Shown here: positions 1 through 64,000 of the stretch, piece by piece
Layout: each line of letters begins with the position of its first letter
How positions within the stretch are numbered: the first letter of the stretch is position 1
From: an uncultured bacterium
Lineage (GTDB): Bacteria > Methylomirabilota > Methylomirabilia > Rokubacteriales > DASRDR01
NCBI GenBank assembly: GCA_964463175.1
Contig: CAYXBJ010000092.1
Location: 70,931 to 134,930, forward strand
Length of the DNA: 64,000 nucleotides
Reading direction: 5' to 3'
The notes under the pieces: generated by a model
Told to the model about the DNA's origin: nothing
Database searches by the model: none
The model's input: only the letters and a program-made list of their open reading frames with translations
Position numbers and translations under genes: made by a program

Positions 1-1
1 G

Positions 2-235
2 TTCTGGCTGGCCGACAATCTCGCCCTCCAGGGACGGGAGAGCGAGGCGCGCGAGTTGTTCGAGCGGCTGCTGGCCGTGCGCAACGACGTGGGGCTCCTG
101 TCGGAGGAGTACGATCCGGCCACGCGCCGGCTCCTGGGAAACTTCCCCCAGGCATTTGCCCACATGGGCCTGGTCAACACGGCGCGGAACCTGACGGGCG
201 GCGGCGGGCCGGCCGAGCATCGCCCCGACCACTGA
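2..235 (+). CDS. 3' end of a glycoside hydrolase family 15 (glucoamylase-like) protein, partial at the window edge
   Basis: Frame-2 translation ends ...LLSEEYDPATRRLLGNFPQAFAHMGLVNTARNL, which matches the conserved C-terminal motif of GH15 enzymes; stop at 233-235. Confidence 0.5.
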   Translation, partial: FWLADNLALQGRESEARELFERLLAVRNDVGLLSEEYDPATRRLLGNFPQAFAHMGLVNTARNLTGGGGPAEHRPDH

Positions 236-376
236 GCGAGGGCGCGGAGGCGCCGAGATCGGGGACGTCGTTCACGTCGAGTCACCCGAGCCGACCGCCG
301 ACCTCGACACGGCGGCGCCCACGCCCGTTCGCCCGTCGTCGACGGCCGCCGCCCTCCGGCCGGGCGCGCGGGCGGG

Positions 377-1120
377 CTAGCGCCAGTGCCCGAGGCGGCG
401 GTTCACCCGCTCGAGCGCGAGGACGATCGCGACCGAGAGGATGGACACGAGCGCCGTCGCGGCGAACAGGTCCGGGGCGCGGAACGCGTTCGCGAGGCTC
501 ACCAGCAGGAAGCCCATGCCCCGGATCCCGCCGAACATCTCGACCACGAGCACGCCTAGCAGACAGAACACGATCCCCAGCTTCATCCCGGCGAGGACCG
601 CCGGCAGCACGGCCGGCAGGATGACCTTCCGGTAGAGCTGCGCCGGGGTCGCCCCCAGCGAGCGCGCCACCTGGAGCGGCATCCGGTCGACGTCCCGCAC
701 GCCGCCGGCCACCAAGAGGCAGATGGGAAAGAACCCCTGGAGCACGCCGTAGACGACCGCCGGTGTCGCGGCGAGCCCGAAGGCCAGGAGGATCCACGGC
801 AGCACCAGGATCTTCGGCAGCGCGTAGGCCAGGACGAGGAACGGGCTCAGCACGTCGTGGAGGTAGCGCACGCCGCCGATCAGGAGCCCGGCGCCGACGC
901 CGAGCGTCACGGCGAGCACGTAGGCGATGAGGGTCTTCCCCAGCGTCTCGCCGAGCAGGCCGACCGCCTCCGGGCCGATCGTCCGGAAGGCGCGCAGCAC
1001 CGACGACGGCGCCGGCACGAAGAGCGGATCGGCCCAGCCCACCCGCACGGCGAGCTCCCACCCGGCGAGGAGCGCGACGATCGACAGCGCCTGGAACAGT
1101 CGGCGCCGGCCCGCGCTCAC
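377..1120 (-). CDS. ABC transporter permease, NitT/TauT (nitrate/sulfonate/bicarbonate) family
   Basis: 247-aa polytopic protein with a BPD-transporter EAA-like loop (ARSLGATPAQLYRKVILP); adjacent to a second permease and an ATPase. Confidence 0.85.
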   Translation of the reverse strand: MSAGRRRLFQALSIVALLAGWELAVRVGWADPLFVPAPSSVLRAFRTIGPEAVGLLGETLGKTLIAYVLAVTLGVGAGLLIGGVRYLHDVLSPFLVLAYALPKILVLPWILLAFGLAATPAVVYGVLQGFFPICLLVAGGVRDVDRMPLQVARSLGATPAQLYRKVILPAVLPAVLAGMKLGIVFCLLGVLVVEMFGGIRGMGFLLVSLANAFRAPDLFAATALVSILSVAIVLALERVNRRLGHWR

Positions 1121-1172
1121 GGGGCGCTTCCGACGCGGCCGGCGGCGCTCGGCCGGGGCGCGGCCCGCGGTC

Positions 1173-1932
1173 TCATGCCGCGCCCTCGGTCCACCGCCGG
1201 GCCCGCGACTCGGTCCAGGCGGCGAGGGCGTCGACGACCAGGACCAGCAGGAGCGCCAGGAGCGCGAGGGCGGCGTAATCCGCGGTCCGGAAGAAGCCGT
1301 ACGTGTAGTTGATGAGGTACCCGAGGCCCCGACGCGCGCCGAGGATCTCGCCGACCAGCACCCCGACCACCGTGAGCGCGAGCCCCGCCCGGAGCCCGGC
1401 CACCAGCGTGGCGGTGATCGCGGGCAGGACGACCTTGACGAAGCACGCGCCCGGCCGGGCGCCGAGCGCCCGCGAGACCGTCAGGAGGTGCGGCTCCACG
1501 GCGCGGAGCCCCGCGAGCACCGCCAGCACCACCGGAAAGAAGCCGAGCAGCACGCCGAAGGCGATCTTCGACGCCGGACCCAGGCCGAAGAAGAGCATCA
1601 AGGACGGGTACCAGACGACGCTCGGAATCGCGTAGCACGCCGAGAGGAGCGGCTCGTAGATCTCCCCCACGTGTCGGGGCAGGCCGAGGGCGAAGCCGAG
1701 CGCGAGACCGAGGCCGACCGCGAGCGCGTACGCGACGAGCACCTCGAACACCGTGAGCCCGAAGTGCATCGGCAGGGCCGGATACGCTTCCAGGCGGAGC
1801 AGCCGCAGCAGCGCCGGCATCACGCGCGAGGGCGGCACGTAGAGGAGCGGGTCGCGATGCCGCGCCCAGAGCTCCCAGACGACGAGGAGCCCGGCGAGCA
1901 GGACGAGGCGGCCGAGCGCGATGCGCCTCACG
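1173..1932 (-). CDS. ABC transporter permease (second subunit, NitT/TauT family)
   Basis: C-terminal part of the 467-aa track ORF has the permease signature (SRALGARPGACFVKVVLP). Likely GTG start at 1932, overlapping the ATPase stop by 4 nt (GTGA). The upstream 200 aa of the track ORF are a wrong-frame artefact across the ATPase gene. Confidence 0.8.
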
Positions 1933-2728
1933 CCCCGCCGTCGAGCGCGCGGCGCGACTCGTCGCGGATCGCGTCCCAGAGCGCGCGCCGGAGGGTCGCC
2001 GCGTCCGCGGCATCGAGGTCGCGCGGCGTCGGGAGCGACACCTCGAAGCTGGCCTTGATCCGACCCGGCCGCGCCGTCATGACCACGATGCGCTGCGAGA
2101 GCAGGATCGCCTCCTGCAGGCTGTGGGTCACGAAGACGACGGTCTTTCGCGTCCGCGCCCAGATGCCGAGGAGCCACTCGCCCATCAGGAGCCGCGTCTG
2201 CTCGTCCAGCGCCCCGAATGGCTCGTCCATGAGCAGGATGGGCGCATCGAGGGCGAGCGCGCGCGCGATGGCCACGCGCTGCTTCATCCCCCCGGAAAGC
2301 TCGCGGGGATAGCGGCGCTCGAACCCGCGCAGCCCGACCGGCTCGAGGAGCGCCCGCGCCCGCTCGCGCCGCGCCGGGCCTGGCATGCCCTGGAGCTCCA
2401 GCCCGAACTCCACGTTCTCGAGCGCCGTCCGCCAGGGAAAGAGTCCCGGATCCTGGAACACCATCGCCATCTGGCGCGGATCCGGCCCGGTCACCGGGTG
2501 CCCGGCGATGCGAACCTCGCCGCTGTCGGGCGGGGTCAACCCGCCGATGATCGACAGCAGCGTCGACTTGCCGCATCCCGACGGGCCCAGCACCGTGAGG
2601 AACTCCTGCGGCGCGATGTCAAGCGAGACGGCCTCCAGCGCGGGCACCGGCTGGTCCCGCGTGAGCCACTGCTTGCCGACGGCGCGCACCTCGATGTGGG
2701 CAGCGGTCGCGGCGCTCACGGGCCGCAT
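1928..2728 (-). CDS. ABC transporter ATP-binding protein (SsuB/TauB-like)
   Basis: Walker A GPSGCGKST, ABC signature LSGGMKQRVAIARA, Walker B LLMDEPFGALD. Confidence 0.9.
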   Translation of the reverse strand: MRPVSAATAAHIEVRAVGKQWLTRDQPVPALEAVSLDIAPQEFLTVLGPSGCGKSTLLSIIGGLTPPDSGEVRIAGHPVTGPDPRQMAMVFQDPGLFPWRTALENVEFGLELQGMPGPARRERARALLEPVGLRGFERRYPRELSGGMKQRVAIARALALDAPILLMDEPFGALDEQTRLLMGEWLLGIWARTRKTVVFVTHSLQEAILLSQRIVVMTARPGRIKASFEVSLPTPRDLDAADAATLRRALWDAIRDESRRALDGGA

Positions 2729-2773
2729 CCTATCCTGCCCGGCCGGTCGGCGGCGAGAGGTGCGCGCGGGGAC

Positions 2774-5401
2774 TCAGCGTGGCGCGGGCGCGCCACCCGC
2801 GCCGCGAACCGGCGCCAGGGCGGCCAGGCGTTCCGCCAGGATCGTCCGCACGTCCGGCACCACGGTCACCTCGTCGATGTCGAGCGTGCCGCGGCCGAGG
2901 TAGTGCACCTGGAGCTCGAGATCCACCGGCTCCTGGTCCGTCGCAAACGGCAGGGCGGCCTCTTCCCACGCGCCCGGCGCCCCCGGCGTCCAGTCGCGCG
3001 CCGCGACCACGTCCGCGCCGCGCCCCGGCAGGCTCCGGAGGATCTCGAGCCGCGCGATCGGGCCCGCGCTCGGGTGCGTGGCGCGCAGGCGGTAGGTCGC
3101 GCGGTACCGGCCGCGAAGGAAGTGCTCGGGCAGCCAGACCTTCAGGACGCTCGGGGGCGTCCCGCCGGCCGCGGCGCGCAGGAACTGGCCGCCGCCGGCC
3201 GTCTCGTCCTCGACCACGACGCCGATCCGCGCCGGGCTCGCCTCCGCCTGCTGGCGAAACGTGTGGCCGTACCAGGTGAAGCGGCCCCGCCCGACGAGGG
3301 TCGCCCACTGCTGCCGCCAGCTCTCGCCGTCGGGGCGGGCGACGAGCGCGACGAGTGCGTCGAGCAGCCCGGGCGCAGCCCGCTCGAGCGCGGCCAGCGC
3401 GGCGCGGGCGCCGTCCGGCTGTCCAGCCCGGACGTGCGCCCAGGCGAGATCGAGGAGCCGCGCCGGCTCCATCCAGCGGGTGCCCCGGCAGGCGTCCAGC
3501 TCGCGAATAGCCGCCGCCCACTCTCCCAGCGCGAGGCGCTGGTCGGCCACCTCGCACGGCGTGCGGAGCAGGCGGACGGCGACACGGCCCTCGCCCGGCT
3601 CGAACCCCAGCCGATAGACGTGCGTGAACCAGGGGAACCCTCGGGGCGGGTCGACCTCCACGATGGTGGCGCGCCGGGCGCTGACGTCCCAGCCCCGGCT
3701 GTGGAATCCCCAGTGCGCGCGGAGCCGACCTTCTCCGGACAGGGCGAGCGTGACGCGGGGCATGGCGGTCCGCGACACCAGCATCCAGGTCCGCGGAAAG
3801 CCCGGCATCAGCACGATGGCTCGCCGATCGGGCACCGCGTCGGGATCCAGGAACACGACGTCCTCGTCGGAGGTCACGTCGTCGGGCGGCGGGAACGCAT
3901 ACGGCACGCTCATGGACTCGAGGTCGTAGTAGCGGATGGTCGGCGACATGAACCCGCGCGGGAGCCACTCGAATCGCCGCAGGAGCTTCCCCTCGCGCTC
4001 GAGACGCGCGAGGGCGCCGATCGCCGCCTCGCTGCGCTGGGCCGAGTACCAGACATGCAGCCGGTCGTCGCTCTGGCTGTCCGTCTGGAGCAGCGGGCCG
4101 CGCTCGCGCGGATCGTCCTGGGCGAACTCGCTGAGCCCGATGACCCGCGTCTCCGGGGGCACATCGCGCCGCCGCCACCGGAGTGCGTGCTCCCGCGTGT
4201 CGTCCGTCCAGAAGAGGAACGCGACGTTCAGCGCGTCCATCGCCCCCACCGCGAGCAGCGTCACCATCGCCGCCAGCGCCATTCGGCGGGACCAGCGGGC
4301 CAGCCGCGCCACGGCCACCGCGGCGGCAGTCGCCGCAAACGGGGCCAGGATCACGAGGTAGCGATCGTCGAGCCCATGCGGCCGGAACCAGACGTAGATC
4401 CCGACCAGGATGGCCGGTGTCGTCAGGACGAGCGCGCCCGGCCAGCCGCGCCGCGCGAGGAGCGCGGCGCCGGCGAGCGCGGCGAGTCCGAACAGCGCGC
4501 CGAACCAGTCGAGGGCCAGCCCGATCAGGACGCGGCTGCCGAGCCAGAGCCGCTCGAGCGCCCCCAGGGGCACGCCCAGGAACATCTCGGGGGACTCCCG
4601 CACCTGGGCGAGGAACCGGTGCGGCTCGAGCAGCAGCAGCGGGGTGCTGAGGGCAAAGGCGACGACCGCCAGGATCCCGGCGCCGGCGAGGAGCGCGACG
4701 GCGCGGGCCGGCGAGCGACGCCGCGCGCCGGCGACCGCCACGAGCGCGGTGGCGAGCACGACCACGCCGAAGAACTTGGCGGAGGCGGCGAGCCCCGCCA
4801 GCACGCCCGTCAGCAGGATCGGCGTGGCGCCCCCGGTCACCAGCGCGGTCGCCGCGGCGCCGAACGCCGCGACCACGAAGAAGGCCTGGGGCACGTCGCC
4901 CATCTCGTAGTGGGCGTTCACGATCGACACCGGGCTCAGCGCCAGGAGGCCGGCCGCCAGGAGCCCGACGCGCCAGCCGAACAACCGGCGCGTCGCGACG
5001 GCGAGGAGGCCCACCGTCGCCGTGCCCAGCACCGCGTTGAGGAGTCGCACGGTGACGACCAGCTGCGACCACGTGGGCGCCCCGGCCGGACCGTGCGGAT
5101 CGATGAGGCTCCCGATCCGCAGGAGCAGCGCGGCGAGGTACATGTGGAGGACCGGGTACGTGTCTTCGGGGACGAGATCGCCCCGCATGAACGGGACGAC
5201 CCGCAAGAGCTGCTTCGTGGTGTCCGAGTGGTAGATCCAGTCGGGCAGCCCGTAGGCGAGGCCCGCCACGCGCAGCAGGAACGCTCCCACGAGAATCGCG
5301 GGGAGGAGCGCGCGCGCCCAGGCGGGGCGCGCCGCGACACCGGAGTCGAAGCCCGGCACGCGCGACGCGAGCGGCACGCCCCGATTGTACTCGGCGCTCA
5401 C
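2774..5401 (-). CDS. GT-C fold membrane glycosyltransferase-like protein (GT39/PMT/ArnT-like N-terminal polytopic domain) with a ~500-aa C-terminal extracytoplasmic domain
   Basis: 875 aa. About 12 predicted TM helices in the first 400 aa, with the composition and topology typical of dolichyl-phosphate-mannose protein mannosyltransferase/ArnT-like proteins. Large soluble C-terminal region. Start codon uncertain. Confidence 0.6.
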   Translation of the reverse strand: MSAEYNRGVPLASRVPGFDSGVAARPAWARALLPAILVGAFLLRVAGLAYGLPDWIYHSDTTKQLLRVVPFMRGDLVPEDTYPVLHMYLAALLLRIGSLIDPHGPAGAPTWSQLVVTVRLLNAVLGTATVGLLAVATRRLFGWRVGLLAAGLLALSPVSIVNAHYEMGDVPQAFFVVAAFGAAATALVTGGATPILLTGVLAGLAASAKFFGVVVLATALVAVAGARRRSPARAVALLAGAGILAVVAFALSTPLLLLEPHRFLAQVRESPEMFLGVPLGALERLWLGSRVLIGLALDWFGALFGLAALAGAALLARRGWPGALVLTTPAILVGIYVWFRPHGLDDRYLVILAPFAATAAAVAVARLARWSRRMALAAMVTLLAVGAMDALNVAFLFWTDDTREHALRWRRRDVPPETRVIGLSEFAQDDPRERGPLLQTDSQSDDRLHVWYSAQRSEAAIGALARLEREGKLLRRFEWLPRGFMSPTIRYYDLESMSVPYAFPPPDDVTSDEDVVFLDPDAVPDRRAIVLMPGFPRTWMLVSRTAMPRVTLALSGEGRLRAHWGFHSRGWDVSARRATIVEVDPPRGFPWFTHVYRLGFEPGEGRVAVRLLRTPCEVADQRLALGEWAAAIRELDACRGTRWMEPARLLDLAWAHVRAGQPDGARAALAALERAAPGLLDALVALVARPDGESWRQQWATLVGRGRFTWYGHTFRQQAEASPARIGVVVEDETAGGGQFLRAAAGGTPPSVLKVWLPEHFLRGRYRATYRLRATHPSAGPIARLEILRSLPGRGADVVAARDWTPGAPGAWEEAALPFATDQEPVDLELQVHYLGRGTLDIDEVTVVPDVRTILAERLAALAPVRGAGGAPAPR

Positions 5402-5460
5402 GCGCGGGCGGAGCCGCGACGCCCGGCGGCTCGAGGGAACGATGGTACACTCCGTCCGCC

Positions 5461-6555
5461 ATGCCGCCGCGCTGGCGTCCGATCCTCGCCCAGATCGAGC
5501 CCTACGTCGTGCCGCCGCCGCTCGATGCGCTCGCGGCCGAGCTGGGCCAGCCGATCCTGCGCCTGTCCGCCAACGAGAATCCGGTGGGCCCGTCGCCCCT
5601 CGCCGTCGAGGCGATTCGCCGCGAGGCCGCGCGCATCCATCTCTACCCCGACGGGGGGGCGCCGACGCTCGCCCACGCGGTGGCCGAGACGCTCGGGATC
5701 GTGCCCGCGCAGCTCCTATTCGGCAACGGCGGCGACGAGATCATCACGCTGCTCGTCCGGGCGCTCGTGGATCCCGGTGATGACGTGGTCATCCCCGAGC
5801 CCTCGTTCGAGCCGTACTCCACCACGACGCTTCTGGCCGGCGGGCGGGTCGTCGCGAGCCCGCTGCGCGACTATCGCATCGACCTCGACGACGTCCTTCG
5901 CCGCATCGGACCCCGCACGAAGCTCGTCTGCCTCACGAGCCCGCACAATCCGACCGGCACGGTGCTCGACCGCGCCGAGTGGGAGCGGTTCTGCGCGCGC
6001 TGCCCACAGGACGTCATGGTCCTGCTCGACGAGGCGTACATCGACTTCATCGAGGCGCCAGCGCGCGCGGCGGACGGGCTCGCGACCCTCGGGACCCGGC
6101 CGGAGAGCCTGGTGCTCCTCCGGACGTTCTCCAAGATCACCGGCCTCGCCGGGCTCCGGGTCGGGTATGCCATCGCCGCCTCGGGCGTGATGGGCCAGCT
6201 CGAGCGAGTCCGCGAGCCGTTCAACGTCGGCCGGCTGGCGCAGGCCGGCGCGGCGGCCGGCGTGCGGGACGCCGCGCACCGAGAGCGGACGCGCCAGGTC
6301 GTGTGGGCCGAGCGGCGGGCGCTCGCGGCGGCGTTCGCCGCCCGCGGGCTCCGGCATCCGCCGACCGAGGCCAACTTCTTCCTGGTGCGGCTGGGACGGC
6401 CGACGGGCCCGGTGGTGCGGGCGCTCCGGGCCCGGGGCGTGCTCGTGCGGGACGGCGCCGCCGTCGGCTACCCGGAGCACCTCCGGATCACCGTCGGCAC
6501 CGCGGAGCAGAACGCGCGTCTGCTCGACGCGCTCGATCGAGCCCTGGCCGGCTGA
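5461..6555 (+). CDS. hisC: histidinol-phosphate aminotransferase
   Basis: 364 aa. Class I/II aminotransferase with SANENPVGPSP, SPHNPTG and the TFSKITGLAGLRVGY PLP-lysine motif. Confidence 0.85.
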   Translation: MPPRWRPILAQIEPYVVPPPLDALAAELGQPILRLSANENPVGPSPLAVEAIRREAARIHLYPDGGAPTLAHAVAETLGIVPAQLLFGNGGDEIITLLVRALVDPGDDVVIPEPSFEPYSTTTLLAGGRVVASPLRDYRIDLDDVLRRIGPRTKLVCLTSPHNPTGTVLDRAEWERFCARCPQDVMVLLDEAYIDFIEAPARAADGLATLGTRPESLVLLRTFSKITGLAGLRVGYAIAASGVMGQLERVREPFNVGRLAQAGAAAGVRDAAHRERTRQVVWAERRALAAAFAARGLRHPPTEANFFLVRLGRPTGPVVRALRARGVLVRDGAAVGYPEHLRITVGTAEQNARLLDALDRALAG

Positions 6556-6567
6556 CGCCGGCCGGTG

Positions 6568-7047
6568 TTACGGCGTGGTCTTCGCCGACGCGCGGCCCGC
6601 GACCGGCGTCGCCTTGGGCCGACCGGACGCCGAGGCGACCACCTTCGTCGGCTTGGCCTTCTCGGGCTTCTCGGCCTTGGCGGCCGTGGCCCGCGGCGTG
6701 GCCGCCGCCTTCTCCAGGGTCGCGATCCGCTCGGTGAGGGAGTCCTTCTCCGCCGAGATCGCCGCCAGCCGCTTCTGGATCACATCGACCTGCCGCTGCG
6801 CATCCTCGGCTCGGAGGCGCTGCGACTCTGCCTCGGCCCGGAGGCCGTTGACCTGTGCACCGAGCGCCTCGGCGCGGGTCGCGGCTTGGTTCCACTGGTA
6901 GCCGACGAAGACGAGCGCGAGCGCGAGGATCACGCTGGCGATCGCGCCCCACGCGCGGCGCCGCGGCTCCTCCTCGTACATTTCGTCCATGTCGTCGTCG
7001 GGCGTCTCGCGCGGTAGCGGCTTGAGCTCTTGCTGGATCGTAGCCAT
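6568..7047 (-). CDS. hypothetical membrane-anchored coiled-coil protein (FtsB/DivIC-like topology)
   Basis: Start at internal ATG (MATIQQEL). Acidic N-terminus, one TM helix (AWGAIASVILALALVFVGYQW), coiled-coil region, Ala/Lys/Pro-rich tail. Confidence 0.4.
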   Translation of the reverse strand: MATIQQELKPLPRETPDDDMDEMYEEEPRRRAWGAIASVILALALVFVGYQWNQAATRAEALGAQVNGLRAEAESQRLRAEDAQRQVDVIQKRLAAISAEKDSLTERIATLEKAAATPRATAAKAEKPEKAKPTKVVASASGRPKATPVAGRASAKTTP

Positions 7048-7189
7048 GCGTTCCCCCCTCGCGCGAAATTCTCCCATCCGGGCCACGACGCGCCCAAACA
7101 AATTCGCCGCGCGCGCGCCGGCCCACGTCGGAAAGTGCGTCGTCCCGGCGCGCTGCGGTATCATACGCAGCGAGGATCGGAAGCCGACG

Positions 7190-7750
7190 ATGGCGAGCGG
7201 CGATCCGGCGCGGACGGCCAGCCTGGCGCGCTTCTTCGAGCGCGTCGTGCGTCAGGCCCTCGGGGATCTGCGCCTCGGCGGCCCGGCCGAAGGCGCCTAC
7301 CTCGCCCAGCTCCTCTCGCGATTCGCGCGCACCGAGGAGCTCTACGCGATCCGGGACGCCGCCGGCCGGCCCCTCGACTCGGTCGCGGGGCTGCTCATCG
7401 AGGCCGAGCGGGCCTGGGACTTCCAGGCGCCGGATTTCGATCCGTTCCGGGAGCGTCGCATCCGCCAACACGTGGGGGATTACGCGCTGTTCATGACCGG
7501 CCTGTTCCGGGAGCACGTCGAGCGACGGGCCGGCGCCACCTACTACGTCCGCCAGGGGCAGCGGGCGTACCAGGCCGTGGCCGACTTCGAGCGCTCCGCC
7601 CTCCGGCCGGAAGCCGGCCTGTTCGCCGCCCTGGCCGCGGGCTTCGAGCGCTACGCCGCCGCCCTCGGCTACCTGAAGCGCGTCTACTTCCGCCCCGCCG
7701 AGTCGCCCCCGGCCCTCCAGCCCGTGCTCCGGCTCCTGACCCAATGGTAG
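7190..7750 (+). CDS. hypothetical protein
   Basis: Internal ATG (MASGDPART...) of track ORF 6989..7750. Non-low-complexity composition. Stop overlaps the next gene start (ATGGTAG). Confidence 0.45.
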   Translation: MASGDPARTASLARFFERVVRQALGDLRLGGPAEGAYLAQLLSRFARTEELYAIRDAAGRPLDSVAGLLIEAERAWDFQAPDFDPFRERRIRQHVGDYALFMTGLFREHVERRAGATYYVRQGQRAYQAVADFERSALRPEAGLFAALAAGFERYAAALGYLKRVYFRPAESPPALQPVLRLLTQW

Positions 7751-8955
7751 CGGCGGCCCTGGAGGCCCTGGTGGGCGGCGAGCCCACGGACGAGACCGTG
7801 GAGGCCGCCCTCGCGACGATCCCGACCGACGAGCTCGAGCCTGCGCTCCGCTGGCTCGCCAAGGAGCACGGGGCCGCGGCCCTCCCGATCCTCCGCCGCT
7901 GCCTGGCGAGCCGTCCGGAGCGCGCGGTCGCGGCCGCGCAGGCGCTCGGGACGCTCCCCCGACCCGAGGCGGCCGAGGTGCTCGAGGCCGCGGAAGCCCG
8001 CGCGACGGCCAAGGTCGTGCGCACCGCGGCCCGGCGGGCCCTCTACCGGCTCCGCCAGGCCGGCATCGACCCCCCGCCCGCCGCGCCGCCGGCGGTTGCG
8101 CCGCGCATCGGGCTCGGCGAGGCGTGGATGTCCGCGGTCGATGGCACCGGCGGCCGGGGGCTCTGGCTCACCCTCACCGGACCGTACGGCGAGCGCACCC
8201 TGCTCGCCGCGGTCCTCTCGGACGAGAGCGGGCTCCTGGATTTCTCGGCCGGCGCGATCGCCAAGAAGCGGGTCGCGGAGCGCCTCCGGGCTGTCCAGGC
8301 CGAGAGCCCGCTCCCCTGGGTGGCCGTGCCGCCCCGCTGGGCGTGGGCGACGCTCGTCGAGGCGGCGGAGCGCGCCCGTGCGGCGGGCGGCACCGTGCCC
8401 GCGGAGCTCGACCACTGGATCGCGCGGCTCGGGGCCGCGGGACCGGAGCCGGCACCGATCCATGCGCGGTTGCCGGCCGCCCTCCTCGCGGATCCGGCGC
8501 TGCTCGACGGGTCGGCGGCGCTCCTCGATCTTCCCGAGCTCACGGGCTGGTTCCTGGATCCGGCGAGCGTGGCGAGCGAGTCCGTGGAGTGGCTCCAGGC
8601 GCGCGAGAGCCGGCTGGTCGTCAGCGACCAGATCAAGGCGGAGCGGCTCGCCGCGCTCGTCGACCGGATCATCGAGACGCGCTTCGACGCGGTGACCCGC
8701 CGGCGCTGGCAGGGTCGCCTGGACGAGCAGGCCTACGTGCTGCTCGCGCTGGGGCGCCCGGCGGAGGCGGCCCGCGCCGTCGCGGTCGCGCGGGCCCTCG
8801 CCGATCCGGAGGCCCGGCTCACGCGTCTGCCCTTCCTCCGCGCCTTGGTCGAGCGGAGCCTCGAGATCGCCGGTGAAGTGGCCACGGGCCAGCTGTCCGC
8901 CGAGGTGGCGAGCCGCACGCCCCGCGCGCCCGTGGCGCCGGCCCGTACCGGTTAG
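7744..8955 (+). CDS. hypothetical protein with HEAT/PBS-lyase-like N-terminal repeats
   Basis: Start MVAAALEAL within track ORF 7030..8955. 403 aa, alpha-helical repeat-like N-terminus. Translationally coupled to flanking genes. Confidence 0.45.
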   Translation: MVAAALEALVGGEPTDETVEAALATIPTDELEPALRWLAKEHGAAALPILRRCLASRPERAVAAAQALGTLPRPEAAEVLEAAEARATAKVVRTAARRALYRLRQAGIDPPPAAPPAVAPRIGLGEAWMSAVDGTGGRGLWLTLTGPYGERTLLAAVLSDESGLLDFSAGAIAKKRVAERLRAVQAESPLPWVAVPPRWAWATLVEAAERARAAGGTVPAELDHWIARLGAAGPEPAPIHARLPAALLADPALLDGSAALLDLPELTGWFLDPASVASESVEWLQARESRLVVSDQIKAERLAALVDRIIETRFDAVTRRRWQGRLDEQAYVLLALGRPAEAARAVAVARALADPEARLTRLPFLRALVERSLEIAGEVATGQLSAEVASRTPRAPVAPARTG

Positions 8956-9944
8956 TGGGCGGACTCACCGATGTCGCCGGCCTCCTGGTCGGCCACGCCA
9001 CGGATCTCGTCGGGCTCACCGGATGCACGGCGGTGCTCTGCCCCGCGGGCGCGGTGGCCGCCGTCGAGGTGCGGGGGGGCGCGACGGGGCTCCTGGGCCT
9101 CGATCTCCTCGACCCCGGGCACGTCGCCACGCGGGTCCACGGCGCCGTCCTGGCCGGCGGCAGCGCGTTCGGGCTCGAGGCCTGCTTCGGCGTCATGGCC
9201 CATCTCGAGACGCGCGGCATCGGGCTCCCGACGACGGCCGGGCCGGTGCCATTGGTGATCGGTGCCATCCTCTACGATCTCGGCGTGGGCGCGCCCCACG
9301 TTCGGCCTGATCGTGCGATGGGCGAGCGCGCGGCCGCGGCCGCCGGGAGCGGTCCCGTCGCGGAAGGCTCGGTGGGCGCGGGGGCCGGCGCCTCGGTGGG
9401 CAAGGCATTCGGCCTCGGGCGAGCGATGAAGGGCGGGCTCGGGACCGCGAGTCGCCAGATCGGGCCCGCCACGGTCGGCGCGCTCGTGGCCGTCAACGCG
9501 TTCGGGGACGTCCGCGATCCCGTGACGGGCGGACTCCTCGCCGGCGCCCGCGACGCGCCCGACGGGCGCCAGCTGATCGACACGGCGCGCCAGCTCCGCG
9601 AGAATCGAATCATGCCGGGCTTCGGCCGGACCCACACCACGATCGGCATCGTTGCGACCGACGCGCCCCTCGACGCCGCCGAAGCGCGGCGGGTCGCGGC
9701 CCTCGGTCAGCTCGGGCTCGCGGCCGCGCTGTCGCCCCCCCATCTCAGCGTCGACGGGGACGCCCTCTTCTGCCTCGCCACCGGCTCCCTCGCGCGCGCG
9801 GAAAGCCCGACGGCCGACGCGCTGGGGCTCGCGGCGGCGGACTGCGTCGCGGAGGCGATTGCCCGCGCCATCCGGACGGCGGCCGCGCTCGGCGGGCTCC
9901 CGGCCTGGGGTGACCTGTTCGGCGCACCGGCGCGGGGCGCCTGA
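8955..9944 (+). CDS. DmpA/OAT-family aminopeptidase (peptidase S58, L-aminopeptidase/D-esterase)
   Basis: 329 aa with an N-terminal (V/M)GGLTDVAGLLVGHATD motif and the Gly/Ala-rich ArgJ/DmpA fold signature. GTG start overlaps the upstream stop (TAGTG). Confidence 0.7.
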   Translation: MGGLTDVAGLLVGHATDLVGLTGCTAVLCPAGAVAAVEVRGGATGLLGLDLLDPGHVATRVHGAVLAGGSAFGLEACFGVMAHLETRGIGLPTTAGPVPLVIGAILYDLGVGAPHVRPDRAMGERAAAAAGSGPVAEGSVGAGAGASVGKAFGLGRAMKGGLGTASRQIGPATVGALVAVNAFGDVRDPVTGGLLAGARDAPDGRQLIDTARQLRENRIMPGFGRTHTTIGIVATDAPLDAAEARRVAALGQLGLAAALSPPHLSVDGDALFCLATGSLARAESPTADALGLAAADCVAEAIARAIRTAAALGGLPAWGDLFGAPARGA

Positions 9945-9966
9945 GCGCCGAGGAGCGAGGCGGCCC

Positions 9967-10251
9967 GTGACCGGCAAGGTCATCCCCTTCCCGTCCCGCG
10001 CGCCCGAGCCCGAGGACGACAGCGGGTTCGAGGAGCTGACCCGCGTGCGCGGCCAGGCGGAGGCCCTCGTTGTCCGCGGTCTTCTCGAAGCCCACGGCAT
10101 CGAGGTGATCCTGCGCACGCACGTCGCGCCCTCCGTCCATCCGTTCTCCGTCGGCGATCAGGGGGCGGTCCAGGTCCTCGTTCGTCGGGAGGCGCTGGCG
10201 CAGAGCCGCCGGCTCCTGGCCGGCGCCACGCCCGGCCCGGCGGGCTTCTAG
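9967..10251 (+). CDS. DUF2007-like small protein (putative signal-transducing domain)
   Basis: GTG start. About 94 aa with a hydrophobic periodicity of the type L..V...EA..V..LLE..GI...L; part of track ORF 9652..10251. Confidence 0.4.
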   Translation: MTGKVIPFPSRAPEPEDDSGFEELTRVRGQAEALVVRGLLEAHGIEVILRTHVAPSVHPFSVGDQGAVQVLVRREALAQSRRLLAGATPGPAGF

Positions 10252-10281
10252 CGGGCCGCGGGCCGCCACCGAGGGGAGCGC

Positions 10282-10905
10282 GTGAATCGCGAGGGCTGCA
10301 CGCCGGCTACGCGGGACGCCACATCTCGCGGGGCCGGAACTCACCTGACTCGATTGCGCCACGGCCCCGCTCGCTTCGCGCGGACCGTCGCCGCCATCGC
10401 GTCGGCGGCATGGGCCCTCTCCGGCCCCGCGGCCCTGGCCGATGACGACGCGGACCGGAAGATCGCCGAGTCTGCGCTACACGAAGCCCGTGCCGTGCTC
10501 GACCAGGAGCTGTTGGGGCACTACGACCTCGTCCGGCTAACTGTCGAGCACGGCGAGGAGCTGCCGGAGCGGCGTGCCCTCGGCCACGACTACGGGCTCG
10601 CGAGAGTCACGCTCGCCTTCTCGGCCCGCAGAAATGCCACGAGACACCCGGGGCTGAATCCGCGCCTGTTCGAGCCGGGCAGCGCGATGTGTCAGGGGTG
10701 GCTGTACTTGCACTGCGGGGTGCCGGTCGGGCACGTGTTCGACGGCCGGATGGAGCTCGTGCTGGCTCTCGACGGGCAGGGGGCCTGGCGCGCGGTGTCG
10801 CCGCACTGGCGCTCGAGACGACAGTACCCGCTGGACGGGTACCTGCTCCTGGACGGACGCGAGCCGGACGGCTACGTGCGGTTTCCCCAGCAGCCGGCGC
10901 CCTGA
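10282..10905 (+). CDS. hypothetical secreted protein
   Basis: 207 aa. Signal-peptide-like region TVAAIASAAWALSGPAALA. No recognised domain. Confidence 0.45.
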   Translation: MNREGCTPATRDATSRGAGTHLTRLRHGPARFARTVAAIASAAWALSGPAALADDDADRKIAESALHEARAVLDQELLGHYDLVRLTVEHGEELPERRALGHDYGLARVTLAFSARRNATRHPGLNPRLFEPGSAMCQGWLYLHCGVPVGHVFDGRMELVLALDGQGAWRAVSPHWRSRRQYPLDGYLLLDGREPDGYVRFPQQPAP

Positions 10906-10945
10906 GCGGCGCGCCCGCCGGTGGCGGCCACGGCCGCCGAGCGCG

Positions 10946-11848
10946 CTAGCGGCCCGGCACGGCGTCGAGCGTCCGCACCAGCACCTCGAGCGCTGTCTCC
11001 ACTGCAGCCAGCGCCGCCGGCTCGAGGGTCTCGGGCGCGTCGCCCGTCGTGTGGTAGGTCGTGAAGGGCGGCGGCCGGCGCGCGGGCGGCACGAGGATGC
11101 CGCGCACGCCGCCGTAGATGAAGGCGCGTAACGGCTCCATCGACGCTCGCGGGATCGCGGTCAGCCCCACGCCCGGGATGCCGCGGTCGGCGAACGGCCG
11201 GTGATCGCTCCCGAAGAAGGGCACCGGCTCGGCGAGGTGATACGTCTCGTCCCGCCGATAGCCGAGGGCCTCCATCGTCGCGACCCAGGCCCGGACGAGC
11301 GGCGTGGCCTCGAGGGCCGGCGTCACGTCCCACAGGGCGAGGCTGTCGCCGATCCCGCAGAGCTCGAGGCTCACGACGCCGACGAGGGATCGCGCCAGCG
11401 CGGCGGGCTCGTTGCGCCGGACGTAGACGCGCGATCCCAGCATCGCGCGCTCCTCGCCCCCGAAGAATCCGAGCCGCACCCGGAGCCGGCCCGGCGGGCG
11501 GGCCGCGAGCCGCAGGCCGAGCGCCCGCAGAATGCCCACCGAGGCCGCGTTGTCGTTGGCGCCGGGGCTTCCCGGCACGGCGTCGTGGTGCGCGGCGAGG
11601 ACCAGCGTCCGCGGGCCGGGGCCGAGGTCCACGACGAGGTTCACGCCCGCGCCCTCGATGGTCCGGTAGGGCTGGCGCTCGACGGGAAGGCCCGCCGCGC
11701 GGAGCACCGCCTCGGTGAGCCGCCCGCGCTCGCGGTTGGAGCGGCCCGCGAAGAGCTCCGCCAGATCCCGCGGAGTCGGCATCGGCAGCGCGTAGTAGGC
11801 CGCGAGGTCGAGCCCCGGCAGTCGCGGCGGCCCCCGGCGCCGATTCAT
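10946..11848 (-). CDS. M28 family metallopeptidase (aminopeptidase)
   Basis: Internal ATG (MNRRRGPP) of the 453-aa track ORF. Conserved HHDAV, NDNASG and FFGGEE metal-ligand motifs of M28 peptidases. Confidence 0.75.
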   Translation of the reverse strand: MNRRRGPPRLPGLDLAAYYALPMPTPRDLAELFAGRSNRERGRLTEAVLRAAGLPVERQPYRTIEGAGVNLVVDLGPGPRTLVLAAHHDAVPGSPGANDNAASVGILRALGLRLAARPPGRLRVRLGFFGGEERAMLGSRVYVRRNEPAALARSLVGVVSLELCGIGDSLALWDVTPALEATPLVRAWVATMEALGYRRDETYHLAEPVPFFGSDHRPFADRGIPGVGLTAIPRASMEPLRAFIYGGVRGILVPPARRPPPFTTYHTTGDAPETLEPAALAAVETALEVLVRTLDAVPGR

Positions 11849-11928
11849 GAGCCGCGCCGCCGTGACGTTCAGCGCGCCGCCGACGACGCGGCGCAGCTCC
11901 CGCCGCCAGCGTCGCGCGCGCTCCGACG

Positions 11929-12723
11929 TCACGCCGGGGCCGCGGCGAGACTGAACGGCGGCAGGGCGAGCAGACGCGTGGCGTTCGCCGTCGTCGCCGC
12001 CGCCACGGTCTCCGCCGGCACGCCCAGGAGCTCGGCCACGCGCGCGGCCGTCACCGGCAGGTAGGCCGGCTCGTTGCGCTGGCCCCGCCAGGGCTGCGGC
12101 GGGAGGTACGGACAGTCCGTCTCGATCACGAGCCGGTCGAGCGGCAAGACCCGCACGACCTCGGCGAGGCGCCGGGCGCTCGGGTACGTCACCGGGCCGG
12201 CGATCGAGATCAGGAGCCCGAGATCGATCCCACGGCGCGCCACGGCGAGGTCGCCCGAGAAGCAGTGGAGGATCCCGCCGACGGCGTCCACGCCCTCGGC
12301 CGCACACACCTCGAGGAGATCCGCGTGCGCCTCGCGGCAGTGCAGCAGCACGGGCTTCCGGACCGCGCGCGCGAGCTGGAGCTGGGCGACGAGCGCCGCG
12401 CGCTGGGCGGGCCTCGGCGAGTGATCGCGGTAGTAGTCGAGCCCGATCTCACCGATCGCCACGACCCGCGGGGCGCGCGCCAGTGTCGCGATCCGCGCGA
12501 GGGCCGTCGCGTCGGCCGCGCTGGCGTCGTGCGGATGGATCCCCACCGCGGCGTAGATGTCGGGCTCCGCAGCGGCGAGCGCCACCGCGGCCTCCGCGGT
12601 CGGAACGTCCGTCCCGATGTTCAGGAAGCCGGCCACGCCGGCGGCCCGCGCCCGCGCGATGACCGCGGCCCGGTCGGCGTCGAACGCCGGATCGTGGAGA
12701 TGGGCGTGCGTGTCGACGAGCAC
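11929..12723 (-). CDS. tatD: TatD family metal-dependent hydrolase (DNase)
   Basis: C-terminal 265 aa of the 1180-aa artefact ORF: VDTHAHL, GEIGLDY and HCFSG motifs of TatD/YcfH. Probable GTG start at 12723. Confidence 0.85.
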   Translation of the reverse strand: MLVDTHAHLHDPAFDADRAAVIARARAAGVAGFLNIGTDVPTAEAAVALAAAEPDIYAAVGIHPHDASAADATALARIATLARAPRVVAIGEIGLDYYRDHSPRPAQRAALVAQLQLARAVRKPVLLHCREAHADLLEVCAAEGVDAVGGILHCFSGDLAVARRGIDLGLLISIAGPVTYPSARRLAEVVRVLPLDRLVIETDCPYLPPQPWRGQRNEPAYLPVTAARVAELLGVPAETVAAATTANATRLLALPPFSLAAAPA

Positions 12724-12725
12724 CG

Positions 12726-13760
12726 TCAGCCCTCCACCCGGAAGCGCAGGCGGCCGATCAGCTGGCCGGAGGCGGTCATCACGTCCACCGTCCAGCGGCC
12801 GCGAGCGTCGGGCGGGAAGTCGGTCTTCCGCGAGTAGGTGCGGAAGCCGCCGGGCCGGCCGCCGTGCACCGGCGTGGCGAGCTTGACCGTCGAGACGACA
12901 CGCCCCTCGTGCCGCCACCAGTGCTCGACAGCCTGGAGGAGCGGCGCCGGCGCCGCCACCGGCGTGAACGCCGTCAGCCCGCCCCAGGCCTGGAGCTCGT
13001 CCATCGTGACGCGGGCCACCGGCTCGACGGGCTCGAGATCGCTCACCGCGCGGGCGAGCGTCGGCCGCACCAGGCTCACCGGGGCGGGCGGCACCAGCGG
13101 GCGGGCGATCCAGGCCACGCCGACGGCGAGCACGGCGATCGTGCCGGCGCGCCCCGCCGCCGGACCCCAGCGCCCCGCGCGCTCGAAGAAGGTCGGCGTG
13201 AGTCCAAGCGCGCCGAGCGCGGCGCTCCAGAGCACCGCGACGGCCGGCGGCACGCCGACCAGCGGGAGCGCGACGTTCAGTCCGGCGAAGAGCGAGAAGC
13301 CGAAGAAGGCCAGGCCGAGCCACGGCCGCGGATGCACGATCGCCCGGTACCAGGGATCGACCGTGGTCAGGAGCGCGGCCGCGGTGAGGACCCCGAAGAA
13401 GACGACGGTGATGCCGTCGAAGGTCGTGCTCGCGAAGTAGCCGGGGAGCACGAACAACAGGAGCCCGTGGTAGAGGGTCTGGATCGTGTAGTCGCCCGCC
13501 CACACGACCAGATGGCGGCCGCCGGCGAGCAGCGCTTCGCGCGTCTGGCTGAGCACCGCGAAGAGAAGCCAGAGCACGACGACGTAGCCGATGATCCAGC
13601 CGACGTGCGGCACCCCACGCCGGAAGATGAGGAGGGTCACGAGACCCGAGGCCAGCGACGCGAGCGAGATCCCCCAGCGCCGGAGGAACGCCCGCCAGGC
13701 GCCGCCGTCCACGAGCGCGCTCGTCCGCTGCCGGAGAAACGGGTCCGCCGAGCTCGGCAC
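12726..13760 (-). CDS. hypothetical integral membrane protein
   Basis: 344 aa. About 8 TM helices in the N-terminal 230 aa plus a soluble C-terminal domain. Sits between metG and tatD. Confidence 0.55.
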   Translation of the reverse strand: MPSSADPFLRQRTSALVDGGAWRAFLRRWGISLASLASGLVTLLIFRRGVPHVGWIIGYVVVLWLLFAVLSQTREALLAGGRHLVVWAGDYTIQTLYHGLLLFVLPGYFASTTFDGITVVFFGVLTAAALLTTVDPWYRAIVHPRPWLGLAFFGFSLFAGLNVALPLVGVPPAVAVLWSAALGALGLTPTFFERAGRWGPAAGRAGTIAVLAVGVAWIARPLVPPAPVSLVRPTLARAVSDLEPVEPVARVTMDELQAWGGLTAFTPVAAPAPLLQAVEHWWRHEGRVVSTVKLATPVHGGRPGGFRTYSRKTDFPPDARGRWTVDVMTASGQLIGRLRFRVEG

Positions 13761-13778
13761 GGGCGTTCCCGCGGAGGG

Positions 13779-15725
13779 CTAGCGGACCTTCGCGCCGGAC
13801 GGAAGATCCCGGTCGAGGGCGAGGAGCGCGAGCGTCTCGCCGGCCGAGCCGGCGAGCACCATGCCGTTGGAGGTCACGCCCATGAGGGTCGCCGGCTCGA
13901 GGTTCGCCACCACGACGACCTTCCGGCCCACGAGGGTCTCGGGCCCGTAGTGCTCGGCGATCCCCGCGACCAGCGTCCGCGTCTCGTCGCCGAGCCGGAT
14001 GGTGAGCTTCAGCAGCTTCTTCGACTTGGGCACCGGCTCGGCCGCCAGCACCTCGGCGACCCGCAGATCGAGGCGCTTGAACTCGTCGATGGTGATGCGC
14101 GGGACCGCGCTGGCCGGGGGCGCCGCCGGCTCGGGCCCCGTCGCCGGGGCCGGCGCCTTGGTGTCCACGCGCGGGAACAGCCCGGACAGGCGGTCCACCG
14201 CTCCGGGCGCGAGCGCTCCGGCGACGACCGCATGCGCCAACGCCGGCTCCCGCGCATCGTGGATCGCCGCCCGGATCCGCGCCGCCGCGCCCGGGATGAA
14301 CGGCGCCAGCACGATGCCGAGAAAGCGCAGCGCCTCGGCGAGCGTCGCCAGGACCGCCGCGAGGCGCGGGTGCTGCGTCGCGTCCTTGGCGAGGGCCCAC
14401 GGGCGCGTCGCATCGACGTACTGGTTCAGCTCGCCGATGAACTGCCAGATCTCCACGAGGGCGCGCTGGAACGCGAACTCCTGCATCGCGTGCTCGACCG
14501 CCGCCCGGGTCGCCTGGGCGCGCTGGCCGATCGCGCGATCCTGGTCGGCCGGCGCCGGATGGGCTCCCGCGACCTGCGCGCCGAAGTTCACCACCATCGT
14601 CGTGGCGCGCGAGACCAGGTTGCCGAGGTCGTTCGCGAGATCCGCGTTCAGGCGCTCGACGAACGCGTCCTCCGAGAAGTTCGCGTCCTGGCCGAACGGC
14701 ATCTCCCGCAGCACGAAGTAGCGGAACGCGTCGTTGCCGTACTTCCGGGTGAGCGCGAGGGCGTCGACGACGTTGCCAACGCTCTTCGACATCTTGCCGC
14801 CCCCGACCGTCCAGTAGCCGTTCACGCGGAGCCGCGCGAAGCCGGGGAGGCCCGCGTCCCCCGACGGATCGTCCCGCAGCAGCCCGGCCGCCTTCAGCAT
14901 GCAGGGCCAGTAGATCCCGTGGGGCTTCAGGATGTCCTTGCCGATGAGGTGGTGGACGTGCGGCCAGTACCGCTGGAACCGGTCCCCGCCCGCCCCGCCG
15001 AGCGCCGATAGGTAGTTGAGGAGCGCGTCGAACCAGACGTAGGTCACGAACCGGTCGTCGAACGGGAGCGGGATGCCCCACTGGAGCCGACTCTTCGGAC
15101 GGCTGATCGACAGATCCTGGAGGGGCTCGCGCAGGAAGCCGAGCAGCTCGTTCCGGTACCGCTCCGGCTGGACGGCGTCCGGGTGCTCTTCGAGATAGCG
15201 CCGGAGCCAGTCCTGGTACGCCGACATCCGGAAGAAGTAGTTCTCCTCCTCGATGTACACGAGCGGCGTCTGGTGGTCCGGGCACTTCCCGTCGACGATC
15301 TCCTTCTCCGTGTAGAAGCGCTCGCAGCCGAAGCAGTACTGGCCGCCGTACTTGCCGAAGTAGATCTCGCCCTTGTCGAAAAGCGCCTGCAGGATCGCCT
15401 GGACCACGCGCGCGTGGCGCGGCTCCGTCGTGCGAATGAAGTCGTCGGGCCTGATCTCGAGCGCGTCCCACTCGTCGCGGAACGCCTGCGAGTTCCGGTC
15501 GGCGAGGGCCTGGGGGGCGATGCCGGCCTTCGCCGCCGCCTGGGCGATCTTGTCGCCGTGCTCGTCCGTCCCGGTCAGGAAGAAGACGTCGTCGCCCGCG
15601 AGCCGCCGGTAGCGCGCCATCGTGTCGGCCACGATCGTGGTGTAGGCATGGCCGAGGTGGGGCGGCCCGTTGATGTAGTAAATCGGCGTCGTGAGGTAGA
15701 ACACCTCAGGAGAGCGGCTTGACAT
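13779..15725 (-). CDS. metG: methionine--tRNA ligase with C-terminal tRNA-binding (EMAP/Trbp111-like) domain
   Basis: 648 aa. HIGH motif PHLGHAYTT, KMSKS motif, C-terminal OB-fold region. Confidence 0.95.
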   Translation of the reverse strand: MSSRSPEVFYLTTPIYYINGPPHLGHAYTTIVADTMARYRRLAGDDVFFLTGTDEHGDKIAQAAAKAGIAPQALADRNSQAFRDEWDALEIRPDDFIRTTEPRHARVVQAILQALFDKGEIYFGKYGGQYCFGCERFYTEKEIVDGKCPDHQTPLVYIEEENYFFRMSAYQDWLRRYLEEHPDAVQPERYRNELLGFLREPLQDLSISRPKSRLQWGIPLPFDDRFVTYVWFDALLNYLSALGGAGGDRFQRYWPHVHHLIGKDILKPHGIYWPCMLKAAGLLRDDPSGDAGLPGFARLRVNGYWTVGGGKMSKSVGNVVDALALTRKYGNDAFRYFVLREMPFGQDANFSEDAFVERLNADLANDLGNLVSRATTMVVNFGAQVAGAHPAPADQDRAIGQRAQATRAAVEHAMQEFAFQRALVEIWQFIGELNQYVDATRPWALAKDATQHPRLAAVLATLAEALRFLGIVLAPFIPGAAARIRAAIHDAREPALAHAVVAGALAPGAVDRLSGLFPRVDTKAPAPATGPEPAAPPASAVPRITIDEFKRLDLRVAEVLAAEPVPKSKKLLKLTIRLGDETRTLVAGIAEHYGPETLVGRKVVVVANLEPATLMGVTSNGMVLAGSAGETLALLALDRDLPSGAKVR

Positions 15726-16581
15726 GCGGGCGCCCCTCCCACGTGAGCTGGGAGAGCGGGACCTCCGCCTCCGTTCCGTCGGCGAAGCCGACGACCACCG
15801 ATTCCTTGAGCACCTTCACGGCGCGGACGCGCCCCTCCATGCATCCGCCGCCGCCGCAGTCCGCCTGGCAGGCGGAGCCGACGCGGGGGAGCTGCGCCCG
15901 CAGCGCCTCGTACTGCGAGAACTCGTAGAGCAGACAGCACTTGAGCCGCCCGCAGTTGCCGAGGAGCCGGCTGTCGTTGAGCGGCACGTCCTGGCTCTTG
16001 GCCATCTTCACCGAGACCGGCTCGAAGCCGCGGAGATGCGTCGAGCAGCAGAGCTGACGACCGCACGGACCGATGCCGTCCTGGACCTTGGTGACGTCGC
16101 GGGCGCCGACCTGGCGCATCTCGATGCGGGCGCGGAACTCGCGGGCCAGGTCCCGCACGAGCTCGCGGAAGTCGATCCGCGTCTCGGCGGCGAAGAGAAC
16201 GGTCACGCGCCGGCCGTCCCGGGTCATCTCGACGTCCACGACCTTCAGGGGGAGCCCGCGGCCCTGCGCGCGCAGCTGGCAGGTCCGGACGGCGGCCACC
16301 TCTCGCTCGCGGCGACGCCGGTCCTCCGCCACCTCATCCCCGGTCGCCAGCCGCAGCACCCGGGGGTACGCGCGATCGCGACGGAAGGCGGGCACGTCCC
16401 GCGCCGGCCGGCGCACCTGGCCGACCGCGTGGCCGCTTGGCACCTCGACGACGCAATGATCGCCGACGTGGAGGACGAGGTCCTCCACGAGGTAGTCATC
16501 CGCTCGAGCCCCCTCGCGGAGGCGGACGCCGACGAGCCGCGGGGGCACGGCCGACTCGAGCGCGTCCGGAAACTCGTCCAT
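15706..16581 (-). CDS. ricT: PSP1 C-terminal domain protein (YaaT/RicT-like)
   Basis: 291 aa with the Cys-rich PSP1 region (CGRQLCCSTHL...CGRLKCCLLYE). Conserved position downstream of holB. 20-nt overlap with the metG start. Confidence 0.8.
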   Translation of the reverse strand: MDEFPDALESAVPPRLVGVRLREGARADDYLVEDLVLHVGDHCVVEVPSGHAVGQVRRPARDVPAFRRDRAYPRVLRLATGDEVAEDRRRREREVAAVRTCQLRAQGRGLPLKVVDVEMTRDGRRVTVLFAAETRIDFRELVRDLAREFRARIEMRQVGARDVTKVQDGIGPCGRQLCCSTHLRGFEPVSVKMAKSQDVPLNDSRLLGNCGRLKCCLLYEFSQYEALRAQLPRVGSACQADCGGGGCMEGRVRAVKVLKESVVVGFADGTEAEVPLSQLTWEGRPHVKPLS

Positions 16582-16593
16582 CGCTCGACCGTC

Positions 16594-17607
16594 CTACGCC
16601 GCCCTGCCGAGGCCCCCGCCGAGGCCGAGGAGCGCGGTCTCGAGCGCGAGCCGGGGATTGACGTTCCCCTCGAGCGCGACCCACGCCGCCTTCACGCGGG
16701 AAAGCGCGGCCACAAGGGCGGGCGCCGGCATCCGCGCGGCCAGCGCCCGCAGCGCGGGTTCCTGGTCAGCGTGAACGAGCAGCGTCGGAGCGCCGCCCGC
16801 CGCCAGGCAGAGCGCGTCCCGGTACCACGACCAGTAGAGCTCGAGGTACGCCGCGACGGTCGCCCGGTCGGTCGGCGTCCCGTCGAGCGCGCTGCCGATC
16901 CGCGCCAGCGGCACGGCGGTCAGCGCGAGGGCGGCTTCCCGGCGGCTCCGCAGCGCGTCGAGATCCGACGCGAGAGCCAGCCCCGGCCGGCCCTCCGTCA
17001 GGCGCGCGAGCAGTCCACTCGCCTCCGGCGCGACGCCGCGGCCTTCCAGCAGCCGAGCGGCACTGGCGTCATCGAGCGGCCGGAACCGGACGCGCTGGCA
17101 CCGCGAGAGCACCGTCGGCGGGAGCGCCCGCGGATTCGCCAGGATCAGCACCAGGTGAGTCCGCCCGGGGGGCTCCTCGAGCGTCTTGAGGAGCGCTTGC
17201 GCCGTGGGCAGCGTCATGCGCTCGGTCTCGTCGAGGATGAACATCTTGCGGCTGCCCTCGAGGGGGGCCAGCGCCGCCGCCCGCTCGAGCTCGCGCACCT
17301 GCTCGATCCGGATCGCCAGCGCCCCCTTCGGATTCTCCTTCGGCGGAATCGGCACGATCACCCGGCAGTCCGGATGCTGGCCGGCCGCGACGCGCCGGCA
17401 GACCCCGCACGCGCCGCATCCGCGGGTCGGGCAGAGGAGCGCCTGGGCGAACGCGATGGCCGTGAGCCGGCGGCCGACGCCGGCGGGCCCGACGAAGGCG
17501 TACGCGTGCGCGGGCCGGTCGAGCGCGATGGCGCGCTGGAGCAGCGCGACCGCCGCCGACTGGCCGACGATGCCGGCCCAGGCCCCGGGCGCGTCCGGGC
17601 GCGTCAT
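16594..17607 (-). CDS. holB: DNA polymerase III subunit delta-prime
   Basis: Internal ATG (MTRPDAPGAW) of the 396-aa track ORF. AAA+ clamp-loader P-loop-like GPAGVGRR and a zinc module CPTRGCGACGVC. ATG overlaps the tmk stop (TGATGA). Confidence 0.8.
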   Translation of the reverse strand: MTRPDAPGAWAGIVGQSAAVALLQRAIALDRPAHAYAFVGPAGVGRRLTAIAFAQALLCPTRGCGACGVCRRVAAGQHPDCRVIVPIPPKENPKGALAIRIEQVRELERAAALAPLEGSRKMFILDETERMTLPTAQALLKTLEEPPGRTHLVLILANPRALPPTVLSRCQRVRFRPLDDASAARLLEGRGVAPEASGLLARLTEGRPGLALASDLDALRSRREAALALTAVPLARIGSALDGTPTDRATVAAYLELYWSWYRDALCLAAGGAPTLLVHADQEPALRALAARMPAPALVAALSRVKAAWVALEGNVNPRLALETALLGLGGGLGRAA

Positions 17608-18266
17608 CACGCGGCGAGCCCGAGCCGCTGGCCGACCACCCGCGCGATCTCGGCGGCGACGACCGCCGGCGCGCGGTCCGCGTCGATCAGGGTGACGCGC
17701 TCGGGCTCGCGATCGCGGATCGCCCAGTAGCCCTTCCGGACGCGCTCGTGGAACTCGAGCGCCAGCCGCTCGAACGGATCGCACGCCGCAAGCGCGCCGC
17801 GGCGGGCGCGCGCGCGGCGCAGCCCCTCGGCGACGTCGAGGTCCAGCACGAGCGTCAGATCGGGCAGGATCCCGTCGGTGGCGAGGCGGTTCAGCTGGGC
17901 GATCGTCTCGAGCGCGATGCCGCGCCCGGAGCCCTGATACGCGACCGTCGAGTCCACGTAGCGGTCACAGAGCACGACCTGACCCGCGGCGAGCGCCGGC
18001 CGGATGACCCGCTGGACGTGCTCGGCGCGGCTGGCGACGAACAGGAGCGCTTCGGTCAGGGGCGTCACCCGGTCGACCTCGCCGAGGACCCGGCGAAGAC
18101 TCGCCCCGAGCGGCGTCCCGTCGGGCTCGGCCGTCGCGACGACGGACACTCCCCGCGTCACGAGCCAGGCCCGCAGGGTTTCCACCTGGGTGGACTTGCC
18201 TGCCCCCTCGACGCCCTCCACCGTGATCAGGCGACCCCGGGGGCCGTCGAGACGCGCGGCCGCCAT
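17607..18266 (-). CDS. tmk: thymidylate kinase
   Basis: 219 aa. P-loop VEGVEGAGKST and the DRY motif (CDRYVDSTVAYQG). Confidence 0.9.
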   Translation of the reverse strand: MAAARLDGPRGRLITVEGVEGAGKSTQVETLRAWLVTRGVSVVATAEPDGTPLGASLRRVLGEVDRVTPLTEALLFVASRAEHVQRVIRPALAAGQVVLCDRYVDSTVAYQGSGRGIALETIAQLNRLATDGILPDLTLVLDLDVAEGLRRARARRGALAACDPFERLALEFHERVRKGYWAIRDREPERVTLIDADRAPAVVAAEIARVVGQRLGLAA

Positions 18267-18300
18267 GGTGTCGTCACGCTATCACACGCGGACCGGGGCG

Positions 18301-19443
18301 TCACCCGCGCGCGGGAGGTGCCCCCAGGATCGGAAACACCAGCCGCTCGAGCTGCGCCACCTGGCGCTCGGCGAACTCGCGCGCCGGGCGCGTCGCCTCG
18401 AGCGGCAGGACGACCGCCTCGTCCCACAGGGTCCGCCGCCCCCGGAGATACGGCGCGGCGTCGACGACGAAGGCCGGGGGGAGCTCGGCAGGAAGCGTCA
18501 CCCCGTTCATGAGCGCCCAGGCCGCCGTCCACGCCCGGGCGACGTTGGACAGGTCGTAGCCCCCGCCACCGAGCGCGACGACCCGCGGGGCGAGCGCGAG
18601 GATCCGCCGCACCGCCTCCGCGAACCCGTTCACCGAGAGCGCGAGATGCGTCAAGGGATCCGTCCGGTGGCTGTCGATGCCGAGCTGGGCGACGACGACG
18701 TCCGCGCCGAAGGCGCGGAGCACCGGGGGAACGACCGCGTCGAACGCGTCGAGGTACACCGCATCGTCGGTGTAGGGATTGAGCGGCAGGTTCACCGCGT
18801 AGCCGCGGCCCGCGCCTTCGCCGATCTCCTCGACCGCGCCGGTCCCCGGGAAGAGCCGGTCGCCGCGCTCGTGCGTGGAGATCGTGAGCACGTCGGCGCT
18901 CCGATAGAACGCCGCCTGCACGCCGTCCCCGTGATGGGCGTCGATGTCGACATAGGCGACGCGGAGCCCGTGGTGCCGGAGCGTCAGGATCGCGAGGACC
19001 GCATCGTTCAGGTAGCAGAACCCCGACGCCCGGTCCGGCATCGCATGGTGGAGGCCCCCGGCGAAGTTGAACGCCCGCGCCGCGTCGCCCCGCGCCACCA
19101 GCTCCGCGGCGAGGATCGAGCCCCCGCAGGCGAGCGCCGAGGCCTCGTAGACCCCGGGCCAGATCGGGTTGTCGCCGGGACCGAGCCCGTAGCGGTACGC
19201 GTGGGGCACGGGCGCGCCGGCGCCGGCGGCGCGGAGGACGTCGAGGTAGTCCTCGGCGTGGAACTCCCGGATCGCCGCGTCGGACGCCGGCGCCGGCGTG
19301 AGCACCTGGGCATCGGGCAGGCGCGTGAGCCCGTAGCCATCCATGAGGGCGAACGTGAGCCCGAGCCGCTCCATGCGGAGCGGGTGCTCTGGCCCGTAGT
19401 CGAACCGCTTGTAGGCGTCCGAGTGAATCAGGGCCGTCTTCAT
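18301..19443 (-). CDS. histone deacetylase family protein (AcuC/acetoin utilisation-type)
   Basis: 380 aa. HDAC catalytic motifs GGLHHA, DIDAHHGDG and GGGGY. Confidence 0.8.
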   Translation of the reverse strand: MKTALIHSDAYKRFDYGPEHPLRMERLGLTFALMDGYGLTRLPDAQVLTPAPASDAAIREFHAEDYLDVLRAAGAGAPVPHAYRYGLGPGDNPIWPGVYEASALACGGSILAAELVARGDAARAFNFAGGLHHAMPDRASGFCYLNDAVLAILTLRHHGLRVAYVDIDAHHGDGVQAAFYRSADVLTISTHERGDRLFPGTGAVEEIGEGAGRGYAVNLPLNPYTDDAVYLDAFDAVVPPVLRAFGADVVVAQLGIDSHRTDPLTHLALSVNGFAEAVRRILALAPRVVALGGGGYDLSNVARAWTAAWALMNGVTLPAELPPAFVVDAAPYLRGRRTLWDEAVVLPLEATRPAREFAERQVAQLERLVFPILGAPPARG

Positions 19444-19874
19444 CGCCGCATCCAGTGGCCGCTCCGACCGCCGGACTTCTCGAGGAGGCAGAGGTCCGTG
19501 AGCCGCATCCCGCGATCGATGGCCTTCACCATGTCGTAGATGGCGAGCCCCGCGCCGGCGGCCGCGGTGAGGGCCTCCATCTCGACGCCGGTCTTGTCCA
19601 CCGTGCGCACCGCCGTTTCGACGTGGACCGCCGAGCGCGCGCGGTCCAGCGTGAACGACACGTCGACCCCGGTGAGCCGGAGCGGATGACAGAGGGGGAT
19701 GAGCTCCGCCGTCCGCTTGGCGGCCATGATCCCGGCCAGCCGGGCGACGCCGAGCACGTCGCCCTTGACGATCTCGCCCCGCCGGATGGCGCGGAGCGTC
19801 GCCGGACGGAGGCGGAGCGTGACCCGGGCCCGGGCCTCGCGCACCGTGTCGGGCTTGGCCGAGACATCAACCAT
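19440..19874 (-). CDS. moaC: cyclic pyranopterin monophosphate synthase MoaC
   Basis: MVDVSAKPDTVREA...GVEMEALTAA...EKSGGRSG matches E. coli MoaC throughout. True N-terminus probably extends ~13 aa upstream (LSHVDRHGKAR aligns to MoaC residues 4-14) from a non-ATG start. The stop overlaps the HDAC start (ATGA). Confidence 0.85.
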   Translation of the reverse strand: MVDVSAKPDTVREARARVTLRLRPATLRAIRRGEIVKGDVLGVARLAGIMAAKRTAELIPLCHPLRLTGVDVSFTLDRARSAVHVETAVRTVDKTGVEMEALTAAAGAGLAIYDMVKAIDRGMRLTDLCLLEKSGGRSGHWMRR

Positions 19875-20066
19875 CCGCGCCTTGCCGTGGCGGTCGACAT
19901 GACTCAGGCCGGCCAGGCCAGGCTCGGGCGCACCGCGGCGCGCGCGATCAGGCGAGGGCGAGGATCGAGAGCGGGCCCCCGGGCGGCGGGAGGCGGACAC
20001 ACGGCGCCCCGCGCGGGCCCGCGTGCCCGCGGACGCGCGGGGCATGGGCCGAGACGGTCGCCGGCC

Positions 20067-20303
20067 TCAGGCCGACATCGAGGCGGCAGCCTGGTTCTGC
20101 TGGATCAGCGTCTCCATGCGGTCTTTGCCGATGAGCTTGAGCTTCTTCAGCTCGCTCTCCCGCCACTGCTGCTCGGCGGAGAGGAACGGGCGGGCTTGGA
20201 GCTCCGCCAGCTCCTCCTCATGCGCCTGATGCTCGGCGCGCAACTGACGGAACTCCGCGTTGAGCTCGGTCAGGCGCTGGACGACGGCGTCGCGATCGGG
20301 CAT
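20067..20303 (-). CDS. DUF465 (YdcH-like) small protein
   Basis: 78 aa from the internal ATG. LSAEQQWRESELKKLKLIGKDRMETLI matches the DUF465 signature. Confidence 0.55.
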   Translation of the reverse strand: MPDRDAVVQRLTELNAEFRQLRAEHQAHEEELAELQARPFLSAEQQWRESELKKLKLIGKDRMETLIQQNQAAASMSA

Positions 20304-20565
20304 GCCCCCTCCTTCCGGCTCTGAGCTTCCGGCCCTGAAAGCAAAACGGCCAGCGCCCACACGGGCGACTGGCCATGTCATGAAGTCCGCTCTGGCTTTC
20401 GGCTGTGACGCACTCGGCCTCCCGTCGACGCCCGGGTGTGGGCCTGCCGCGTTGAGCCCCTTGTAGCAGACCCCTCCGCGCGGTGTCAAGCGGCCCCGAC
20501 CCGGACGCGCTGCGGGCGCTGCAGGCCGGTCACCGCCGCATCGAGCTCCGCCGGCGCGTCACGGG

Positions 20566-21663
20566 TTACCGACCGTCCCCGCGCCGGACCAGGTGGACGG
20601 CGCTCGCCTTGAACGTCACTTCCACCGGCACGCCCGGGGCGAGAGCCAGCGCCGCGACGGCCGGACGCGTCACGAGCGCCGTGAGCGGCACCCCGCAATC
20701 GACGCCGATCCGCCAGAGCGCGCCGAGCGGCGTGACGCGCACGACGCGACCGGGCAGGCGATTCTGGGCGCTCGTCGGCCCGGAGGCTTGGGGCCCTCCG
20801 AGGGTGAGGTCCTCGGGCCGGAGGCCGACCAGCACGCGCTCCCCCGGCCGCGCGTCCCCGACAGCGGTCACGCGCAGCGGGCCCGCCTCGACCGTGATCA
20901 CGCCATCGGTCTGCGCCACGACCCGCCCGGGTAAGAGATTCTCGACCCCGACGAAGCGGGCCACCGCCTCGGTGGCGGGCGCGCCGAAGACGCGCTCGGG
21001 CGGCCCCAGCTCGGCGAGCCGGCCCGCGAGCAGGACCGCGACGCGATCGCCGAGGCGGAGTGCCTCGGCCCGGTCGTGGGTGACCAGGACCGTCGTGGTC
21101 CGCGTCGCGGCGAGGAGCCGGCCCAGGTCGTCGAGCAGCGCCTCCCGCGTCGGGGCGTCCAGCGCCGCGAAGGGCTCGTCGAGGAAGAGCACCTCCGGCA
21201 TGGCCGCGAAGGCCCGGGCCAGACTGGTTCGCTGGGCCTCGCCCCCCGAGAGCCGGTCCACCGGGCGGTCCGCGAGCGCGTCGATCCCGAGCCGGCCGAG
21301 CCATTCGCGCGCGCGGCGGTCAGCCTCCAGACGGGCCACTCCACGGAGCCGCGACGCGAGGCGCGCGTTGTACAGGACGGAGCCCCGGCAGAGCATCGCC
21401 TCCTGAAACACGCAGGCCATCCGCCGCCGCCAGGCAAGCCGCTCGGTCTCGGTCTGCGGCACCGCCCCCTGGAATCGCACCGTCCCCCGGCTCGGGCGGG
21501 CGAGCAGCGCCAGCACCCGAAGCAGCGTGGACTTGCCCGCGCCGTTCGGGCCGATGACCGCCAGCACCTCGCCGGGGAGCACGTCGAGCGCGGGCACGTC
21601 GAGGACGATCTGCCCGTCGTATCGCATCTCGACGCCCGCCGCCTCGACGACCGGGCCGCTCAC
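20566..21663 (-). CDS. molybdate/tungstate ABC transporter ATP-binding protein with C-terminal TOBE domain (ModC-like, copy 2)
   Basis: GTG start chosen so that Walker A (GPNGAGKST) lies ~37 aa from the N-terminus. LSGGEAQR signature. C-terminal TOBE-like region. Confidence 0.8.
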   Translation of the reverse strand: MSGPVVEAAGVEMRYDGQIVLDVPALDVLPGEVLAVIGPNGAGKSTLLRVLALLARPSRGTVRFQGAVPQTETERLAWRRRMACVFQEAMLCRGSVLYNARLASRLRGVARLEADRRAREWLGRLGIDALADRPVDRLSGGEAQRTSLARAFAAMPEVLFLDEPFAALDAPTREALLDDLGRLLAATRTTTVLVTHDRAEALRLGDRVAVLLAGRLAELGPPERVFGAPATEAVARFVGVENLLPGRVVAQTDGVITVEAGPLRVTAVGDARPGERVLVGLRPEDLTLGGPQASGPTSAQNRLPGRVVRVTPLGALWRIGVDCGVPLTALVTRPAVAALALAPGVPVEVTFKASAVHLVRRGDGR

Positions 21664-21718
21664 GGGACCCCCGTCTTCCGGCGGCCTTCGGCCACCGGCG
21701 CCGCAAGGACCGGCGCGC

Positions 21719-22840
21719 TCACACGCCCGCCAGCACCTGGAGCGCCCCGCGATGCATGGACACTTCCCACTCGTGATCCCGCGCGATGTCCAGGATCTCG
21801 TACACGAGATGCGGGACTTCGATCTCGAGGTCGTAAGCACCCTGGCTCGGCGAACCCGGCGCGGCGAGCCGGAAGAGGAGCGTCCACGACGTGCCGTGGT
21901 CGATCGACTCGACGACCGCCCCGCGCAGGAGATTCATGTGGTGGGCCGGATCGAGCCCGGCCCGGTCCTTCCGGATCAGCCGCACGTGCTCGGGGCGGAC
22001 CATGAACGTGACCGCGCTCCCCGGCGCCGCGAGGAACGGTGTGGTCGGCGAGTTGACGGCCTCGACGGTGTGCCCGCGCCAGGCGATCTCGACGCGATCC
22101 GGCGCGCTCTTGACCACGGTGCCGTGGACGACGTTGCGGAGCCCGATGAGCCGGGCCACCCGCTCGGATCCGGGACGCCCGAGCACGTCGGCCTTCGGTC
22201 CGGCCTGCACGACCCGGCCGCCCTCGTAGATGACCAAGCGGTCCCCGAGCTGGTACGCCTCGGCGAGGTCGTGCGTCACCAGGACGACCGTGCGGCGCAG
22301 CCCCACGATCAGGCTCCGCAGCTCCCCGCCGAGCTGCCGCCGCAACGGGGCGTCGAGCGCCGACAGCGGCTCGTCCAGGAGGAGGACCGCCGGATCGGGC
22401 GCGATCGCGCGGCCGAGGGCGACGCGCTGCTGCTGGCCCCCCGAGAGCTCGCGCGGGTCGCGCCCGGCCAGCGGTTCCAGCCCGAGCTGCGCGAGGATCT
22501 CGGCCGTCCGGCGCCGGCGCTCGGGGCCCGGCCGGTCGCGCAAGCCGAACGCCACGTTCTCCGCGACCGTGAGGTGCGGAAAGAGTGCGTACCCCTGGAA
22601 GACGTAGCCGAGACGGCGCGCCTGCGGCGGCAGCTCGATTCCGGCGGCGGTGTCGTCGAACACCCGCTCGTTGACCACCACGCGGGCCACGTCGGGTCGC
22701 GTCAGCCCGGCGAGACACTGGAGCGTGAGGCTCTTCCCGGCGCCGGAGGGACCGAACAGGGTCACGACCTCGTCGCCCGCGGACCACGCGACGTCGAGCG
22801 TGAAGCCGGGCAGGGCCTTCCGGAGGCTGACGTCGATCAC
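21719..22840 (-). CDS. molybdate/tungstate ABC transporter ATP-binding protein with C-terminal TOBE domain (ModC-like, copy 1)
   Basis: 373 aa. Walker A GPSGAGKS, LSGGQQQRVALGRA, Walker B LLLDEPLSALD. ~130-aa C-terminal TOBE-like domain. Confidence 0.85.
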   Translation of the reverse strand: MIDVSLRKALPGFTLDVAWSAGDEVVTLFGPSGAGKSLTLQCLAGLTRPDVARVVVNERVFDDTAAGIELPPQARRLGYVFQGYALFPHLTVAENVAFGLRDRPGPERRRRTAEILAQLGLEPLAGRDPRELSGGQQQRVALGRAIAPDPAVLLLDEPLSALDAPLRRQLGGELRSLIVGLRRTVVLVTHDLAEAYQLGDRLVIYEGGRVVQAGPKADVLGRPGSERVARLIGLRNVVHGTVVKSAPDRVEIAWRGHTVEAVNSPTTPFLAAPGSAVTFMVRPEHVRLIRKDRAGLDPAHHMNLLRGAVVESIDHGTSWTLLFRLAAPGSPSQGAYDLEIEVPHLVYEILDIARDHEWEVSMHRGALQVLAGV

Positions 22841-22847
22841 GGCCGTC

Positions 22848-23528
22848 TCAGAGCCGGCTGCCCAGCCGGCTCGCCAGCACGACCACGGCGCACGACAGCG
22901 TCGTCAGGACGAGCACCAGAACGCGCGCCTCCGCGATCTCCCCGGTCGAGACCGCGGTGTAGATGGCGAGCGGCACGGTCGCCGTGCGTCCCGGGATGTT
23001 CCCCGCCAGCATGAGCGTCGCGCCGAACTCGCCCAGCGCGCGGGCGAAGGCGAGGACCAGGCCGGCCACGATGCCGCGCCGAGCGAGCGGCAGGGTCACC
23101 TCGAGCGCCGTGCGCCATTCGGAACGGCCGAGGACGAAGGCCGCGCGCTCCAGATCCGGGTTGACGCTCTCGATGGCGGCCCGCGCCGGTCGGACGAGGA
23201 GCGGTAGCGCCATCACCGCCGCCGCAACGACCGCCGCGTACCAAGTGAACGGCAGGCTCCAGCCGGTCAGAGTGTAGAGGGGGCCGCCCAGCCAGCCCCG
23301 GCGGCCGAGGAGCACGATCAGGTAGTAGCCCGTCACCGTGGGCGGGAGCACGAGCGGCAGCATCACGAGGACATCCAGCGCCTGCCGCCCCCAGAAGCGT
23401 CGCTTGGCGAGCAGGTACGCGAGCGGGATGCCCACGAGCGCGTCCGCGAGCGTCGCCAGCAGGGATACGCGAAGCGACAGCCACAGGGCGCTGGTCGAGG
23501 CCTCCGGCATCGGGAGCGACTGTAGCAC
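22848..23528 (-). CDS. molybdate/tungstate ABC transporter permease (ModB/TupB-like)
   Basis: 226 aa. EAA loop ARALGEFGATLMLAGNIPG typical of ModB-family permeases. Confidence 0.85.
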   Translation of the reverse strand: MLQSLPMPEASTSALWLSLRVSLLATLADALVGIPLAYLLAKRRFWGRQALDVLVMLPLVLPPTVTGYYLIVLLGRRGWLGGPLYTLTGWSLPFTWYAAVVAAAVMALPLLVRPARAAIESVNPDLERAAFVLGRSEWRTALEVTLPLARRGIVAGLVLAFARALGEFGATLMLAGNIPGRTATVPLAIYTAVSTGEIAEARVLVLVLTTLSCAVVVLASRLGSRL

Positions 23529-23561
23529 GCGGGTCCGGGGACCCCCGGGCCCGCCCGGGCG

Positions 23562-24257
23562 CTAGGTGCGGCCCCGCTGCTGGATCCAGGTGAGCGCACA
23601 GTTCACCAGGAACGTGAGGGCGAGCAGGATGACTGACAGCGCGATCGCCACGTCGAAGTTCCCCTTGCTCGTCTCGAGGACCGTGGCCGTCGTCAGCACC
23701 CGGGTCTGCGCCCGGATGTTCCCGCCGACCATCAGCGAGGCGCCGACCTCCGAGATCACCGCGCCGAAGCCGGCCATCAGAGCCGCGAGCAGCGGGAGCC
23801 GCGCCTCGCGGATCAGGACCCCGAGCAGCTGGAGCCGGGAGGCGCCGAGGGCCTGCACCTGGAGCCGGAAGCGCTCCGGGATCTGCTGGACCGCCGCCAG
23901 CGTGAGCCCGGTGACGACCGGGACGGCGATGACGAACTGGGCGATCACGATCGCCGTCGGCGTGTAGAGCAGCTCCAGCGCCCCCAGCGGGCCGCTCCGC
24001 CAGAGGAGGATCGACACGAAGAGGCCCACGACGACCGGCGGCAGCCCCATCCCGGTGTTCACGAGGGCCACGACGAGGCCGCGCCCGGGAAACCGCACGA
24101 GCGCGAGAACGGTCCCGAGCGGCATGCCGGCGAAAAGGGACAGCACGGTCGCCGCCCCCGACACCTTGAGCGAGAGCCAGGTGACGCCGAGAAGCTCGGG
24201 GTCGGCGGCCGCCAGAAGGGCCCCCGCCTGGACCAGCCCCTCGCCGATCAGTCCCAC
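23562..24257 (-). CDS. molybdate/tungstate ABC transporter permease (second, ModB/TupB-like)
   Basis: 231 aa. EAA-like loop AVISEVGASLMVGGNI. Paralogous to but distinct from the adjacent permease. Confidence 0.85.
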   Translation of the reverse strand: MGLIGEGLVQAGALLAAADPELLGVTWLSLKVSGAATVLSLFAGMPLGTVLALVRFPGRGLVVALVNTGMGLPPVVVGLFVSILLWRSGPLGALELLYTPTAIVIAQFVIAVPVVTGLTLAAVQQIPERFRLQVQALGASRLQLLGVLIREARLPLLAALMAGFGAVISEVGASLMVGGNIRAQTRVLTTATVLETSKGNFDVAIALSVILLALTFLVNCALTWIQQRGRT

Positions 24258-24310
24258 GCGGGCACCGCAATCGGGGACGCTACGCTCGGCCTCCGATCAC
24301 CTGCGGCGGG

Positions 24311-25120
24311 TCACCGTGACCCGGGAAGCGGCGGCTGGAAGCCGAGCCGGCCGAGCACCGCCTGACCCTCCGCTCCGGTTACGAGGTCCACGAAAGCCCG
24401 CGCGAGCGACGTCTGGCTCGAAGCGGCCACGACCGCGATGGGGTACACGACTGGGGAATAGGTATCCTCCCCCGGCCGGAAGGCCTGCCGGACGCGCGTC
24501 CCCGCCGTCGGCACATCCGTCGCGTAGACGAACCCCGCGTCCACTTCTCCGCGCGCGACGTACTCCAGAACCTGGCGGACGTTCTCGGCGAAGACGAGCT
24601 TCGGGCCGAGCGCATCCCAGGCGCCGGTGGCCTGCAGGCTCTGCTGGGCATACTGCCCTGCCGGCACCGTCTTCGGGTTGCCGAGGGCCACGCGGGTCAC
24701 CCGCGGCGTGAGCAGGTCGGCCACCGCCGTCAGGTCCGGGCCGGCGTCCGCCGGCGTGACGACGACCAGCACGTTCCGCGCAAACGCGCGGCGGGTGTCC
24801 GGGAGGATCAGCTTCTTCTGTTCGAGCTCGTCCATCTGGCGCGTCGCCGCCGAGACGAACACGTCGATCGGCGCTCCGGCCTCGATCTGCTTCTGGAGAT
24901 CGCCCGACGCGCCGAAGTTGTACCGCATGGTCACGCCCGGCTGGCGCCCGGCGAAGGTCCGGCCGAGGCTCTCGATCGCCTCCTTCATGCTGATGGCGAC
25001 GGACAGCGTCAGCTCCTCCGCCGATGCGGGCGTGACCACGCCCACGGCAAGCGCCACGGCGACGACGAGGACCGTCCCGGAGAGACGGCCCCGGCGCCTG
25101 GATCGGCGAGCGGGCGTCAC
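24311..25120 (-). CDS. modA: molybdate ABC transporter substrate-binding protein
   Basis: Lies within the 531-aa track ORF. GTG start preceded by GGAGG. Signal peptide then a ModA-like ...FGASGDLQKQIEAGAPIDVFVSAA motif. Start overlaps the tupA stop (GTGA). Confidence 0.8.
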   Translation of the reverse strand: MTPARRSRRRGRLSGTVLVVAVALAVGVVTPASAEELTLSVAISMKEAIESLGRTFAGRQPGVTMRYNFGASGDLQKQIEAGAPIDVFVSAATRQMDELEQKKLILPDTRRAFARNVLVVVTPADAGPDLTAVADLLTPRVTRVALGNPKTVPAGQYAQQSLQATGAWDALGPKLVFAENVRQVLEYVARGEVDAGFVYATDVPTAGTRVRQAFRPGEDTYSPVVYPIAVVAASSQTSLARAFVDLVTGAEGQAVLGRLGFQPPLPGSR

Positions 25121-25965
25121 TTCCCCACCTCCTCTTCCCGCTGGCCGGCGATCGGCACGAACAGCGCCTGTCCGTACTTGTCCACCCCGAAGGTGCGGAT
25201 CGTCGCCTGCACCACCGGCGACAGCATGAAGTCGGCGAACGACTTGCCGGCGGCCGCATTCACACGCGGCCCGTTGGCCGGGTTGACCTCCATGACGGAG
25301 TAGATGTTGAGGAGCGGCCGGTCCTTCTCCACGAGGATCGGCAGGTCGATCCGCTTCTGGAAGGCGAGATACGTGCCCCGGTCGGTCAGCGTGTAGGCCC
25401 GACGGTCGTTCGCGATGCCGAGCGTCTGTCCCATCCCCTGGCCGGACTCGAGGTACCACGCCCCCTTCGGCTCGATCCCGGCCTGCTTCCAGAGTGCCTG
25501 CTCGAGGAGATGGGTCCCGGACTTGTCCCCGCGGGAGACGAAACGGGACTCCCTGGCAGCGATCATCCGGAGGGCCTCGACCGCGGTCATCCCTTTGATC
25601 TTCGCCGCGTCTTCGGCGGGGCCGATCACGACGAAGTCGTTGTACATGACGAGGCGCCGGTTCAGCATCTTGCCCTCGTCGACGTACTTCTTCTCGAGCG
25701 CCGGCGCGTGGGCCAGCGTGACGTCCGCCTCGCCGCGCGCGGCCAAAGCGAGCGCCTGGCCCGTCCCCACCGAGATCGTCTTGACGGAGTAGCCGGTGGC
25801 CTGCTCGAACATCGGAACGAGGACATCGAGAAGCCCCGAGTCCTGCGTGCTCGTCGTCGTCGAGAGGATGAGCGTCCGGGAGGTCGGGCCGGGCGTCTGG
25901 CCCCACGCGAGCCCGGCGCCGAGAAGGAGCATCAGGGTGACCAGGACGAGTCGACGTCGCGTCAT
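25117..25965 (-). CDS. tupA: tungstate ABC transporter substrate-binding protein
   Basis: 282 aa. Signal peptide. Contains the TTTS anion-binding motif (LILSTTTSTQDSGLLD) characteristic of TupA/WtpA-family proteins. Confidence 0.85.
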   Translation of the reverse strand: MTRRRLVLVTLMLLLGAGLAWGQTPGPTSRTLILSTTTSTQDSGLLDVLVPMFEQATGYSVKTISVGTGQALALAARGEADVTLAHAPALEKKYVDEGKMLNRRLVMYNDFVVIGPAEDAAKIKGMTAVEALRMIAARESRFVSRGDKSGTHLLEQALWKQAGIEPKGAWYLESGQGMGQTLGIANDRRAYTLTDRGTYLAFQKRIDLPILVEKDRPLLNIYSVMEVNPANGPRVNAAAGKSFADFMLSPVVQATIRTFGVDKYGQALFVPIAGQREEEVGK

Positions 25966-26133
25966 GCCGTGGCGTCCTCCGGTGACGGGTCTAGGGCCGG
26001 GCCGGCCACTCGGCCGCCCGGGGCCGCCGGGCAGCGCGGCCGGGCCGGGCCAGGATCGGCCAGCCCCGGACAGTATGACCGATCCCGGGCGCCGGCGCGG
26101 ACCACCGGCGGCGCGCGGCGAATGGGACTCGGG

Positions 26134-27054
26134 TCAGGCCACCTCCCCCAGCACGCGGCCGGTCTGCTTCCAGTCGTAGCCGCCTAGGCGCTCGAGTCCC
26201 TGGCGGAACCGCTCCGACCGGATCGCCTCCAAGAGCGTCTGGAGGGGGGGCTGGAAGAAGGTGTCCTTCGGGACGACGAGGTCGAGCCGCTCGCGGGCGA
26301 GGGGGACGAAGCCCAGGCTCAGAGCCAGCGCCACCCCGTGAGTCCCGACCCCAACGTCGGCCTCGCCGCGCAGCACCCGGAGGGCCACCGCCCAGTGCGT
26401 CGAGACCTCCTCTCGATAGCCCACGACCCCCGCGTGCTCGACCCCCGCGGCGGCCAGGGCTTGGTCGGTGAACGCGCGCGTCGCGGAGTCCGGCTGACGG
26501 TTCACGAAGCGGAGGCCGCGCCGGAGGTCGCCCACGCCTTCGACCTTCCGGGGATTGCCCGTCCAGACCAGGAGCCCGAGCTCGCGGACGAACAGGTTGA
26601 CCACCACGGCGGGGCGCTCAGGCAGGTGGCGCGGGATGTACGCGAGGTCCGGCCCGCCTGACGGGGAGGCGACGTGCGCGCACACCGCGACATCGGCTCG
26701 GCCCTGCGCCAGCGCCGCCAGACCCCCGAGGCTTCCGACGGTGGCGATGAAGAGCACCGGGTGGCCCGCCTGCTCGCGGAGGGCATCCGGCAGGTTCTGG
26801 AGCGCGGGGTCGTCGCTCCCGGCCAGGAAGAGACTGCCGGGCGGCAGCGTCGTGCGCCCGCGGGCCGACCGCTCCCCGCCCCGCTGGCGCGCGCTCGCCT
26901 CGAGCCACTCATCCAGGAGATGCACCGGGAAGAGCCACTTGCCCGTGACTCGGCTCGCCGGAATGCCGCCCCGCTGGGCGAGCAGATACACCGAGCGGGG
27001 GTTGAGGCGGAGATAGCGGGCGGCCTCGGCCACCGTGAGGAAGCGTGGCTCCAT
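26134..27054 (-). CDS. TunR-like transcriptional regulator: excisionase-family HTH fused to a periplasmic-binding-protein-like (COG1910 molybdate-binding) domain
   Basis: N-terminal LTVAEAARYLRLNPRSVYLLAQRGGIPASRVTGKWLF is a MerR/excisionase-type HTH. The remaining ~240 aa are PBP-like. Immediately upstream of the tup/mod operon. The track start at 27093 is TTG, so the ATG at 27054 is preferred. Confidence 0.65.
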   Translation of the reverse strand: MEPRFLTVAEAARYLRLNPRSVYLLAQRGGIPASRVTGKWLFPVHLLDEWLEASARQRGGERSARGRTTLPPGSLFLAGSDDPALQNLPDALREQAGHPVLFIATVGSLGGLAALAQGRADVAVCAHVASPSGGPDLAYIPRHLPERPAVVVNLFVRELGLLVWTGNPRKVEGVGDLRRGLRFVNRQPDSATRAFTDQALAAAGVEHAGVVGYREEVSTHWAVALRVLRGEADVGVGTHGVALALSLGFVPLARERLDLVVPKDTFFQPPLQTLLEAIRSERFRQGLERLGGYDWKQTGRVLGEVA

Positions 27055-27076
27055 TCCGGAGCGCAGCGTAGCATGT

Positions 27077-27106
27077 CGATCAAACTGGATCAAATTAGAT
27101 CAAGGT
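27077..27106. promoter_or_regulatory. three direct GATCAA(A/G) repeats at 10-bp spacing in an AT-rich island, a candidate operator/promoter upstream of the TunR-like gene
   Basis: Sequence gatcaaactg gatcaaatta gatcaaggtg, 23-52 bp upstream of the ATG at 27054. Local GC is far below the ~70% background. Confidence 0.3.
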
Positions 27107-27185
27107 GAATCCTGGATACTCCTCTCACGAAAAGATGGCCGGGGGCGGTGCAAACCGGTCGGGACCGAGGGGATCCGGGCGAAAT

Positions 27186-28793
27186 CTAGTGGGCCGGGGC
27201 GAGAACGCGGCCGGTCGGCCGCGCATGGAACTGCCCCGCCTCGAGCACGGCGCCCCCGTTGATCCAGACCCAGCGGAAGCCGGCCGGATAGCGGTGCGGC
27301 GCCTGATACGTGGCGAGGTCATCGACGGTGTCCGGGTCGAAGATCACGAGGTCCGCGGCGGCCCCCGGGCGGAGCACGCCACGATCCGTGAGACCGAGTC
27401 GCTGGGCGGACTGGCCGGTCATCTTGTGGACCGCCCCCTCCCAGCTGAGGACGCCGCGCTCCCGCACGTAGGTCCCCAGGATCTTGGCGAAGCACCCGTG
27501 CTGCCGGGGATGGGGCTTCCCGGGATGCGTGTCCTCGGGTCCCGCACAGAGGCCGAGGTTGTCGGAGCCGACCGTGACGTGGGGGAACTGGAGCCCGCGG
27601 GCGACGTTGGCGTCGAGCATCAGGAAGTTGATCATCGAGACCTGCCCCTCGGCTTCGAGGAGGAGGTCGACCAGGACGTCCTCGGGGGACGCGCGCCGGG
27701 CCGCAGCGATCTCGGCCATGGTCTGCCCCTCGGTGCTCGGCACGCGCGGGCACTCCGCGACCATGACGTCCGACCACGCCACCGGGCCATTCGGCCCGTT
27801 CCACTCCCCCTCGGCCGCCCGGCCCCCGTCGAGGATTCGCTGGCGGGCGGCGCCGTCGGCCAGCCGGGCGAGCAGGGTTGGCATTCCCCCTTCGTGCACC
27901 CAGGTGGGCAGCAGGCTCGCCAGCGTGGTGGAGCCGGCCGTGTACGGGTACATGTCGGCCGTGACGTCGATCCCCCGCGCCCGGGCCGTCTCGATCGTCC
28001 GGAGGGCTTCGCCCATCTTGGGCCAGTTGGCCTTGAGGCACGCCTTCAGGTGCGAGATCTGGACGGGCAGCCCGCCCTCGTCGCCGATCCGGATCGCCTC
28101 GGCGATGGCCGCCTCGAGGGTCGGCCCCTCCCCGCGGATGTGCGAGGTGTAGAGCCGACCGGGACGGCCCCCGACCACCCGGGCCAGCGCCACCAGCTCG
28201 GCCGTGTCCGCGTAGACACTCGGCGCGTAGATCAGCCCCGTCGACAGGCCGAACGCGCCGGCATCGAGGGCCTCGCCGAGCGTCGCGGCCAGGCGCCGTG
28301 TCTCGTCCAGCGTCGGGGGCCGGCGCTCGAAGCCCATCGCCGCGATCCGGAGCGTGCCGTGGCCGACGAAGGGCACGACGTTGCCCGTGAGCCCGGCCTG
28401 GCGGAGGCGCTCGAGCCAGGAGCCAAAGCTGGTCCAGTCCCAGTCGAGCTGGGCGGAGAGGAACGACGCCCACTCGCGGAGCAGCCCGCCGCCCGGCGGC
28501 GCGGGCGCCGGGGAGAAGCCGCACATGCCGGTCACCTCGGTGGTGACGCCCTGACGGACCTTGGCCTCGGCGGACGGGTACGCGAGCAGCGAGAAATCGG
28601 AGTGGGCGTGCATGTCGATAAAGCCGGGCGCGACGATGCAGCCGGTCGCGTCGACCACCCGCCCCGCCTCGCCCGCGAGGCCCGGCGCGACCGCCAGAAC
28701 CCGATCCCCGGCAAGCGCGACATCGGCGCGCCGGCCCGGGGCTCCGGTACCGTCGACGACGGTCCCGCCGCGGATCAGCCAGTCGAAGGCCAG
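27186..28793 (-). CDS. D-aminoacylase (N-acyl-D-amino-acid deacylase)
   Basis: Track ORF 27186..28658 matches D-aminoacylase throughout (PGFIDMHAHSD, etc.). The conserved N-terminal LAFDWLIRGGTVVDG continues in frame up to a TGA, with no ATG/GTG/TTG present. Apparent CTG start at 28793 preceded by GAGGGG. Confidence 0.75.
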   Translation of the reverse strand: MAFDWLIRGGTVVDGTGAPGRRADVALAGDRVLAVAPGLAGEAGRVVDATGCIVAPGFIDMHAHSDFSLLAYPSAEAKVRQGVTTEVTGMCGFSPAPAPPGGGLLREWASFLSAQLDWDWTSFGSWLERLRQAGLTGNVVPFVGHGTLRIAAMGFERRPPTLDETRRLAATLGEALDAGAFGLSTGLIYAPSVYADTAELVALARVVGGRPGRLYTSHIRGEGPTLEAAIAEAIRIGDEGGLPVQISHLKACLKANWPKMGEALRTIETARARGIDVTADMYPYTAGSTTLASLLPTWVHEGGMPTLLARLADGAARQRILDGGRAAEGEWNGPNGPVAWSDVMVAECPRVPSTEGQTMAEIAAARRASPEDVLVDLLLEAEGQVSMINFLMLDANVARGLQFPHVTVGSDNLGLCAGPEDTHPGKPHPRQHGCFAKILGTYVRERGVLSWEGAVHKMTGQSAQRLGLTDRGVLRPGAAADLVIFDPDTVDDLATYQAPHRYPAGFRWVWINGGAVLEAGQFHARPTGRVLAPAH

Positions 28794-28849
28794 AGGCGCC
28801 CCTCAGGTCCGCCGGGGCGGGCCAACGGCCGGCGAGCCTCCGACGTCGG

Positions 28850-29374
28850 TCAGGGCTTGGGCTCCTCGATCTTGACGGTCTTCATCTTGTCGCCGACCTT
28901 GATGCGGTCCACCACGTCCATGCCCGACGTCACCTGGCCGAAGACCGTGTAGTTGTTGTCGAGGTGCGGGGCCGGGGCGAAGCAGATGTAGAACTGGCTG
29001 CCCGCCGAGTCCGGGCTCTGCGAGCGGGCCATGGCCACCGTCCCGCGCACGTGCTTCCGCTTGTTGAACTCGGCCTTCAGCATGTAGCCGGGGCCGCCGG
29101 TGCCGTCGCCCTTCGGGTCCCCGCCCTGGGCGACGAAGCCCGGCACCACCCGGTGGAAGGTGAGCCCGTCGTAGAAGCCCTTCTTGGAAAGCGTGATGAA
29201 GCTCTCGACCGTCTTCGGCGCGTCTTCCGGGTACAGCTCGATCCGGATCTCGCCGCCCTTCTCCATCGTGATCACCGCGGTCGGATGCATCCTCGGCTGT
29301 CCCTCCACGCCACCCGGGATCACCGGGAGCGCCGTCATGAGCCCCATCACGCCGATCCATCGCCACCCGCGCAT
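28850..29374 (-). CDS. ppiB: peptidyl-prolyl cis-trans isomerase, cyclophilin type, with signal peptide
   Basis: 174 aa. Cyclophilin motifs [15 protein letters not shown] and GTVAMARS....GSQFYICF. Confidence 0.9.
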
Positions 29375-29606
29375 GCCGTGCTCCTCCTCTGGGTCGAAGC
29401 GCCGGCCATTCTACCGCAAGGAACGGGATCCGGTTCGCGCGCCACGCGGTCGAGCCGGTCTACCTCCGGAGGGTTTCGGTGGGTCCACGTCTCATCATAC
29501 GCGGGCGACGCGACGGCCGGCCGAGGACGTTCGCGCCGCCGCCCACGGGGCTCCCCGGCAGGCCCGACGCGGGGGCGGCTCGAGCCCATCTGCTACACTG
29601 GAGGGA

Positions 29607-31407
29607 CATGCAAACGCGACCCGACGTCCGTAACGTCGCTATCATCGCGCACGTCGACCACGGCAAGACGACGCTCGTGGACGCGATGCTCTGGCAAGGC
29701 GGCATCTTCCGCGCGAACGAGTCGGTCCCCGAGCGGATCATGGACTCGATCGACCTCGAGCGGGAGAAGGGCATCACCATCATGGCGAAGAACACCGCGA
29801 TCTCCTATCGCGGGGTGAAGATCAACATCGTCGACACGCCGGGCCACGCGGACTTCGGGGGCGAGGTCGAGCGCACCCTGACGCTGGTCGACGGCGTCCT
29901 CCTCCTCGTCGACGCCGCCGAGGGCCCGCTCCCGCAGACCCGCTTCGTGCTGCGGAAGGCGCTCGAGGCCGGGCTCCCCCCGGTGGTCGTGATCAACAAG
30001 ATCGACCGGGCCGACGCCCGGCCGGTCCAGGTGCTCGACGAGGTCTACGATCTGTTCATCGACCTCGACGCCGACGAGAGCCAGCTGGACTTCCCGGTGA
30101 TCTACACCGACGCCCGCCGCGGCACGGCCACCGCGCGCCTGGACGAGCCCGGGCGCTCCCTCGAGCCCCTGTTCGAGGCGCTTCTCGCCACGGTGCCGCC
30201 GCCGCGCTACGACCCGGCCATGGGACTCCAGTTGCGGGCGGCCAGCCTCGACTGGGACGACTACGTGGGCCGGCTCATCATCGGGCGCGTCACGAACGGG
30301 ACGATCCGAGCCACCGACCGCATCGCCGTCGTCCGGCGCTCCGGCGCGATCGAGCCCGCCAAGGTGACGGTGGTCTACGTCTACGAAGGGCTCCGCCGGG
30401 TCGAGGTGCCCGAGGCCGGCCCCGGGGAGCTGGTCGCGATCGCCGGCGTCGAGGCCATGGACATCGGGGAGACGCTGGCCGACCCCGAGCGCCCGGTCGC
30501 CCTCCCGCCGATCCAGATCGACGAGCCCACGGTCGCCATGCTGTTCTCCTCCAACGTGTCCCCATTCGCCGGGCGCGAGGGCAAGTACGTGACCTCCCGG
30601 CACCTGCGCGACCGCCTCTTCAAGGAGGCGCGCACCAACGTGGCCATGCGGATCGAAGAGACCGAGACCCCGGATACCTTCAGGGTGTCGGGACGGGGCG
30701 AGCTCCAGCTCGCGATCCTGATCGAGATGGTCCGGCGCGAAGCCTACGAGCTCGAGGTCGGGCAGCCCGAGGTCATCACCCGAACCGAGGACGGCCAGCG
30801 GCTCGAGCCCATGGAGCATCTGGTTGTCGATTGCCCCGAGGACTACATCGGGATCGTCACCCAGAAGGTCGGAACGCGGCGCGGGCAGATGGTCAAGATG
30901 ACCAACCACGGGACCGGGCGCGTGCGCCTCGAGTACCGGATCCCCGCGCGCGGGTTGATCGGCTACCGGTCCGAGTTCCTCACCGACACGCGCGGGAGCG
31001 GGCTTCTGAACCACATCTTCGACGGGTGGGCGCCCTGGCACGGGGAGATCCCGCGCCGGACCACCGGCGCCCTCGTGGCGGATCGTGAGGGACGGGCAAC
31101 CGGCTATGCGATCGACCACCTCCAACCCCGCGGAACCTTCTTCGTCCGGCCCGGCGATCCCGTGTACGAGGGGCAGATCGTGGGCGAGCACGTCCGCGAG
31201 AACGACCTCGACGTGAACGTGACGAAGGAGAAGAAGCTCACGAACATGCGGGCGTCCACGTCCGACGAGGGCATTCGCCTAGCCCCGCCCCGAATCATGA
31301 GCCTCGAGCAGTGTCTCGAGTGGATACGCGACGATGAGCTGCTCGAGGTGACGCCGGCCTCGCTGCGCCTGCGAAAGAAAGCGCTGGTTGCCCGGCGCCG
31401 GTTCTAG
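29607..31407 (+). CDS. typA: translational GTPase TypA/BipA
   Basis: ATG at 29607 preceded by GGAGGG. G1-G4 motifs ([18 protein letters not shown]). EF-G-like domains through to the C-terminus. Confidence 0.95.
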
Positions 31408-32551
31408 ATCGGCGCGATTCCTCGGCCGGCTCGCCGGCCTCAGCATCCTCGCTCTCCTCCCGGCGGTATCGGCCCGCGCCCAGCCGGATCCCGAGCCGCG
31501 CGCCTACCTCGAGGTCGGGACCGAGGTCCCCTTGAAGGGGAACGCGCCCATCGACGGCTATGCCTTCTTCCTCTGGAACCGCCCCAACTTCCCGGCCGAC
31601 GACCAGTATCTGCGGGTTGTCGTGGCGCCAACCTACCTCCTGTCGGAGTTCGTCCAGGACCACTGGCCGTACACGGGGCACGCCGTCAGCATCGGCCTGA
31701 ACGGCGGCGGCATCCGCTACGGGCACTGGGAATACCGGGACGGCAGCTACAAGGGCGCGGAATCGTTCTGGGGTGACGGGGCCGAGGTCCCGCTCTCCTA
31801 TTACGCCGGCACCAAGCTCTTCGGCCAGCTACCGCTCCAGGGCCAGATCCGCGTCACGCCGGCCTACCTCGTCTACCAGCGGTCCTTCGACACCGCCAAC
31901 CGCTTCGAGTTACCCGCCGACACCGGGCTCTTCACGGGGCGGATCGGACTCCGGCTGGGGGGCGTGCCGCCGGAGCTCCTGCCGAAGCTCGCGCTCGAAG
32001 TATCCGCCTGGTACGAGGCCAGCTACCGCACGGACCCCGAGTCGTTCGGCTTCCCGGAGCGCCGCGAGTCGCTCGAGTCGCTGACGCAGCGCGCCTGGGG
32101 TCGCCTGGCCGCGGTATTCAATCCGCTCGAGGGACACACCGTCGAGCTCACCGTCACCGCGGGGCTCTCCAAGGACGTGGATCTCCTGTCGAGCTTCCGG
32201 CTGGGAAGCGCGCTCCCCTTCCGGAGCGAGCTCCCGCTGATCCTGCACGGTTACTTCGTCGAGGAGGTGTTCGCCAAGCGGTTCTGGCTAGTGAATGCCT
32301 CCTACCGCCTGCCGGCCTGGCCGGGGCAGCGATCGGTCTTTCTCCGGGTCTCGGGCGACCTGGCGGGCGTCGACTACATCGCGGGGCAGGAGCTCCCGCG
32401 GAGCCGCCTGGGCGGGGCCGGCGCGGACATGTCCATCGCATTCACGCCGCGGGTGACCATGGTCATCGGATACGGTTACGGCTTCGATGCCCCCCGGAAC
32501 GGCGGGTTCGGCGGGCACATGGCCCACGCGCTGATCGAGGTGAAGTTCTAG
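31388..32551 (+). CDS. putative outer-membrane beta-barrel protein
   Basis: 387 aa. Signal peptide ([14 protein letters not shown]). Alternating amphipathic beta-strand-like segments. C-terminal aromatic residue (…EVKF). Confidence 0.45.
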
Positions 32552-32557
32552 CGGCGC

Positions 32558-34000
32558 TCAGGCGCCGGGCGGCGAGGCGGGCGCGCCCGGGGCGTTGCCG
32601 CGCCGGGGACCCCGGCGGCGCCGGCGCCGCGGGCGGCCCGGGGTCCCCTCGGCGCTCGGAGCGCTCGGCCCGGGCTTCTCGCTCGCAGCCGCCGGCGCGG
32701 CGTCGCGCCGAGGCCCGTCGCTCGGGCGCCCGGACGGGCGATGGGGCGGGCCGCCGGGACGCGGGCCGCGGCCGCCGAAGCCGGCGCGGCGGGCCTCGCG
32801 GGCCTCGGCCGAGCGGCGGCGCTCCTCGGCGGTCGGCCGGATCTCCGGCAGGAACATCGCGTCCTCCGCCCACTCCACGCGGATACGCTGCCCGATGAAG
32901 CGCTCGACCCCCTCCAACGAGAACGCGCTCGCCTCGTCCACCAGGCTGATGGCCTTCCCCGTGGCTCCAGCGCGGGCCGTCCGGCCGATCCGGTGGACGT
33001 AGTCCTCCGGATCCTGCGGGAGGTCCCAGTTGTACACGTGCGTCACGTCGGGAATGTGGAGCCCCCGGGAGGCCACGTCGGTCGCCACCAGGATGGGGAC
33101 CGTCCCGTCCTTGAAGGCCTCGAGGGTCTTCAGGCGCTTTCGCTGGTCGACGTCCCCGCTGAGCGCGCGGGCCACGTGGCCGTTCCGCTCGAGCCGCTCC
33201 ACCAGGCGGTGGACCTCGTCGCGCGTGTTGGTGAAGATGAGGATCCGTCCCCCCTGCTCGGCGGCGAGCAGTCCCAGCAGGAGCCCGAACTTCTCGTGGC
33301 GCCCCGCGTGGTAGAGCAGCTGCTCGACGCGCTCGACGGTCACCTGCTCCGGGGACACCGTGATCTGCGCCGGGTTGTTCATGAACTCGTAGGTGAGCTC
33401 GAGAACCCGGAACGAGAGCGTGGCGGAGAACAGGAAGGACTGCCGCGCCTCGGGGGGTGGCAGGCGCCGGAGGATCCAGCGAATGTCGGCGATGAAGCCC
33501 ATGTCGAACATCCGGTCGGCCTCGTCGAGGACCAGCACCTCGACCCGTGACGGCGACCAGGCGCGCTGCTTCAGGTAGTCGATCAGGCGCCCGGGCGTCC
33601 CGATCAGGAGATCGATCGGCCCCTGGAGCGAGTCCCGCTGCTTCACGTAGTCCACGCCCCCGAAGACGAGCGCCGAGCGGAGACCGGTGAACCGGCCCAG
33701 CTGCCGCGCGTCCGAGTCGATCTGCACGACGAGCTCGCGGGTGGGCGCGACGATCAGGGCGCGGGGCGACGCCTCGCGCGATCCGGTCGGCGGATGGCGT
33801 AGGAGCCGGGTGAAGGTCGCGATCAGGAAGGCGGCCGTCTTGCCGGTGCCGGTCTGCGCCTGGCCCGCCACGTCCTTGCCGCGGAGCGCGACGGGGAGGG
33901 CCGCCTCCTGGATGGGGGTGGCCGTCGTGAATCCCGCCGCGCGGATGCCCTCCTGGACCTCGGACGGGACGTCGAGCTCGGTGAATCGCATCGGCGTCAT
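32558..34000 (-). CDS. rhlE: DEAD-box ATP-dependent RNA helicase (RhlE-like) with an Arg/Gly/Pro-rich C-terminal tail
   Basis: Starts [10 protein letters not shown] inside the 743-aa track ORF. Q motif, AQTGTGKT, DEAD (VLDEAD), SAT and HRIGRTAR motifs. The ATG overlaps the tatC stop (ATGA). Confidence 0.9.
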   Translation of the reverse strand: MTPMRFTELDVPSEVQEGIRAAGFTTATPIQEAALPVALRGKDVAGQAQTGTGKTAAFLIATFTRLLRHPPTGSREASPRALIVAPTRELVVQIDSDARQLGRFTGLRSALVFGGVDYVKQRDSLQGPIDLLIGTPGRLIDYLKQRAWSPSRVEVLVLDEADRMFDMGFIADIRWILRRLPPPEARQSFLFSATLSFRVLELTYEFMNNPAQITVSPEQVTVERVEQLLYHAGRHEKFGLLLGLLAAEQGGRILIFTNTRDEVHRLVERLERNGHVARALSGDVDQRKRLKTLEAFKDGTVPILVATDVASRGLHIPDVTHVYNWDLPQDPEDYVHRIGRTARAGATGKAISLVDEASAFSLEGVERFIGQRIRVEWAEDAMFLPEIRPTAEERRRSAEAREARRAGFGGRGPRPGGPPHRPSGRPSDGPRRDAAPAAASEKPGPSAPSAEGTPGRPRRRRRRGPRRGNAPGAPASPPGA

Positions 34001-34764
34001 GCGGGCTTGGGCTTCCGGCGGCCGAAGATGCGGGCGCAGATGATGCCCGCCTCGTAGAGCAGACACAGGGGCCCGGCCATCAGAAGCTGGTTGAAGGCGT
34101 CCGGCGTCGGCGTGAGGACCGCGGCGATGATGAAGTTGATCAGGATCGCGTACTTCCGGTTCTTCGAGAGGAACTCGGGCGTCACCAGGCCGAGCCGCGC
34201 CCCCAGAGTGAGCGCGAGCGGCAGCTCGAAGACCAGGCCGAAGGCGAGCGTGAACTTCAGCACGAAGTCGACGTAGCGGTTGAGCGAGAGCGTCGGCACG
34301 AGGTTCGTGGTCTTGTAGCCCACGAGGAACTTCACGGCGAACGGGATGATGACGTTGAGGGCGAACGCGGCGCCGATGAAGAACAGCACCGTGGACAGGA
34401 CCACGAAGGGCAGGGCGAACTTCCGCTCGCTCGGGAGCAGGCCCGGGGCGATGAACGCCCAGATCTGATAGAGGAGCACGGGCAGGACCAGGAAGGCGCC
34501 CGCGATCAGGGCGACCTTCATGTTGACCCAGAACGGCTCGGTCGGCTCGAGGAAGACCAGCTTGATCGGATAGATCGGCCGGGCGAGCCAGTTGATGATC
34601 TGCTCCGAGAAGCTGAAGGTCGCGACGAAGCCGAGCCCAAGCGCGATCATGGCCGCCATGATCCGCTGCCGGAGCTCGCCCAGATGGGCGAGGAACGGCA
34701 TGCGGCCCTCGGCGACGTCCTGCGGATCGATGCCTGGCGGCAGGGCCTTCTTGAAGAACATCAC
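33997..34764 (-). CDS. tatC: twin-arginine translocase subunit TatC
   Basis: 255 aa. Six TM helices with the characteristic TatC N-terminal region ([11 protein letters not shown]). Its start overlaps the rsmI stop. Confidence 0.9.
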
Positions 34765-35551
34765 TCGGCCGCGGGCCCCGGGAGGTCAAGCTCGCGAGGG
34801 TTCACCAGCACGGTGAACTCGCCCCGGATGGCGGCGGCGGCGAGCGCCGACCGCAGGCTGCCCGCCGTGCCCCGCCGAAACTCCTCGAACCGCTTCGTCA
34901 CCTCGCGGGCGAGGACCACCTCGGCCGCCCCGAAGACGGTCTCGATGGCCTCGAGGGTCGCCAGGATCCGGTACGGGCTCTCGTAGAGCACGATCGGCCG
35001 GGCGAGCGTCTGGAGCTCGCGAAGTCGGGTGAGCCGACGACCGGCCTTCACCGGCAGGAACCCCTCGAAGACGAACCGGTCGGCGGGGATGCCCGCGGCC
35101 GACAGAGCGGCGACCACCGCGGAGGCGCCGGGGACCGGCACCACCGGCACGCCCGCGTCCTGGCACTGCCGGACCAGCCGGAAGCCGGGATCGGAGACCC
35201 CCGGGGTGCCCGCGTCCGTCACGAGCGCGATCCGGGCGCCCCCCTGGAGCCGGCGCACGAGCTCGGGCCCGCGGCGCGCCTGGTTGTGCTCGAAGTACGA
35301 CACGAGCGGCGCGTGGACGCCGTAGGCCTGGAGGAGCGTGCGGGTCCGGCGCGTGTCCTCCGCCGCCACGAGATCGACCGCCCGCAGGACCCGGAGCGCG
35401 CGCAGGGTGATGTCCTCGAGATTGCCGATGGGCGTGGCGACGACGAAGAGCGTCCCGGCCGGCAGCGGGGCGGGCGGCGCCGGCGCGACGCCCTCCTCGT
35501 CCGGCGCCGACCCCGGGCTCGCCGGATCGGCCAGGGCCGGGGCCGGCCCGC

Positions 35552-35555
<4 letters not shown>
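34761..35555 (-). CDS. rsmI: 16S rRNA (cytidine1402-2'-O)-methyltransferase RsmI
   Basis: C-terminal 250 aa of the 642-aa artefact [21 protein letters not shown]-terminal motif and the tetrapyrrole-methylase fold. No ATG/GTG/TTG lies between the clpX stop and the conserved motif. Possible CTG start overlapping the clpX stop (CTGA). Start uncertain. Confidence 0.7.
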
Positions 35556-36802
<1,247 letters not shown>

Positions 36803-36820
36803 TCGCTCCCTCCGGCCGCT

Positions 36821-37450
36821 CTAGCTTCGGCGCCCGTCGCCCGCCGCGGTGGCCGCCCGCAGGACCGGGGAGTGGGACACGATCACCTGGTCGACGATCC
36901 CGTACTCCTTGGCCTGCTCGGCGGTCATGAAGAAGTCGCGGTCCGTGTCGCGGGCGATCCGCTCCACCTGCTGGCCGGTGTGCGTCACCAGGATCCGGTT
37001 CAGCTCGTCCCGGATGCGCAGGATCTCCCGCGCCTGGATGTCGATGTCGGTCGCCTGCCCCTGCACGCCGGCCAGTGGCTGGTGGATCATGATCCGCGAG
37101 TGCGGCAACGCGAACCGCTTGCCCTTCGCTCCCGCGCAGAGGAGGAGCGCGCCCATCGACGCGGCCTGCCCCATGCAGATCGTCGAGACGGCCGGCTTCA
37201 CGTACTGCATGGTGTCGTAGATGGCCATGCCCGCCGTCACCGAGCCGCCCGGGCTGTTCACGTAGAGGTAGACGTCCTTGTCGGGATCCTCGGCCTCCAA
37301 GAACAGCATCTGGGCGATGACCAGGTTGGCCATGTCGTCTTCGATGTAGCTCGGCAGGAAGATGATCCGCTCCTTCAGCAATCGCGAGAAGATGTCGTAC
37401 GCGCGCTCTCCGCGCGGGGTCTGCTCCACCACCATCGGAATCAGTGCCAC
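36821..37450 (-). CDS. clpP: ATP-dependent Clp protease proteolytic subunit ClpP
   Basis: Catalytic Ser/His/Asp context ([11 protein letters not shown]). [10 protein letters not shown]-terminus. GTG start at 37450 preceded by AGGAGG. The track start at 37507 abuts the tig stop and is probably too far upstream. Confidence 0.9.
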
Positions 37451-37507
37451 AGCGCCTCCTACCCCGGCCCGACCTGCCGTCGGGGGGTTCAATCGATCAG
37501 GGCGCAC

Positions 37508-38809
37508 TCAGGCGCCCGCAGGGACTGGCTCGCCCTCGGCGGCCGGCTCGATCTTCGCGTGCTCGACGAGCAGCGCCACGGTCTTCGCTTCGCGCAGCGT
37601 CAGGCGGAGCCCGTCCATCTCGTTGCCCCGTTCCAGCAGGCTCCGGATGGCCTGGGGGGCGCGCCCCGACTCCTGGGCCAGCCGGGCCACCTCGGCGTCC
37701 ACGTCGGCCTCGGCGGCGCTGATCTCCTCGCGCGCGGCGATGGCCTCGAGGAGGAGCGCGCGGCGCACCGAGCGCTCCGCGTCGGGCCGGAGCTCGGCCG
37801 CGAGCTTCTGGTAGTCCCACCGGACGGCGTCCGGATCGACACCCTGGCGCCGCAGGTTCTCGCGGGCGTGCCCGATCCGGTGCGAGACCTCGCGGACCAC
37901 GAGGCTCTCCGGCACCACGAACTCGTGACGGGCAAGCGCCGCGTCCACCACCGCCTCTTCGAGCGCCTGTCGATCCTGGCGCGTGCGATCGGCGACGAGG
38001 CGCGTCCGCACCGCCTCGCGCAGCTCCGCGAGCGTGTCGTGGCTGCCGAGCCCCCGGGCCAGCTCGTCGTCGATCGGCGGCACTTCCTTCTCCTTGACCT
38101 CGACGACCCGGAGGGTGAGATCCCCCGTCCGACCGCGGAGCTCCTCGCGGGGGTGCCGCTCGGGAAACCGCACCTGGACCCGCCGCTCCGCGCCCGCCTC
38201 GAGCCCGATAACCGCCTCGTCCATCTCCGGTAGCACGCGGCCGCCCCCGACCTCGAAGGCATAGCCCTGCTCGGAGCGGGGCTCGCCCTGCTCGGGGCGG
38301 AGCTCGTAGTCGATGACCACGAAGTCGCCGACGCGGGCCGGGCGCGCGACGGTCGCGAGCGTCGCCCGCTGCTCCGCCAGCGCGGCCAGCGTCGTCTCGA
38401 CGTCGGCGTCGGTCACCGGGTGGGCGGAGTGTCGGGCGGTCACGCCCCGGTACTCCCCGAGCGCGATGGCGGGCTTGATCTCGACGACCGCGGTGAACCG
38501 GAGCGGGCGGCCTTCCTCGAGCTCGAGCTCACGGAACTCCGGATCCTCGACGGGACGGATCTGCGCCTCGGCCACCGCCCGGCGATAGACGGCCGGGACC
38601 AGCGCCTCGGCCACCGCCTGCCGGACCTCGTCTCCGAAGCGCGAGCGCACGAGGGTCATGGGCACCTTGCCCCGGCGGAATCCGGGCAGGCGGGCATCCC
38701 GTTGCACCCGGCCGCATGCGGCCGCCCAGGCCGCCTGGACTTCCTCTTCAGGGGCCTCGACGACCAACTGACGCTTACACGGATCGAGTTCTTGAATCTC
38801 GACTTTCAT
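37508..38809 (-). CDS. tig: trigger factor
   Basis: 433 aa. N-terminal ribosome-binding region (GFRRGKVP), central PPIase domain, C-terminal arm. Confidence 0.9.
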   Translation of the reverse strand: MKVEIQELDPCKRQLVVEAPEEEVQAAWAAACGRVQRDARLPGFRRGKVPMTLVRSRFGDEVRQAVAEALVPAVYRRAVAEAQIRPVEDPEFRELELEEGRPLRFTAVVEIKPAIALGEYRGVTARHSAHPVTDADVETTLAALAEQRATLATVARPARVGDFVVIDYELRPEQGEPRSEQGYAFEVGGGRVLPEMDEAVIGLEAGAERRVQVRFPERHPREELRGRTGDLTLRVVEVKEKEVPPIDDELARGLGSHDTLAELREAVRTRLVADRTRQDRQALEEAVVDAALARHEFVVPESLVVREVSHRIGHARENLRRQGVDPDAVRWDYQKLAAELRPDAERSVRRALLLEAIAAREEISAAEADVDAEVARLAQESGRAPQAIRSLLERGNEMDGLRLTLREAKTVALLVEHAKIEPAAEGEPVPAGA

Positions 38810-38839
38810 TGATTGGATCGTGCCATCCTAGGCGAGGTG

Positions 38840-38928
<89 letters not shown>

Positions 38929-39034
38929 GTCCTGTGTGTCGCGGCGGCGTCGACCTCCCTGCCCCGCGCGCGTGATCGCGTTCCGGCCTGCACGAGTATA
39001 CCGGAGGGAGACACCCCCGGCAAGAAACCGCGTT

Positions 39035-39898
39035 TCAGGCGCCGTCCCAGGACTCGCTGTCGATGCGAACCGAGAGCCGATGGCCGGCGCCGGGCGCAAC
39101 GGTGACGGCGCCGCGCCCGACGTTGCCGGACTCCACGCAGACGAAGCTGCGCCATTCGTCGTCGCCGAGATCGGGCAAGGCCCGCGCCGGCGCGGGGCCC
39201 GGATTCCACACGACGGTCGCGTCGGAGCCCGTCTTGGCGATCGTCACGCGGCGTCGCGCGCGCGGGTCCCACACGATGCAGGTCGCGCGCGTCTCGTCGT
39301 ACACACGGTCCGTCTCGCCGCGCAGGAGGACCGGGCCGGCGCCATCGCGTTTCCGCGCGAAGCCATCGGCCTCGTCGAGGAACGGGGCGCCCTCGAGTCC
39401 GGTCAGGTGGATCTGCTCCACGTCCTCCACCGCGAGATACGTGTGGAGCGCGTCCTCGAACCGGATCGACGCCGGCCCGCGGTTCTCGACCTCGAGCGTG
39501 AGCTCGAGGCTGGCGCCGACCCCGACGCGGTAGCGCAACGCCGCGCCGGGAGGCCAGTCCACGGCGGCCGCGGCGCTCAGGCCGAGCGTCAGGACCGCCA
39601 CGCCCGTCGCGTCCACCCGGGCCTCCTCGAGGCGCCACGGGAGACACCGCGCCGGGCCGTGCAGCGGCGCGGTGGGATCATCGGCCTTCTGGCCGAACCA
39701 CGGAAAGACGAGCGGCACCCCGCCCCGGATCGGCACGCCGGCGGTGAAGCGGCTCGCGCCACTCAGAAAGAGGAGCGGGGCGCTCGGCCGCGGCGCATAG
39801 GCCGTGACGTGTGCGCCCTGGAGATAGACCTCCGCCCGGGCGAGGGTCGTCTCGATCTCGAGGCGCGGAAGGCCCCCGCGCCCGGCGGTGAGCCGCAC
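39035..39898 (-). CDS. D-hexose-6-phosphate mutarotase (aldose 1-epimerase family, YeaD-like)
   Basis: 287 aa. Aldose-epimerase fold motifs (GGVPLVFPWFG, HTYL). Confidence 0.65.
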   Translation of the reverse strand: MRLTAGRGGLPRLEIETTLARAEVYLQGAHVTAYAPRPSAPLLFLSGASRFTAGVPIRGGVPLVFPWFGQKADDPTAPLHGPARCLPWRLEEARVDATGVAVLTLGLSAAAAVDWPPGAALRYRVGVGASLELTLEVENRGPASIRFEDALHTYLAVEDVEQIHLTGLEGAPFLDEADGFARKRDGAGPVLLRGETDRVYDETRATCIVWDPRARRRVTIAKTGSDATVVWNPGPAPARALPDLGDDEWRSFVCVESGNVGRGAVTVAPGAGHRLSVRIDSESWDGA

Positions 39899-39974
39899 GC
39901 CGGGCGGTAGCGGATGGTCGAGCGCCGAAGTAACCGTGCGCGCGCTTACGGGCGGGCGGTGCGCCGGGCCGGGG

Positions 39975-40727
39975 TCACTCGGCCGGGGCGTAGACGCGGA
40001 TCGACACCCGCCGGTTCTGGTCGCGGCCCTGCTTGGTCTTGTTGTCGGCCACGGGACGGATGTCTCCCAGACCGATCGACTGGATCCGGGGCATCCCGAT
40101 CCCCTTCTCGACCAAGAACCGACGGACCGACTCGGCGCGGCGCTGACTGAGCCCGATGTTGTAGGTATTGGCGCCGATGCTGTCGGTGAAGCCCTCGAGC
40201 TCCACCATCAGCTGCGGCTGCTCCTCGAGCTCCTTGACGAGCTGGAGGAGCCGCGTCTGCGCGCCGTCGTTCAGCAGCCACTTGTCGAACTCGAACTGCA
40301 CCGCCACCGTCTCCGTGAGCGTGCGCTTGTCGCGGCTCGCCCACAGCCGGGTCAAGCGCTGATCGGTCTCGCTCGCCTTGGCGAGCGCTTCCTTCGCTGT
40401 GGTGTCGGCCGCGTCCGCCTGCGTCGCCGCGGCGGTCGCCTTCGCGCCGGCGTCGTCCGCCTTGCTCGCCGCCTCGCCGGCAGCCGTCGCCGCCGCCGCC
40501 GCCTTGCCCGCCGCTGCCTCGGCCGCCGCGCGCGTCTCGCCGAGATCCCGCTGGAGCCCCTCGACCCGGCTCTTCTCGTCGCCGAGCGCAGTGTCGACGC
40601 GACCAACGTCGGCGCCGGTCTTCTCCTGACTCTTGGCGACCTCGTCCTGGACGAACTTCTTCGTGGCGCAGCCCGTCACGAGCAGGGCGCCGCCGAGGAG
40701 CCCACCGATCACCATCCGCCGCACCAT
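39975..40727 (-). CDS. OmpA-family lipoprotein (peptidoglycan-associated)
   Basis: Internal ATG. Lipobox LLVTGC. Ala-rich low-complexity linker. C-terminal OmpA domain (FEFDKWLL...NIGLSQRRAESVRRFL...GLGDIRPVADN...NRRVSIRV). Confidence 0.8.
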   Translation of the reverse strand: MVRRMVIGGLLGGALLVTGCATKKFVQDEVAKSQEKTGADVGRVDTALGDEKSRVEGLQRDLGETRAAAEAAAGKAAAAATAAGEAASKADDAGAKATAAATQADAADTTAKEALAKASETDQRLTRLWASRDKRTLTETVAVQFEFDKWLLNDGAQTRLLQLVKELEEQPQLMVELEGFTDSIGANTYNIGLSQRRAESVRRFLVEKGIGMPRIQSIGLGDIRPVADNKTKQGRDQNRRVSIRVYAPAE

Positions 40728-41048
40728 CGCCGCGCCCCCTCTTCCGTCCGGAGTCTCGCTGATCGCCCTGCGCCGGCCGCGCCAGCGCGCCCAAGTGTAC
40801 CCGAATTGCCAAGTCCTGCGCCCGGTGGCAGCCCCGCCCGGACACCGGGCCGGGAGCACGGGCAGACGCCCGGCAGGCCCCGCCACCGAAGGTTCGGCGG
40901 GCCACGGCTGGCTGCCGCCGGCCCGCACAGATCGGCCCCCGGCCTCGGGAGCGCCTGATTACACCACACCCCCAGGCCGCGGGGCCAGGGTGGCCGGTTG
41001 ACCGGCCTGGCCGGCCCGGCTAGCTTCCCGGACAGGAGCCGCGCACGG

Positions 41049-42263
41049 ATGACTCGCGACAGTCGCTCGGTCTTGGCGCGCGTCTTGGCGGGCGATGTCC
41101 GCGCCGCCGAGCGCCGCCACGTCCAGTCGATGGAGAGCACCGAGGGCCTGCCGGCGCGGCCCTTCCTCGGCGGCACGAGTCTCGACGTGGACCGCGCGCT
41201 GACCGAGATCGCGGTCTTCTCCGCGATGGTGCGCTGTCTGCCGCGGGGCCCGGGATCGCTCGTCCTCGACCTGGGCGCCGGGCCCTGCTGGGTGAGCGAC
41301 TGGCTCCAGCGGCTCCGCTACCGCACCGTGTCCCTCGATCTTGCCGAGGACATGCTGGCCATCGGCCGGCACCGCCTCGCGCCCGGGAGCTGGGTCTGCG
41401 CGGGAGACATGGCCGCGCTGCCCGTGCGGGCCCACGCCGTGGATGCAGTCCTCTGCTACGGCGCGCTCCACCACGTCCCGGAGTGGACCGGCGCGCTCGT
41501 CGAGATGCACCGGGTGCTGAAGGACGGCGGCGTACTCGTGCTCCAGGAGCCGGGCCGGGGGCACGCGGCGCAGGCGCACTCCATCGCCCAGATGGAGCAA
41601 TTCGGCGTCCTCGAGCAGGATCTACCGCCGCGACAGCTCGCGCGCGCGTGCCTCCGGGCGGGCTTCTCGCGGGTCGCCGTCCGCCCGGTCGCGCTGCTCT
41701 CCGGGGGGCGGAGCCGCATCCTGCCCCCCTACGCGCTCTGGCGCGCGGCGCCGCGCGTGTTCCTCCACAAGCGGCTCCAGCGGCTCTGGGCCACGCTCAC
41801 CGAGCGGCTTCTCAATCTGGTGAGCCCGATGCACATCGTCGTGGCCGCGAAGGGCACGCCGTGGGCCGATTCCCGGCGGCCGGAAACGCTCCTCGCGCGC
41901 TTCCGCGAGGTCGACTGTCCGACGACCCTCCGGGTCGGCATCCCCGCGGCGTTCCGGGTGCGCGTCCAGAACACGGGGCAGACGCGCTGGATCGCGGCGG
42001 CCGAGCCGTCCGGCGTGGGACAGGTGCGGCTCGGGCTGTCGCTCCTCGAGGCCGACGGCCGGCTTCGCCAGCTGGACTTCGGACGCTCCGATCTGTCCCG
42101 GGACGTCGCGCCGGGCGAGGAGATCCGGATCGAGGGCGCGGTCCCGCCGCTCCCGGAAGCCGGCCGCTACGTGGTCCGCTTCGATCTGGTGGCCGAGGGC
42201 GTCAGCTGGTTCGGGGACCGCGGAACGATTCCCCGCGCGGTGCCGGTCGTCGTCACGCCCTGA
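41049..42263 (+). CDS. class I SAM-dependent methyltransferase with a ~170-aa C-terminal extension
   Basis: Motif I VLDLGAGPCWVS. Post-I acidic residue. Motif-II-like AVDAVLCYGALHH. The track start at 40998 is TTG, and the ATG at 41049 has an upstream AGGAG. Confidence 0.7.
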   Translation: MTRDSRSVLARVLAGDVRAAERRHVQSMESTEGLPARPFLGGTSLDVDRALTEIAVFSAMVRCLPRGPGSLVLDLGAGPCWVSDWLQRLRYRTVSLDLAEDMLAIGRHRLAPGSWVCAGDMAALPVRAHAVDAVLCYGALHHVPEWTGALVEMHRVLKDGGVLVLQEPGRGHAAQAHSIAQMEQFGVLEQDLPPRQLARACLRAGFSRVAVRPVALLSGGRSRILPPYALWRAAPRVFLHKRLQRLWATLTERLLNLVSPMHIVVAAKGTPWADSRRPETLLARFREVDCPTTLRVGIPAAFRVRVQNTGQTRWIAAAEPSGVGQVRLGLSLLEADGRLRQLDFGRSDLSRDVAPGEEIRIEGAVPPLPEAGRYVVRFDLVAEGVSWFGDRGTIPRAVPVVVTP

Positions 42264-42294
42264 GCCGGGCGACGCGGCCCCGGCCGAGACCCGC

Positions 42295-42555
42295 TCAGTA
42301 GCCCTCGCGCCGCGCCGCCCGCATTTCCTCGGCAGCCCGGATCTCGTCGGCGTACATCCCTACCTGGAGCGGACACGGCGGCTCGTTCGCGTCGACGTAC
42401 TGGCAGTCGGCCTGGTTGCACTGGACGAAGTAGCCCGTCGGGCGCGTCAGGTGCTTCGGCCGGGTGAGCCGGATGAGCACGGCCTCGGACACGACGGGAC
42501 ACCAGAACTCGCGGGGACGGGTGGCGCGCACAACGCCGCGAGGATAGCACACCAC
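42295..42555 (-). CDS. small Cys-rich hypothetical protein
   Basis: 86 aa with seven Cys. No recognised family. Start uncertain. Confidence 0.25.
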   Translation of the reverse strand: MVCYPRGVVRATRPREFWCPVVSEAVLIRLTRPKHLTRPTGYFVQCNQADCQYVDANEPPCPLQVGMYADEIRAAEEMRAARREGY

Positions 42556-42580
42556 CGGCGCGCGCGGGCGGGCCCGGCGG

Positions 42581-43525
42581 CTATCCGCCGGCCACGCCCT
42601 GCGTGTTCACGTAGAGCGCGTAGAGACCGTGGCTCGCCGCCATGAAGAGCCGGTTTCGATGGCGGCCGCCGAAGCACACGTTGGCGCAGCGCTCGGGGAG
42701 ATCGACGTGCCCGATCGGCTGGCCGCTCGGCGCGAAGATCCGCACGCCGTCCAGCCCGGGCTCGCCCATGCCCCAGCCGCACCACAGATTGCCGTCGACG
42801 TCGACGCGGAACCCATCCGGCGAGCCGCCGGGCCCGGCGTCGATCAGCACCGTGCCCGGTCCGAGCTTGGTGCCGCCCGCGCGCACGTCGTAGGCCAGGA
42901 TCGTCCGGTGCGGCGTCGCGCGCGAGGCGACCACGTAGAGCGTCTTCTCGTCCGGCGAGAAGGCGAGGCCGTTCGGCCCCGGGATGTCGTCGGCCATCAC
43001 CGCCAGCTGGCCGGTCTGCCCGTCCAGGCGATAGACCGCGGGCGTGTTCTCCGACTCGTCCTTGTGCCCCTCGTAGTACCCGAGAATCCCGAACACGGGG
43101 TCCGTGAACCAGATCGCGCCGTCCCGGGCGACAACGACGTCGTTCGGCGAGTTGAGCTTCCGCCCGCGATAGGCGTCTGCGAGCACCGTGAGGCTGCCGT
43201 CGTACTCCGTCCGCGTTACGCGCCGCGCGTCATGCTCGCACGTCACGAGGCGCCCCTGGCGATCGCGCGTGTTCCCGTTCGCGTTGTTGGAGGGCTTCCG
43301 GAACACCGACACCGCTCCGGTCTCCTCGTCCCACCGGAGGATCCGGTTGTTCGGGATGTCGCTCCACAGAAGATACCGCGCGTCGCCGAACCAGATGGGG
43401 CCCTCGGACCACCGGCACCCCGTGAACAGCCGCTCGACGGAGGCCAGCGCGAGCCGGTACTGGTCGAAGGTGGAGTCCAGCACGCGCACGGCCGGGTCGG
43501 GATAACGCTCGCTCGGCTGCCACAT
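42581..43525 (-). CDS. SMP-30/gluconolactonase/LRE family protein
   Basis: Internal ATG (MWQPSERYPDP). Six-bladed propeller signatures (EGPIW, NDVVVARDGAIWFTDP, PNGLAFSPDEKTLYV, PDGFRVDVDGNLW). Confidence 0.8.
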   Translation of the reverse strand: MWQPSERYPDPAVRVLDSTFDQYRLALASVERLFTGCRWSEGPIWFGDARYLLWSDIPNNRILRWDEETGAVSVFRKPSNNANGNTRDRQGRLVTCEHDARRVTRTEYDGSLTVLADAYRGRKLNSPNDVVVARDGAIWFTDPVFGILGYYEGHKDESENTPAVYRLDGQTGQLAVMADDIPGPNGLAFSPDEKTLYVVASRATPHRTILAYDVRAGGTKLGPGTVLIDAGPGGSPDGFRVDVDGNLWCGWGMGEPGLDGVRIFAPSGQPIGHVDLPERCANVCFGGRHRNRLFMAASHGLYALYVNTQGVAGG

Positions 43526-43857
43526 GATGTCGTCTCCGTGATTACGGGCGGCCCGGCAGCAACGCCGGGGGGCAGGACTTGACCAGCAGGAGCTCATCGG
43601 CGCCCCACGCCATCGAGGCCACCATGGACGCGAGCGTGCGGGCGCAAAGCCAGTACGGCCACCATCGCCGACGCATGGTCCGTCCCTCCTTGGAGTGGGC
43701 GCCGATCAGAGGTCGTGACGATCCCCGCCATTCAATAGCGCCGACGGCCCGCGGGTCAAGGCGCGCGCGGACACCCGGGGCGAGGCTCTTTGACGGGCGC
43801 GGGCGACGCGGCCGGCCCCTCGAATCGGGGGGGCCCCCGGTGTAGGCTCGGGTCCAC

Positions 43858-44283
43858 ATGTGCATGCGCCGGATCCTCCTCCTGCTCGTGTTCGCCACCA
43901 GCGTGGGCTGTGGCGGGAATGGCGGCACGCTCGCCGAGACGGTGCCACTCCGGACGGACGTCGAATGGCAGCTCGAGAGTCTCACGCCGCCCTCGGGATC
44001 GGCCGCGTCACCGACGGATCCGAGTCTCTACACGGTGCGGTTCGGCGGGAATGGCGCGCTTACCGCCCGGGCCGACTGTAACCGCTGTGCCGGTCCCTAT
44101 CGGGTCGCGGGCGCCACGCTGACGATCGGCCCGCTCGCGTGCACCCTCGCCGCCTGCCCGCTGCCGACGCTGGGCGATCAGTTCACCGCGGCGCTCGGCG
44201 GCGCGTCGAGCTACGTCCAGATGCCCCGGGAGCTGGTTCTCACCGGCGACAGCGGGACGCTTCGCTTCCAACCGCGGCTGTAG
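43858..44283 (+). CDS. META domain (HslJ/DUF306-like) lipoprotein
   Basis: Lipobox LVFATSVGC. W.LESL...TVRFGGNG.LTARADCNRCAGPY...TLTIGPLACT pattern of META domains. Confidence 0.6.
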   Translation: MCMRRILLLLVFATSVGCGGNGGTLAETVPLRTDVEWQLESLTPPSGSAASPTDPSLYTVRFGGNGALTARADCNRCAGPYRVAGATLTIGPLACTLAACPLPTLGDQFTAALGGASSYVQMPRELVLTGDSGTLRFQPRL

Positions 44284-44307
44284 GGCCCCCGGCCGCTCGG
44301 CCGGAAG

Positions 44308-45249
44308 TCAAGCGTCGCGGAACACGTCCGTGCTGAGGTAGCGCAGCCCGGAGTCCACCACGATCGTCGCGACGGTGGCCTCGGGGCCCAACCGCGCCGC
44401 GAGCCGCAGGGCCGCCGCCACGTTCGCGCCCGTCGAGGGGCCGGCGAAGATCGCCTCCTCCCTCGCCAGGCGCCGGGCCATCGCCTTGGCGTCGTCCGTG
44501 GACACGGCCAGGATCTCGTCGACCTCCGCCGGCGTCCAGAGCGGCGGGATGAACCCGATCCCGATGCCCTCGATCTTGTGCGAGCCCGACGATCCGCCGG
44601 ACAGGACGGCCGACTCGGCGGGCTCCACCGCCACCACGCGGATACGCGGGTCATGGCGCCGGAGCGCCCGGGCCGTGCCGTGAATGGAGTGGGCGGTGCT
44701 CACCGCGTGCACGAACACGTCGACGCGCCCGCCGGTCTGCGCCCAGAGCTCCTCGCCGAGCGCGTGATAGCCCGCCTCGCCGTCCTGGTTGTTGAGCTGA
44801 TCCGCCCACCAGTGTCCCGGGCGCCGGGCGAGCTCCCCCGCCGTCGCGATCATCCGCTTGATCAGCTGCTCGGTGATCCGGCCATGATCGCTCGGCACGT
44901 CGGTTATCTCGCCGCCGTAGGCCCGCATGGTGTACCGCTTCTCGTCGGCGAACGCATCCGAGAAGACGAAGTGCGACTTGAAGCCCAGCGCGCTGCAGAC
45001 GAGGGCGATCGAGATCCCGGTCGTCCCGGCGGTGTACTCGACGACCGTGCCGCCCGGCGCCAGTCGTCCGCGCGCCGCCGCGCGCTCCACGATCGCGCGC
45101 GCCATCCGATCCTTCATGCTGCCAGTCGGATTCGCGGACTCGAGCTTTGCGACCACCCGCGCGCCGCCGCGCGGCGCCAGGCGCCGGAGCTCCACCAGCG
45201 GCGTGTTTCCGATCGCATCCAGCACGCTCTTCGGCGTCCCCACCGACAT
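44308..45249 (-). CDS. cysteine synthase family PLP-dependent enzyme (CysK/CysM/CBS-like)
   Basis: Internal ATG (MSVGTPKSV). PLP lysine motif NPTGSMKDRMA. TAGTTGI and GIGIGF motifs. Confidence 0.85.
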   Translation of the reverse strand: MSVGTPKSVLDAIGNTPLVELRRLAPRGGARVVAKLESANPTGSMKDRMARAIVERAAARGRLAPGGTVVEYTAGTTGISIALVCSALGFKSHFVFSDAFADEKRYTMRAYGGEITDVPSDHGRITEQLIKRMIATAGELARRPGHWWADQLNNQDGEAGYHALGEELWAQTGGRVDVFVHAVSTAHSIHGTARALRRHDPRIRVVAVEPAESAVLSGGSSGSHKIEGIGIGFIPPLWTPAEVDEILAVSTDDAKAMARRLAREEAIFAGPSTGANVAAALRLAARLGPEATVATIVVDSGLRYLSTDVFRDA

Positions 45250-45459
45250 CCCTCCACGTCGGCCCCGCGCGTCGGGCGCGCGCGAGCCGGCCGCGCTTTC
45301 GACCGCCGCTCGCGGCCGGGTTCCCACGTCGTGCCGGTAGTGTACGCGATGCGGGTGGACGCTGGCCGGGCGACCCGCCTTGTGACTCCGCATGGATCAG
45401 CGGGACAATCGTTGGGCCGGACGGCGGCCGCCCGCCGGAGTCCGGCGAGGGAGGTCCGC

Positions 45460-45957
45460 ATGGCCGAGCGCAAGGAACCGCCGGCGTCGACGATCGGTGG
45501 GGACGCGGGCGATGTGAGCACCGGTGAGGTGATCATCCGTCAGGGCGGGGCGCGGTCCGTCGCCGCTCGCGACGTCGTGATCCGGCAAGGCGGCGCCGTG
45601 CGCGTCGCGGCGCAGGATGTCCGGGTGACGCAGGGCGGCGTCGTCCTGGCCTCGACGGGCGCGCTCGACGTCACCGCCGGCGGGGTCGTGGCGGCGATCG
45701 CCGACACGGTCGATCTCGGGCAGAGCTGGGCGCACGTGGTCGTGGCCCGCGACTCAGCCCATCTGGATCAGGCGGCCGGCGGGCTCGTCGTCGCCAGGAC
45801 CGTCGAGGCGCGAGACAGCGCCGTCGGGTTCGTCCTCGCGCGCGAGTTCCGGGGCGAGGGCGTGCGGGTGCTCATCGGCCCGCGGGCGGCGCTGGCGCTG
45901 GGCGCGGGGCTCGGCCTCGGGCTCGCGCTGGTCGCGGCCTGGCGACGGCGGCGCTGA
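45460..45957 (+). CDS. hypothetical Gly-rich beta-helix-like repeat protein with C-terminal hydrophobic anchor
   Basis: ATG preceded by GAGGGAGG. Tandem ~18-aa degenerate repeats (V.IRQGGA.RVAA.D). C-terminal LALGAGLGLGLALVAAW. Confidence 0.45.
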   Translation: MAERKEPPASTIGGDAGDVSTGEVIIRQGGARSVAARDVVIRQGGAVRVAAQDVRVTQGGVVLASTGALDVTAGGVVAAIADTVDLGQSWAHVVVARDSAHLDQAAGGLVVARTVEARDSAVGFVLAREFRGEGVRVLIGPRAALALGAGLGLGLALVAAWRRRR

Positions 45958-46036
45958 GGGTGGCGCCACGCCGGGCGTCGCGCGCCCGTGGCCGCGGAGT
46001 CGTCGGCCACCGCACATCCGCGCCGAGGAGGCTCGC

Positions 46037-47515
46037 GTGACTGACATCGATCCCTTCGCCACCGCCACCGAGCTCCTGGCCGCGCTCCGCGCCGGCCAGG
46101 TGACGGCCCTCGAGCTGACCGAGCTCTACATTCGCCGGATCGAGCGCTACGACACGCGCCTCAACGCGGTGGTGGTCCGCGACTTCGAGCGGGCGCGCCA
46201 TCAGGCGCGGGCCGCCGATCGAGCCGCCGCGCGTGGCGAGCCCGGCGCGCTCCTCGGCCTCCCCATGACGATCAAGGAATCGTTCAACGTCACCGGCCTG
46301 CCGACGACCTGCGGCGTACCGGAGTGGCGGGACTTCGTCTCCCAGCACGACGCCCCCGCCGTCGCGCGGACGCGCGAGGCCGGCGCAGTCCTCTTGGGCA
46401 AGACGAACGTCCCGCCGATGCTGGCCGACTGGCAGTCCGCCAACCCCATCCACGGGCGGACCAACAACCCCTGGGATCTCGGGCGCACACCGGGCGGGTC
46501 GAGCGGCGGCAGCGCGGCGGCCATCGCGGCGGGACTGGGCGCCCTCGAGGTGGGGAGTGACATCGGCGGGTCCATCCGCGTGCCCGCCGCCTTCTGCGGC
46601 GTCTACGGGCATCGGCCCAGCGAGACGCTCCTGCCGAAGAGCGGGCAATTCCCCTTGCCGCCGCTGCCCAACTCGGTCGGCGTCATGGCCGTGCAGGGCC
46701 CGATCGCCCGCAGCGCCGAGGACCTCGAGCTGGCCCTCTCCGTCCTCGCGGGCCCGGACGTCGGCGAGGACGTCGCCTGGCGCGTCGCGCTCCCGCCGCC
46801 CCGCCACGACCGGCTCGCCGACTTCCGTGTGGCCGTGCTCCCCGCCATCCCGTGGCTCGTCGTGGACGACGCCATCACGCAGACGCTCCAGGAGCTCGTG
46901 GCGCGCCTGGGACGCCTGGGGGCCACCGTAAAGGAGGCCCAGCCGGACGGATTCGGCGACCATCGCGCGCATCACCAGCTCTACCGGTCCCTGCTCGCCG
47001 CGATGACGAGCGCGCGGGAGACCGCCGAGGGGCGCGAAAAGCGGATCGCCTTCTGGCGGGAGGCTCCCGACGAGTTCTCCCGCGCCCACCTGCGCGGCCT
47101 CGCCGGCGCTCCCGGCGACTTCGTCTTCTGGGGCGCGCAACGCGAAGGGTTCCGCCAGGCGTGGCGCGCCTTCTTCCGCGACTGGGACGTGCTCCTCGCG
47201 CCCGCCATCAACGTGCTCGCGTACCCGCACATCGCGCGGCCCTGGCCCGCGGAGGACCCGGACGATCTCCGGCTCACGTTCGACGTGAACGGCCGCGCCG
47301 TCCCCTACATGCACGGCCTCGTCCATCCCGCGCTGTCGACGGTGGCCGGGCAGCCGGCGACGGCCTTCCCGGTCGGGATCTCGCGCGGCGGGCTGCCGAT
47401 CGGGCTCCAGGCGATCGGCCCGTACCTGGAGGACCTCACGCCGCTCCGATTCGCCGCGCTCCTGGCCCGCGAGATCGGCGGGTTCCGCAAGCCGCCGGGG
47501 TACGACGCGAGCTGA
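46037..47515 (+). CDS. amidase (amidase-signature family)
   Basis: 492 aa. AS signature GGSSGGSAAAIAAG and catalytic Ser-cisSer-Lys context. Confidence 0.9.
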   Translation: MTDIDPFATATELLAALRAGQVTALELTELYIRRIERYDTRLNAVVVRDFERARHQARAADRAAARGEPGALLGLPMTIKESFNVTGLPTTCGVPEWRDFVSQHDAPAVARTREAGAVLLGKTNVPPMLADWQSANPIHGRTNNPWDLGRTPGGSSGGSAAAIAAGLGALEVGSDIGGSIRVPAAFCGVYGHRPSETLLPKSGQFPLPPLPNSVGVMAVQGPIARSAEDLELALSVLAGPDVGEDVAWRVALPPPRHDRLADFRVAVLPAIPWLVVDDAITQTLQELVARLGRLGATVKEAQPDGFGDHRAHHQLYRSLLAAMTSARETAEGREKRIAFWREAPDEFSRAHLRGLAGAPGDFVFWGAQREGFRQAWRAFFRDWDVLLAPAINVLAYPHIARPWPAEDPDDLRLTFDVNGRAVPYMHGLVHPALSTVAGQPATAFPVGISRGGLPIGLQAIGPYLEDLTPLRFAALLAREIGGFRKPPGYDAS

Positions 47516-47571
47516 GCACTGGCGCTCGGCACGCCGGCAACCGACCGCTCGCGCATCCCGGCCGGCGGCGC

Positions 47572-47886
47572 TCAGGACGTCCGCGGGCCGGAGGATGCCT
47601 TGAGCCAGGGTGATCGGCACACCGGGCACGCGGCACGGCCCCGACCCCGCGGCGCCCGGCCGGGTGAGTCCCCCGGCTCGAGATCGGGCCGCGCCAGCGA
47701 TCCGAGCACCCGATGACCCAGTCGGAGCAAGACGCCGCCTAGCCAGGCGCGCACCCGGCGGCGCGGCAGTCCCGCGTCCCGGAGGAGCGCCTGGCGCGCG
47801 GCGCACCCGCGCGCCTCCGCCATGAGCTCCTCGGCCTGGAGCAGCTTCGCATCGGTCCAGACATCCCCGGTGAAGTGGCGCTTCAT
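47572..47886 (-). CDS. hypothetical small protein
   Basis: Internal ATG (MKRHFTGDVWTDAKLL). Weak, composition only. Confidence 0.2.
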   Translation of the reverse strand: MKRHFTGDVWTDAKLLQAEELMAEARGCAARQALLRDAGLPRRRVRAWLGGVLLRLGHRVLGSLARPDLEPGDSPGRAPRGRGRAACPVCRSPWLKASSGPRTS

Positions 47887-48073
47887 GCCGACGCGCACCG
47901 CGCCGGGGCCGCACGCGGGGTCTGATGGACGGCGGTCCGATCCATGCTCGACTCCCCTCGCGTGCCATCGTCCGTGTCGGGCTGGCAGCGCGCAATTACG
48001 TCGGAGGTAGCGCGGCCGCCCGCGTTGACACCCGTCGGCCGGCGTGGCACGGTCGCCGCGGAGGGCGGCGGCC

Positions 48074-49339
48074 ATGGACGAGATCGCGCGCGATCGATTC
48101 GGCAATCCCCACGCGCCGGGCTTCCCGTACGCCCGGGGGACCCTCGTCACCAGCACCCAGGATGACCTCCGGAAGCTCCGCCATGCCTGGGCGCTCATCG
48201 AAGCGCGCGTCCGGAAGGACGGGGCCGAGGCCGTCTTCAATTTCTCCGGGCTCGAGCGCAGTCTGACCGCCGCGCCGAGCGAGGTCGCGTTTCTCGACGA
48301 CGAGCTCGCCCCCGCGCTCTACGCGGACCGGGTCCGGGCCCTCGCGCTCGATCACCTCGGGGGGCGGCCCGAGCGCCACGACGTCATGCTCTTCAACCGG
48401 ATGACGGCCGCGACGCTCGCCACCCACCTGGTCCTCGTCCGGCCCGGAGACACCGTCATCGGCGTCTCCCCGAGCTACACGCACCCCACCGTCGTCCGGA
48501 GCGCCGCGCTGGCCGGTGCCCGCTTCGTCGACACGGTGGGGGCGGACGCCTTCGCCGCCGCGCTCGCCGGCGAGGAGCGCGTCGGTCTCGTCGTGCTGAC
48601 CCGCCTGGCGGTGAGCTACGACGTGCTCCCCACGGAGGCCCTCGGGCGCGTGGTCGCCCTCGCGCGGGCCCGGCGCGTGCCGGTCTATGTCGACGACGCC
48701 GGCGGCGCGGGGGTGGGCCCGGCGGTGCTCGGCCAGCCGCGGATGCTGGAGCTCGGGGTCGATGTGGGCGCGACCGGCCTCGACAAGTACGGCACGGTGG
48801 GCCCGCGCCTCGGGCTCCTCGCCGGCGAGACGAGCCTGGTGGCGCAGATCCGCGCGCGGGCTTTCGAGCTCGGGCTCGAGGCGCGGCCGATGCTCTACCC
48901 CGCCGTCCTCCGCTCGCTCGAGCAGTACACGCCCGAGCGGGTCCGCGACCTGGTCGCGACGACGATGGGGGTGGCCGACGCCCTCCAGGAGCGGCTCGGG
49001 ACCCGTGTGCACCGCACGCCGGTCACCGCCCAGCTCCGGGGCGAGGACATCCTCGAGGCCGCCCGCGAGCGCGCGGGCGTGCGCGAGCGGACGCTCGTGC
49101 CCATCGAGGCGACCGCGGCCCTGGCGATGATCCTGCTCGAGGACCACGGGATTCTCACGGTCCACTTCGCCGGCATGCCGCCGGGGACGTCGGCGATGCT
49201 CTTCAAGTTCGTCCCGCCCGAGACCCTCGCCCGCTTCGGCGGAGCCGCGGTGCTCGCCCGCGCCGTCGACGGCGCGCTCGACCGGCTCGCAGCCCTGATC
49301 GGCTCGCCGGACGCGGTGCGCGCGCTGCTCTACGGCTAG
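48074..49339 (+). CDS. hypothetical protein, possibly a PLP-dependent transferase-like fold (SelA-like)
   Basis: Internal ATG (MDEIARDRF). Globular composition. GLDKYGTVGP segment resembles the PLP-Lys region of SelA-type enzymes. Weak. Confidence 0.4.
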   Translation: MDEIARDRFGNPHAPGFPYARGTLVTSTQDDLRKLRHAWALIEARVRKDGAEAVFNFSGLERSLTAAPSEVAFLDDELAPALYADRVRALALDHLGGRPERHDVMLFNRMTAATLATHLVLVRPGDTVIGVSPSYTHPTVVRSAALAGARFVDTVGADAFAAALAGEERVGLVVLTRLAVSYDVLPTEALGRVVALARARRVPVYVDDAGGAGVGPAVLGQPRMLELGVDVGATGLDKYGTVGPRLGLLAGETSLVAQIRARAFELGLEARPMLYPAVLRSLEQYTPERVRDLVATTMGVADALQERLGTRVHRTPVTAQLRGEDILEAARERAGVRERTLVPIEATAALAMILLEDHGILTVHFAGMPPGTSAMLFKFVPPETLARFGGAAVLARAVDGALDRLAALIGSPDAVRALLYG

Positions 49340-49405
49340 CGGTCCCGGCGCAGCCCGGGGCGGTCGCCGCCCGCCGGGGGACCGCGGCGATCGGCTGCCT
49401 TCCGG

Positions 49406-52042
49406 TTACGTCGGCCCGAGGCCGAAATCGGTCATCAGGACTCCGTGCCAGCGCTGCGGCTGCCCGACGGTCACGGTCGCGGCGGTGGGTCCGAGCGCCT
49501 CGGCCGCCGTCGCCGGCGGCGCGCCCTTCACGCCCACGAACGCGTGGGACTCGTGAAACCGCCCGCGGAGGTCCCCGCCCACGCCGAGGTCCCGGAGCGC
49601 GGCGATCGCCTCGGCGCTCAGCCGGCCTGAGGCCTCGTCCTTTACCGCACCCGCCACGATCGTGCCGGGCGGCAGCGCGCCGACCCAGGTCGCCAGCTCG
49701 TGGGCCGCCTCGGGCTTGAAGAACGTGTCGAAGAAGACCGTGGCGATGGGCGTCCCGTCTGGATTGAGCGCGACCAGGTTGTACCCCCGACGATTGCGCG
49801 CCATCTCGACGCCGTCGAGCTGGATGGAGGCCACGTCTCCGTACGGCTGCCCGCCGCTCCGGATCGCGAGATCCCGGGGGCTCGCCGTACCGGTCTGCCC
49901 GATGTGATAGCGCGCGTCGCTGACCGACGGGTCCGCCCGGTAGCGATAGCGATGGGTCAGGACGATCTCGTTGGGCATCACCGGCACGAACGGCGAGGAC
50001 AGGGTGGCCGTGGCCGTGGCGTCCTCGTTCACCGGGATCCGCTGGATGAGGCGCCCGTTGAGCTCGAGGTCGACCCACTGATCCAGCGTCGGATCCCGGT
50101 CGATCGGCCGCAGAGCCACTCGCAGGCGCGGGTGCTCGCGAAGGAAGCCGTACGAGACCAGGCGCCATAGCCGCGTGCCCTCCTCCGGCAGCGGCTCGAT
50201 CTGGTACAGGTCGACGTCCCCCACCACGCCACGGAACCGGAGGAGCGCCGGCGCCTCTTGGCGGAGGGCCTCCCAGGTCGGCCGTGTGTCCTTCGGCAGC
50301 TCGGCGCGGCGGACGACGAGGTACCGGAGGGGATAGATCTGGCGGAGCGCGGTCTGGGCTTCGGGCGTCGGGTACGGCGGCCCCGGCGAGGCGAGCCGCT
50401 GGCCCAGCTTCAGGGTGAAGCCCGGCACGAATCCGGCCCACGCGTTGACCACGCGGTGCCCATGGAAGACCGACCGCAGCATCGCGTCGCCGTCGCTCGG
50501 CGGGTGCATCGGCCACTCGAGGACCGCCACATCGTCGGGGTCGGTGCGGAGCACGGTGTCGACGGGACGCGGGACCACCCGCACCATCTCGAGCGACAGC
50601 GGGAAGCGCGCGTACTCCACCAGGAGGAGCGCGACGATGCCGACCGTCACCGTCCGCGCCATCCGCGGGGGGACGCGGGCGAGCAGCCACGCCACGCCGA
50701 ACCCGGCCAGGAGGGCCACCGCGAAGGCCGCCAGGAGTCCGAAGCGGCTCGTGGTCCGGATCACGTGAAGCGGGAAGACGTAGGGATAGAGCCAGGTGTA
50801 GAAGCCGTCCCCGCGCAGATGATTGTGCACGTGGACGACCGGCCCCAGAGACAGGAAGAAGGCGAAGCCGGCGACGACGAGCAGCAGGCCGACCCAGTCC
50901 CGCTCGGACAGCCGCCGATCGGCGAGACCGTCCCGCCGTCGCTGCCATCCCTCGCAGCCCTCGCGGGCCAGCGCCAGCAACAGCACGGCGGCGCCCGCGG
51001 CGGAGAAGGCGCTCGGCCCGAGGAGGAGGCGCGGCCCGGCCACGGCCGCCAGGATGACCACACCAACGCCGGCCAGCACCGCGGCGGCCAGCAGACGCGC
51101 CGGGCGGCTGCGCGGGCCGGGCCGCCGCAGCCAGCAGATGCTCAGGGCGGCGAGAATCAACGCGACCACGCCCACGAACAGCGACGTCTCGCCGGACCCG
51201 ATGTCGACCAGGTGCCCGAACCAGCTCCCCTCCGTGCGCAGGTACGTGAAGAGGTCGGCGTAGCGGGTGACGTCGACGTCCTTGGCCGCACGCTCGAAGC
51301 CGACGTCGTGATGGGTGACCAGGTAGGGCCACGCGATCGGCGCCATCGCTACCGCGAGCGCCGCGCCGCCGAGCGCGGCGGCCGCGATCGTCCGGCCGCG
51401 CCAGCCGGTCCAGCGAAGGGCCACGTACTGGAGCCCGACCACCACCAGGCCCAGCCCCAGGATGACGGTCACGTACCAGACCGAGATCGCCTGGAGCCAG
51501 AAGACCGCCAGGAACGCCGCCAGGTACCGCACCCGCTGGCTCTCCAGGAACCGGATCAGGGTGTAGATGCCGAGCGGTATCCCGAAGGTGAGCTCCATCT
51601 GGAACTCGCCCGCGTACTGCATCCGGGGGAGCGAGAGGGTGAAGATCAGCGCCGCGACCAGGCCGGCGACGTGCCGGCGCGTCAGCCAGAAGGCGACCGC
51701 GTACGTCGCCCACCCGGAGAGCGCCCACAGCAGCACCAGCGCGATCTTGTGGGCCAGGACCGGGTTGCGGGTCAGCGCGAACACCGGCCCCGCGATGAGG
51801 GCCGGCATCACGAGCGGCTCGGTGAAGGTCAGCGTGTTGCCGAGCGGATAGATGGCGTTTCCCTGGAGGAGCGCAGCCGGCTGGGCGAAGAGATTGTGGA
51901 ACACGGCCAGCATGATCCACGTCATCGTGTGGGCATCCGGATTGTCCGGCAGCTCGACGGGGCTCCGCATGAGCGGCCAGCTGTAGAGGACAACCAGGAC
52001 GACGAAGAGCAGGAAGACGCCGAGGTGCGCGCGGAGCCTCAT
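49406..52042 (-). CDS. large polytopic membrane protein (GT-C-like?) with C-terminal ILEI/FAM3 (PANDER-like) domain
   Basis: Real start MRLRAHLGVF at 52042, overlapping the epimerase stop (ATGA). The upstream 260 aa of the 1138-aa track ORF are artefact. About 14 TM helices. C-terminal GYNLVALNPDGTPIATVFFDTF...GTIVAGAVKDEASGRLSAEAIAALRDLG...HAFVGVKG aligns with the FAM3/ILEI core (GINVALVN..G..LDTKYFD...GTIV..TYDD.ATKLNDEARRLIADLG...F.GGKG). Confidence 0.6.
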   Translation of the reverse strand: MRLRAHLGVFLLFVVLVVLYSWPLMRSPVELPDNPDAHTMTWIMLAVFHNLFAQPAALLQGNAIYPLGNTLTFTEPLVMPALIAGPVFALTRNPVLAHKIALVLLWALSGWATYAVAFWLTRRHVAGLVAALIFTLSLPRMQYAGEFQMELTFGIPLGIYTLIRFLESQRVRYLAAFLAVFWLQAISVWYVTVILGLGLVVVGLQYVALRWTGWRGRTIAAAALGGAALAVAMAPIAWPYLVTHHDVGFERAAKDVDVTRYADLFTYLRTEGSWFGHLVDIGSGETSLFVGVVALILAALSICWLRRPGPRSRPARLLAAAVLAGVGVVILAAVAGPRLLLGPSAFSAAGAAVLLLALAREGCEGWQRRRDGLADRRLSERDWVGLLLVVAGFAFFLSLGPVVHVHNHLRGDGFYTWLYPYVFPLHVIRTTSRFGLLAAFAVALLAGFGVAWLLARVPPRMARTVTVGIVALLLVEYARFPLSLEMVRVVPRPVDTVLRTDPDDVAVLEWPMHPPSDGDAMLRSVFHGHRVVNAWAGFVPGFTLKLGQRLASPGPPYPTPEAQTALRQIYPLRYLVVRRAELPKDTRPTWEALRQEAPALLRFRGVVGDVDLYQIEPLPEEGTRLWRLVSYGFLREHPRLRVALRPIDRDPTLDQWVDLELNGRLIQRIPVNEDATATATLSSPFVPVMPNEIVLTHRYRYRADPSVSDARYHIGQTGTASPRDLAIRSGGQPYGDVASIQLDGVEMARNRRGYNLVALNPDGTPIATVFFDTFFKPEAAHELATWVGALPPGTIVAGAVKDEASGRLSAEAIAALRDLGVGGDLRGRFHESHAFVGVKGAPPATAAEALGPTAATVTVGQPQRWHGVLMTDFGLGPT

Positions 52043-53004
52043 CGCCCGCCGGTGGGAATCGCGCCGGAAGTCCGGCGCGCGCCGGCCCGCGAGGGGCTGG
52101 GCCCGGCCACGGGCCGCGGCACCCGGGCCAGGCCCTCGCGAAAGCCCACCGGCCGGTACCCGAGATCGGCGCGCGCCTCGGACCAGTCGGGCAGGGCGTC
52201 CTGCGTCAGTCCCGCGATCACGTGCGCGGTGAACGGCGCCCGCCGCGTGACCGCGCCCATCGCCGCGGCCGCCGCCCGGCAGAGCCAGACCGGCAGGGGA
52301 ACGAAGGGCTTGTGGATCCCCTCGTGCTCGAGCGCAAGCCGTCCCATCTGCCAGAGCGTGATCGGCTCGCCGCCGCAGAACGGATAGATCTTGCCGTAGG
52401 CCTTCGGATTCCCGGGAATGGCCAGGAACCCCCGCATCAAGTCGTCCACGTGCACCGGGTTCTTCCGCGCCCGGCCGTGTCCGACGAAGATCCCGACCGG
52501 CCACCGCTTCAGGAACTCCACGAACGTCCGGTATTCCTCGCCGCCGTTCTCGTTGTACGCGAGGGTCGGGCGCACGATCGTCCAGCGCATGGCCGTCTGC
52601 TCGCGCACGATGCGCTCCGCCTCGCGCTTGGACGCGTTGTAAGGCGTCGTCCACGGATACGTGACGGAGATGGACGAGCAGAGGATGAAGTGCGTGACCC
52701 CGGCCGCGATCGACGCGTCCACCAGGTTGCGCGTGCCGTCGGCATTCACGCGCTGGAATACATCGGCACGGTCGTTCAGCAGCACGGCCGCCAGGTGGAA
52801 CACGGTCTGAACGCCCTGGCACACGCTCGGGAGGCTCGGGGCGTCCGTCACGCTGCCGTAGACGATCTCGCAGTCGAGGCCGGCCAGGCGCGAGATGTAC
52901 GGGTCGCCCGGCAGGGTCAGCACGCGGACGCGGTGCCCGGCCCTCACCAGGCCGTGCACCAGGCGGGAGCCGATCACACCTGCGCCACCGGTTACCAGAA
53001 TCAT
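52039..53004 (-). CDS. NAD-dependent epimerase/dehydratase family protein (SDR)
   Basis: 321 aa. Rossmann motif ILVTGGAGVIGSRL and catalytic YxxxK (YNASK). Confidence 0.85.
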   Translation of the reverse strand: MILVTGGAGVIGSRLVHGLVRAGHRVRVLTLPGDPYISRLAGLDCEIVYGSVTDAPSLPSVCQGVQTVFHLAAVLLNDRADVFQRVNADGTRNLVDASIAAGVTHFILCSSISVTYPWTTPYNASKREAERIVREQTAMRWTIVRPTLAYNENGGEEYRTFVEFLKRWPVGIFVGHGRARKNPVHVDDLMRGFLAIPGNPKAYGKIYPFCGGEPITLWQMGRLALEHEGIHKPFVPLPVWLCRAAAAAMGAVTRRAPFTAHVIAGLTQDALPDWSEARADLGYRPVGFREGLARVPRPVAGPSPSRAGARRTSGAIPTGGR

Positions 53005-53032
53005 GGGCGTCGCTTCCTTCTCGGCGTCCCGC

Positions 53033-54925
53033 TCACCAGAGCTGCTGCTTCTCGAGAAACACCATGCACCACAGCTCGAGGATGACGAGGGACAGCACCT
53101 GCTTGAGGTAGAGGAACTCCCCGCTCGCCATCTGCGCCACCAGTGCGGCCACGGCGTCGGGGTCGAACCAGCCGCGGCGGCGGACGCGCGCGGGATCCAG
53201 AGTCAGGCGAATCAGCTCGCGGATCTCGGAGTGCTCGTGGAAGTACTCGAGCGGCAGGTAAAAGGGGTTCTTGCTGCGCCGCACGTTGTCCGCCGGAAGC
53301 CACTTGCGTCCGAGCTCGCGCTCGATCCACTTGTCGCGCAGCCCGCGCACCTTGTCGCGGGTCGGCAGGCGGAAGGCCTGCTCGATCAGGCGGTGATCGA
53401 GGAACGGACAGCGGAGCTCCAGGGAGAACGCCATCGTGTTCTTGTCCTGGCGCAGCAGCAGGTTGTCCTGGAGCCAGTCGTCGTACTGCAGGCGCAGGAG
53501 CCGGTCGAGGAACGGGCCGCCGCCGCGCGGGCGGTGCAGCCAGCTCCACCCCGCCTGGGCACGGAGCGCCGGCGCGTACAGGCGGGCGCGCTCCCCGGGA
53601 TCGAACAGCGCGCGCAGCGTCACGTAGCTCTGGGCCAGATCGCGGTCGTAGTAGCCGCGCAGGTAGTCCACGGTCTTGGCCTTGCCGCGCTCGCCCAGGT
53701 AGGCGGGGTAGACGAAGAACCGGTCGAGCAGGCCCACCGGCGCCGCCTGGAGCAGGGCGGCGGCGCCGCGGTTGAGCGCGCGCGGCACGAGGCGCCGGTA
53801 GCGTTCCGTCCACAGGATGACCTTGTGGAAGGAGTAGCCGGCGTAGCTCTCGTCCGCGCCCTCGCCGGAGAGGACGACCTTCACGTGGCTGGAGGTCTCC
53901 CGGGCCAGCTGCCAGTAGGCAAGGACCAGGGCGTCGCCGATGGGGCGCTCCAGGTGGTAGATCGCCCGCGGCAGCTCCGCGAAGTGCTTCGGCTCGAGGT
54001 AAATCTCGTGGTGCTCCGTACCCAGGCGCTCGGCGAGAGCGGACGCCTCGCCCGTCTCGTCGATCGGCGAGCGGAAGCCGATCGAGAAGGTCTGGAGCTT
54101 CGGGGTGAAGCGCCGGGCGGCCGCCACGACCAGGCTCGAGTCGATGCCGCCCGAGAGGTACGCGCCGACCGGGACGTCGCTGCGCAGCGCGATGCGCACG
54201 GCATCCAGGAAGATATGCTCGAAGGCCTCGAGGTTCTCGCCGTCGCTCCGCCACGGCCCGTCGCAGACGGGCACGTCCCAGTAGCGACGGACGTCGAGCG
54301 CGCCGGCCCGAAACCGCAGGCAGTGGCCGGCGGGCAGCACGTGGACGCCGGCCAGGAGCGTCTCCGGCTGCGGGACGTAGCGGAGCGCCAGGTAGCCGTC
54401 CAGCGCCGGGAGGTTGGGCCGCCGCGCGACCTCGTCCGACTCGAGGAGCGCCTTGATCTCCGAAGCGAAGACCAGCCGGCCGCTGGCGTGATGATAGTAG
54501 AGCGGCTTCTGGCCGGCGCGGTCGCGCGCGAGGAACAGCTCCTCGCGGCGACGGTCGAGGATCGCGAAGGCGAACATCCCGTTCAGCCGCTCCAGGCAAT
54601 CCGGGCCCCACGCCTGGTACGCGTGGACGATCACCTCGGTGTCGGAGCGGGTGCGCAAGCGGTGGCCGCGGCTCTCGAGCTCGTCGCGCAGCTCGACGTA
54701 GTTGTAGATCTCGCCGTTGGAGATCACGGCCAGCGACTCGTCCTCGTTGAAGATGGGCTGCCCGCCGCCCTCGAGATCGATGATGGAGAGCCGGCGCATG
54801 CCAATCGAGACCCGGCCCTCGTGGAAGTACCCCTCGCCGTCCGGGCCGCGATGGCGCAGCACGGCGCCCATGCGGCGGAGGAGATCGGGCTGCTCGAATC
54901 CGGCGAATCCGAAGATCCCGCACAT
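53033..54925 (-). CDS. asnB: asparagine synthase (glutamine-hydrolysing) family amidotransferase
   Basis: 630 aa. N-terminal nucleophile MCGIFG and PP-loop SGGIDSS. In a glycan locus it may amidate a sugar acid rather than make Asn. Confidence 0.9.
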   Translation of the reverse strand: MCGIFGFAGFEQPDLLRRMGAVLRHRGPDGEGYFHEGRVSIGMRRLSIIDLEGGGQPIFNEDESLAVISNGEIYNYVELRDELESRGHRLRTRSDTEVIVHAYQAWGPDCLERLNGMFAFAILDRRREELFLARDRAGQKPLYYHHASGRLVFASEIKALLESDEVARRPNLPALDGYLALRYVPQPETLLAGVHVLPAGHCLRFRAGALDVRRYWDVPVCDGPWRSDGENLEAFEHIFLDAVRIALRSDVPVGAYLSGGIDSSLVVAAARRFTPKLQTFSIGFRSPIDETGEASALAERLGTEHHEIYLEPKHFAELPRAIYHLERPIGDALVLAYWQLARETSSHVKVVLSGEGADESYAGYSFHKVILWTERYRRLVPRALNRGAAALLQAAPVGLLDRFFVYPAYLGERGKAKTVDYLRGYYDRDLAQSYVTLRALFDPGERARLYAPALRAQAGWSWLHRPRGGGPFLDRLLRLQYDDWLQDNLLLRQDKNTMAFSLELRCPFLDHRLIEQAFRLPTRDKVRGLRDKWIERELGRKWLPADNVRRSKNPFYLPLEYFHEHSEIRELIRLTLDPARVRRRGWFDPDAVAALVAQMASGEFLYLKQVLSLVILELWCMVFLEKQQLW

Positions 54926-55170
54926 CGCGGCGCGCCCAGTCCCCCGAGATAGGTGGCTCGGCAGCCGTGACTGCCGGTCCCCGAGGGTGCGCGCGGGCCC
55001 GTCTCGGCGTCAAGAAGTCGGGCCTAACCAGGTACGATCCAGGAAAAACCCGAATGGGGTGAAAATGGCCGCACAGTCCGTGTCGGCGATGCCCTGCCGT
55101 TCGTGCCCCGAGTCGCCGTCTGGCCCGGGCGCCGCGCCGACGTTCCTCAGAACAGGGGGGCCGCGAGCGC

Positions 55171-56289
55171 GTGCGCATCCTCTACTGGTCCCCGGTCTTC
55201 TGGCCGCAGATCGGCGGGGTCGAGGTAATTGCCGCGCAATTCATCCCGGCCATGCAAGCCCGCGGTCACGAGTTCACCGTGATCGCGGGACTCGGCAGCC
55301 TGGAAGCGCCCTCCGTGACGTGGTATCGCGGGGCGGCCGTGCACCGGCTGCCGATCTGGACGGCAATTGCGGCCCGGGACCTCGCGCAGATCGCCACCGT
55401 ACAGCGCGCCGTCGCGGCCATCAAGCGCGAGCTCTCGCCCGAGGTGATCCATCTGAACTACTACCCCCCGAGCGTCTTCTTCCACACGAGAACGGCGCGG
55501 ATCGCACCGGCTCCCCTGCTGCTGGCGCTTCGCGGCGCGCCGCCGGGCGAGGCCGCCGCCGGGGATACACTCGTGCACCGCGCGTTCGACGCGGCCGCCT
55601 GGACCACGGCCGTGTCGCGATCGGTCCTCGACGCCGCCCGCCAGGCCGCGCCGCGGATTGGCGGTCGATCCTCCGTGATCTACAATGGCCTGCCGATGCC
55701 GCCCGACACGCCGCGAGCCCTCCCGATGGATCCGCCCCGTCTCCTCTGCCTCGGGCGCCTGGTCCGGGAAAAGGGCTTCGACCTCGCGGTGGCCGCCTTC
55801 GGTCAGCTCGCGGAGCGCTTTCCGCGGCTCGCGCTGGTGATCGCCGGCGATGGGCCGGAGCGAGCCGGACTCGCCCGGCAAGTAGCCGGGCTCGGGCTCG
55901 CCCATCGTGTCACCTTCTCGGGATGGGTCGCCCCGAATGAGGTCCCCTCGCTCATCAACACGACGACGATCGTGCTCGTGCCGTCCCGCTGGGAAGGACT
56001 GCCGGGCGTCGCAATCCAGGCCGGGCAGCTCGCGCGACCCGTGGTCGGCGCGCGAATCTGGGGCCTCCCCGAGATCGTCCTCGACGGCCAGACCGGTCTT
56101 CTGACGGATCCCGACGACTACGTGGGACTGGCCGCCGCGATCGCGACCTTGCTCGATCAGCCGTCGCTGGCGGCGCGCATGGGTCAGGCCGCTCGCCGAC
56201 GGGTCGAGGGGCTCTTCGGATGGGACCGCTATCTCGATGCCTACGACGCGCTGTATCGCTCTCTCGGCCAGGAGGCACGCGCATGCTGA
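55171..56289 (+). CDS. glycosyltransferase family 4 (GT-B, group 1)
   Basis: 372 aa. N-terminal (M/V)RILYWSPVFWPQIGGVE. C-terminal EGLP.....A...G.PVV motif (WEGLPGVAIQAGQLARPVVGARIWGLPE). Confidence 0.85.
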   Translation: MRILYWSPVFWPQIGGVEVIAAQFIPAMQARGHEFTVIAGLGSLEAPSVTWYRGAAVHRLPIWTAIAARDLAQIATVQRAVAAIKRELSPEVIHLNYYPPSVFFHTRTARIAPAPLLLALRGAPPGEAAAGDTLVHRAFDAAAWTTAVSRSVLDAARQAAPRIGGRSSVIYNGLPMPPDTPRALPMDPPRLLCLGRLVREKGFDLAVAAFGQLAERFPRLALVIAGDGPERAGLARQVAGLGLAHRVTFSGWVAPNEVPSLINTTTIVLVPSRWEGLPGVAIQAGQLARPVVGARIWGLPEIVLDGQTGLLTDPDDYVGLAAAIATLLDQPSLAARMGQAARRRVEGLFGWDRYLDAYDALYRSLGQEARAC

Positions 56290-56756
56290 GCGGAGACGCC
56301 CGGTTTCGCCCCAATGTCGAGGAGGTCGCCGCGGACATCCTCGACGGCGAAGCCATCATGATCAACCTCTCGACGGGCATGTACTACAGCATGGACCCGG
56401 CCGGCACGGCGGTCTGGTCGCTCCTCGCCGCAGGACGCAGCGTCGAGGAGATCGGCACTGCGCTGACCCGACGCTTCGACGTGGCCCGCGAGCAGGCCGA
56501 CGCCGATGTCCGGCTACTCCTGGCGAAGCTCGTCGAGGAGAATCTGGTCCGACCGGCCGATCGGGAGCCCTCGGGCTCGGCCGATCCCGACACGCGGGAG
56601 CCTGCTGGTGAGCCGAAGCGCCCCTACACCGCACCCCAGCTGGAGATCTACCGGGATGTCGGCCACCTGGTCGCCCTCGACCCGCCCATGCCCGGCCTGA
56701 AGGACCTTCCCTGGCAGGAGCCCGGCGACGATCCGTTCCCGCGTCGGCCTGCCTGA
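56283..56756 (+). CDS. PqqD-family protein (RiPP recognition element-like) with Pro/acidic C-terminal extension
   Basis: ATG overlaps the GT4 stop (ATGCTGA). Residues 10-95 (VEEVAADILDGEAIMINLSTGMYYSMDPAGTAVWSLLAAGRSVEEIGTALTRRFDV...VRLLLAKLVEENLV) fit the PqqD/RRE winged-helix pattern. Followed by a ~60-aa extension. Confidence 0.75.
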   Translation: MLSGDARFRPNVEEVAADILDGEAIMINLSTGMYYSMDPAGTAVWSLLAAGRSVEEIGTALTRRFDVAREQADADVRLLLAKLVEENLVRPADREPSGSADPDTREPAGEPKRPYTAPQLEIYRDVGHLVALDPPMPGLKDLPWQEPGDDPFPRRPA

Positions 56757-56826
56757 CACGCGCCCGGGCCCCTCCGCTCGGATCGCCGCCGGCGTCCCGT
56801 CGCGCGATCACGCCGCGCTCGGCGCG

Positions 56827-57849
56827 GTGCGCGCCGCGTTCGACCAGGCGCGTCGCGCACATCCGGCGGCGCTTCACGAGACCTTCTACCGGTTCGGGGG
56901 GCAGCTGGTCCGACTGCGGGCCGTCGGACCGGCGCTGGCCGCGGCCGTCGACCGCCCGTTCGCCCACTTGGCCGCGGCCGGCGACAACCTCGTGCCGCGG
57001 CTGACGATCGACCTCTGGGACGGGGCCGCGACTGCAGTGCCTCCTCCGCCAGACGGCCCCGCGGCGGAGCGCGCCTGGAGAGTTGCGGGCGGGGCCGCCA
57101 CGACCTTCGCGCGCGGTCGGGTCTTTCGCTACCAACATGGGGCCGGGGTGACCTGGCTGGATCGGCACAGCCGGCACATGGTCGGATGGCGGGCCGCGGC
57201 GACGAGCCTTCCCATCCACGAGCGCTCCAAGCCCTTGCCGCTGCTGCTCTCGATTTGGTACCACGATCGCGACATCCACGTGGTCCACGCGGCGCTGGTC
57301 GCGCGGGACGGGCAGGGCCTCCTCATCGGAGGGCGCAGCGGCAGTGGCAAAACGACCGCCGCCCTCGCCGCGCTCCTCGGCGGCTTCGACTATCTGGGGG
57401 ACGACCAGTCGGGCCTGGAGGTCCGTCCCGACGGTTCGTTCATCGGCCACAGCCTCTTCAGCGGCGCGCGGATCACGACCGACCATCTCGAGCGCTTCCC
57501 CGGACTGCGGCCGTACGCGATCTCGGGCGATGCGCGGCCGGACAAGGCGCTCCTGTTCATCCCCGAGATCCGGCCGGACCGGTGCGCGGCGCACGCGGCC
57601 ATCCGGGCGATCGCCGTGCCGACGCTCGGAAACGGCCCCCGCACCGAGGTCCGGCACGCTCGCAAGAGCGAGGCCCTGTGCCGGCTGGCCCCGACCTCCC
57701 TGTTCACGCCGTTCGGCCCCGGGGCCGGCGGCTTCGGCGCGCTCTCGCGGCTGGTCGACGCGGTGCCGAGTTACTGGCTCGAGCTCGGCACCGACCCCAG
57801 CGACATAGCCCGGGCGATAGCCGCGATCCTCGGGGGGGCCCGGACGTGA
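56827..57849 (+). CDS. HprK-related P-loop kinase
   Basis: 340 aa. Walker A GGRSGSGKTT embedded in an HPr kinase C-terminal-domain-like context (LLIGGRSGSGKTTAALA...GDDQ). Stop overlaps the GT2 start (GTGA). Confidence 0.7.
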   Translation: MRAAFDQARRAHPAALHETFYRFGGQLVRLRAVGPALAAAVDRPFAHLAAAGDNLVPRLTIDLWDGAATAVPPPPDGPAAERAWRVAGGAATTFARGRVFRYQHGAGVTWLDRHSRHMVGWRAAATSLPIHERSKPLPLLLSIWYHDRDIHVVHAALVARDGQGLLIGGRSGSGKTTAALAALLGGFDYLGDDQSGLEVRPDGSFIGHSLFSGARITTDHLERFPGLRPYAISGDARPDKALLFIPEIRPDRCAAHAAIRAIAVPTLGNGPRTEVRHARKSEALCRLAPTSLFTPFGPGAGGFGALSRLVDAVPSYWLELGTDPSDIARAIAAILGGART

Positions 57850-58574
57850 CCCCGGCGCCCCTGGTGAGCTGCGTGATCCCGGTCTTCAACGGCGAGCGAT
57901 TCCTGCGCGACGCCATCGGGAGCGTCCTGGCCCAGACGTACCCGGCGGTGGAACTCCTGGTCGTGGACGACGGCTCGACGGACGGCACCCGCACCGCGGT
58001 CGCGTCGTTCGGAGCCCGCGTGCGCTACCTGTGGCAACTCAATGCCGGGCCGGCACCGGCGCGCAACGCTGGCATCGCTGCCGCCACCGGCGCGTTCGTC
58101 TCCTTCATCGACTCCGACGACTGCTGGGAGCCGGAAAAGCTCGCGCGCCAGATCGCGCGGTTCCAGGCCCGTCCCGAGCTCGATCTCTGCGTCACGCACA
58201 TCCAGAACTTCTGGATGCCCGAGGTCGCGGACGAGGAGCGGCGACTGGCGGGGAGCCGGCAGGCTGGGCCACTGCCGGGCTACTCGAGCGTCACTCTCGT
58301 CGCCCGCCGCGCGCTCTTCGAGGCGATCGGCGCGTTCGACGTCACCCTCAAGCACGGCGACGACACGGACTGGTTCGCGCGGGCCGAGCGGCACGGCGCG
58401 GTCTCCGAGCTGCTCCCCGACGTGCTCGTGCGCCGGCGGCTCCACGCGAACAACCGCAGCCGGCAGTGGGCGGGGCGCAGTCGCGCCGAGTACCTCGCGC
58501 TCCTGCGCACGCTCGTGGGCCAGCGCCACCCCGCGCAGAGTCCGGCCGCCGCGCCCCGCTCGGAGCCCGTGTAG
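57846..58574 (+). CDS. glycosyltransferase family 2
   Basis: 242 aa. VSCVIPVFNGERFL, DDGSTDGT and FIDSDD (DxD) motifs. Confidence 0.85.
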   Translation: MTPAPLVSCVIPVFNGERFLRDAIGSVLAQTYPAVELLVVDDGSTDGTRTAVASFGARVRYLWQLNAGPAPARNAGIAAATGAFVSFIDSDDCWEPEKLARQIARFQARPELDLCVTHIQNFWMPEVADEERRLAGSRQAGPLPGYSSVTLVARRALFEAIGAFDVTLKHGDDTDWFARAERHGAVSELLPDVLVRRRLHANNRSRQWAGRSRAEYLALLRTLVGQRHPAQSPAAAPRSEPV

Positions 58575-58599
58575 TCCCCGTCGTTCGCCGCCATTCGGG

Positions 58600-59736
58600 A
58601 TGCGCGTCCTCCTCTGGTCCGAGCTCTTCTGGCCTTATCTCGGCGGGGTCGAGATCCTGGCGAGCCGATTCGTGCGCGCGATGCAGGCCCGGGGTCACGC
58701 GCTCGCCGTCATCACGTCCCATGCCGAGCTCGACCTCCCGGACGAGGACGAGCGCGCCGGCGCCCGGGTGTGGCGATTGCCGTTTCGGGCAGCGCTCGCC
58801 GCGCGCGAGCTCGGCCGGGTCCGACTCGTCCGGCAGCGCGCGGGGGAGCTGGTGCGGACGTTCGATCCGGACGTGATTCACCTGTACGCGCTCGGGTCCA
58901 GCGCCGTGTTCGTCTCCCAGGCGCGGGGCGATCCGCCCCGCCCCCTCGTGCTGACGCTGCACGGGGAGATCCTTCGCGAGTCGGCCGGCGGGCCCGACAC
59001 GGTCGTGCAGAAGATCCTGCGCACGGCCAGCTGGACGGCGGGCGTCTCGATGGCGGTCCTGCAGCAGGCTCAACAGCAAGCGCCGGAGCTGGTCGGTCGC
59101 TCGTCCGTCGTCTACAACGCGCTCGACATGCCCGCGCCCCCGGCGGAGCCACTGCCGCGAGAGCCCCGCTTGCTCTGCCTGGGCCGCCTCGTTCCCGACA
59201 AGGGTTTCGATGTCGCGCTGGCCGCCTTCGCCGAGCTCTTGCCCCGATACCCACGCGCGCGGTTGCTCGTGGCCGGGGACGGGCCCCTGCGTGAGCCGCT
59301 GGCGCGGCGCGCGGCGGATCTGGGCGTGAGCGGCGCCGTGGACTTCCTGGGCTGGGTCGCGCCGGACGGCGTGGCCGATCTCCTGAACCGGGCCACGATC
59401 GTCATCATGCCGTCCCGCCGCGAAGGACTCCCGCTCGTGGCGATCCAGGCGGCCCAGATGGCCCGCCCCGTCGTGGGGAGTCGCGCCGGGGGGCTGGCCG
59501 AGATCGTGATCCACGACGAGACGGGCCTACTGGTGGCGCCCGGTGATGTCCACGCATTGGTCGACGCCCTCACGGCGCTACTGACTCAGCCGGAACGCGC
59601 GGACCGGCTGGGGCGGGCCGCCCGCGCGCGAGTCGGGAGCGTCTTCGGATGGGAGCGCCATCTGGAGGCGTACGAGGAGATCTATGGGCGCGCCGCGCGG
59701 CATGCCCGGAATGCTCCGACCGGAGCGGGAGGGTGA
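58600..59736 (+). CDS. glycosyltransferase family 4
   Basis: Internal ATG (MRVLLWSELFWPYLGGVE). C-terminal REGLPLVAIQAAQMARPVVGSRAGGLAE motif. Confidence 0.85.
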   Translation: MRVLLWSELFWPYLGGVEILASRFVRAMQARGHALAVITSHAELDLPDEDERAGARVWRLPFRAALAARELGRVRLVRQRAGELVRTFDPDVIHLYALGSSAVFVSQARGDPPRPLVLTLHGEILRESAGGPDTVVQKILRTASWTAGVSMAVLQQAQQQAPELVGRSSVVYNALDMPAPPAEPLPREPRLLCLGRLVPDKGFDVALAAFAELLPRYPRARLLVAGDGPLREPLARRAADLGVSGAVDFLGWVAPDGVADLLNRATIVIMPSRREGLPLVAIQAAQMARPVVGSRAGGLAEIVIHDETGLLVAPGDVHALVDALTALLTQPERADRLGRAARARVGSVFGWERHLEAYEEIYGRAARHARNAPTGAGG

Positions 59737-60866
59737 GGATCCTGTTCTGGTCCGACACGTTCTGGCCCGTCATCGGCGGCGTCGAGGTTCTCGGGAGCCG
59801 ATTGGTACAGGCGCTCCGGGCCAGAGGCCACGACCTCATAATCCTCGCCCGGCGCGATCGCGACGATCTCCCCGACGAGGACCGGTACGCCGACGTCCCA
59901 CTCTACCGGTTTCCCCTCCGCGCGGCGCTGCAGTCGCGCGATCTGGGTCTCGTGATGTCGCTGCGCCGGCGGGTCGCGGCCCTGATCCACGACTTCGACC
60001 CGCAGATTGGGCACATCTATCACTCGGGCCCCGGCGTGTACTTCTACCTGCAGGCGCCCGCGACGCGCCGTGTGCCACTGCTCATGACGCTTCACCAGAC
60101 GTATGTCCCGGAGCTTCTCGAGCCCGACTCGCTCCGCGGCCGGCTCCTTCGTCGCGCGCAGTGGGTCACCGCGTGCTCGGACTCCGTCCTGCAGTGCACG
60201 CGACGGCAGCTCCCGGAGATCAGCGCCCGGTCCTCGGTCGTGCTCAACAGTCTCAACATGCCCGGCACGCTGCCGACCGCGCTCCCCTCCGACCCGCCTC
60301 GTCTCCTGTGCGTGGGCCGTCTCCTGCCCCAGAAAGGCTTCGATCTCGCGCTTCGCGCGTGGGCGCGCCTGCACGGTCAATTCCCGGGCGCACGGCTCCT
60401 CATCGCCGGGGACGGGCCGGCACGGGCCGAGCTCCAACAGGACGCGGCCGACCTCGGCCTCCAGTCCGTGGAGTTCCTCGGCTGGGTAGCCCCCGACGCC
60501 GTCCCGGACCTCATCAACACGGCCACGCTCGTCATCATGCCGTCGCGCATCGAGCCACTCGGGCTCGTGGCCGTTCAGGCCGCCCAGATGGCCCGGCCGA
60601 TCGTGGCGACTCGAGTGGACGGTTTACCCGAAGTCGTGATCCATGGACAGACGGGCTTGCTCGTCGAGCCGGACGATGTCGACGGCCTGGCCCAGGCGAT
60701 CCGCCATCTTCTCGAGCACCCCTCGATCGCCACCGCCATGGGCCAGGCGGCGCGGCGGCACGCCGAAGAGGTCCTCGAGTGGAACGCCCACGTCGGCGCG
60801 TACGACCGTCTCTACCGGCAGCTGGCCGGCGTGGCGTGCCGGCATGCCGCGGGCGCCCCGCCGTGA
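59733..60866 (+). CDS. glycosyltransferase family 4
   Basis: GTG start overlapping the upstream stop (GTGA). VRILFWSDTFWPVIGGVE...IEPLGLVAVQAAQMARPIVATRVDGLPE. Paralogue of the two other GT4s. Confidence 0.85.
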   Translation: MRILFWSDTFWPVIGGVEVLGSRLVQALRARGHDLIILARRDRDDLPDEDRYADVPLYRFPLRAALQSRDLGLVMSLRRRVAALIHDFDPQIGHIYHSGPGVYFYLQAPATRRVPLLMTLHQTYVPELLEPDSLRGRLLRRAQWVTACSDSVLQCTRRQLPEISARSSVVLNSLNMPGTLPTALPSDPPRLLCVGRLLPQKGFDLALRAWARLHGQFPGARLLIAGDGPARAELQQDAADLGLQSVEFLGWVAPDAVPDLINTATLVIMPSRIEPLGLVAVQAAQMARPIVATRVDGLPEVVIHGQTGLLVEPDDVDGLAQAIRHLLEHPSIATAMGQAARRHAEEVLEWNAHVGAYDRLYRQLAGVACRHAAGAPP

Positions 60867-60974
60867 GGCACTTCACGGGAGCCGGCCCCGCGGCGCCGCG
60901 CCCCGCTCCGGGCGCGGATCGCGCGATGTTCGCCGGGCACCGGCCCCGGCGCGTGGCGTAGCGGCGGTCGCGCG

Positions 60975-62789
60975 ATGCCCGGCCTCCATCTCGTGGTGGA
61001 CTGGCGCGGCGGCATCGCCCGCCGGCGCCCCGAGATTCTCGCCGCGCTGGATGGTGTCCGGCACTCGGACACCTACGGGACGAGCATCCTGCTCGAGGAC
61101 GACTTCCTGCTGCTCGCGCAGTCTGGCTATGCGGAGTATCCCGTCGCGTGCCACGAGGTGAACGGCGTCCGCGTGATCGTCGAAGGGCGGCTCTACGGGC
61201 TGGCCGCGTCGGAGCGCGCGGCGCAACTCGCCGCGCTGGTCGCCGGGGTCTTCGACGACCCCGACGCCCGGTGGGAGCGCGTACGGGATTGGCTCCTGGC
61301 CGTCGACGGGGACTTCGTGGCCGTCCTGCTGCAGCCCGCGACGGGCGAGATCGCGATCGTGAACGACATGTTTGGCCGGCTCCCTCTCTATCTGCAGCGC
61401 TCCGCGGCGGGCCTGGTCGTGTCCCGTGAGTTCCGATTTCTGACGCGCCTCGCCGACCGGATCGAGTTCGATCGCCTGGCCCTGGCGCAGTCCCTCCTCC
61501 TGGGTTTCCCGCTGGGCGAGCGCACGCTGGTCGAGCGTGTTGAGCGTCTTCCGCCCGGGACGCTTGGTCGGTGCAACCCGCGTCGGCGGGAGGTGCGGCT
61601 GGAGCGCCTGCACCACCTGAGCCTCGAGGCCAAGCCCTTCGCGAGTGTGCCGCTTCCGGAGCACGCCGCGAATCTGGTCGAGCGGCTCTCCGCAGCATGC
61701 GCCGCGCGCCGGGACGCCGGCGCGGTGGTGTTGTCGCTCAGCGGCGGCTTCGACGCGAGAGCCGTCGGGGCCTGCCTCGTGCGCCATGGCATTCCCTTCC
61801 AGTGCGCCACGTTCGTCGATCATGTGGGCAACGCCGACGCCGACGCGCCGATCGCCCGGCAGATCGCGGCCCTCTTCGAGGCCCCGTGGGACCTGATCCG
61901 GCTGGGTCCCCCGCGTCCTCGCGACGTGCTGGCGCTCCTCCGGATGAAGAGCGGCATGAATCCCCTGGGGATGGCCTTCTTGCTACCGTTCCTGGCGGCC
62001 GTCCGGGACCACGCGCCGAGGCCCGCGCAGCTCGTCACCGGAGAGATGGGTACGTTCACGCTGACGGATCCGAGCCCGCCGCGCGTCCCCGCCAGCGCGA
62101 GCGACCTGGTCAGTCAGGTCATGGCGGAGAATCACCGGTTTTCGCTGGCCGAGGCCGCGGCCCTCACGCGCATCGCGCCCGGGGACCTAGCCGACATGCT
62201 CGCGCAGCACGTCCTGCGCTATCCGGAAGACGACTACGGCCAAAAGTACGCGCACTTCCGGATGTGCGAGCGCGCCTTCAACTGGCACGGGGAGGCGGAA
62301 GACCGAAATCGCTGCTACGTCTGGACGACCAGTCCCTTCTACGCGCCGCGCTTCTTCCAGGCGGCCATTGGCGGGCCGGATGCGCACAAGACTCGCTACC
62401 GACTCTACCGGGAGTTGCTCGTCCGCCTGTCCCCCACCGTCGCCGCCATTCCGCACGCGGGCCTGGGTGTGGCGGTCACGGCGCCCTCCTTCGAGACGGC
62501 GAGCCGGGTCGCCGCGCTGATCGGCGCCGATTCCCGCGCCCGCGAGGCCCTGGTCCATCGGCTCGCACCCGCCGACGTCTACGGACCGGATTCGACCGTG
62601 GTGCGGTGCCTCCGGCAGCAGGTCGCGACGTGCGAGCCGCTTGCCGACTATCTGTCGCCCTCGGTCCTCGCGCGCGTGGTGGACGCGAGCGCCCACCACA
62701 CCCGGGCGCAGCTCGACCAACTCTTCACGATCACGTCGGCCATCGAGGACCTCGCGACGGGCTCGACCGTGCTGGAGCGGCGGCTCTGA
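60975..62789 (+). CDS. asparagine synthetase-like adenylating enzyme lacking the glutaminase nucleophile (lasso-cyclase-like / AsnB C-domain homologue)
   Basis: 604 aa. Begins MPGLHL with no Cys2. Degenerate N-terminal domain. PP-loop LSLSGGFDARAVGACL. Extensive AsnB-like C-terminal domain. Confidence 0.75.
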   Translation: MPGLHLVVDWRGGIARRRPEILAALDGVRHSDTYGTSILLEDDFLLLAQSGYAEYPVACHEVNGVRVIVEGRLYGLAASERAAQLAALVAGVFDDPDARWERVRDWLLAVDGDFVAVLLQPATGEIAIVNDMFGRLPLYLQRSAAGLVVSREFRFLTRLADRIEFDRLALAQSLLLGFPLGERTLVERVERLPPGTLGRCNPRRREVRLERLHHLSLEAKPFASVPLPEHAANLVERLSAACAARRDAGAVVLSLSGGFDARAVGACLVRHGIPFQCATFVDHVGNADADAPIARQIAALFEAPWDLIRLGPPRPRDVLALLRMKSGMNPLGMAFLLPFLAAVRDHAPRPAQLVTGEMGTFTLTDPSPPRVPASASDLVSQVMAENHRFSLAEAAALTRIAPGDLADMLAQHVLRYPEDDYGQKYAHFRMCERAFNWHGEAEDRNRCYVWTTSPFYAPRFFQAAIGGPDAHKTRYRLYRELLVRLSPTVAAIPHAGLGVAVTAPSFETASRVAALIGADSRAREALVHRLAPADVYGPDSTVVRCLRQQVATCEPLADYLSPSVLARVVDASAHHTRAQLDQLFTITSAIEDLATGSTVLERRL

Positions 62790-64000
62790 GCGTGTTCCCG
62801 GAATCCGGGCCGGCGCGGATCGCGCCCGCGCCGGCGGCGTCCCCAGTCGCCCTGCCCCTGGCCGGGGTGCTCCGCCTGCTACTCCCCACCGCCACGGAGT
62901 CTGCGCTGTTGCGCGCGTTGCTGTGGCCGGCCGACCGCGGCGCCGGCGCCTGGGCGTCGTGGCGGACCGAGGTCGGCGGGCTCCGCGCGGCCTTGGAACG
63001 CAATGCGCCCGGCCTGAACGGGCTCCTGCCCCTCCTCGGGCACGCGCTTCGGGCCAGCGGCGTGACCCTGAGCGACGACGACCGGGCCTGCCTGCGAAGC
63101 GCGCAGCTGTGGGAATCCGCGCGCTATGCGGCCTACCGGGCCATCCTCCTCGACGCGCTGGCGAGGCTCGCCGTCCATCGCATTCCCACGATCCTCCTCG
63201 ACGGCGCGGCGCTCGCCCAGACGGTCTACGAGACGCCCGTGCTCCGTCATTGCCATGCCATTGCACTGTGGGTACCGGACGCTCAGCTCGCGACCGCGGC
63301 CACACTGCTGATCGAGGGCGGGCTTCGTCCGGACGGACTCCCGGGCGGCACGACGCCGGACCTCGTCGCGCTGCACCACGAGTCCGGCCTTCCGATCCGC
63401 CTGGGCTCCGGCCTGTTGCGACCCGTGTTCCCCGCGTCAGCCGGGGACGAGCTCTGGGATCGGAGCGGGGCCCTCGACCTGTCGGGGACGGGCACGCGCA
63501 TCCTGGGCGACGCCGATGCCCTGCTCCACGTCTGCGGCCGCGCGGCCACGGTCTCGCGCGAGAGCCCCCTGGTGTGGGCCGCTGACGCCTGGTTCATCCT
63601 GAGGAGGCGCGCCGCGCTGGACTGGCACGGATTCCTGGAAGGGGTGCGGCGGGCCAACCTCGCCCTCCCGCTCGCCGCCATGCTGGCGTATCTCGCGGGC
63701 GACCTGGAGGCGCCCGTTCCCGACCATGTCCTGACGGCGTTGGAGCATGCCGCGCGCCGGACGGACGGCCTTGGGCGTCAGATCGCGGTGGCGGGCGTGC
63801 ACCGCGCCGGACGAGCCGGTCTGCGCGCGCTGGCCCGGGGCACCTCTTGCGGGCGCGACCGGCTGACGCTGGCTCGCTGGGTGCTGCTCCCGTCTCCCAA
63901 GTACGCTCGATGCGTCGGCGGGGCGCGAAGCACGGGAGGGGTGCTGCGATACTACGTCGCGCGGGCGCTCCGATACGCGCGGCGTCGCTGGACAGCGTCC
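62790..64000 (+). CDS. nucleotidyltransferase-family protein (PF14907-like), 3' truncated by the window end
   Basis: Open frame from the GTG at 62790 to the window edge; absent from the track because it has no stop. LLLP...ESALLRALLW...W..W, IPTILLDGAALAQTVYETPVLRHCHAIALWV and ALHHESG pattern of the uncharacterised nucleotidyltransferase family that co-occurs with PqqD/HprK-like genes. Confidence 0.55.

What the first reader, a model, noticed from the sequence alone, without database searches (positions are those of the whole stretch)
60975..62789. AsnB homologue missing its Cys nucleophile and carrying a variant PP-loop (SGGFDA)
The protein starts MPGLHL, so it lacks the Cys2 of the Ntn glutaminase. 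Its N-terminal ~200 aa are degenerate. A PP-loop ATP-pyrophosphatase motif (LSLSGGFDARAVG) and a large AsnB-type C-domain are retained. This is the architecture of lasso macrolactam synthetases and other carboxylate-adenylating amide-forming enzymes. It contrasts with the bona fide glutamine-dependent AsnB at 53033-54925 in the same locus.
Basis: seen in the sequence. Interest (0 to 1): 0.6.

Follow-up and report, generated by a model that had tools for sequence, protein, structure and literature searches.

The report
Glutaminase-dead AsnB relative in glycan cassette
This gene encodes a well-folded relative of asparagine synthetase that can no longer use glutamine but keeps its ATP-binding loop; it belongs to a large unstudied family found in sugar-polymer gene clusters, and here it sits in a conserved cassette of glycosyltransferases and lasso-peptide-type helper proteins, so its chemistry is predictable but its substrate is unknown.

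Summary
ORF 60975-62789 (+) is a real, selected gene for a 604-aa two-domain AsnB-fold protein (AF2 pLDDT 93.5). It starts MPGLHL and lacks the whole glutaminase catalytic set. Its PP-loop reads SGGFDA; the final Ala is unique among 112 relatives, which otherwise have SGGxDS.

The N-domain is not degenerate. It is a conserved Ntn-type domain with its own invariant residues.

The protein belongs to an uncharacterised family (about 974 50%-identity clusters). RefSeq calls it "asparagine synthase-related protein". It occurs in bacteria, haloarchaea and Nitrososphaeraceae, almost always in glycosyltransferase-rich polysaccharide loci. It fails every curated AsnB and lasso-cyclase model cut-off.

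Its closest subclade sits in a conserved cassette: GT4, PqqD, HprK-like kinase, GT2, GT4, GT4, AsnB-like, NTP_transf_5. There is no leader peptidase, ABC exporter or separate precursor gene. The PqqD carries a highly conserved C-terminal tail with a lasso-leader-like YxxPxL motif.

Best reading: a glutamine-independent, ATP-dependent, carboxylate-adenylating amide-forming tailoring enzyme for the cassette's glycoconjugate. A canonical lasso cyclase is unlikely, and a pseudoenzyme is not excluded. It is a new variant of a known kind, of moderate interest.

The parts
60975..62789 (+). AsnB-like ORF, 604 aa, of the 'MPG...SGGxDS...EDRNR' family (RefSeq: asparagine synthase-related protein)
   Evidence: ORF; homologues; alignment A1; AF2 pLDDT 93.5; Foldseek to the AsnB fold; dN/dS 0.28
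60975..60992 (+). N-terminus MPGLHL. Pro2 occupies the position of the Ntn nucleophile Cys, and the first beta-strand starts at residue 3 as in Ntn amidotransferases.
   Evidence: Pro 95, Leu 7, Val 7 of 112; Gly3 in 110 of 112
61182..61196 (+). EGRLY, aligned to AsnB N74-G75-E76-I-Y. The oxyanion Asn is replaced by a family-conserved Glu70, Gly71 is kept, and Glu76 is replaced by a variable basic or aromatic residue.
61740..61757 (+). PP-loop SGGFDA (residues 256-261). Ser256, Gly257 and Gly258 are invariant and Asp260 is present in 108 of 112. Ala261 is unique; the other 111 have Ser.
62037..62057 (+). TGEMGTF, aligned to AsnB S346-G-E348-G-S-D351-E. The Glu is kept. The position of Asp351 is Thr here; the family majority motif is TGDGGDK.
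62298..62390 (+). Family-specific C-domain motifs EDRNR (442-446) and invariant Lys472. Their correspondence to the AsnB D/N-K-x-x-M-A and Lys420/429 region is inferred only.
62792..64000 (+). NTP_transf_5 (PF14907) gene. GTG start lies 2 nt after the AsnB-like stop, and the gene runs off the window (full length 420 aa on contig L085). The metal-binding DxD motif reads AIA at 63245-63274.
56283..56756 (+). PqqD-family protein, 157 aa: RRE domain, variable linker, then a conserved C-terminal tail (nt about 56622-56723) PYxxPxLxIYRDxGxLxALDPPxPGLxDxPW.
   Evidence: Pfam PqqD E 6e-17; NCBIfam lasso PqqD chaperone 52 bits (cut-off 80); alignments; AF2
56827..57849 (+). HprK-related / ScmC-like kinase homologue, with an intact P-loop GRSGSGKT at 57331-57354
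55171..56289 (+). GT4 glycosyltransferase, first gene of the cassette
57873..58574 (+). GT2 glycosyltransferase
58600..59736 (+). GT4 glycosyltransferase
59733..60866 (+). GT4 glycosyltransferase, directly upstream of the AsnB-like gene
53033..54925 (-). Genuine glutamine-dependent AsnB-type amidotransferase (MCG start). Its best family match is eps_aminotran_1 (WbpS/WbqG type). It is divergently transcribed from the cassette.
   Evidence: PMC7468200

Best explanation
The ORF encodes a functional, cytoplasmic, two-domain AsnB-superfamily enzyme. Its Ntn domain cannot hydrolyse glutamine and has been kept as a conserved, remodelled domain.

It most likely binds ATP at the PP-loop, adenylates a carboxylate, and lets an amine that does not come from glutamine attack the acyl-adenylate to give an amide. 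That amine could be free ammonia, an amino compound, or an amine within the substrate.

It acts as a tailoring enzyme on a glycoconjugate under assembly. In the wider family this would be the repeat unit of a Wzx/Wzy-type polysaccharide. In this window it would be the product of the conserved eight-gene cassette GT4-PqqD-HprK-like-GT2-GT4-GT4-AsnB-like-NTP_transf_5. My preferred target is a carboxylate on the sugar part (a sugar acid), by analogy with the Cys-containing WbpS/WbqG uronamide formers.

Shown: the fold, the loss of the glutaminase set, the retained PP-loop, purifying selection, family size and synteny.

Inferred: ATP use, adenylation, amide formation, and the identity of the substrate and the amine.
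For: - Two-domain AsnB fold with high confidence. The nearest structures are all acyl-adenylate-forming amide synthetases.
- hhalign of the family against the genuine-AsnB alignment gives 98.8% probability, E 5e-17, over 477 columns.
- PP-loop Ser-Gly-Gly is invariant, Asp is present in 108 of 112, and [ST]-G-[DE]-x-G is kept. The window protein matches 32 of 33 positions that are at least 95% conserved.
- dN/dS is 0.28.
- The glutaminase set is gone: Cys1 to Pro, Asn74 to Glu, Glu76 variable, and no counterpart for Arg49 or Asp98.
- The family has about 974 50%-identity clusters at E<=1e-30 and at least 324 species-level loci in bacteria and archaea.
- Neighbours are overwhelmingly GT4, GT2, Wzx, Wzy, Wzz, Poly_export, priming transferase, WecG and DegT.
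- The cassette is conserved across phyla, and the stop of this gene and the start of NTP_transf_5 are 2 nt apart.
- In sister PqqD-tail cassettes a genuine MCG-type AsnB fills the AsnB-type slot (10 loci versus 2 with the MPG type). That points to a carboxylate-to-amide tailoring step.
- WbpS/WbqG of the eps_aminotran_1 type convert sugar uronic acids to uronamides (PMC7468200).
Against: - No biochemical data exist for any member.
- No UDP-sugar 6-dehydrogenase motif was found within 10 kb of any of 80 family loci, so a sugar-acid substrate is not supported by context.
- This protein has Ala instead of the PP-loop Ser and Thr at the AsnB Asp351 position. Some cassette relatives have Gln, Thr or Ala at the Glu348 position.
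- AsnB Lys449 has no conserved counterpart in the hhalign alignment.
- The tight association of the subclade with a peptide-binding PqqD points to a peptide rather than a sugar.
- I had no model coordinates, so the ATP site and the N-domain pocket could not be inspected.
Confidence: 0.4

Rival explanations
1. Peptide-directed, lasso-C-like enzyme acting on the fused PqqD tail. The PqqD protein would be an RRE fused to its own leader-like and core-like peptide. The AsnB-like enzyme would adenylate one of the invariant Asp residues of the tail (Asp125, Asp133, or Asp/Glu141) and form an amide or isopeptide bond.
For: - PqqD is adjacent to or near the AsnB-like gene in 9 of 11 subclade contexts.
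- The best NCBIfam hits of this PqqD are lasso B1 chaperones.
- All 105 tails examined carry Y-x-x-P-x-L followed by G-x3-ALDPPxP, with Leu, Val or Ile at the position that would be -2.
- YxxPxL at -17 to -12 and Ile/Val(-2) are described for lasso leaders (PMC10368454).
- AF2 places residues 111-120 at pLDDT about 91 and predicts a strand at 120-123 (block pLDDT about 67). The rest of the tail is flexible.
- HprK-like and NTP_transf_5 genes are lasso-cluster accessories (PMC6993621).
- This reading explains why there is no separate precursor gene.
Against: - About 75 of 80 family loci have no PqqD, HprK-like or NTP_transf_5 gene.
- There is no leader peptidase to free an N-terminal amine, and residue +1 would be Leu or Asp, not Gly/Ala/Ser/Cys.
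- Most PqqD-tail cassettes carry a glutamine-dependent MCG-type AsnB or no AsnB-type gene nearby, so the MPG type is an optional accessory.
- The family is no closer to lasso cyclase models than to AsnB models.
- The docking of the tail on the RRE is read from secondary structure and pLDDT only, not from coordinates.
Confidence: 0.2
2. Non-catalytic pseudoenzyme or scaffold. The protein keeps the AsnB fold and perhaps nucleotide binding, but serves as a structural or regulatory partner in the glycosylation cassette.
For: - Ser261Ala in the PP-loop is unique among 112 relatives.
- Thr sits at the AsnB Asp351 position, and Gln, Thr or Ala sits at the Glu348 position in some cassette relatives, such as TGQLGQT in L004.
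- No conserved counterpart of Lys449 was found.
- The neighbouring NTP_transf_5 has lost its DxD (AIA here, DIA in the 76% relative). That relative has also lost the kinase gene, which suggests erosion of the module in this lineage.
Against: - 32 of 33 family-invariant positions are intact.
- dN/dS is 0.28.
- PP-loop Ser-Gly-Gly-x-Asp is fully conserved across bacteria and archaea.
- Position 348 is Tyr in active beta-lactam synthetase (own knowledge), so variation there need not inactivate the enzyme.
- The family-specific motifs LLRMKxGMNPLGM, EDRNR and Lys472 are strongly conserved, as expected of a working active site.
Confidence: 0.15
3. Canonical lasso peptide macrolactam synthetase (C protein) for a lasso peptide whose precursor and B2 peptidase are encoded elsewhere.
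For: - It is a Cys-less AsnB homologue next to B1-like, K-like and N-like genes.
- Leader- and B-independent lasso formation, and a B-less cluster with a glycosyltransferase, have been reported (PMC6993621).
- One syntenic locus (L003 1525-1698) has a small ORF with a lasso-like junction...VTT|SPVGYGTDD.
Against: - NF033535 scores 12 bits (cut-off 525) and NF033561 gives no hit for this protein.
- No B2, no ABC exporter and no conserved precursor were found in any syntenic locus.
- The L003 peptide has no homologue in any other locus.
- The family is widespread in archaeal and bacterial polysaccharide loci.
- The cassette contains four glycosyltransferases instead.
Confidence: 0.04
4. Ordinary glutamine-hydrolysing asparagine synthase, as the JGI annotation of the homologues says.
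For: Only the automatic name given by one source.
Against: - No Cys nucleophile and no Arg49, Asn74, Glu76 or Asp98 equivalents.
- TIGR01536 scores 37 bits against a cut-off of 267, and PF00733 scores 13.6 against 21.
- A genuine AsnB-type amidotransferase (MCG start, passes TIGR01536) lies 6 kb away.
Confidence: 0.01

Closest known systems
Lasso peptide cyclases (C proteins such as McjC and PsmC; NCBIfam NF033535 and NF033561)
   Same: They are AsnB-superfamily proteins without glutaminase function but with a PP-loop. They occur in clusters with a PqqD-type B1, an HprK-type kinase and an NTP_transf_5 'N' gene (PMC6993621). The expected chemistry is carboxylate adenylation followed by amide formation.
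   Different: The window protein scores far below the model cut-offs. There is no precursor gene, B2 peptidase or exporter. The wider family lies in polysaccharide loci of bacteria and archaea. The cassette is dominated by four glycosyltransferases.
WbpS / WbqG / eps_aminotran_1 (TIGR03108) uronamide-forming amidotransferases
   Same: They are AsnB-type enzymes encoded in glycan loci that convert a sugar carboxylate to an amide (PMC7468200). The window's other AsnB (53033-54925) is of this general type and flanks the cassette.
   Different: Those enzymes keep the Cys nucleophile and the glutamine site. The target scores 26 bits against a cut-off of 817 and cannot use glutamine.
Beta-lactam synthetase (1JGT) and carbapenam synthetase CarA (1Q15)
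   Same: They are Cys-less AsnB homologues with a vestigial N-domain and are among the best structural matches (Foldseek E about 1e-15 to 1e-16, TM 0.5-0.6). They adenylate a carboxylate and form an intramolecular amide.
   Different: Sequence identity is 14-17%. There is no clavulanate or carbapenem context. The catalytic Tyr/Glu/Lys set could not be mapped. The N-domain here is strongly conserved rather than vestigial.
TsnB9 hydroxyamidotransferase (7YLZ)
   Same: It is the best structural match (E 2e-17, TM 0.62-0.69). It is an AsnB-type enzyme that couples a non-aspartate carboxylate to a nitrogen nucleophile.
   Different: The TsnB9 chain starts MCG, so the nucleophile position is kept. 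Sequence identity is only 15%, and it belongs to a secondary-metabolite context.
E. coli AsnB (1CT9) and human ASNS
   Same: The overall two-domain fold, the PP-loop, the RDxxGxKPLY-like and SGEG-like motifs, and the domain order are shared.
   Different: All residues that bind and hydrolyse glutamine are replaced. The C-terminal half has diverged, with family-specific motifs.

Membership tests
AsnB superfamily (Ntn-type N-domain plus PP-loop synthetase domain) | Two-domain AsnB fold | tested here: met
   AF2 pLDDT 93.5. Foldseek matches to 7ylz, 1jgt, 1q15, 6gq3 and 1ct9 over 570-660 columns. hhalign 98.8% against the genuine-AsnB alignment.
AsnB superfamily (Ntn-type N-domain plus PP-loop synthetase domain) | PP-loop SGGxDS after a beta-strand | tested here: met
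   SGGFDA at 256-261, in a strand 250-254, loop, helix 259-270 arrangement. The last Ser is Ala in this protein only.
Glutamine-hydrolysing asparagine synthase (TIGR01536 / PF00733 + PF13537) | N-terminal Cys nucleophile after Met removal | tested here: not met
   The N-terminus is MPG. Position 2 is Pro, Leu or Val in 109 of 112 relatives.
Glutamine-hydrolysing asparagine synthase (TIGR01536 / PF00733 + PF13537) | Glutamine-site residues Arg49, Asn74, Gly75, Glu76 and Asp98 (E. coli numbering) | tested here: not met
   Only Gly75 (Gly71 here) is kept. Asn74 is Glu70, Glu76 is Arg72 (variable in the family), and Arg49 and Asp98 have no conserved counterpart.
Glutamine-hydrolysing asparagine synthase (TIGR01536 / PF00733 + PF13537) | Reaches the curated model cut-offs | tested here: not met
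   TIGR01536 37 bits (cut-off 267); PF00733 13.6 (21); PF13537 17.2 (25).
Lasso peptide cyclase (C protein) | Reaches the NF033535 or NF033561 cut-off | tested here: not met
   NF033535 scores 12 bits (cut-off 525) and NF033561 gives no hit for this protein. The best E-values among 40 relatives are 2.6e-14 and 4e-14, no better than for the AsnB models.
Lasso peptide cyclase (C protein) | Adjacent precursor gene with a leader (YxxPxL...T/I-x) and a core with Gly/Ala/Ser/Cys at position 1 and Asp/Glu at 7-9 | tested here: not met
   No plausible small ORF in the window cassette or its longer contigs. One unconserved candidate exists in L003 only. A leader-like YxxPxL motif exists, but fused to the PqqD protein and followed by Leu-Asp-Pro-Pro.
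Lasso peptide cyclase (C protein) | B2 (transglutaminase-like) leader peptidase in the cluster | tested here: not met
   No PF13471-type gene in the precomputed Pfam of any context, nor in my scans.
Lasso peptide cyclase (C protein) | B1 / PqqD-type RRE in the cluster | tested here: met
   PqqD at 56283-56756: Pfam E 6e-17, and best NCBIfam hit lasso PqqD chaperone at 52 bits, below the cut-off of 80.
WbpS/WbqG-type glycan amidotransferase (TIGR03108 eps_aminotran_1) | Intact glutaminase domain and model cut-off | tested here: not met
   26 bits against a cut-off of 817, and no Cys.
WbpS/WbqG-type glycan amidotransferase (TIGR03108 eps_aminotran_1) | Location in a glycan biosynthesis locus | tested here: met
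   Four glycosyltransferases in the operon. The wider family sits in Wzx/Wzy loci.
Beta-lactam synthetase / carbapenam synthetase | Catalytic Tyr348-Glu382 dyad and Lys443 (beta-LS numbering) | not testable with these tools
   Sequence alignments cover only residues 124-297. No model coordinates or residue-level structural alignment were available.
Uncharacterised 'asparagine synthase-related protein' family (MPG...SGGxDS...EDRNR...K) | Full-length match and the family-invariant residues | tested here: met
   Profile score 743 bits over residues 1-602. 32 of 33 positions conserved at 95% or more are present. RefSeq name.
Catalytically competent PP-loop adenylating enzyme | ATP binding and acyl-adenylate formation | not testable with these tools
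   This needs an ATP-PPi exchange or AMP formation assay. The sequence shows a retained loop, but with Ser261Ala and Thr at the AsnB Asp351 position.

The most novel reading that the evidence does not exclude
The AsnB-like gene would be an accessory of an undescribed lasso-derived system. This system is a GT-rich cassette built around a PqqD protein that carries its own leader-like (YxxPxL) and highly conserved core-like tail in cis; there are at least 389 such loci in the metagenome collection.

The tail or its Ser-rich C-terminus would be phosphorylated by the HprK-like kinase, primed by NTP_transf_5 and extended by four glycosyltransferases. That would give a peptide- or protein-anchored glycan, or a glycosylated peptide-derived small molecule. 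The AsnB-type enzyme would install an amide or isopeptide on it, with the MPG type working without glutamine and the MCG type working with it.
Probability: 0.2. Interest if true: 0.8.

Novelty: new variant of a known kind. Interest (0 to 1): 0.55.

Why it matters
Cys-less AsnB homologues are a recurring source of unusual amide-bond chemistry, such as beta-lactams, carbapenams and lasso rings.

This one defines a family of roughly a thousand 50%-identity clusters. It spans bacteria, haloarchaea and ammonia-oxidising archaea, has no characterised member, and is mis-named 'glutamine-hydrolysing asparagine synthase' in automatic annotation.

If it tailors glycans, it could be an unrecognised route to amide-modified sugars in capsules, exopolysaccharides and archaeal surface glycans. 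If it acts on the fused PqqD tail, it would link RiPP-type peptide recognition to glycan assembly, and the cassette would be a new class of glycoconjugate pathway common in soil metagenomes.

At the least, the result corrects the annotation and gives a defined eight-gene unit for heterologous expression.

Tried and rejected
- Single-sequence search against PDB sequences gave no hit. A profile search gave only core PP-loop and N-domain matches.
- Search for a precursor peptide. Small-ORF clustering across six syntenic loci was swamped by high-GC noise. Filtered intergenic ORFs gave nothing in the window or its longer contigs. The one lasso-like ORF (L003 1525-1698) has no homologue anywhere.
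- N-terminal Pro as a catalytic residue (as in tautomerases or Fpg). Set aside because 14 of 112 relatives have Leu or Val there.
- Obligate pairing with the neighbouring genuine AsnB. Rejected because only a few of 80 family loci have a second AsnB-type gene within 10 kb.
- Decaying pseudogene. Rejected because of dN/dS 0.28, an intact frame, 32 of 33 invariant positions, and identical protein on three independent contigs.
- Uronic-acid context. No UDP-sugar 6-dehydrogenase motif near any family locus. This weakens, but does not exclude, a sugar-acid substrate.
- Anti-phage defence. No PADLOC hit for any of the eight cassette proteins.
- A specific relationship of the MPG family to the cassette-specific MCG-type AsnB clade. 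Not seen: 42-58 bits, no better than other AsnBs.
- Literature searches for a Cys-less AsnB in polysaccharide loci, 'HprK-related kinase', PqqD plus asparagine synthase plus exopolysaccharide, and PF14907 found nothing relevant.
Full report
**1. The observation**

The ORF 60975-62789 (+) is listed mechanically, and its ATG is the first start codon after the preceding in-frame stop. It translates to 604 aa beginning MPGLHL and contains LSLSGGFDARAVG, with the PP-loop SGGFDA at residues 256-261 (nt 61740-61757).

It is a real gene:
- A database search finds 45 proteins with E <= 0.001, most of them about 600 aa and covering the full length.
- A profile search of 1.84 billion cluster representatives finds 974 proteins at E <= 1e-30.
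- A scan of species-representative genomes finds at least 324 loci. They come from many bacterial phyla, cultured haloarchaea (Natrinema, Halorubrum, Halorussus and others), Nitrososphaeraceae and Lamprocystis purpurea.
- Against a 76%-identical homologue, dN/dS is 0.28.
- RefSeq calls members 'asparagine synthase-related protein'. JGI's automatic name is 'asparagine synthase (glutamine-hydrolysing)'.

**2. Fold and family placement**

AlphaFold2 with a 40-sequence alignment gives pLDDT 93.5 and pTM 0.92. Foldseek against the PDB returns only AsnB-fold enzymes over both domains. These are TsnB9 (7ylz, E 2e-17, TM up to 0.69), beta-lactam synthetase (1jgt and related entries), carbapenam synthetase (1q15), human ASNS and E. 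coli AsnB (1ct9), all at 12-17% identity.

At the sequence level the protein is far below every curated cut-off:
- PF00733: 13.6 bits (cut-off 21)
- PF13537: 17.2 bits (cut-off 25)
- TIGR01536: 37 bits (cut-off 267)
- TIGR03108: 26 bits (cut-off 817)
- Lasso cyclase NF033535: 12 bits (cut-off 525)

All 40 aligned relatives hit the AsnB models weakly, and 39 and 37 of them hit the two lasso-cyclase models about equally weakly, so the family is roughly equidistant from both. Profile-profile comparison with an alignment of genuine AsnBs gives 98.8% probability over 477 columns.

**3. The glutaminase half**

I chained three alignments: family to human ASNS, family to the window's genuine AsnB, and that AsnB to E. 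coli AsnB. The result for the E. coli catalytic set is:
- Cys1 corresponds to Pro2.
- Asn74 corresponds to Glu70.
- Gly75 corresponds to Gly71.
- Glu76 corresponds to Arg72.
- Arg49 and Asp98 have no conserved counterpart.

In 112 relatives, position 2 is Pro in 95, Leu in 7 and Val in 7. Gly3 is present in 110. Glu70 is Glu in 107 and Asp in 5. Position 72 is variable.

The N-domain is nevertheless not degenerate. It is modelled at pLDDT of about 94 or more, with a strand starting at residue 3 as in Ntn amidotransferases. It keeps the structural motifs of class-II amidotransferase domains: D111-G112-D-F, D131...G-R135-L136-P137-x-Y139, and S150-R151. These are invariant or nearly so across bacteria and archaea. 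It is a remodelled, selected domain whose role (binding, regulation or interface) I could not determine.

**4. The synthetase half**

Ser256, Gly257 and Gly258 are invariant, and Asp260 is present in 108 of 112. The last loop residue is Ser in 111 of 112; only this lineage has Ala (GCG versus TCG). The same Ala occurs in three independent metagenome contigs. The 'variant PP-loop' is therefore private to this organism, not a family feature.

The AsnB motif S346-G-E348-G-S-D351-E corresponds to T355-G-E357-M-G-T360-F:
- The two glycines are invariant.
- The family majority is TGDGGDK.
- This protein keeps the Glu but has Thr at the Asp351 position.
- Some cassette relatives have TGQLGQT, TGTLGTF or TGAGGSL.

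AsnB Lys449 has no conserved counterpart in the hhalign alignment. Family-specific motifs (LLRMK325xGMNPLGM, E-D443-R-N-R446, Lys472) are strongly conserved, but their mapping to AsnB residues is only inferred. The window protein matches 32 of the 33 positions conserved at 95% or more.

Catalytic competence is likely but not certain.

**5. Context in the window**

Positions 1-48 kb hold housekeeping genes, including MetRS, trigger factor, ClpP/ClpX, TatC, BipA and ABC transporters.

From about 49.4 kb there is a glycan-type region. On the minus strand it holds:
- a 1138-aa protein with an ILEI domain,
- an NAD-dependent epimerase,
- a genuine MCG-type AsnB (53033-54925). Its best NCBIfam match is eps_aminotran_1, and it passes TIGR01536.

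On the plus strand it holds GT4, PqqD, an HprK-related/ScmC-like protein, GT2, GT4, GT4, the AsnB-like gene, and an NTP_transf_5 gene. The GTG start of NTP_transf_5 lies 2 nt after the AsnB-like stop. Longer contigs of the same organism show that the operon ends with NTP_transf_5 (420 aa), followed by convergent, unrelated genes.

**6. Context of relatives**

Most family loci are ordinary polysaccharide loci. They contain GT4, GT2, Wzx, Wzy, Wzz/tyrosine kinase, Poly_export, priming transferase, WecG and DegT genes, and sometimes CapK_C or PGA_cap. They have no PqqD, HprK-like or NTP_transf_5 gene within 10 kb.

The closest subclade (SGGFDS loop, 42% identity or more) is different. The order GT4-PqqD-HprK-like-GT2-GT4-(GT4)-AsnB-like, with NTP_transf_5 next to it, recurs in the window, L003, L004, L005, L008, L088 and L156, and in scattered form in L006. 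L089 has PqqD directly after the AsnB-like gene. A JGI contig has PqqD plus an APH/ScmC-like gene.

Two variants (L006 and L091) add a small radical-SAM/SPASM protein and a polytopic membrane protein next to the AsnB-like gene.

None of these loci has a B2 peptidase, an ABC exporter or a conserved small precursor gene. The only lasso-like small ORF (L003 1525-1698) is unique to that locus.

**7. The PqqD partner**

The PqqD protein is 157 aa rather than about 90. Its best NCBIfam matches are the lasso B1 chaperone models (52 and 46 bits, below their cut-offs).

Alignments of 7, 34 and 105 homologues show a PqqD domain, a variable Pro/Ala/Ser-rich linker, and a tail of about 35 residues that is better conserved than the domain itself: PYxxPxLxIYRDxGxLxALDPPxPGLxDxPWxEP. 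Most tails are followed by a short acidic, Ser-rich end.
- All 105 tails contain Y-x-x-P-x-L.
- The residue that would be -2, if Tyr is -17, is Leu (85), Val (18) or Ile (2).

A YxxPxL motif at -17 to -12, and Ile/Val at -2, are described for lasso leader peptides that work with B1 and the HprK-type kinase (PMC10368454).

AF2 models the domain confidently. It places residues 111-120 at pLDDT of about 91 and predicts a strand at 120-123 (block pLDDT about 67), and leaves the rest of the tail flexible. This is consistent with a leader-like segment bound in cis, but I could not inspect contacts.

The protein family is large: at least 289 proteins and 389 metagenome loci.

**8. Reverse association**

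Around 80 PqqD-tail loci, the constant neighbours are GT2 and GT4 genes. HprK-like, NTP_transf_5, rSAM/SPASM and the membrane protein are frequent.

An AsnB-type gene is present in 12 of these loci. In 10 it is a genuine MCG-type enzyme of a cassette-specific clade (65-98% identical to each other, about 32% to the window's AsnB). It often lies directly downstream of PqqD. Only 2 loci have the MPG type.

The MPG family is not specifically related to that MCG clade. So the MPG protein is an optional accessory of the cassette. The slot it occupies is elsewhere filled by an enzyme whose chemistry is glutamine-dependent conversion of a carboxylate to an amide.

**9. Signs of erosion in this lineage**

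The NTP_transf_5 metal-binding DxD reads DLD in L003, L005 and L008. The equivalent Asp134/Asp136 are essential in PsmN (PMC6993621). Here it reads AIA, and it reads DIA in the 76% relative L088, which also lacks the kinase gene.

The window PqqD tail ends ...PFPRRPA, without the usual Ser-rich end. Together with Ser261Ala in the AsnB-like protein, this suggests the phospho-glycosylation branch may be decaying here. The kinase P-loop, however, is intact.

**10. Interpretation**

The common denominator of the whole MPG family is glycosyltransferase-rich loci. The common denominator of the subclade is the PqqD cassette.

The most economical reading is a glutamine-independent, ATP-dependent, carboxylate-adenylating amide synthetase that tailors a glycoconjugate. 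By analogy with WbpS/WbqG (PMC7468200) I favour a sugar carboxylate, at about 0.4. The lack of nearby UDP-sugar dehydrogenases weakens this.

A peptide-directed role on the invariant Asp residues of the PqqD tail is the main rival, at about 0.2. A pseudoenzyme is possible, at about 0.15. A canonical lasso cyclase is unlikely (about 0.04), and a glutamine-dependent asparagine synthase is excluded for practical purposes.

**11. Novelty and score**

Cys-less AsnB homologues are a known kind. This family is a distinct, uncharacterised variant with an unusual, conserved context. I rate interest at 0.55.

The more novel element is the cassette, with a B1-type PqqD that carries a leader-like and core-like tail in cis. 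I found no description of this in the searchable literature.

Noticed in passing
window 56283-56756 (tail at about 56622-56723); alignments A3 and A4; loci L092-L171: The cassette's PqqD protein carries a C-terminal tail (PYxxPxLxIYRDxGxLxALDPPxPGLxDxPW) that is more conserved than the RRE domain itself. The tail includes a lasso-leader-like YxxPxL motif. AF2 places residues 111-120 at pLDDT about 91 and predicts a strand at 120-123 (block pLDDT about 67). This may be an RRE fused to its own substrate peptide. There are at least 289 proteins and 389 metagenome loci of this type.
   Followed up: partly
window 62792-64000 (motif at 63245-63274); L085 10237-11499; L088 4974-6140: The NTP_transf_5 gene is translationally coupled to the target. 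It has lost the family's metal-binding DxD: it reads AIA here and DIA in the 76% relative, versus DLD in L003, L005 and L008. It is probably catalytically dead in this lineage. The relative L088 also lacks the HprK-like gene.
   Followed up: partly
L116, L127, L141, L148, L149, L151, L168 (PqqD-tail loci): A cassette-specific clade of genuine MCG-type AsnB enzymes, about 620-634 aa with motif SGDGGDE, 65-98% identical to each other. It often lies directly downstream of the PqqD-tail gene. It is only about 32% identical to the window's own AsnB.
   Followed up: partly
L091 5414-6337 and 8340-9701; L006 7949-8860 and 11811-13193; also L093, L150, L158: A small radical-SAM/SPASM protein (68% identical between L091 and L006) and a polytopic membrane protein of about 455 aa (57% identical) flank the AsnB-like gene in a variant of the cassette. 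L006 also has an Stf0 sulfotransferase and a 2OG-Fe(II) oxygenase.
   Followed up: partly
L003 1525-1698 (+): A 57-aa ORF (42 aa from an internal ATG) upstream of NTP_transf_5 with a lasso-like junction, ...ADVTT|SPVGYGTDDATIDGAPA. It has no homologue in any other fetched locus.
   Followed up: yes
window 53033-54925 (-): A genuine glutamine-dependent AsnB-type amidotransferase whose best NCBIfam match is eps_aminotran_1 (460 bits, below the cut-off of 817). It is probably a WbpS/WbqG-like glycan amidotransferase rather than a housekeeping asparagine synthase.
   Followed up: partly
window 49409-52822 (-): An ORF of 1138 aa whose only recognisable domain is a C-terminal ILEI domain (PF15711, E 3e-15). 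Its GC3 (0.82) is lower than that of neighbouring genes, so the true start is uncertain.
   Followed up: no
window 48044-49336 (+): An MJ0158-like PLP-dependent enzyme homologue (TIGR03576, 177 bits, below the cut-off of 304) at the edge of the glycan region.
   Followed up: no
window 55171-60866: All three GT4 genes also match PF20706 (GT4 in conflict systems), but always below their general GT4 hits. No cassette protein matches PADLOC defence models.
   Followed up: yes
window 1-48000: The rest of the window is ordinary high-GC (72.8%) chromosome. It holds MetRS, PSP1, thymidylate kinase, MoaC, a molybdate/tungstate-type ABC transporter, an amidohydrolase, cyclophilin, BipA, TatC, ClpX, ClpP, trigger factor, OmpA-like, a methyltransferase, SMP-30 lactonase, a PALP enzyme and an amidase.
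   Followed up: partly
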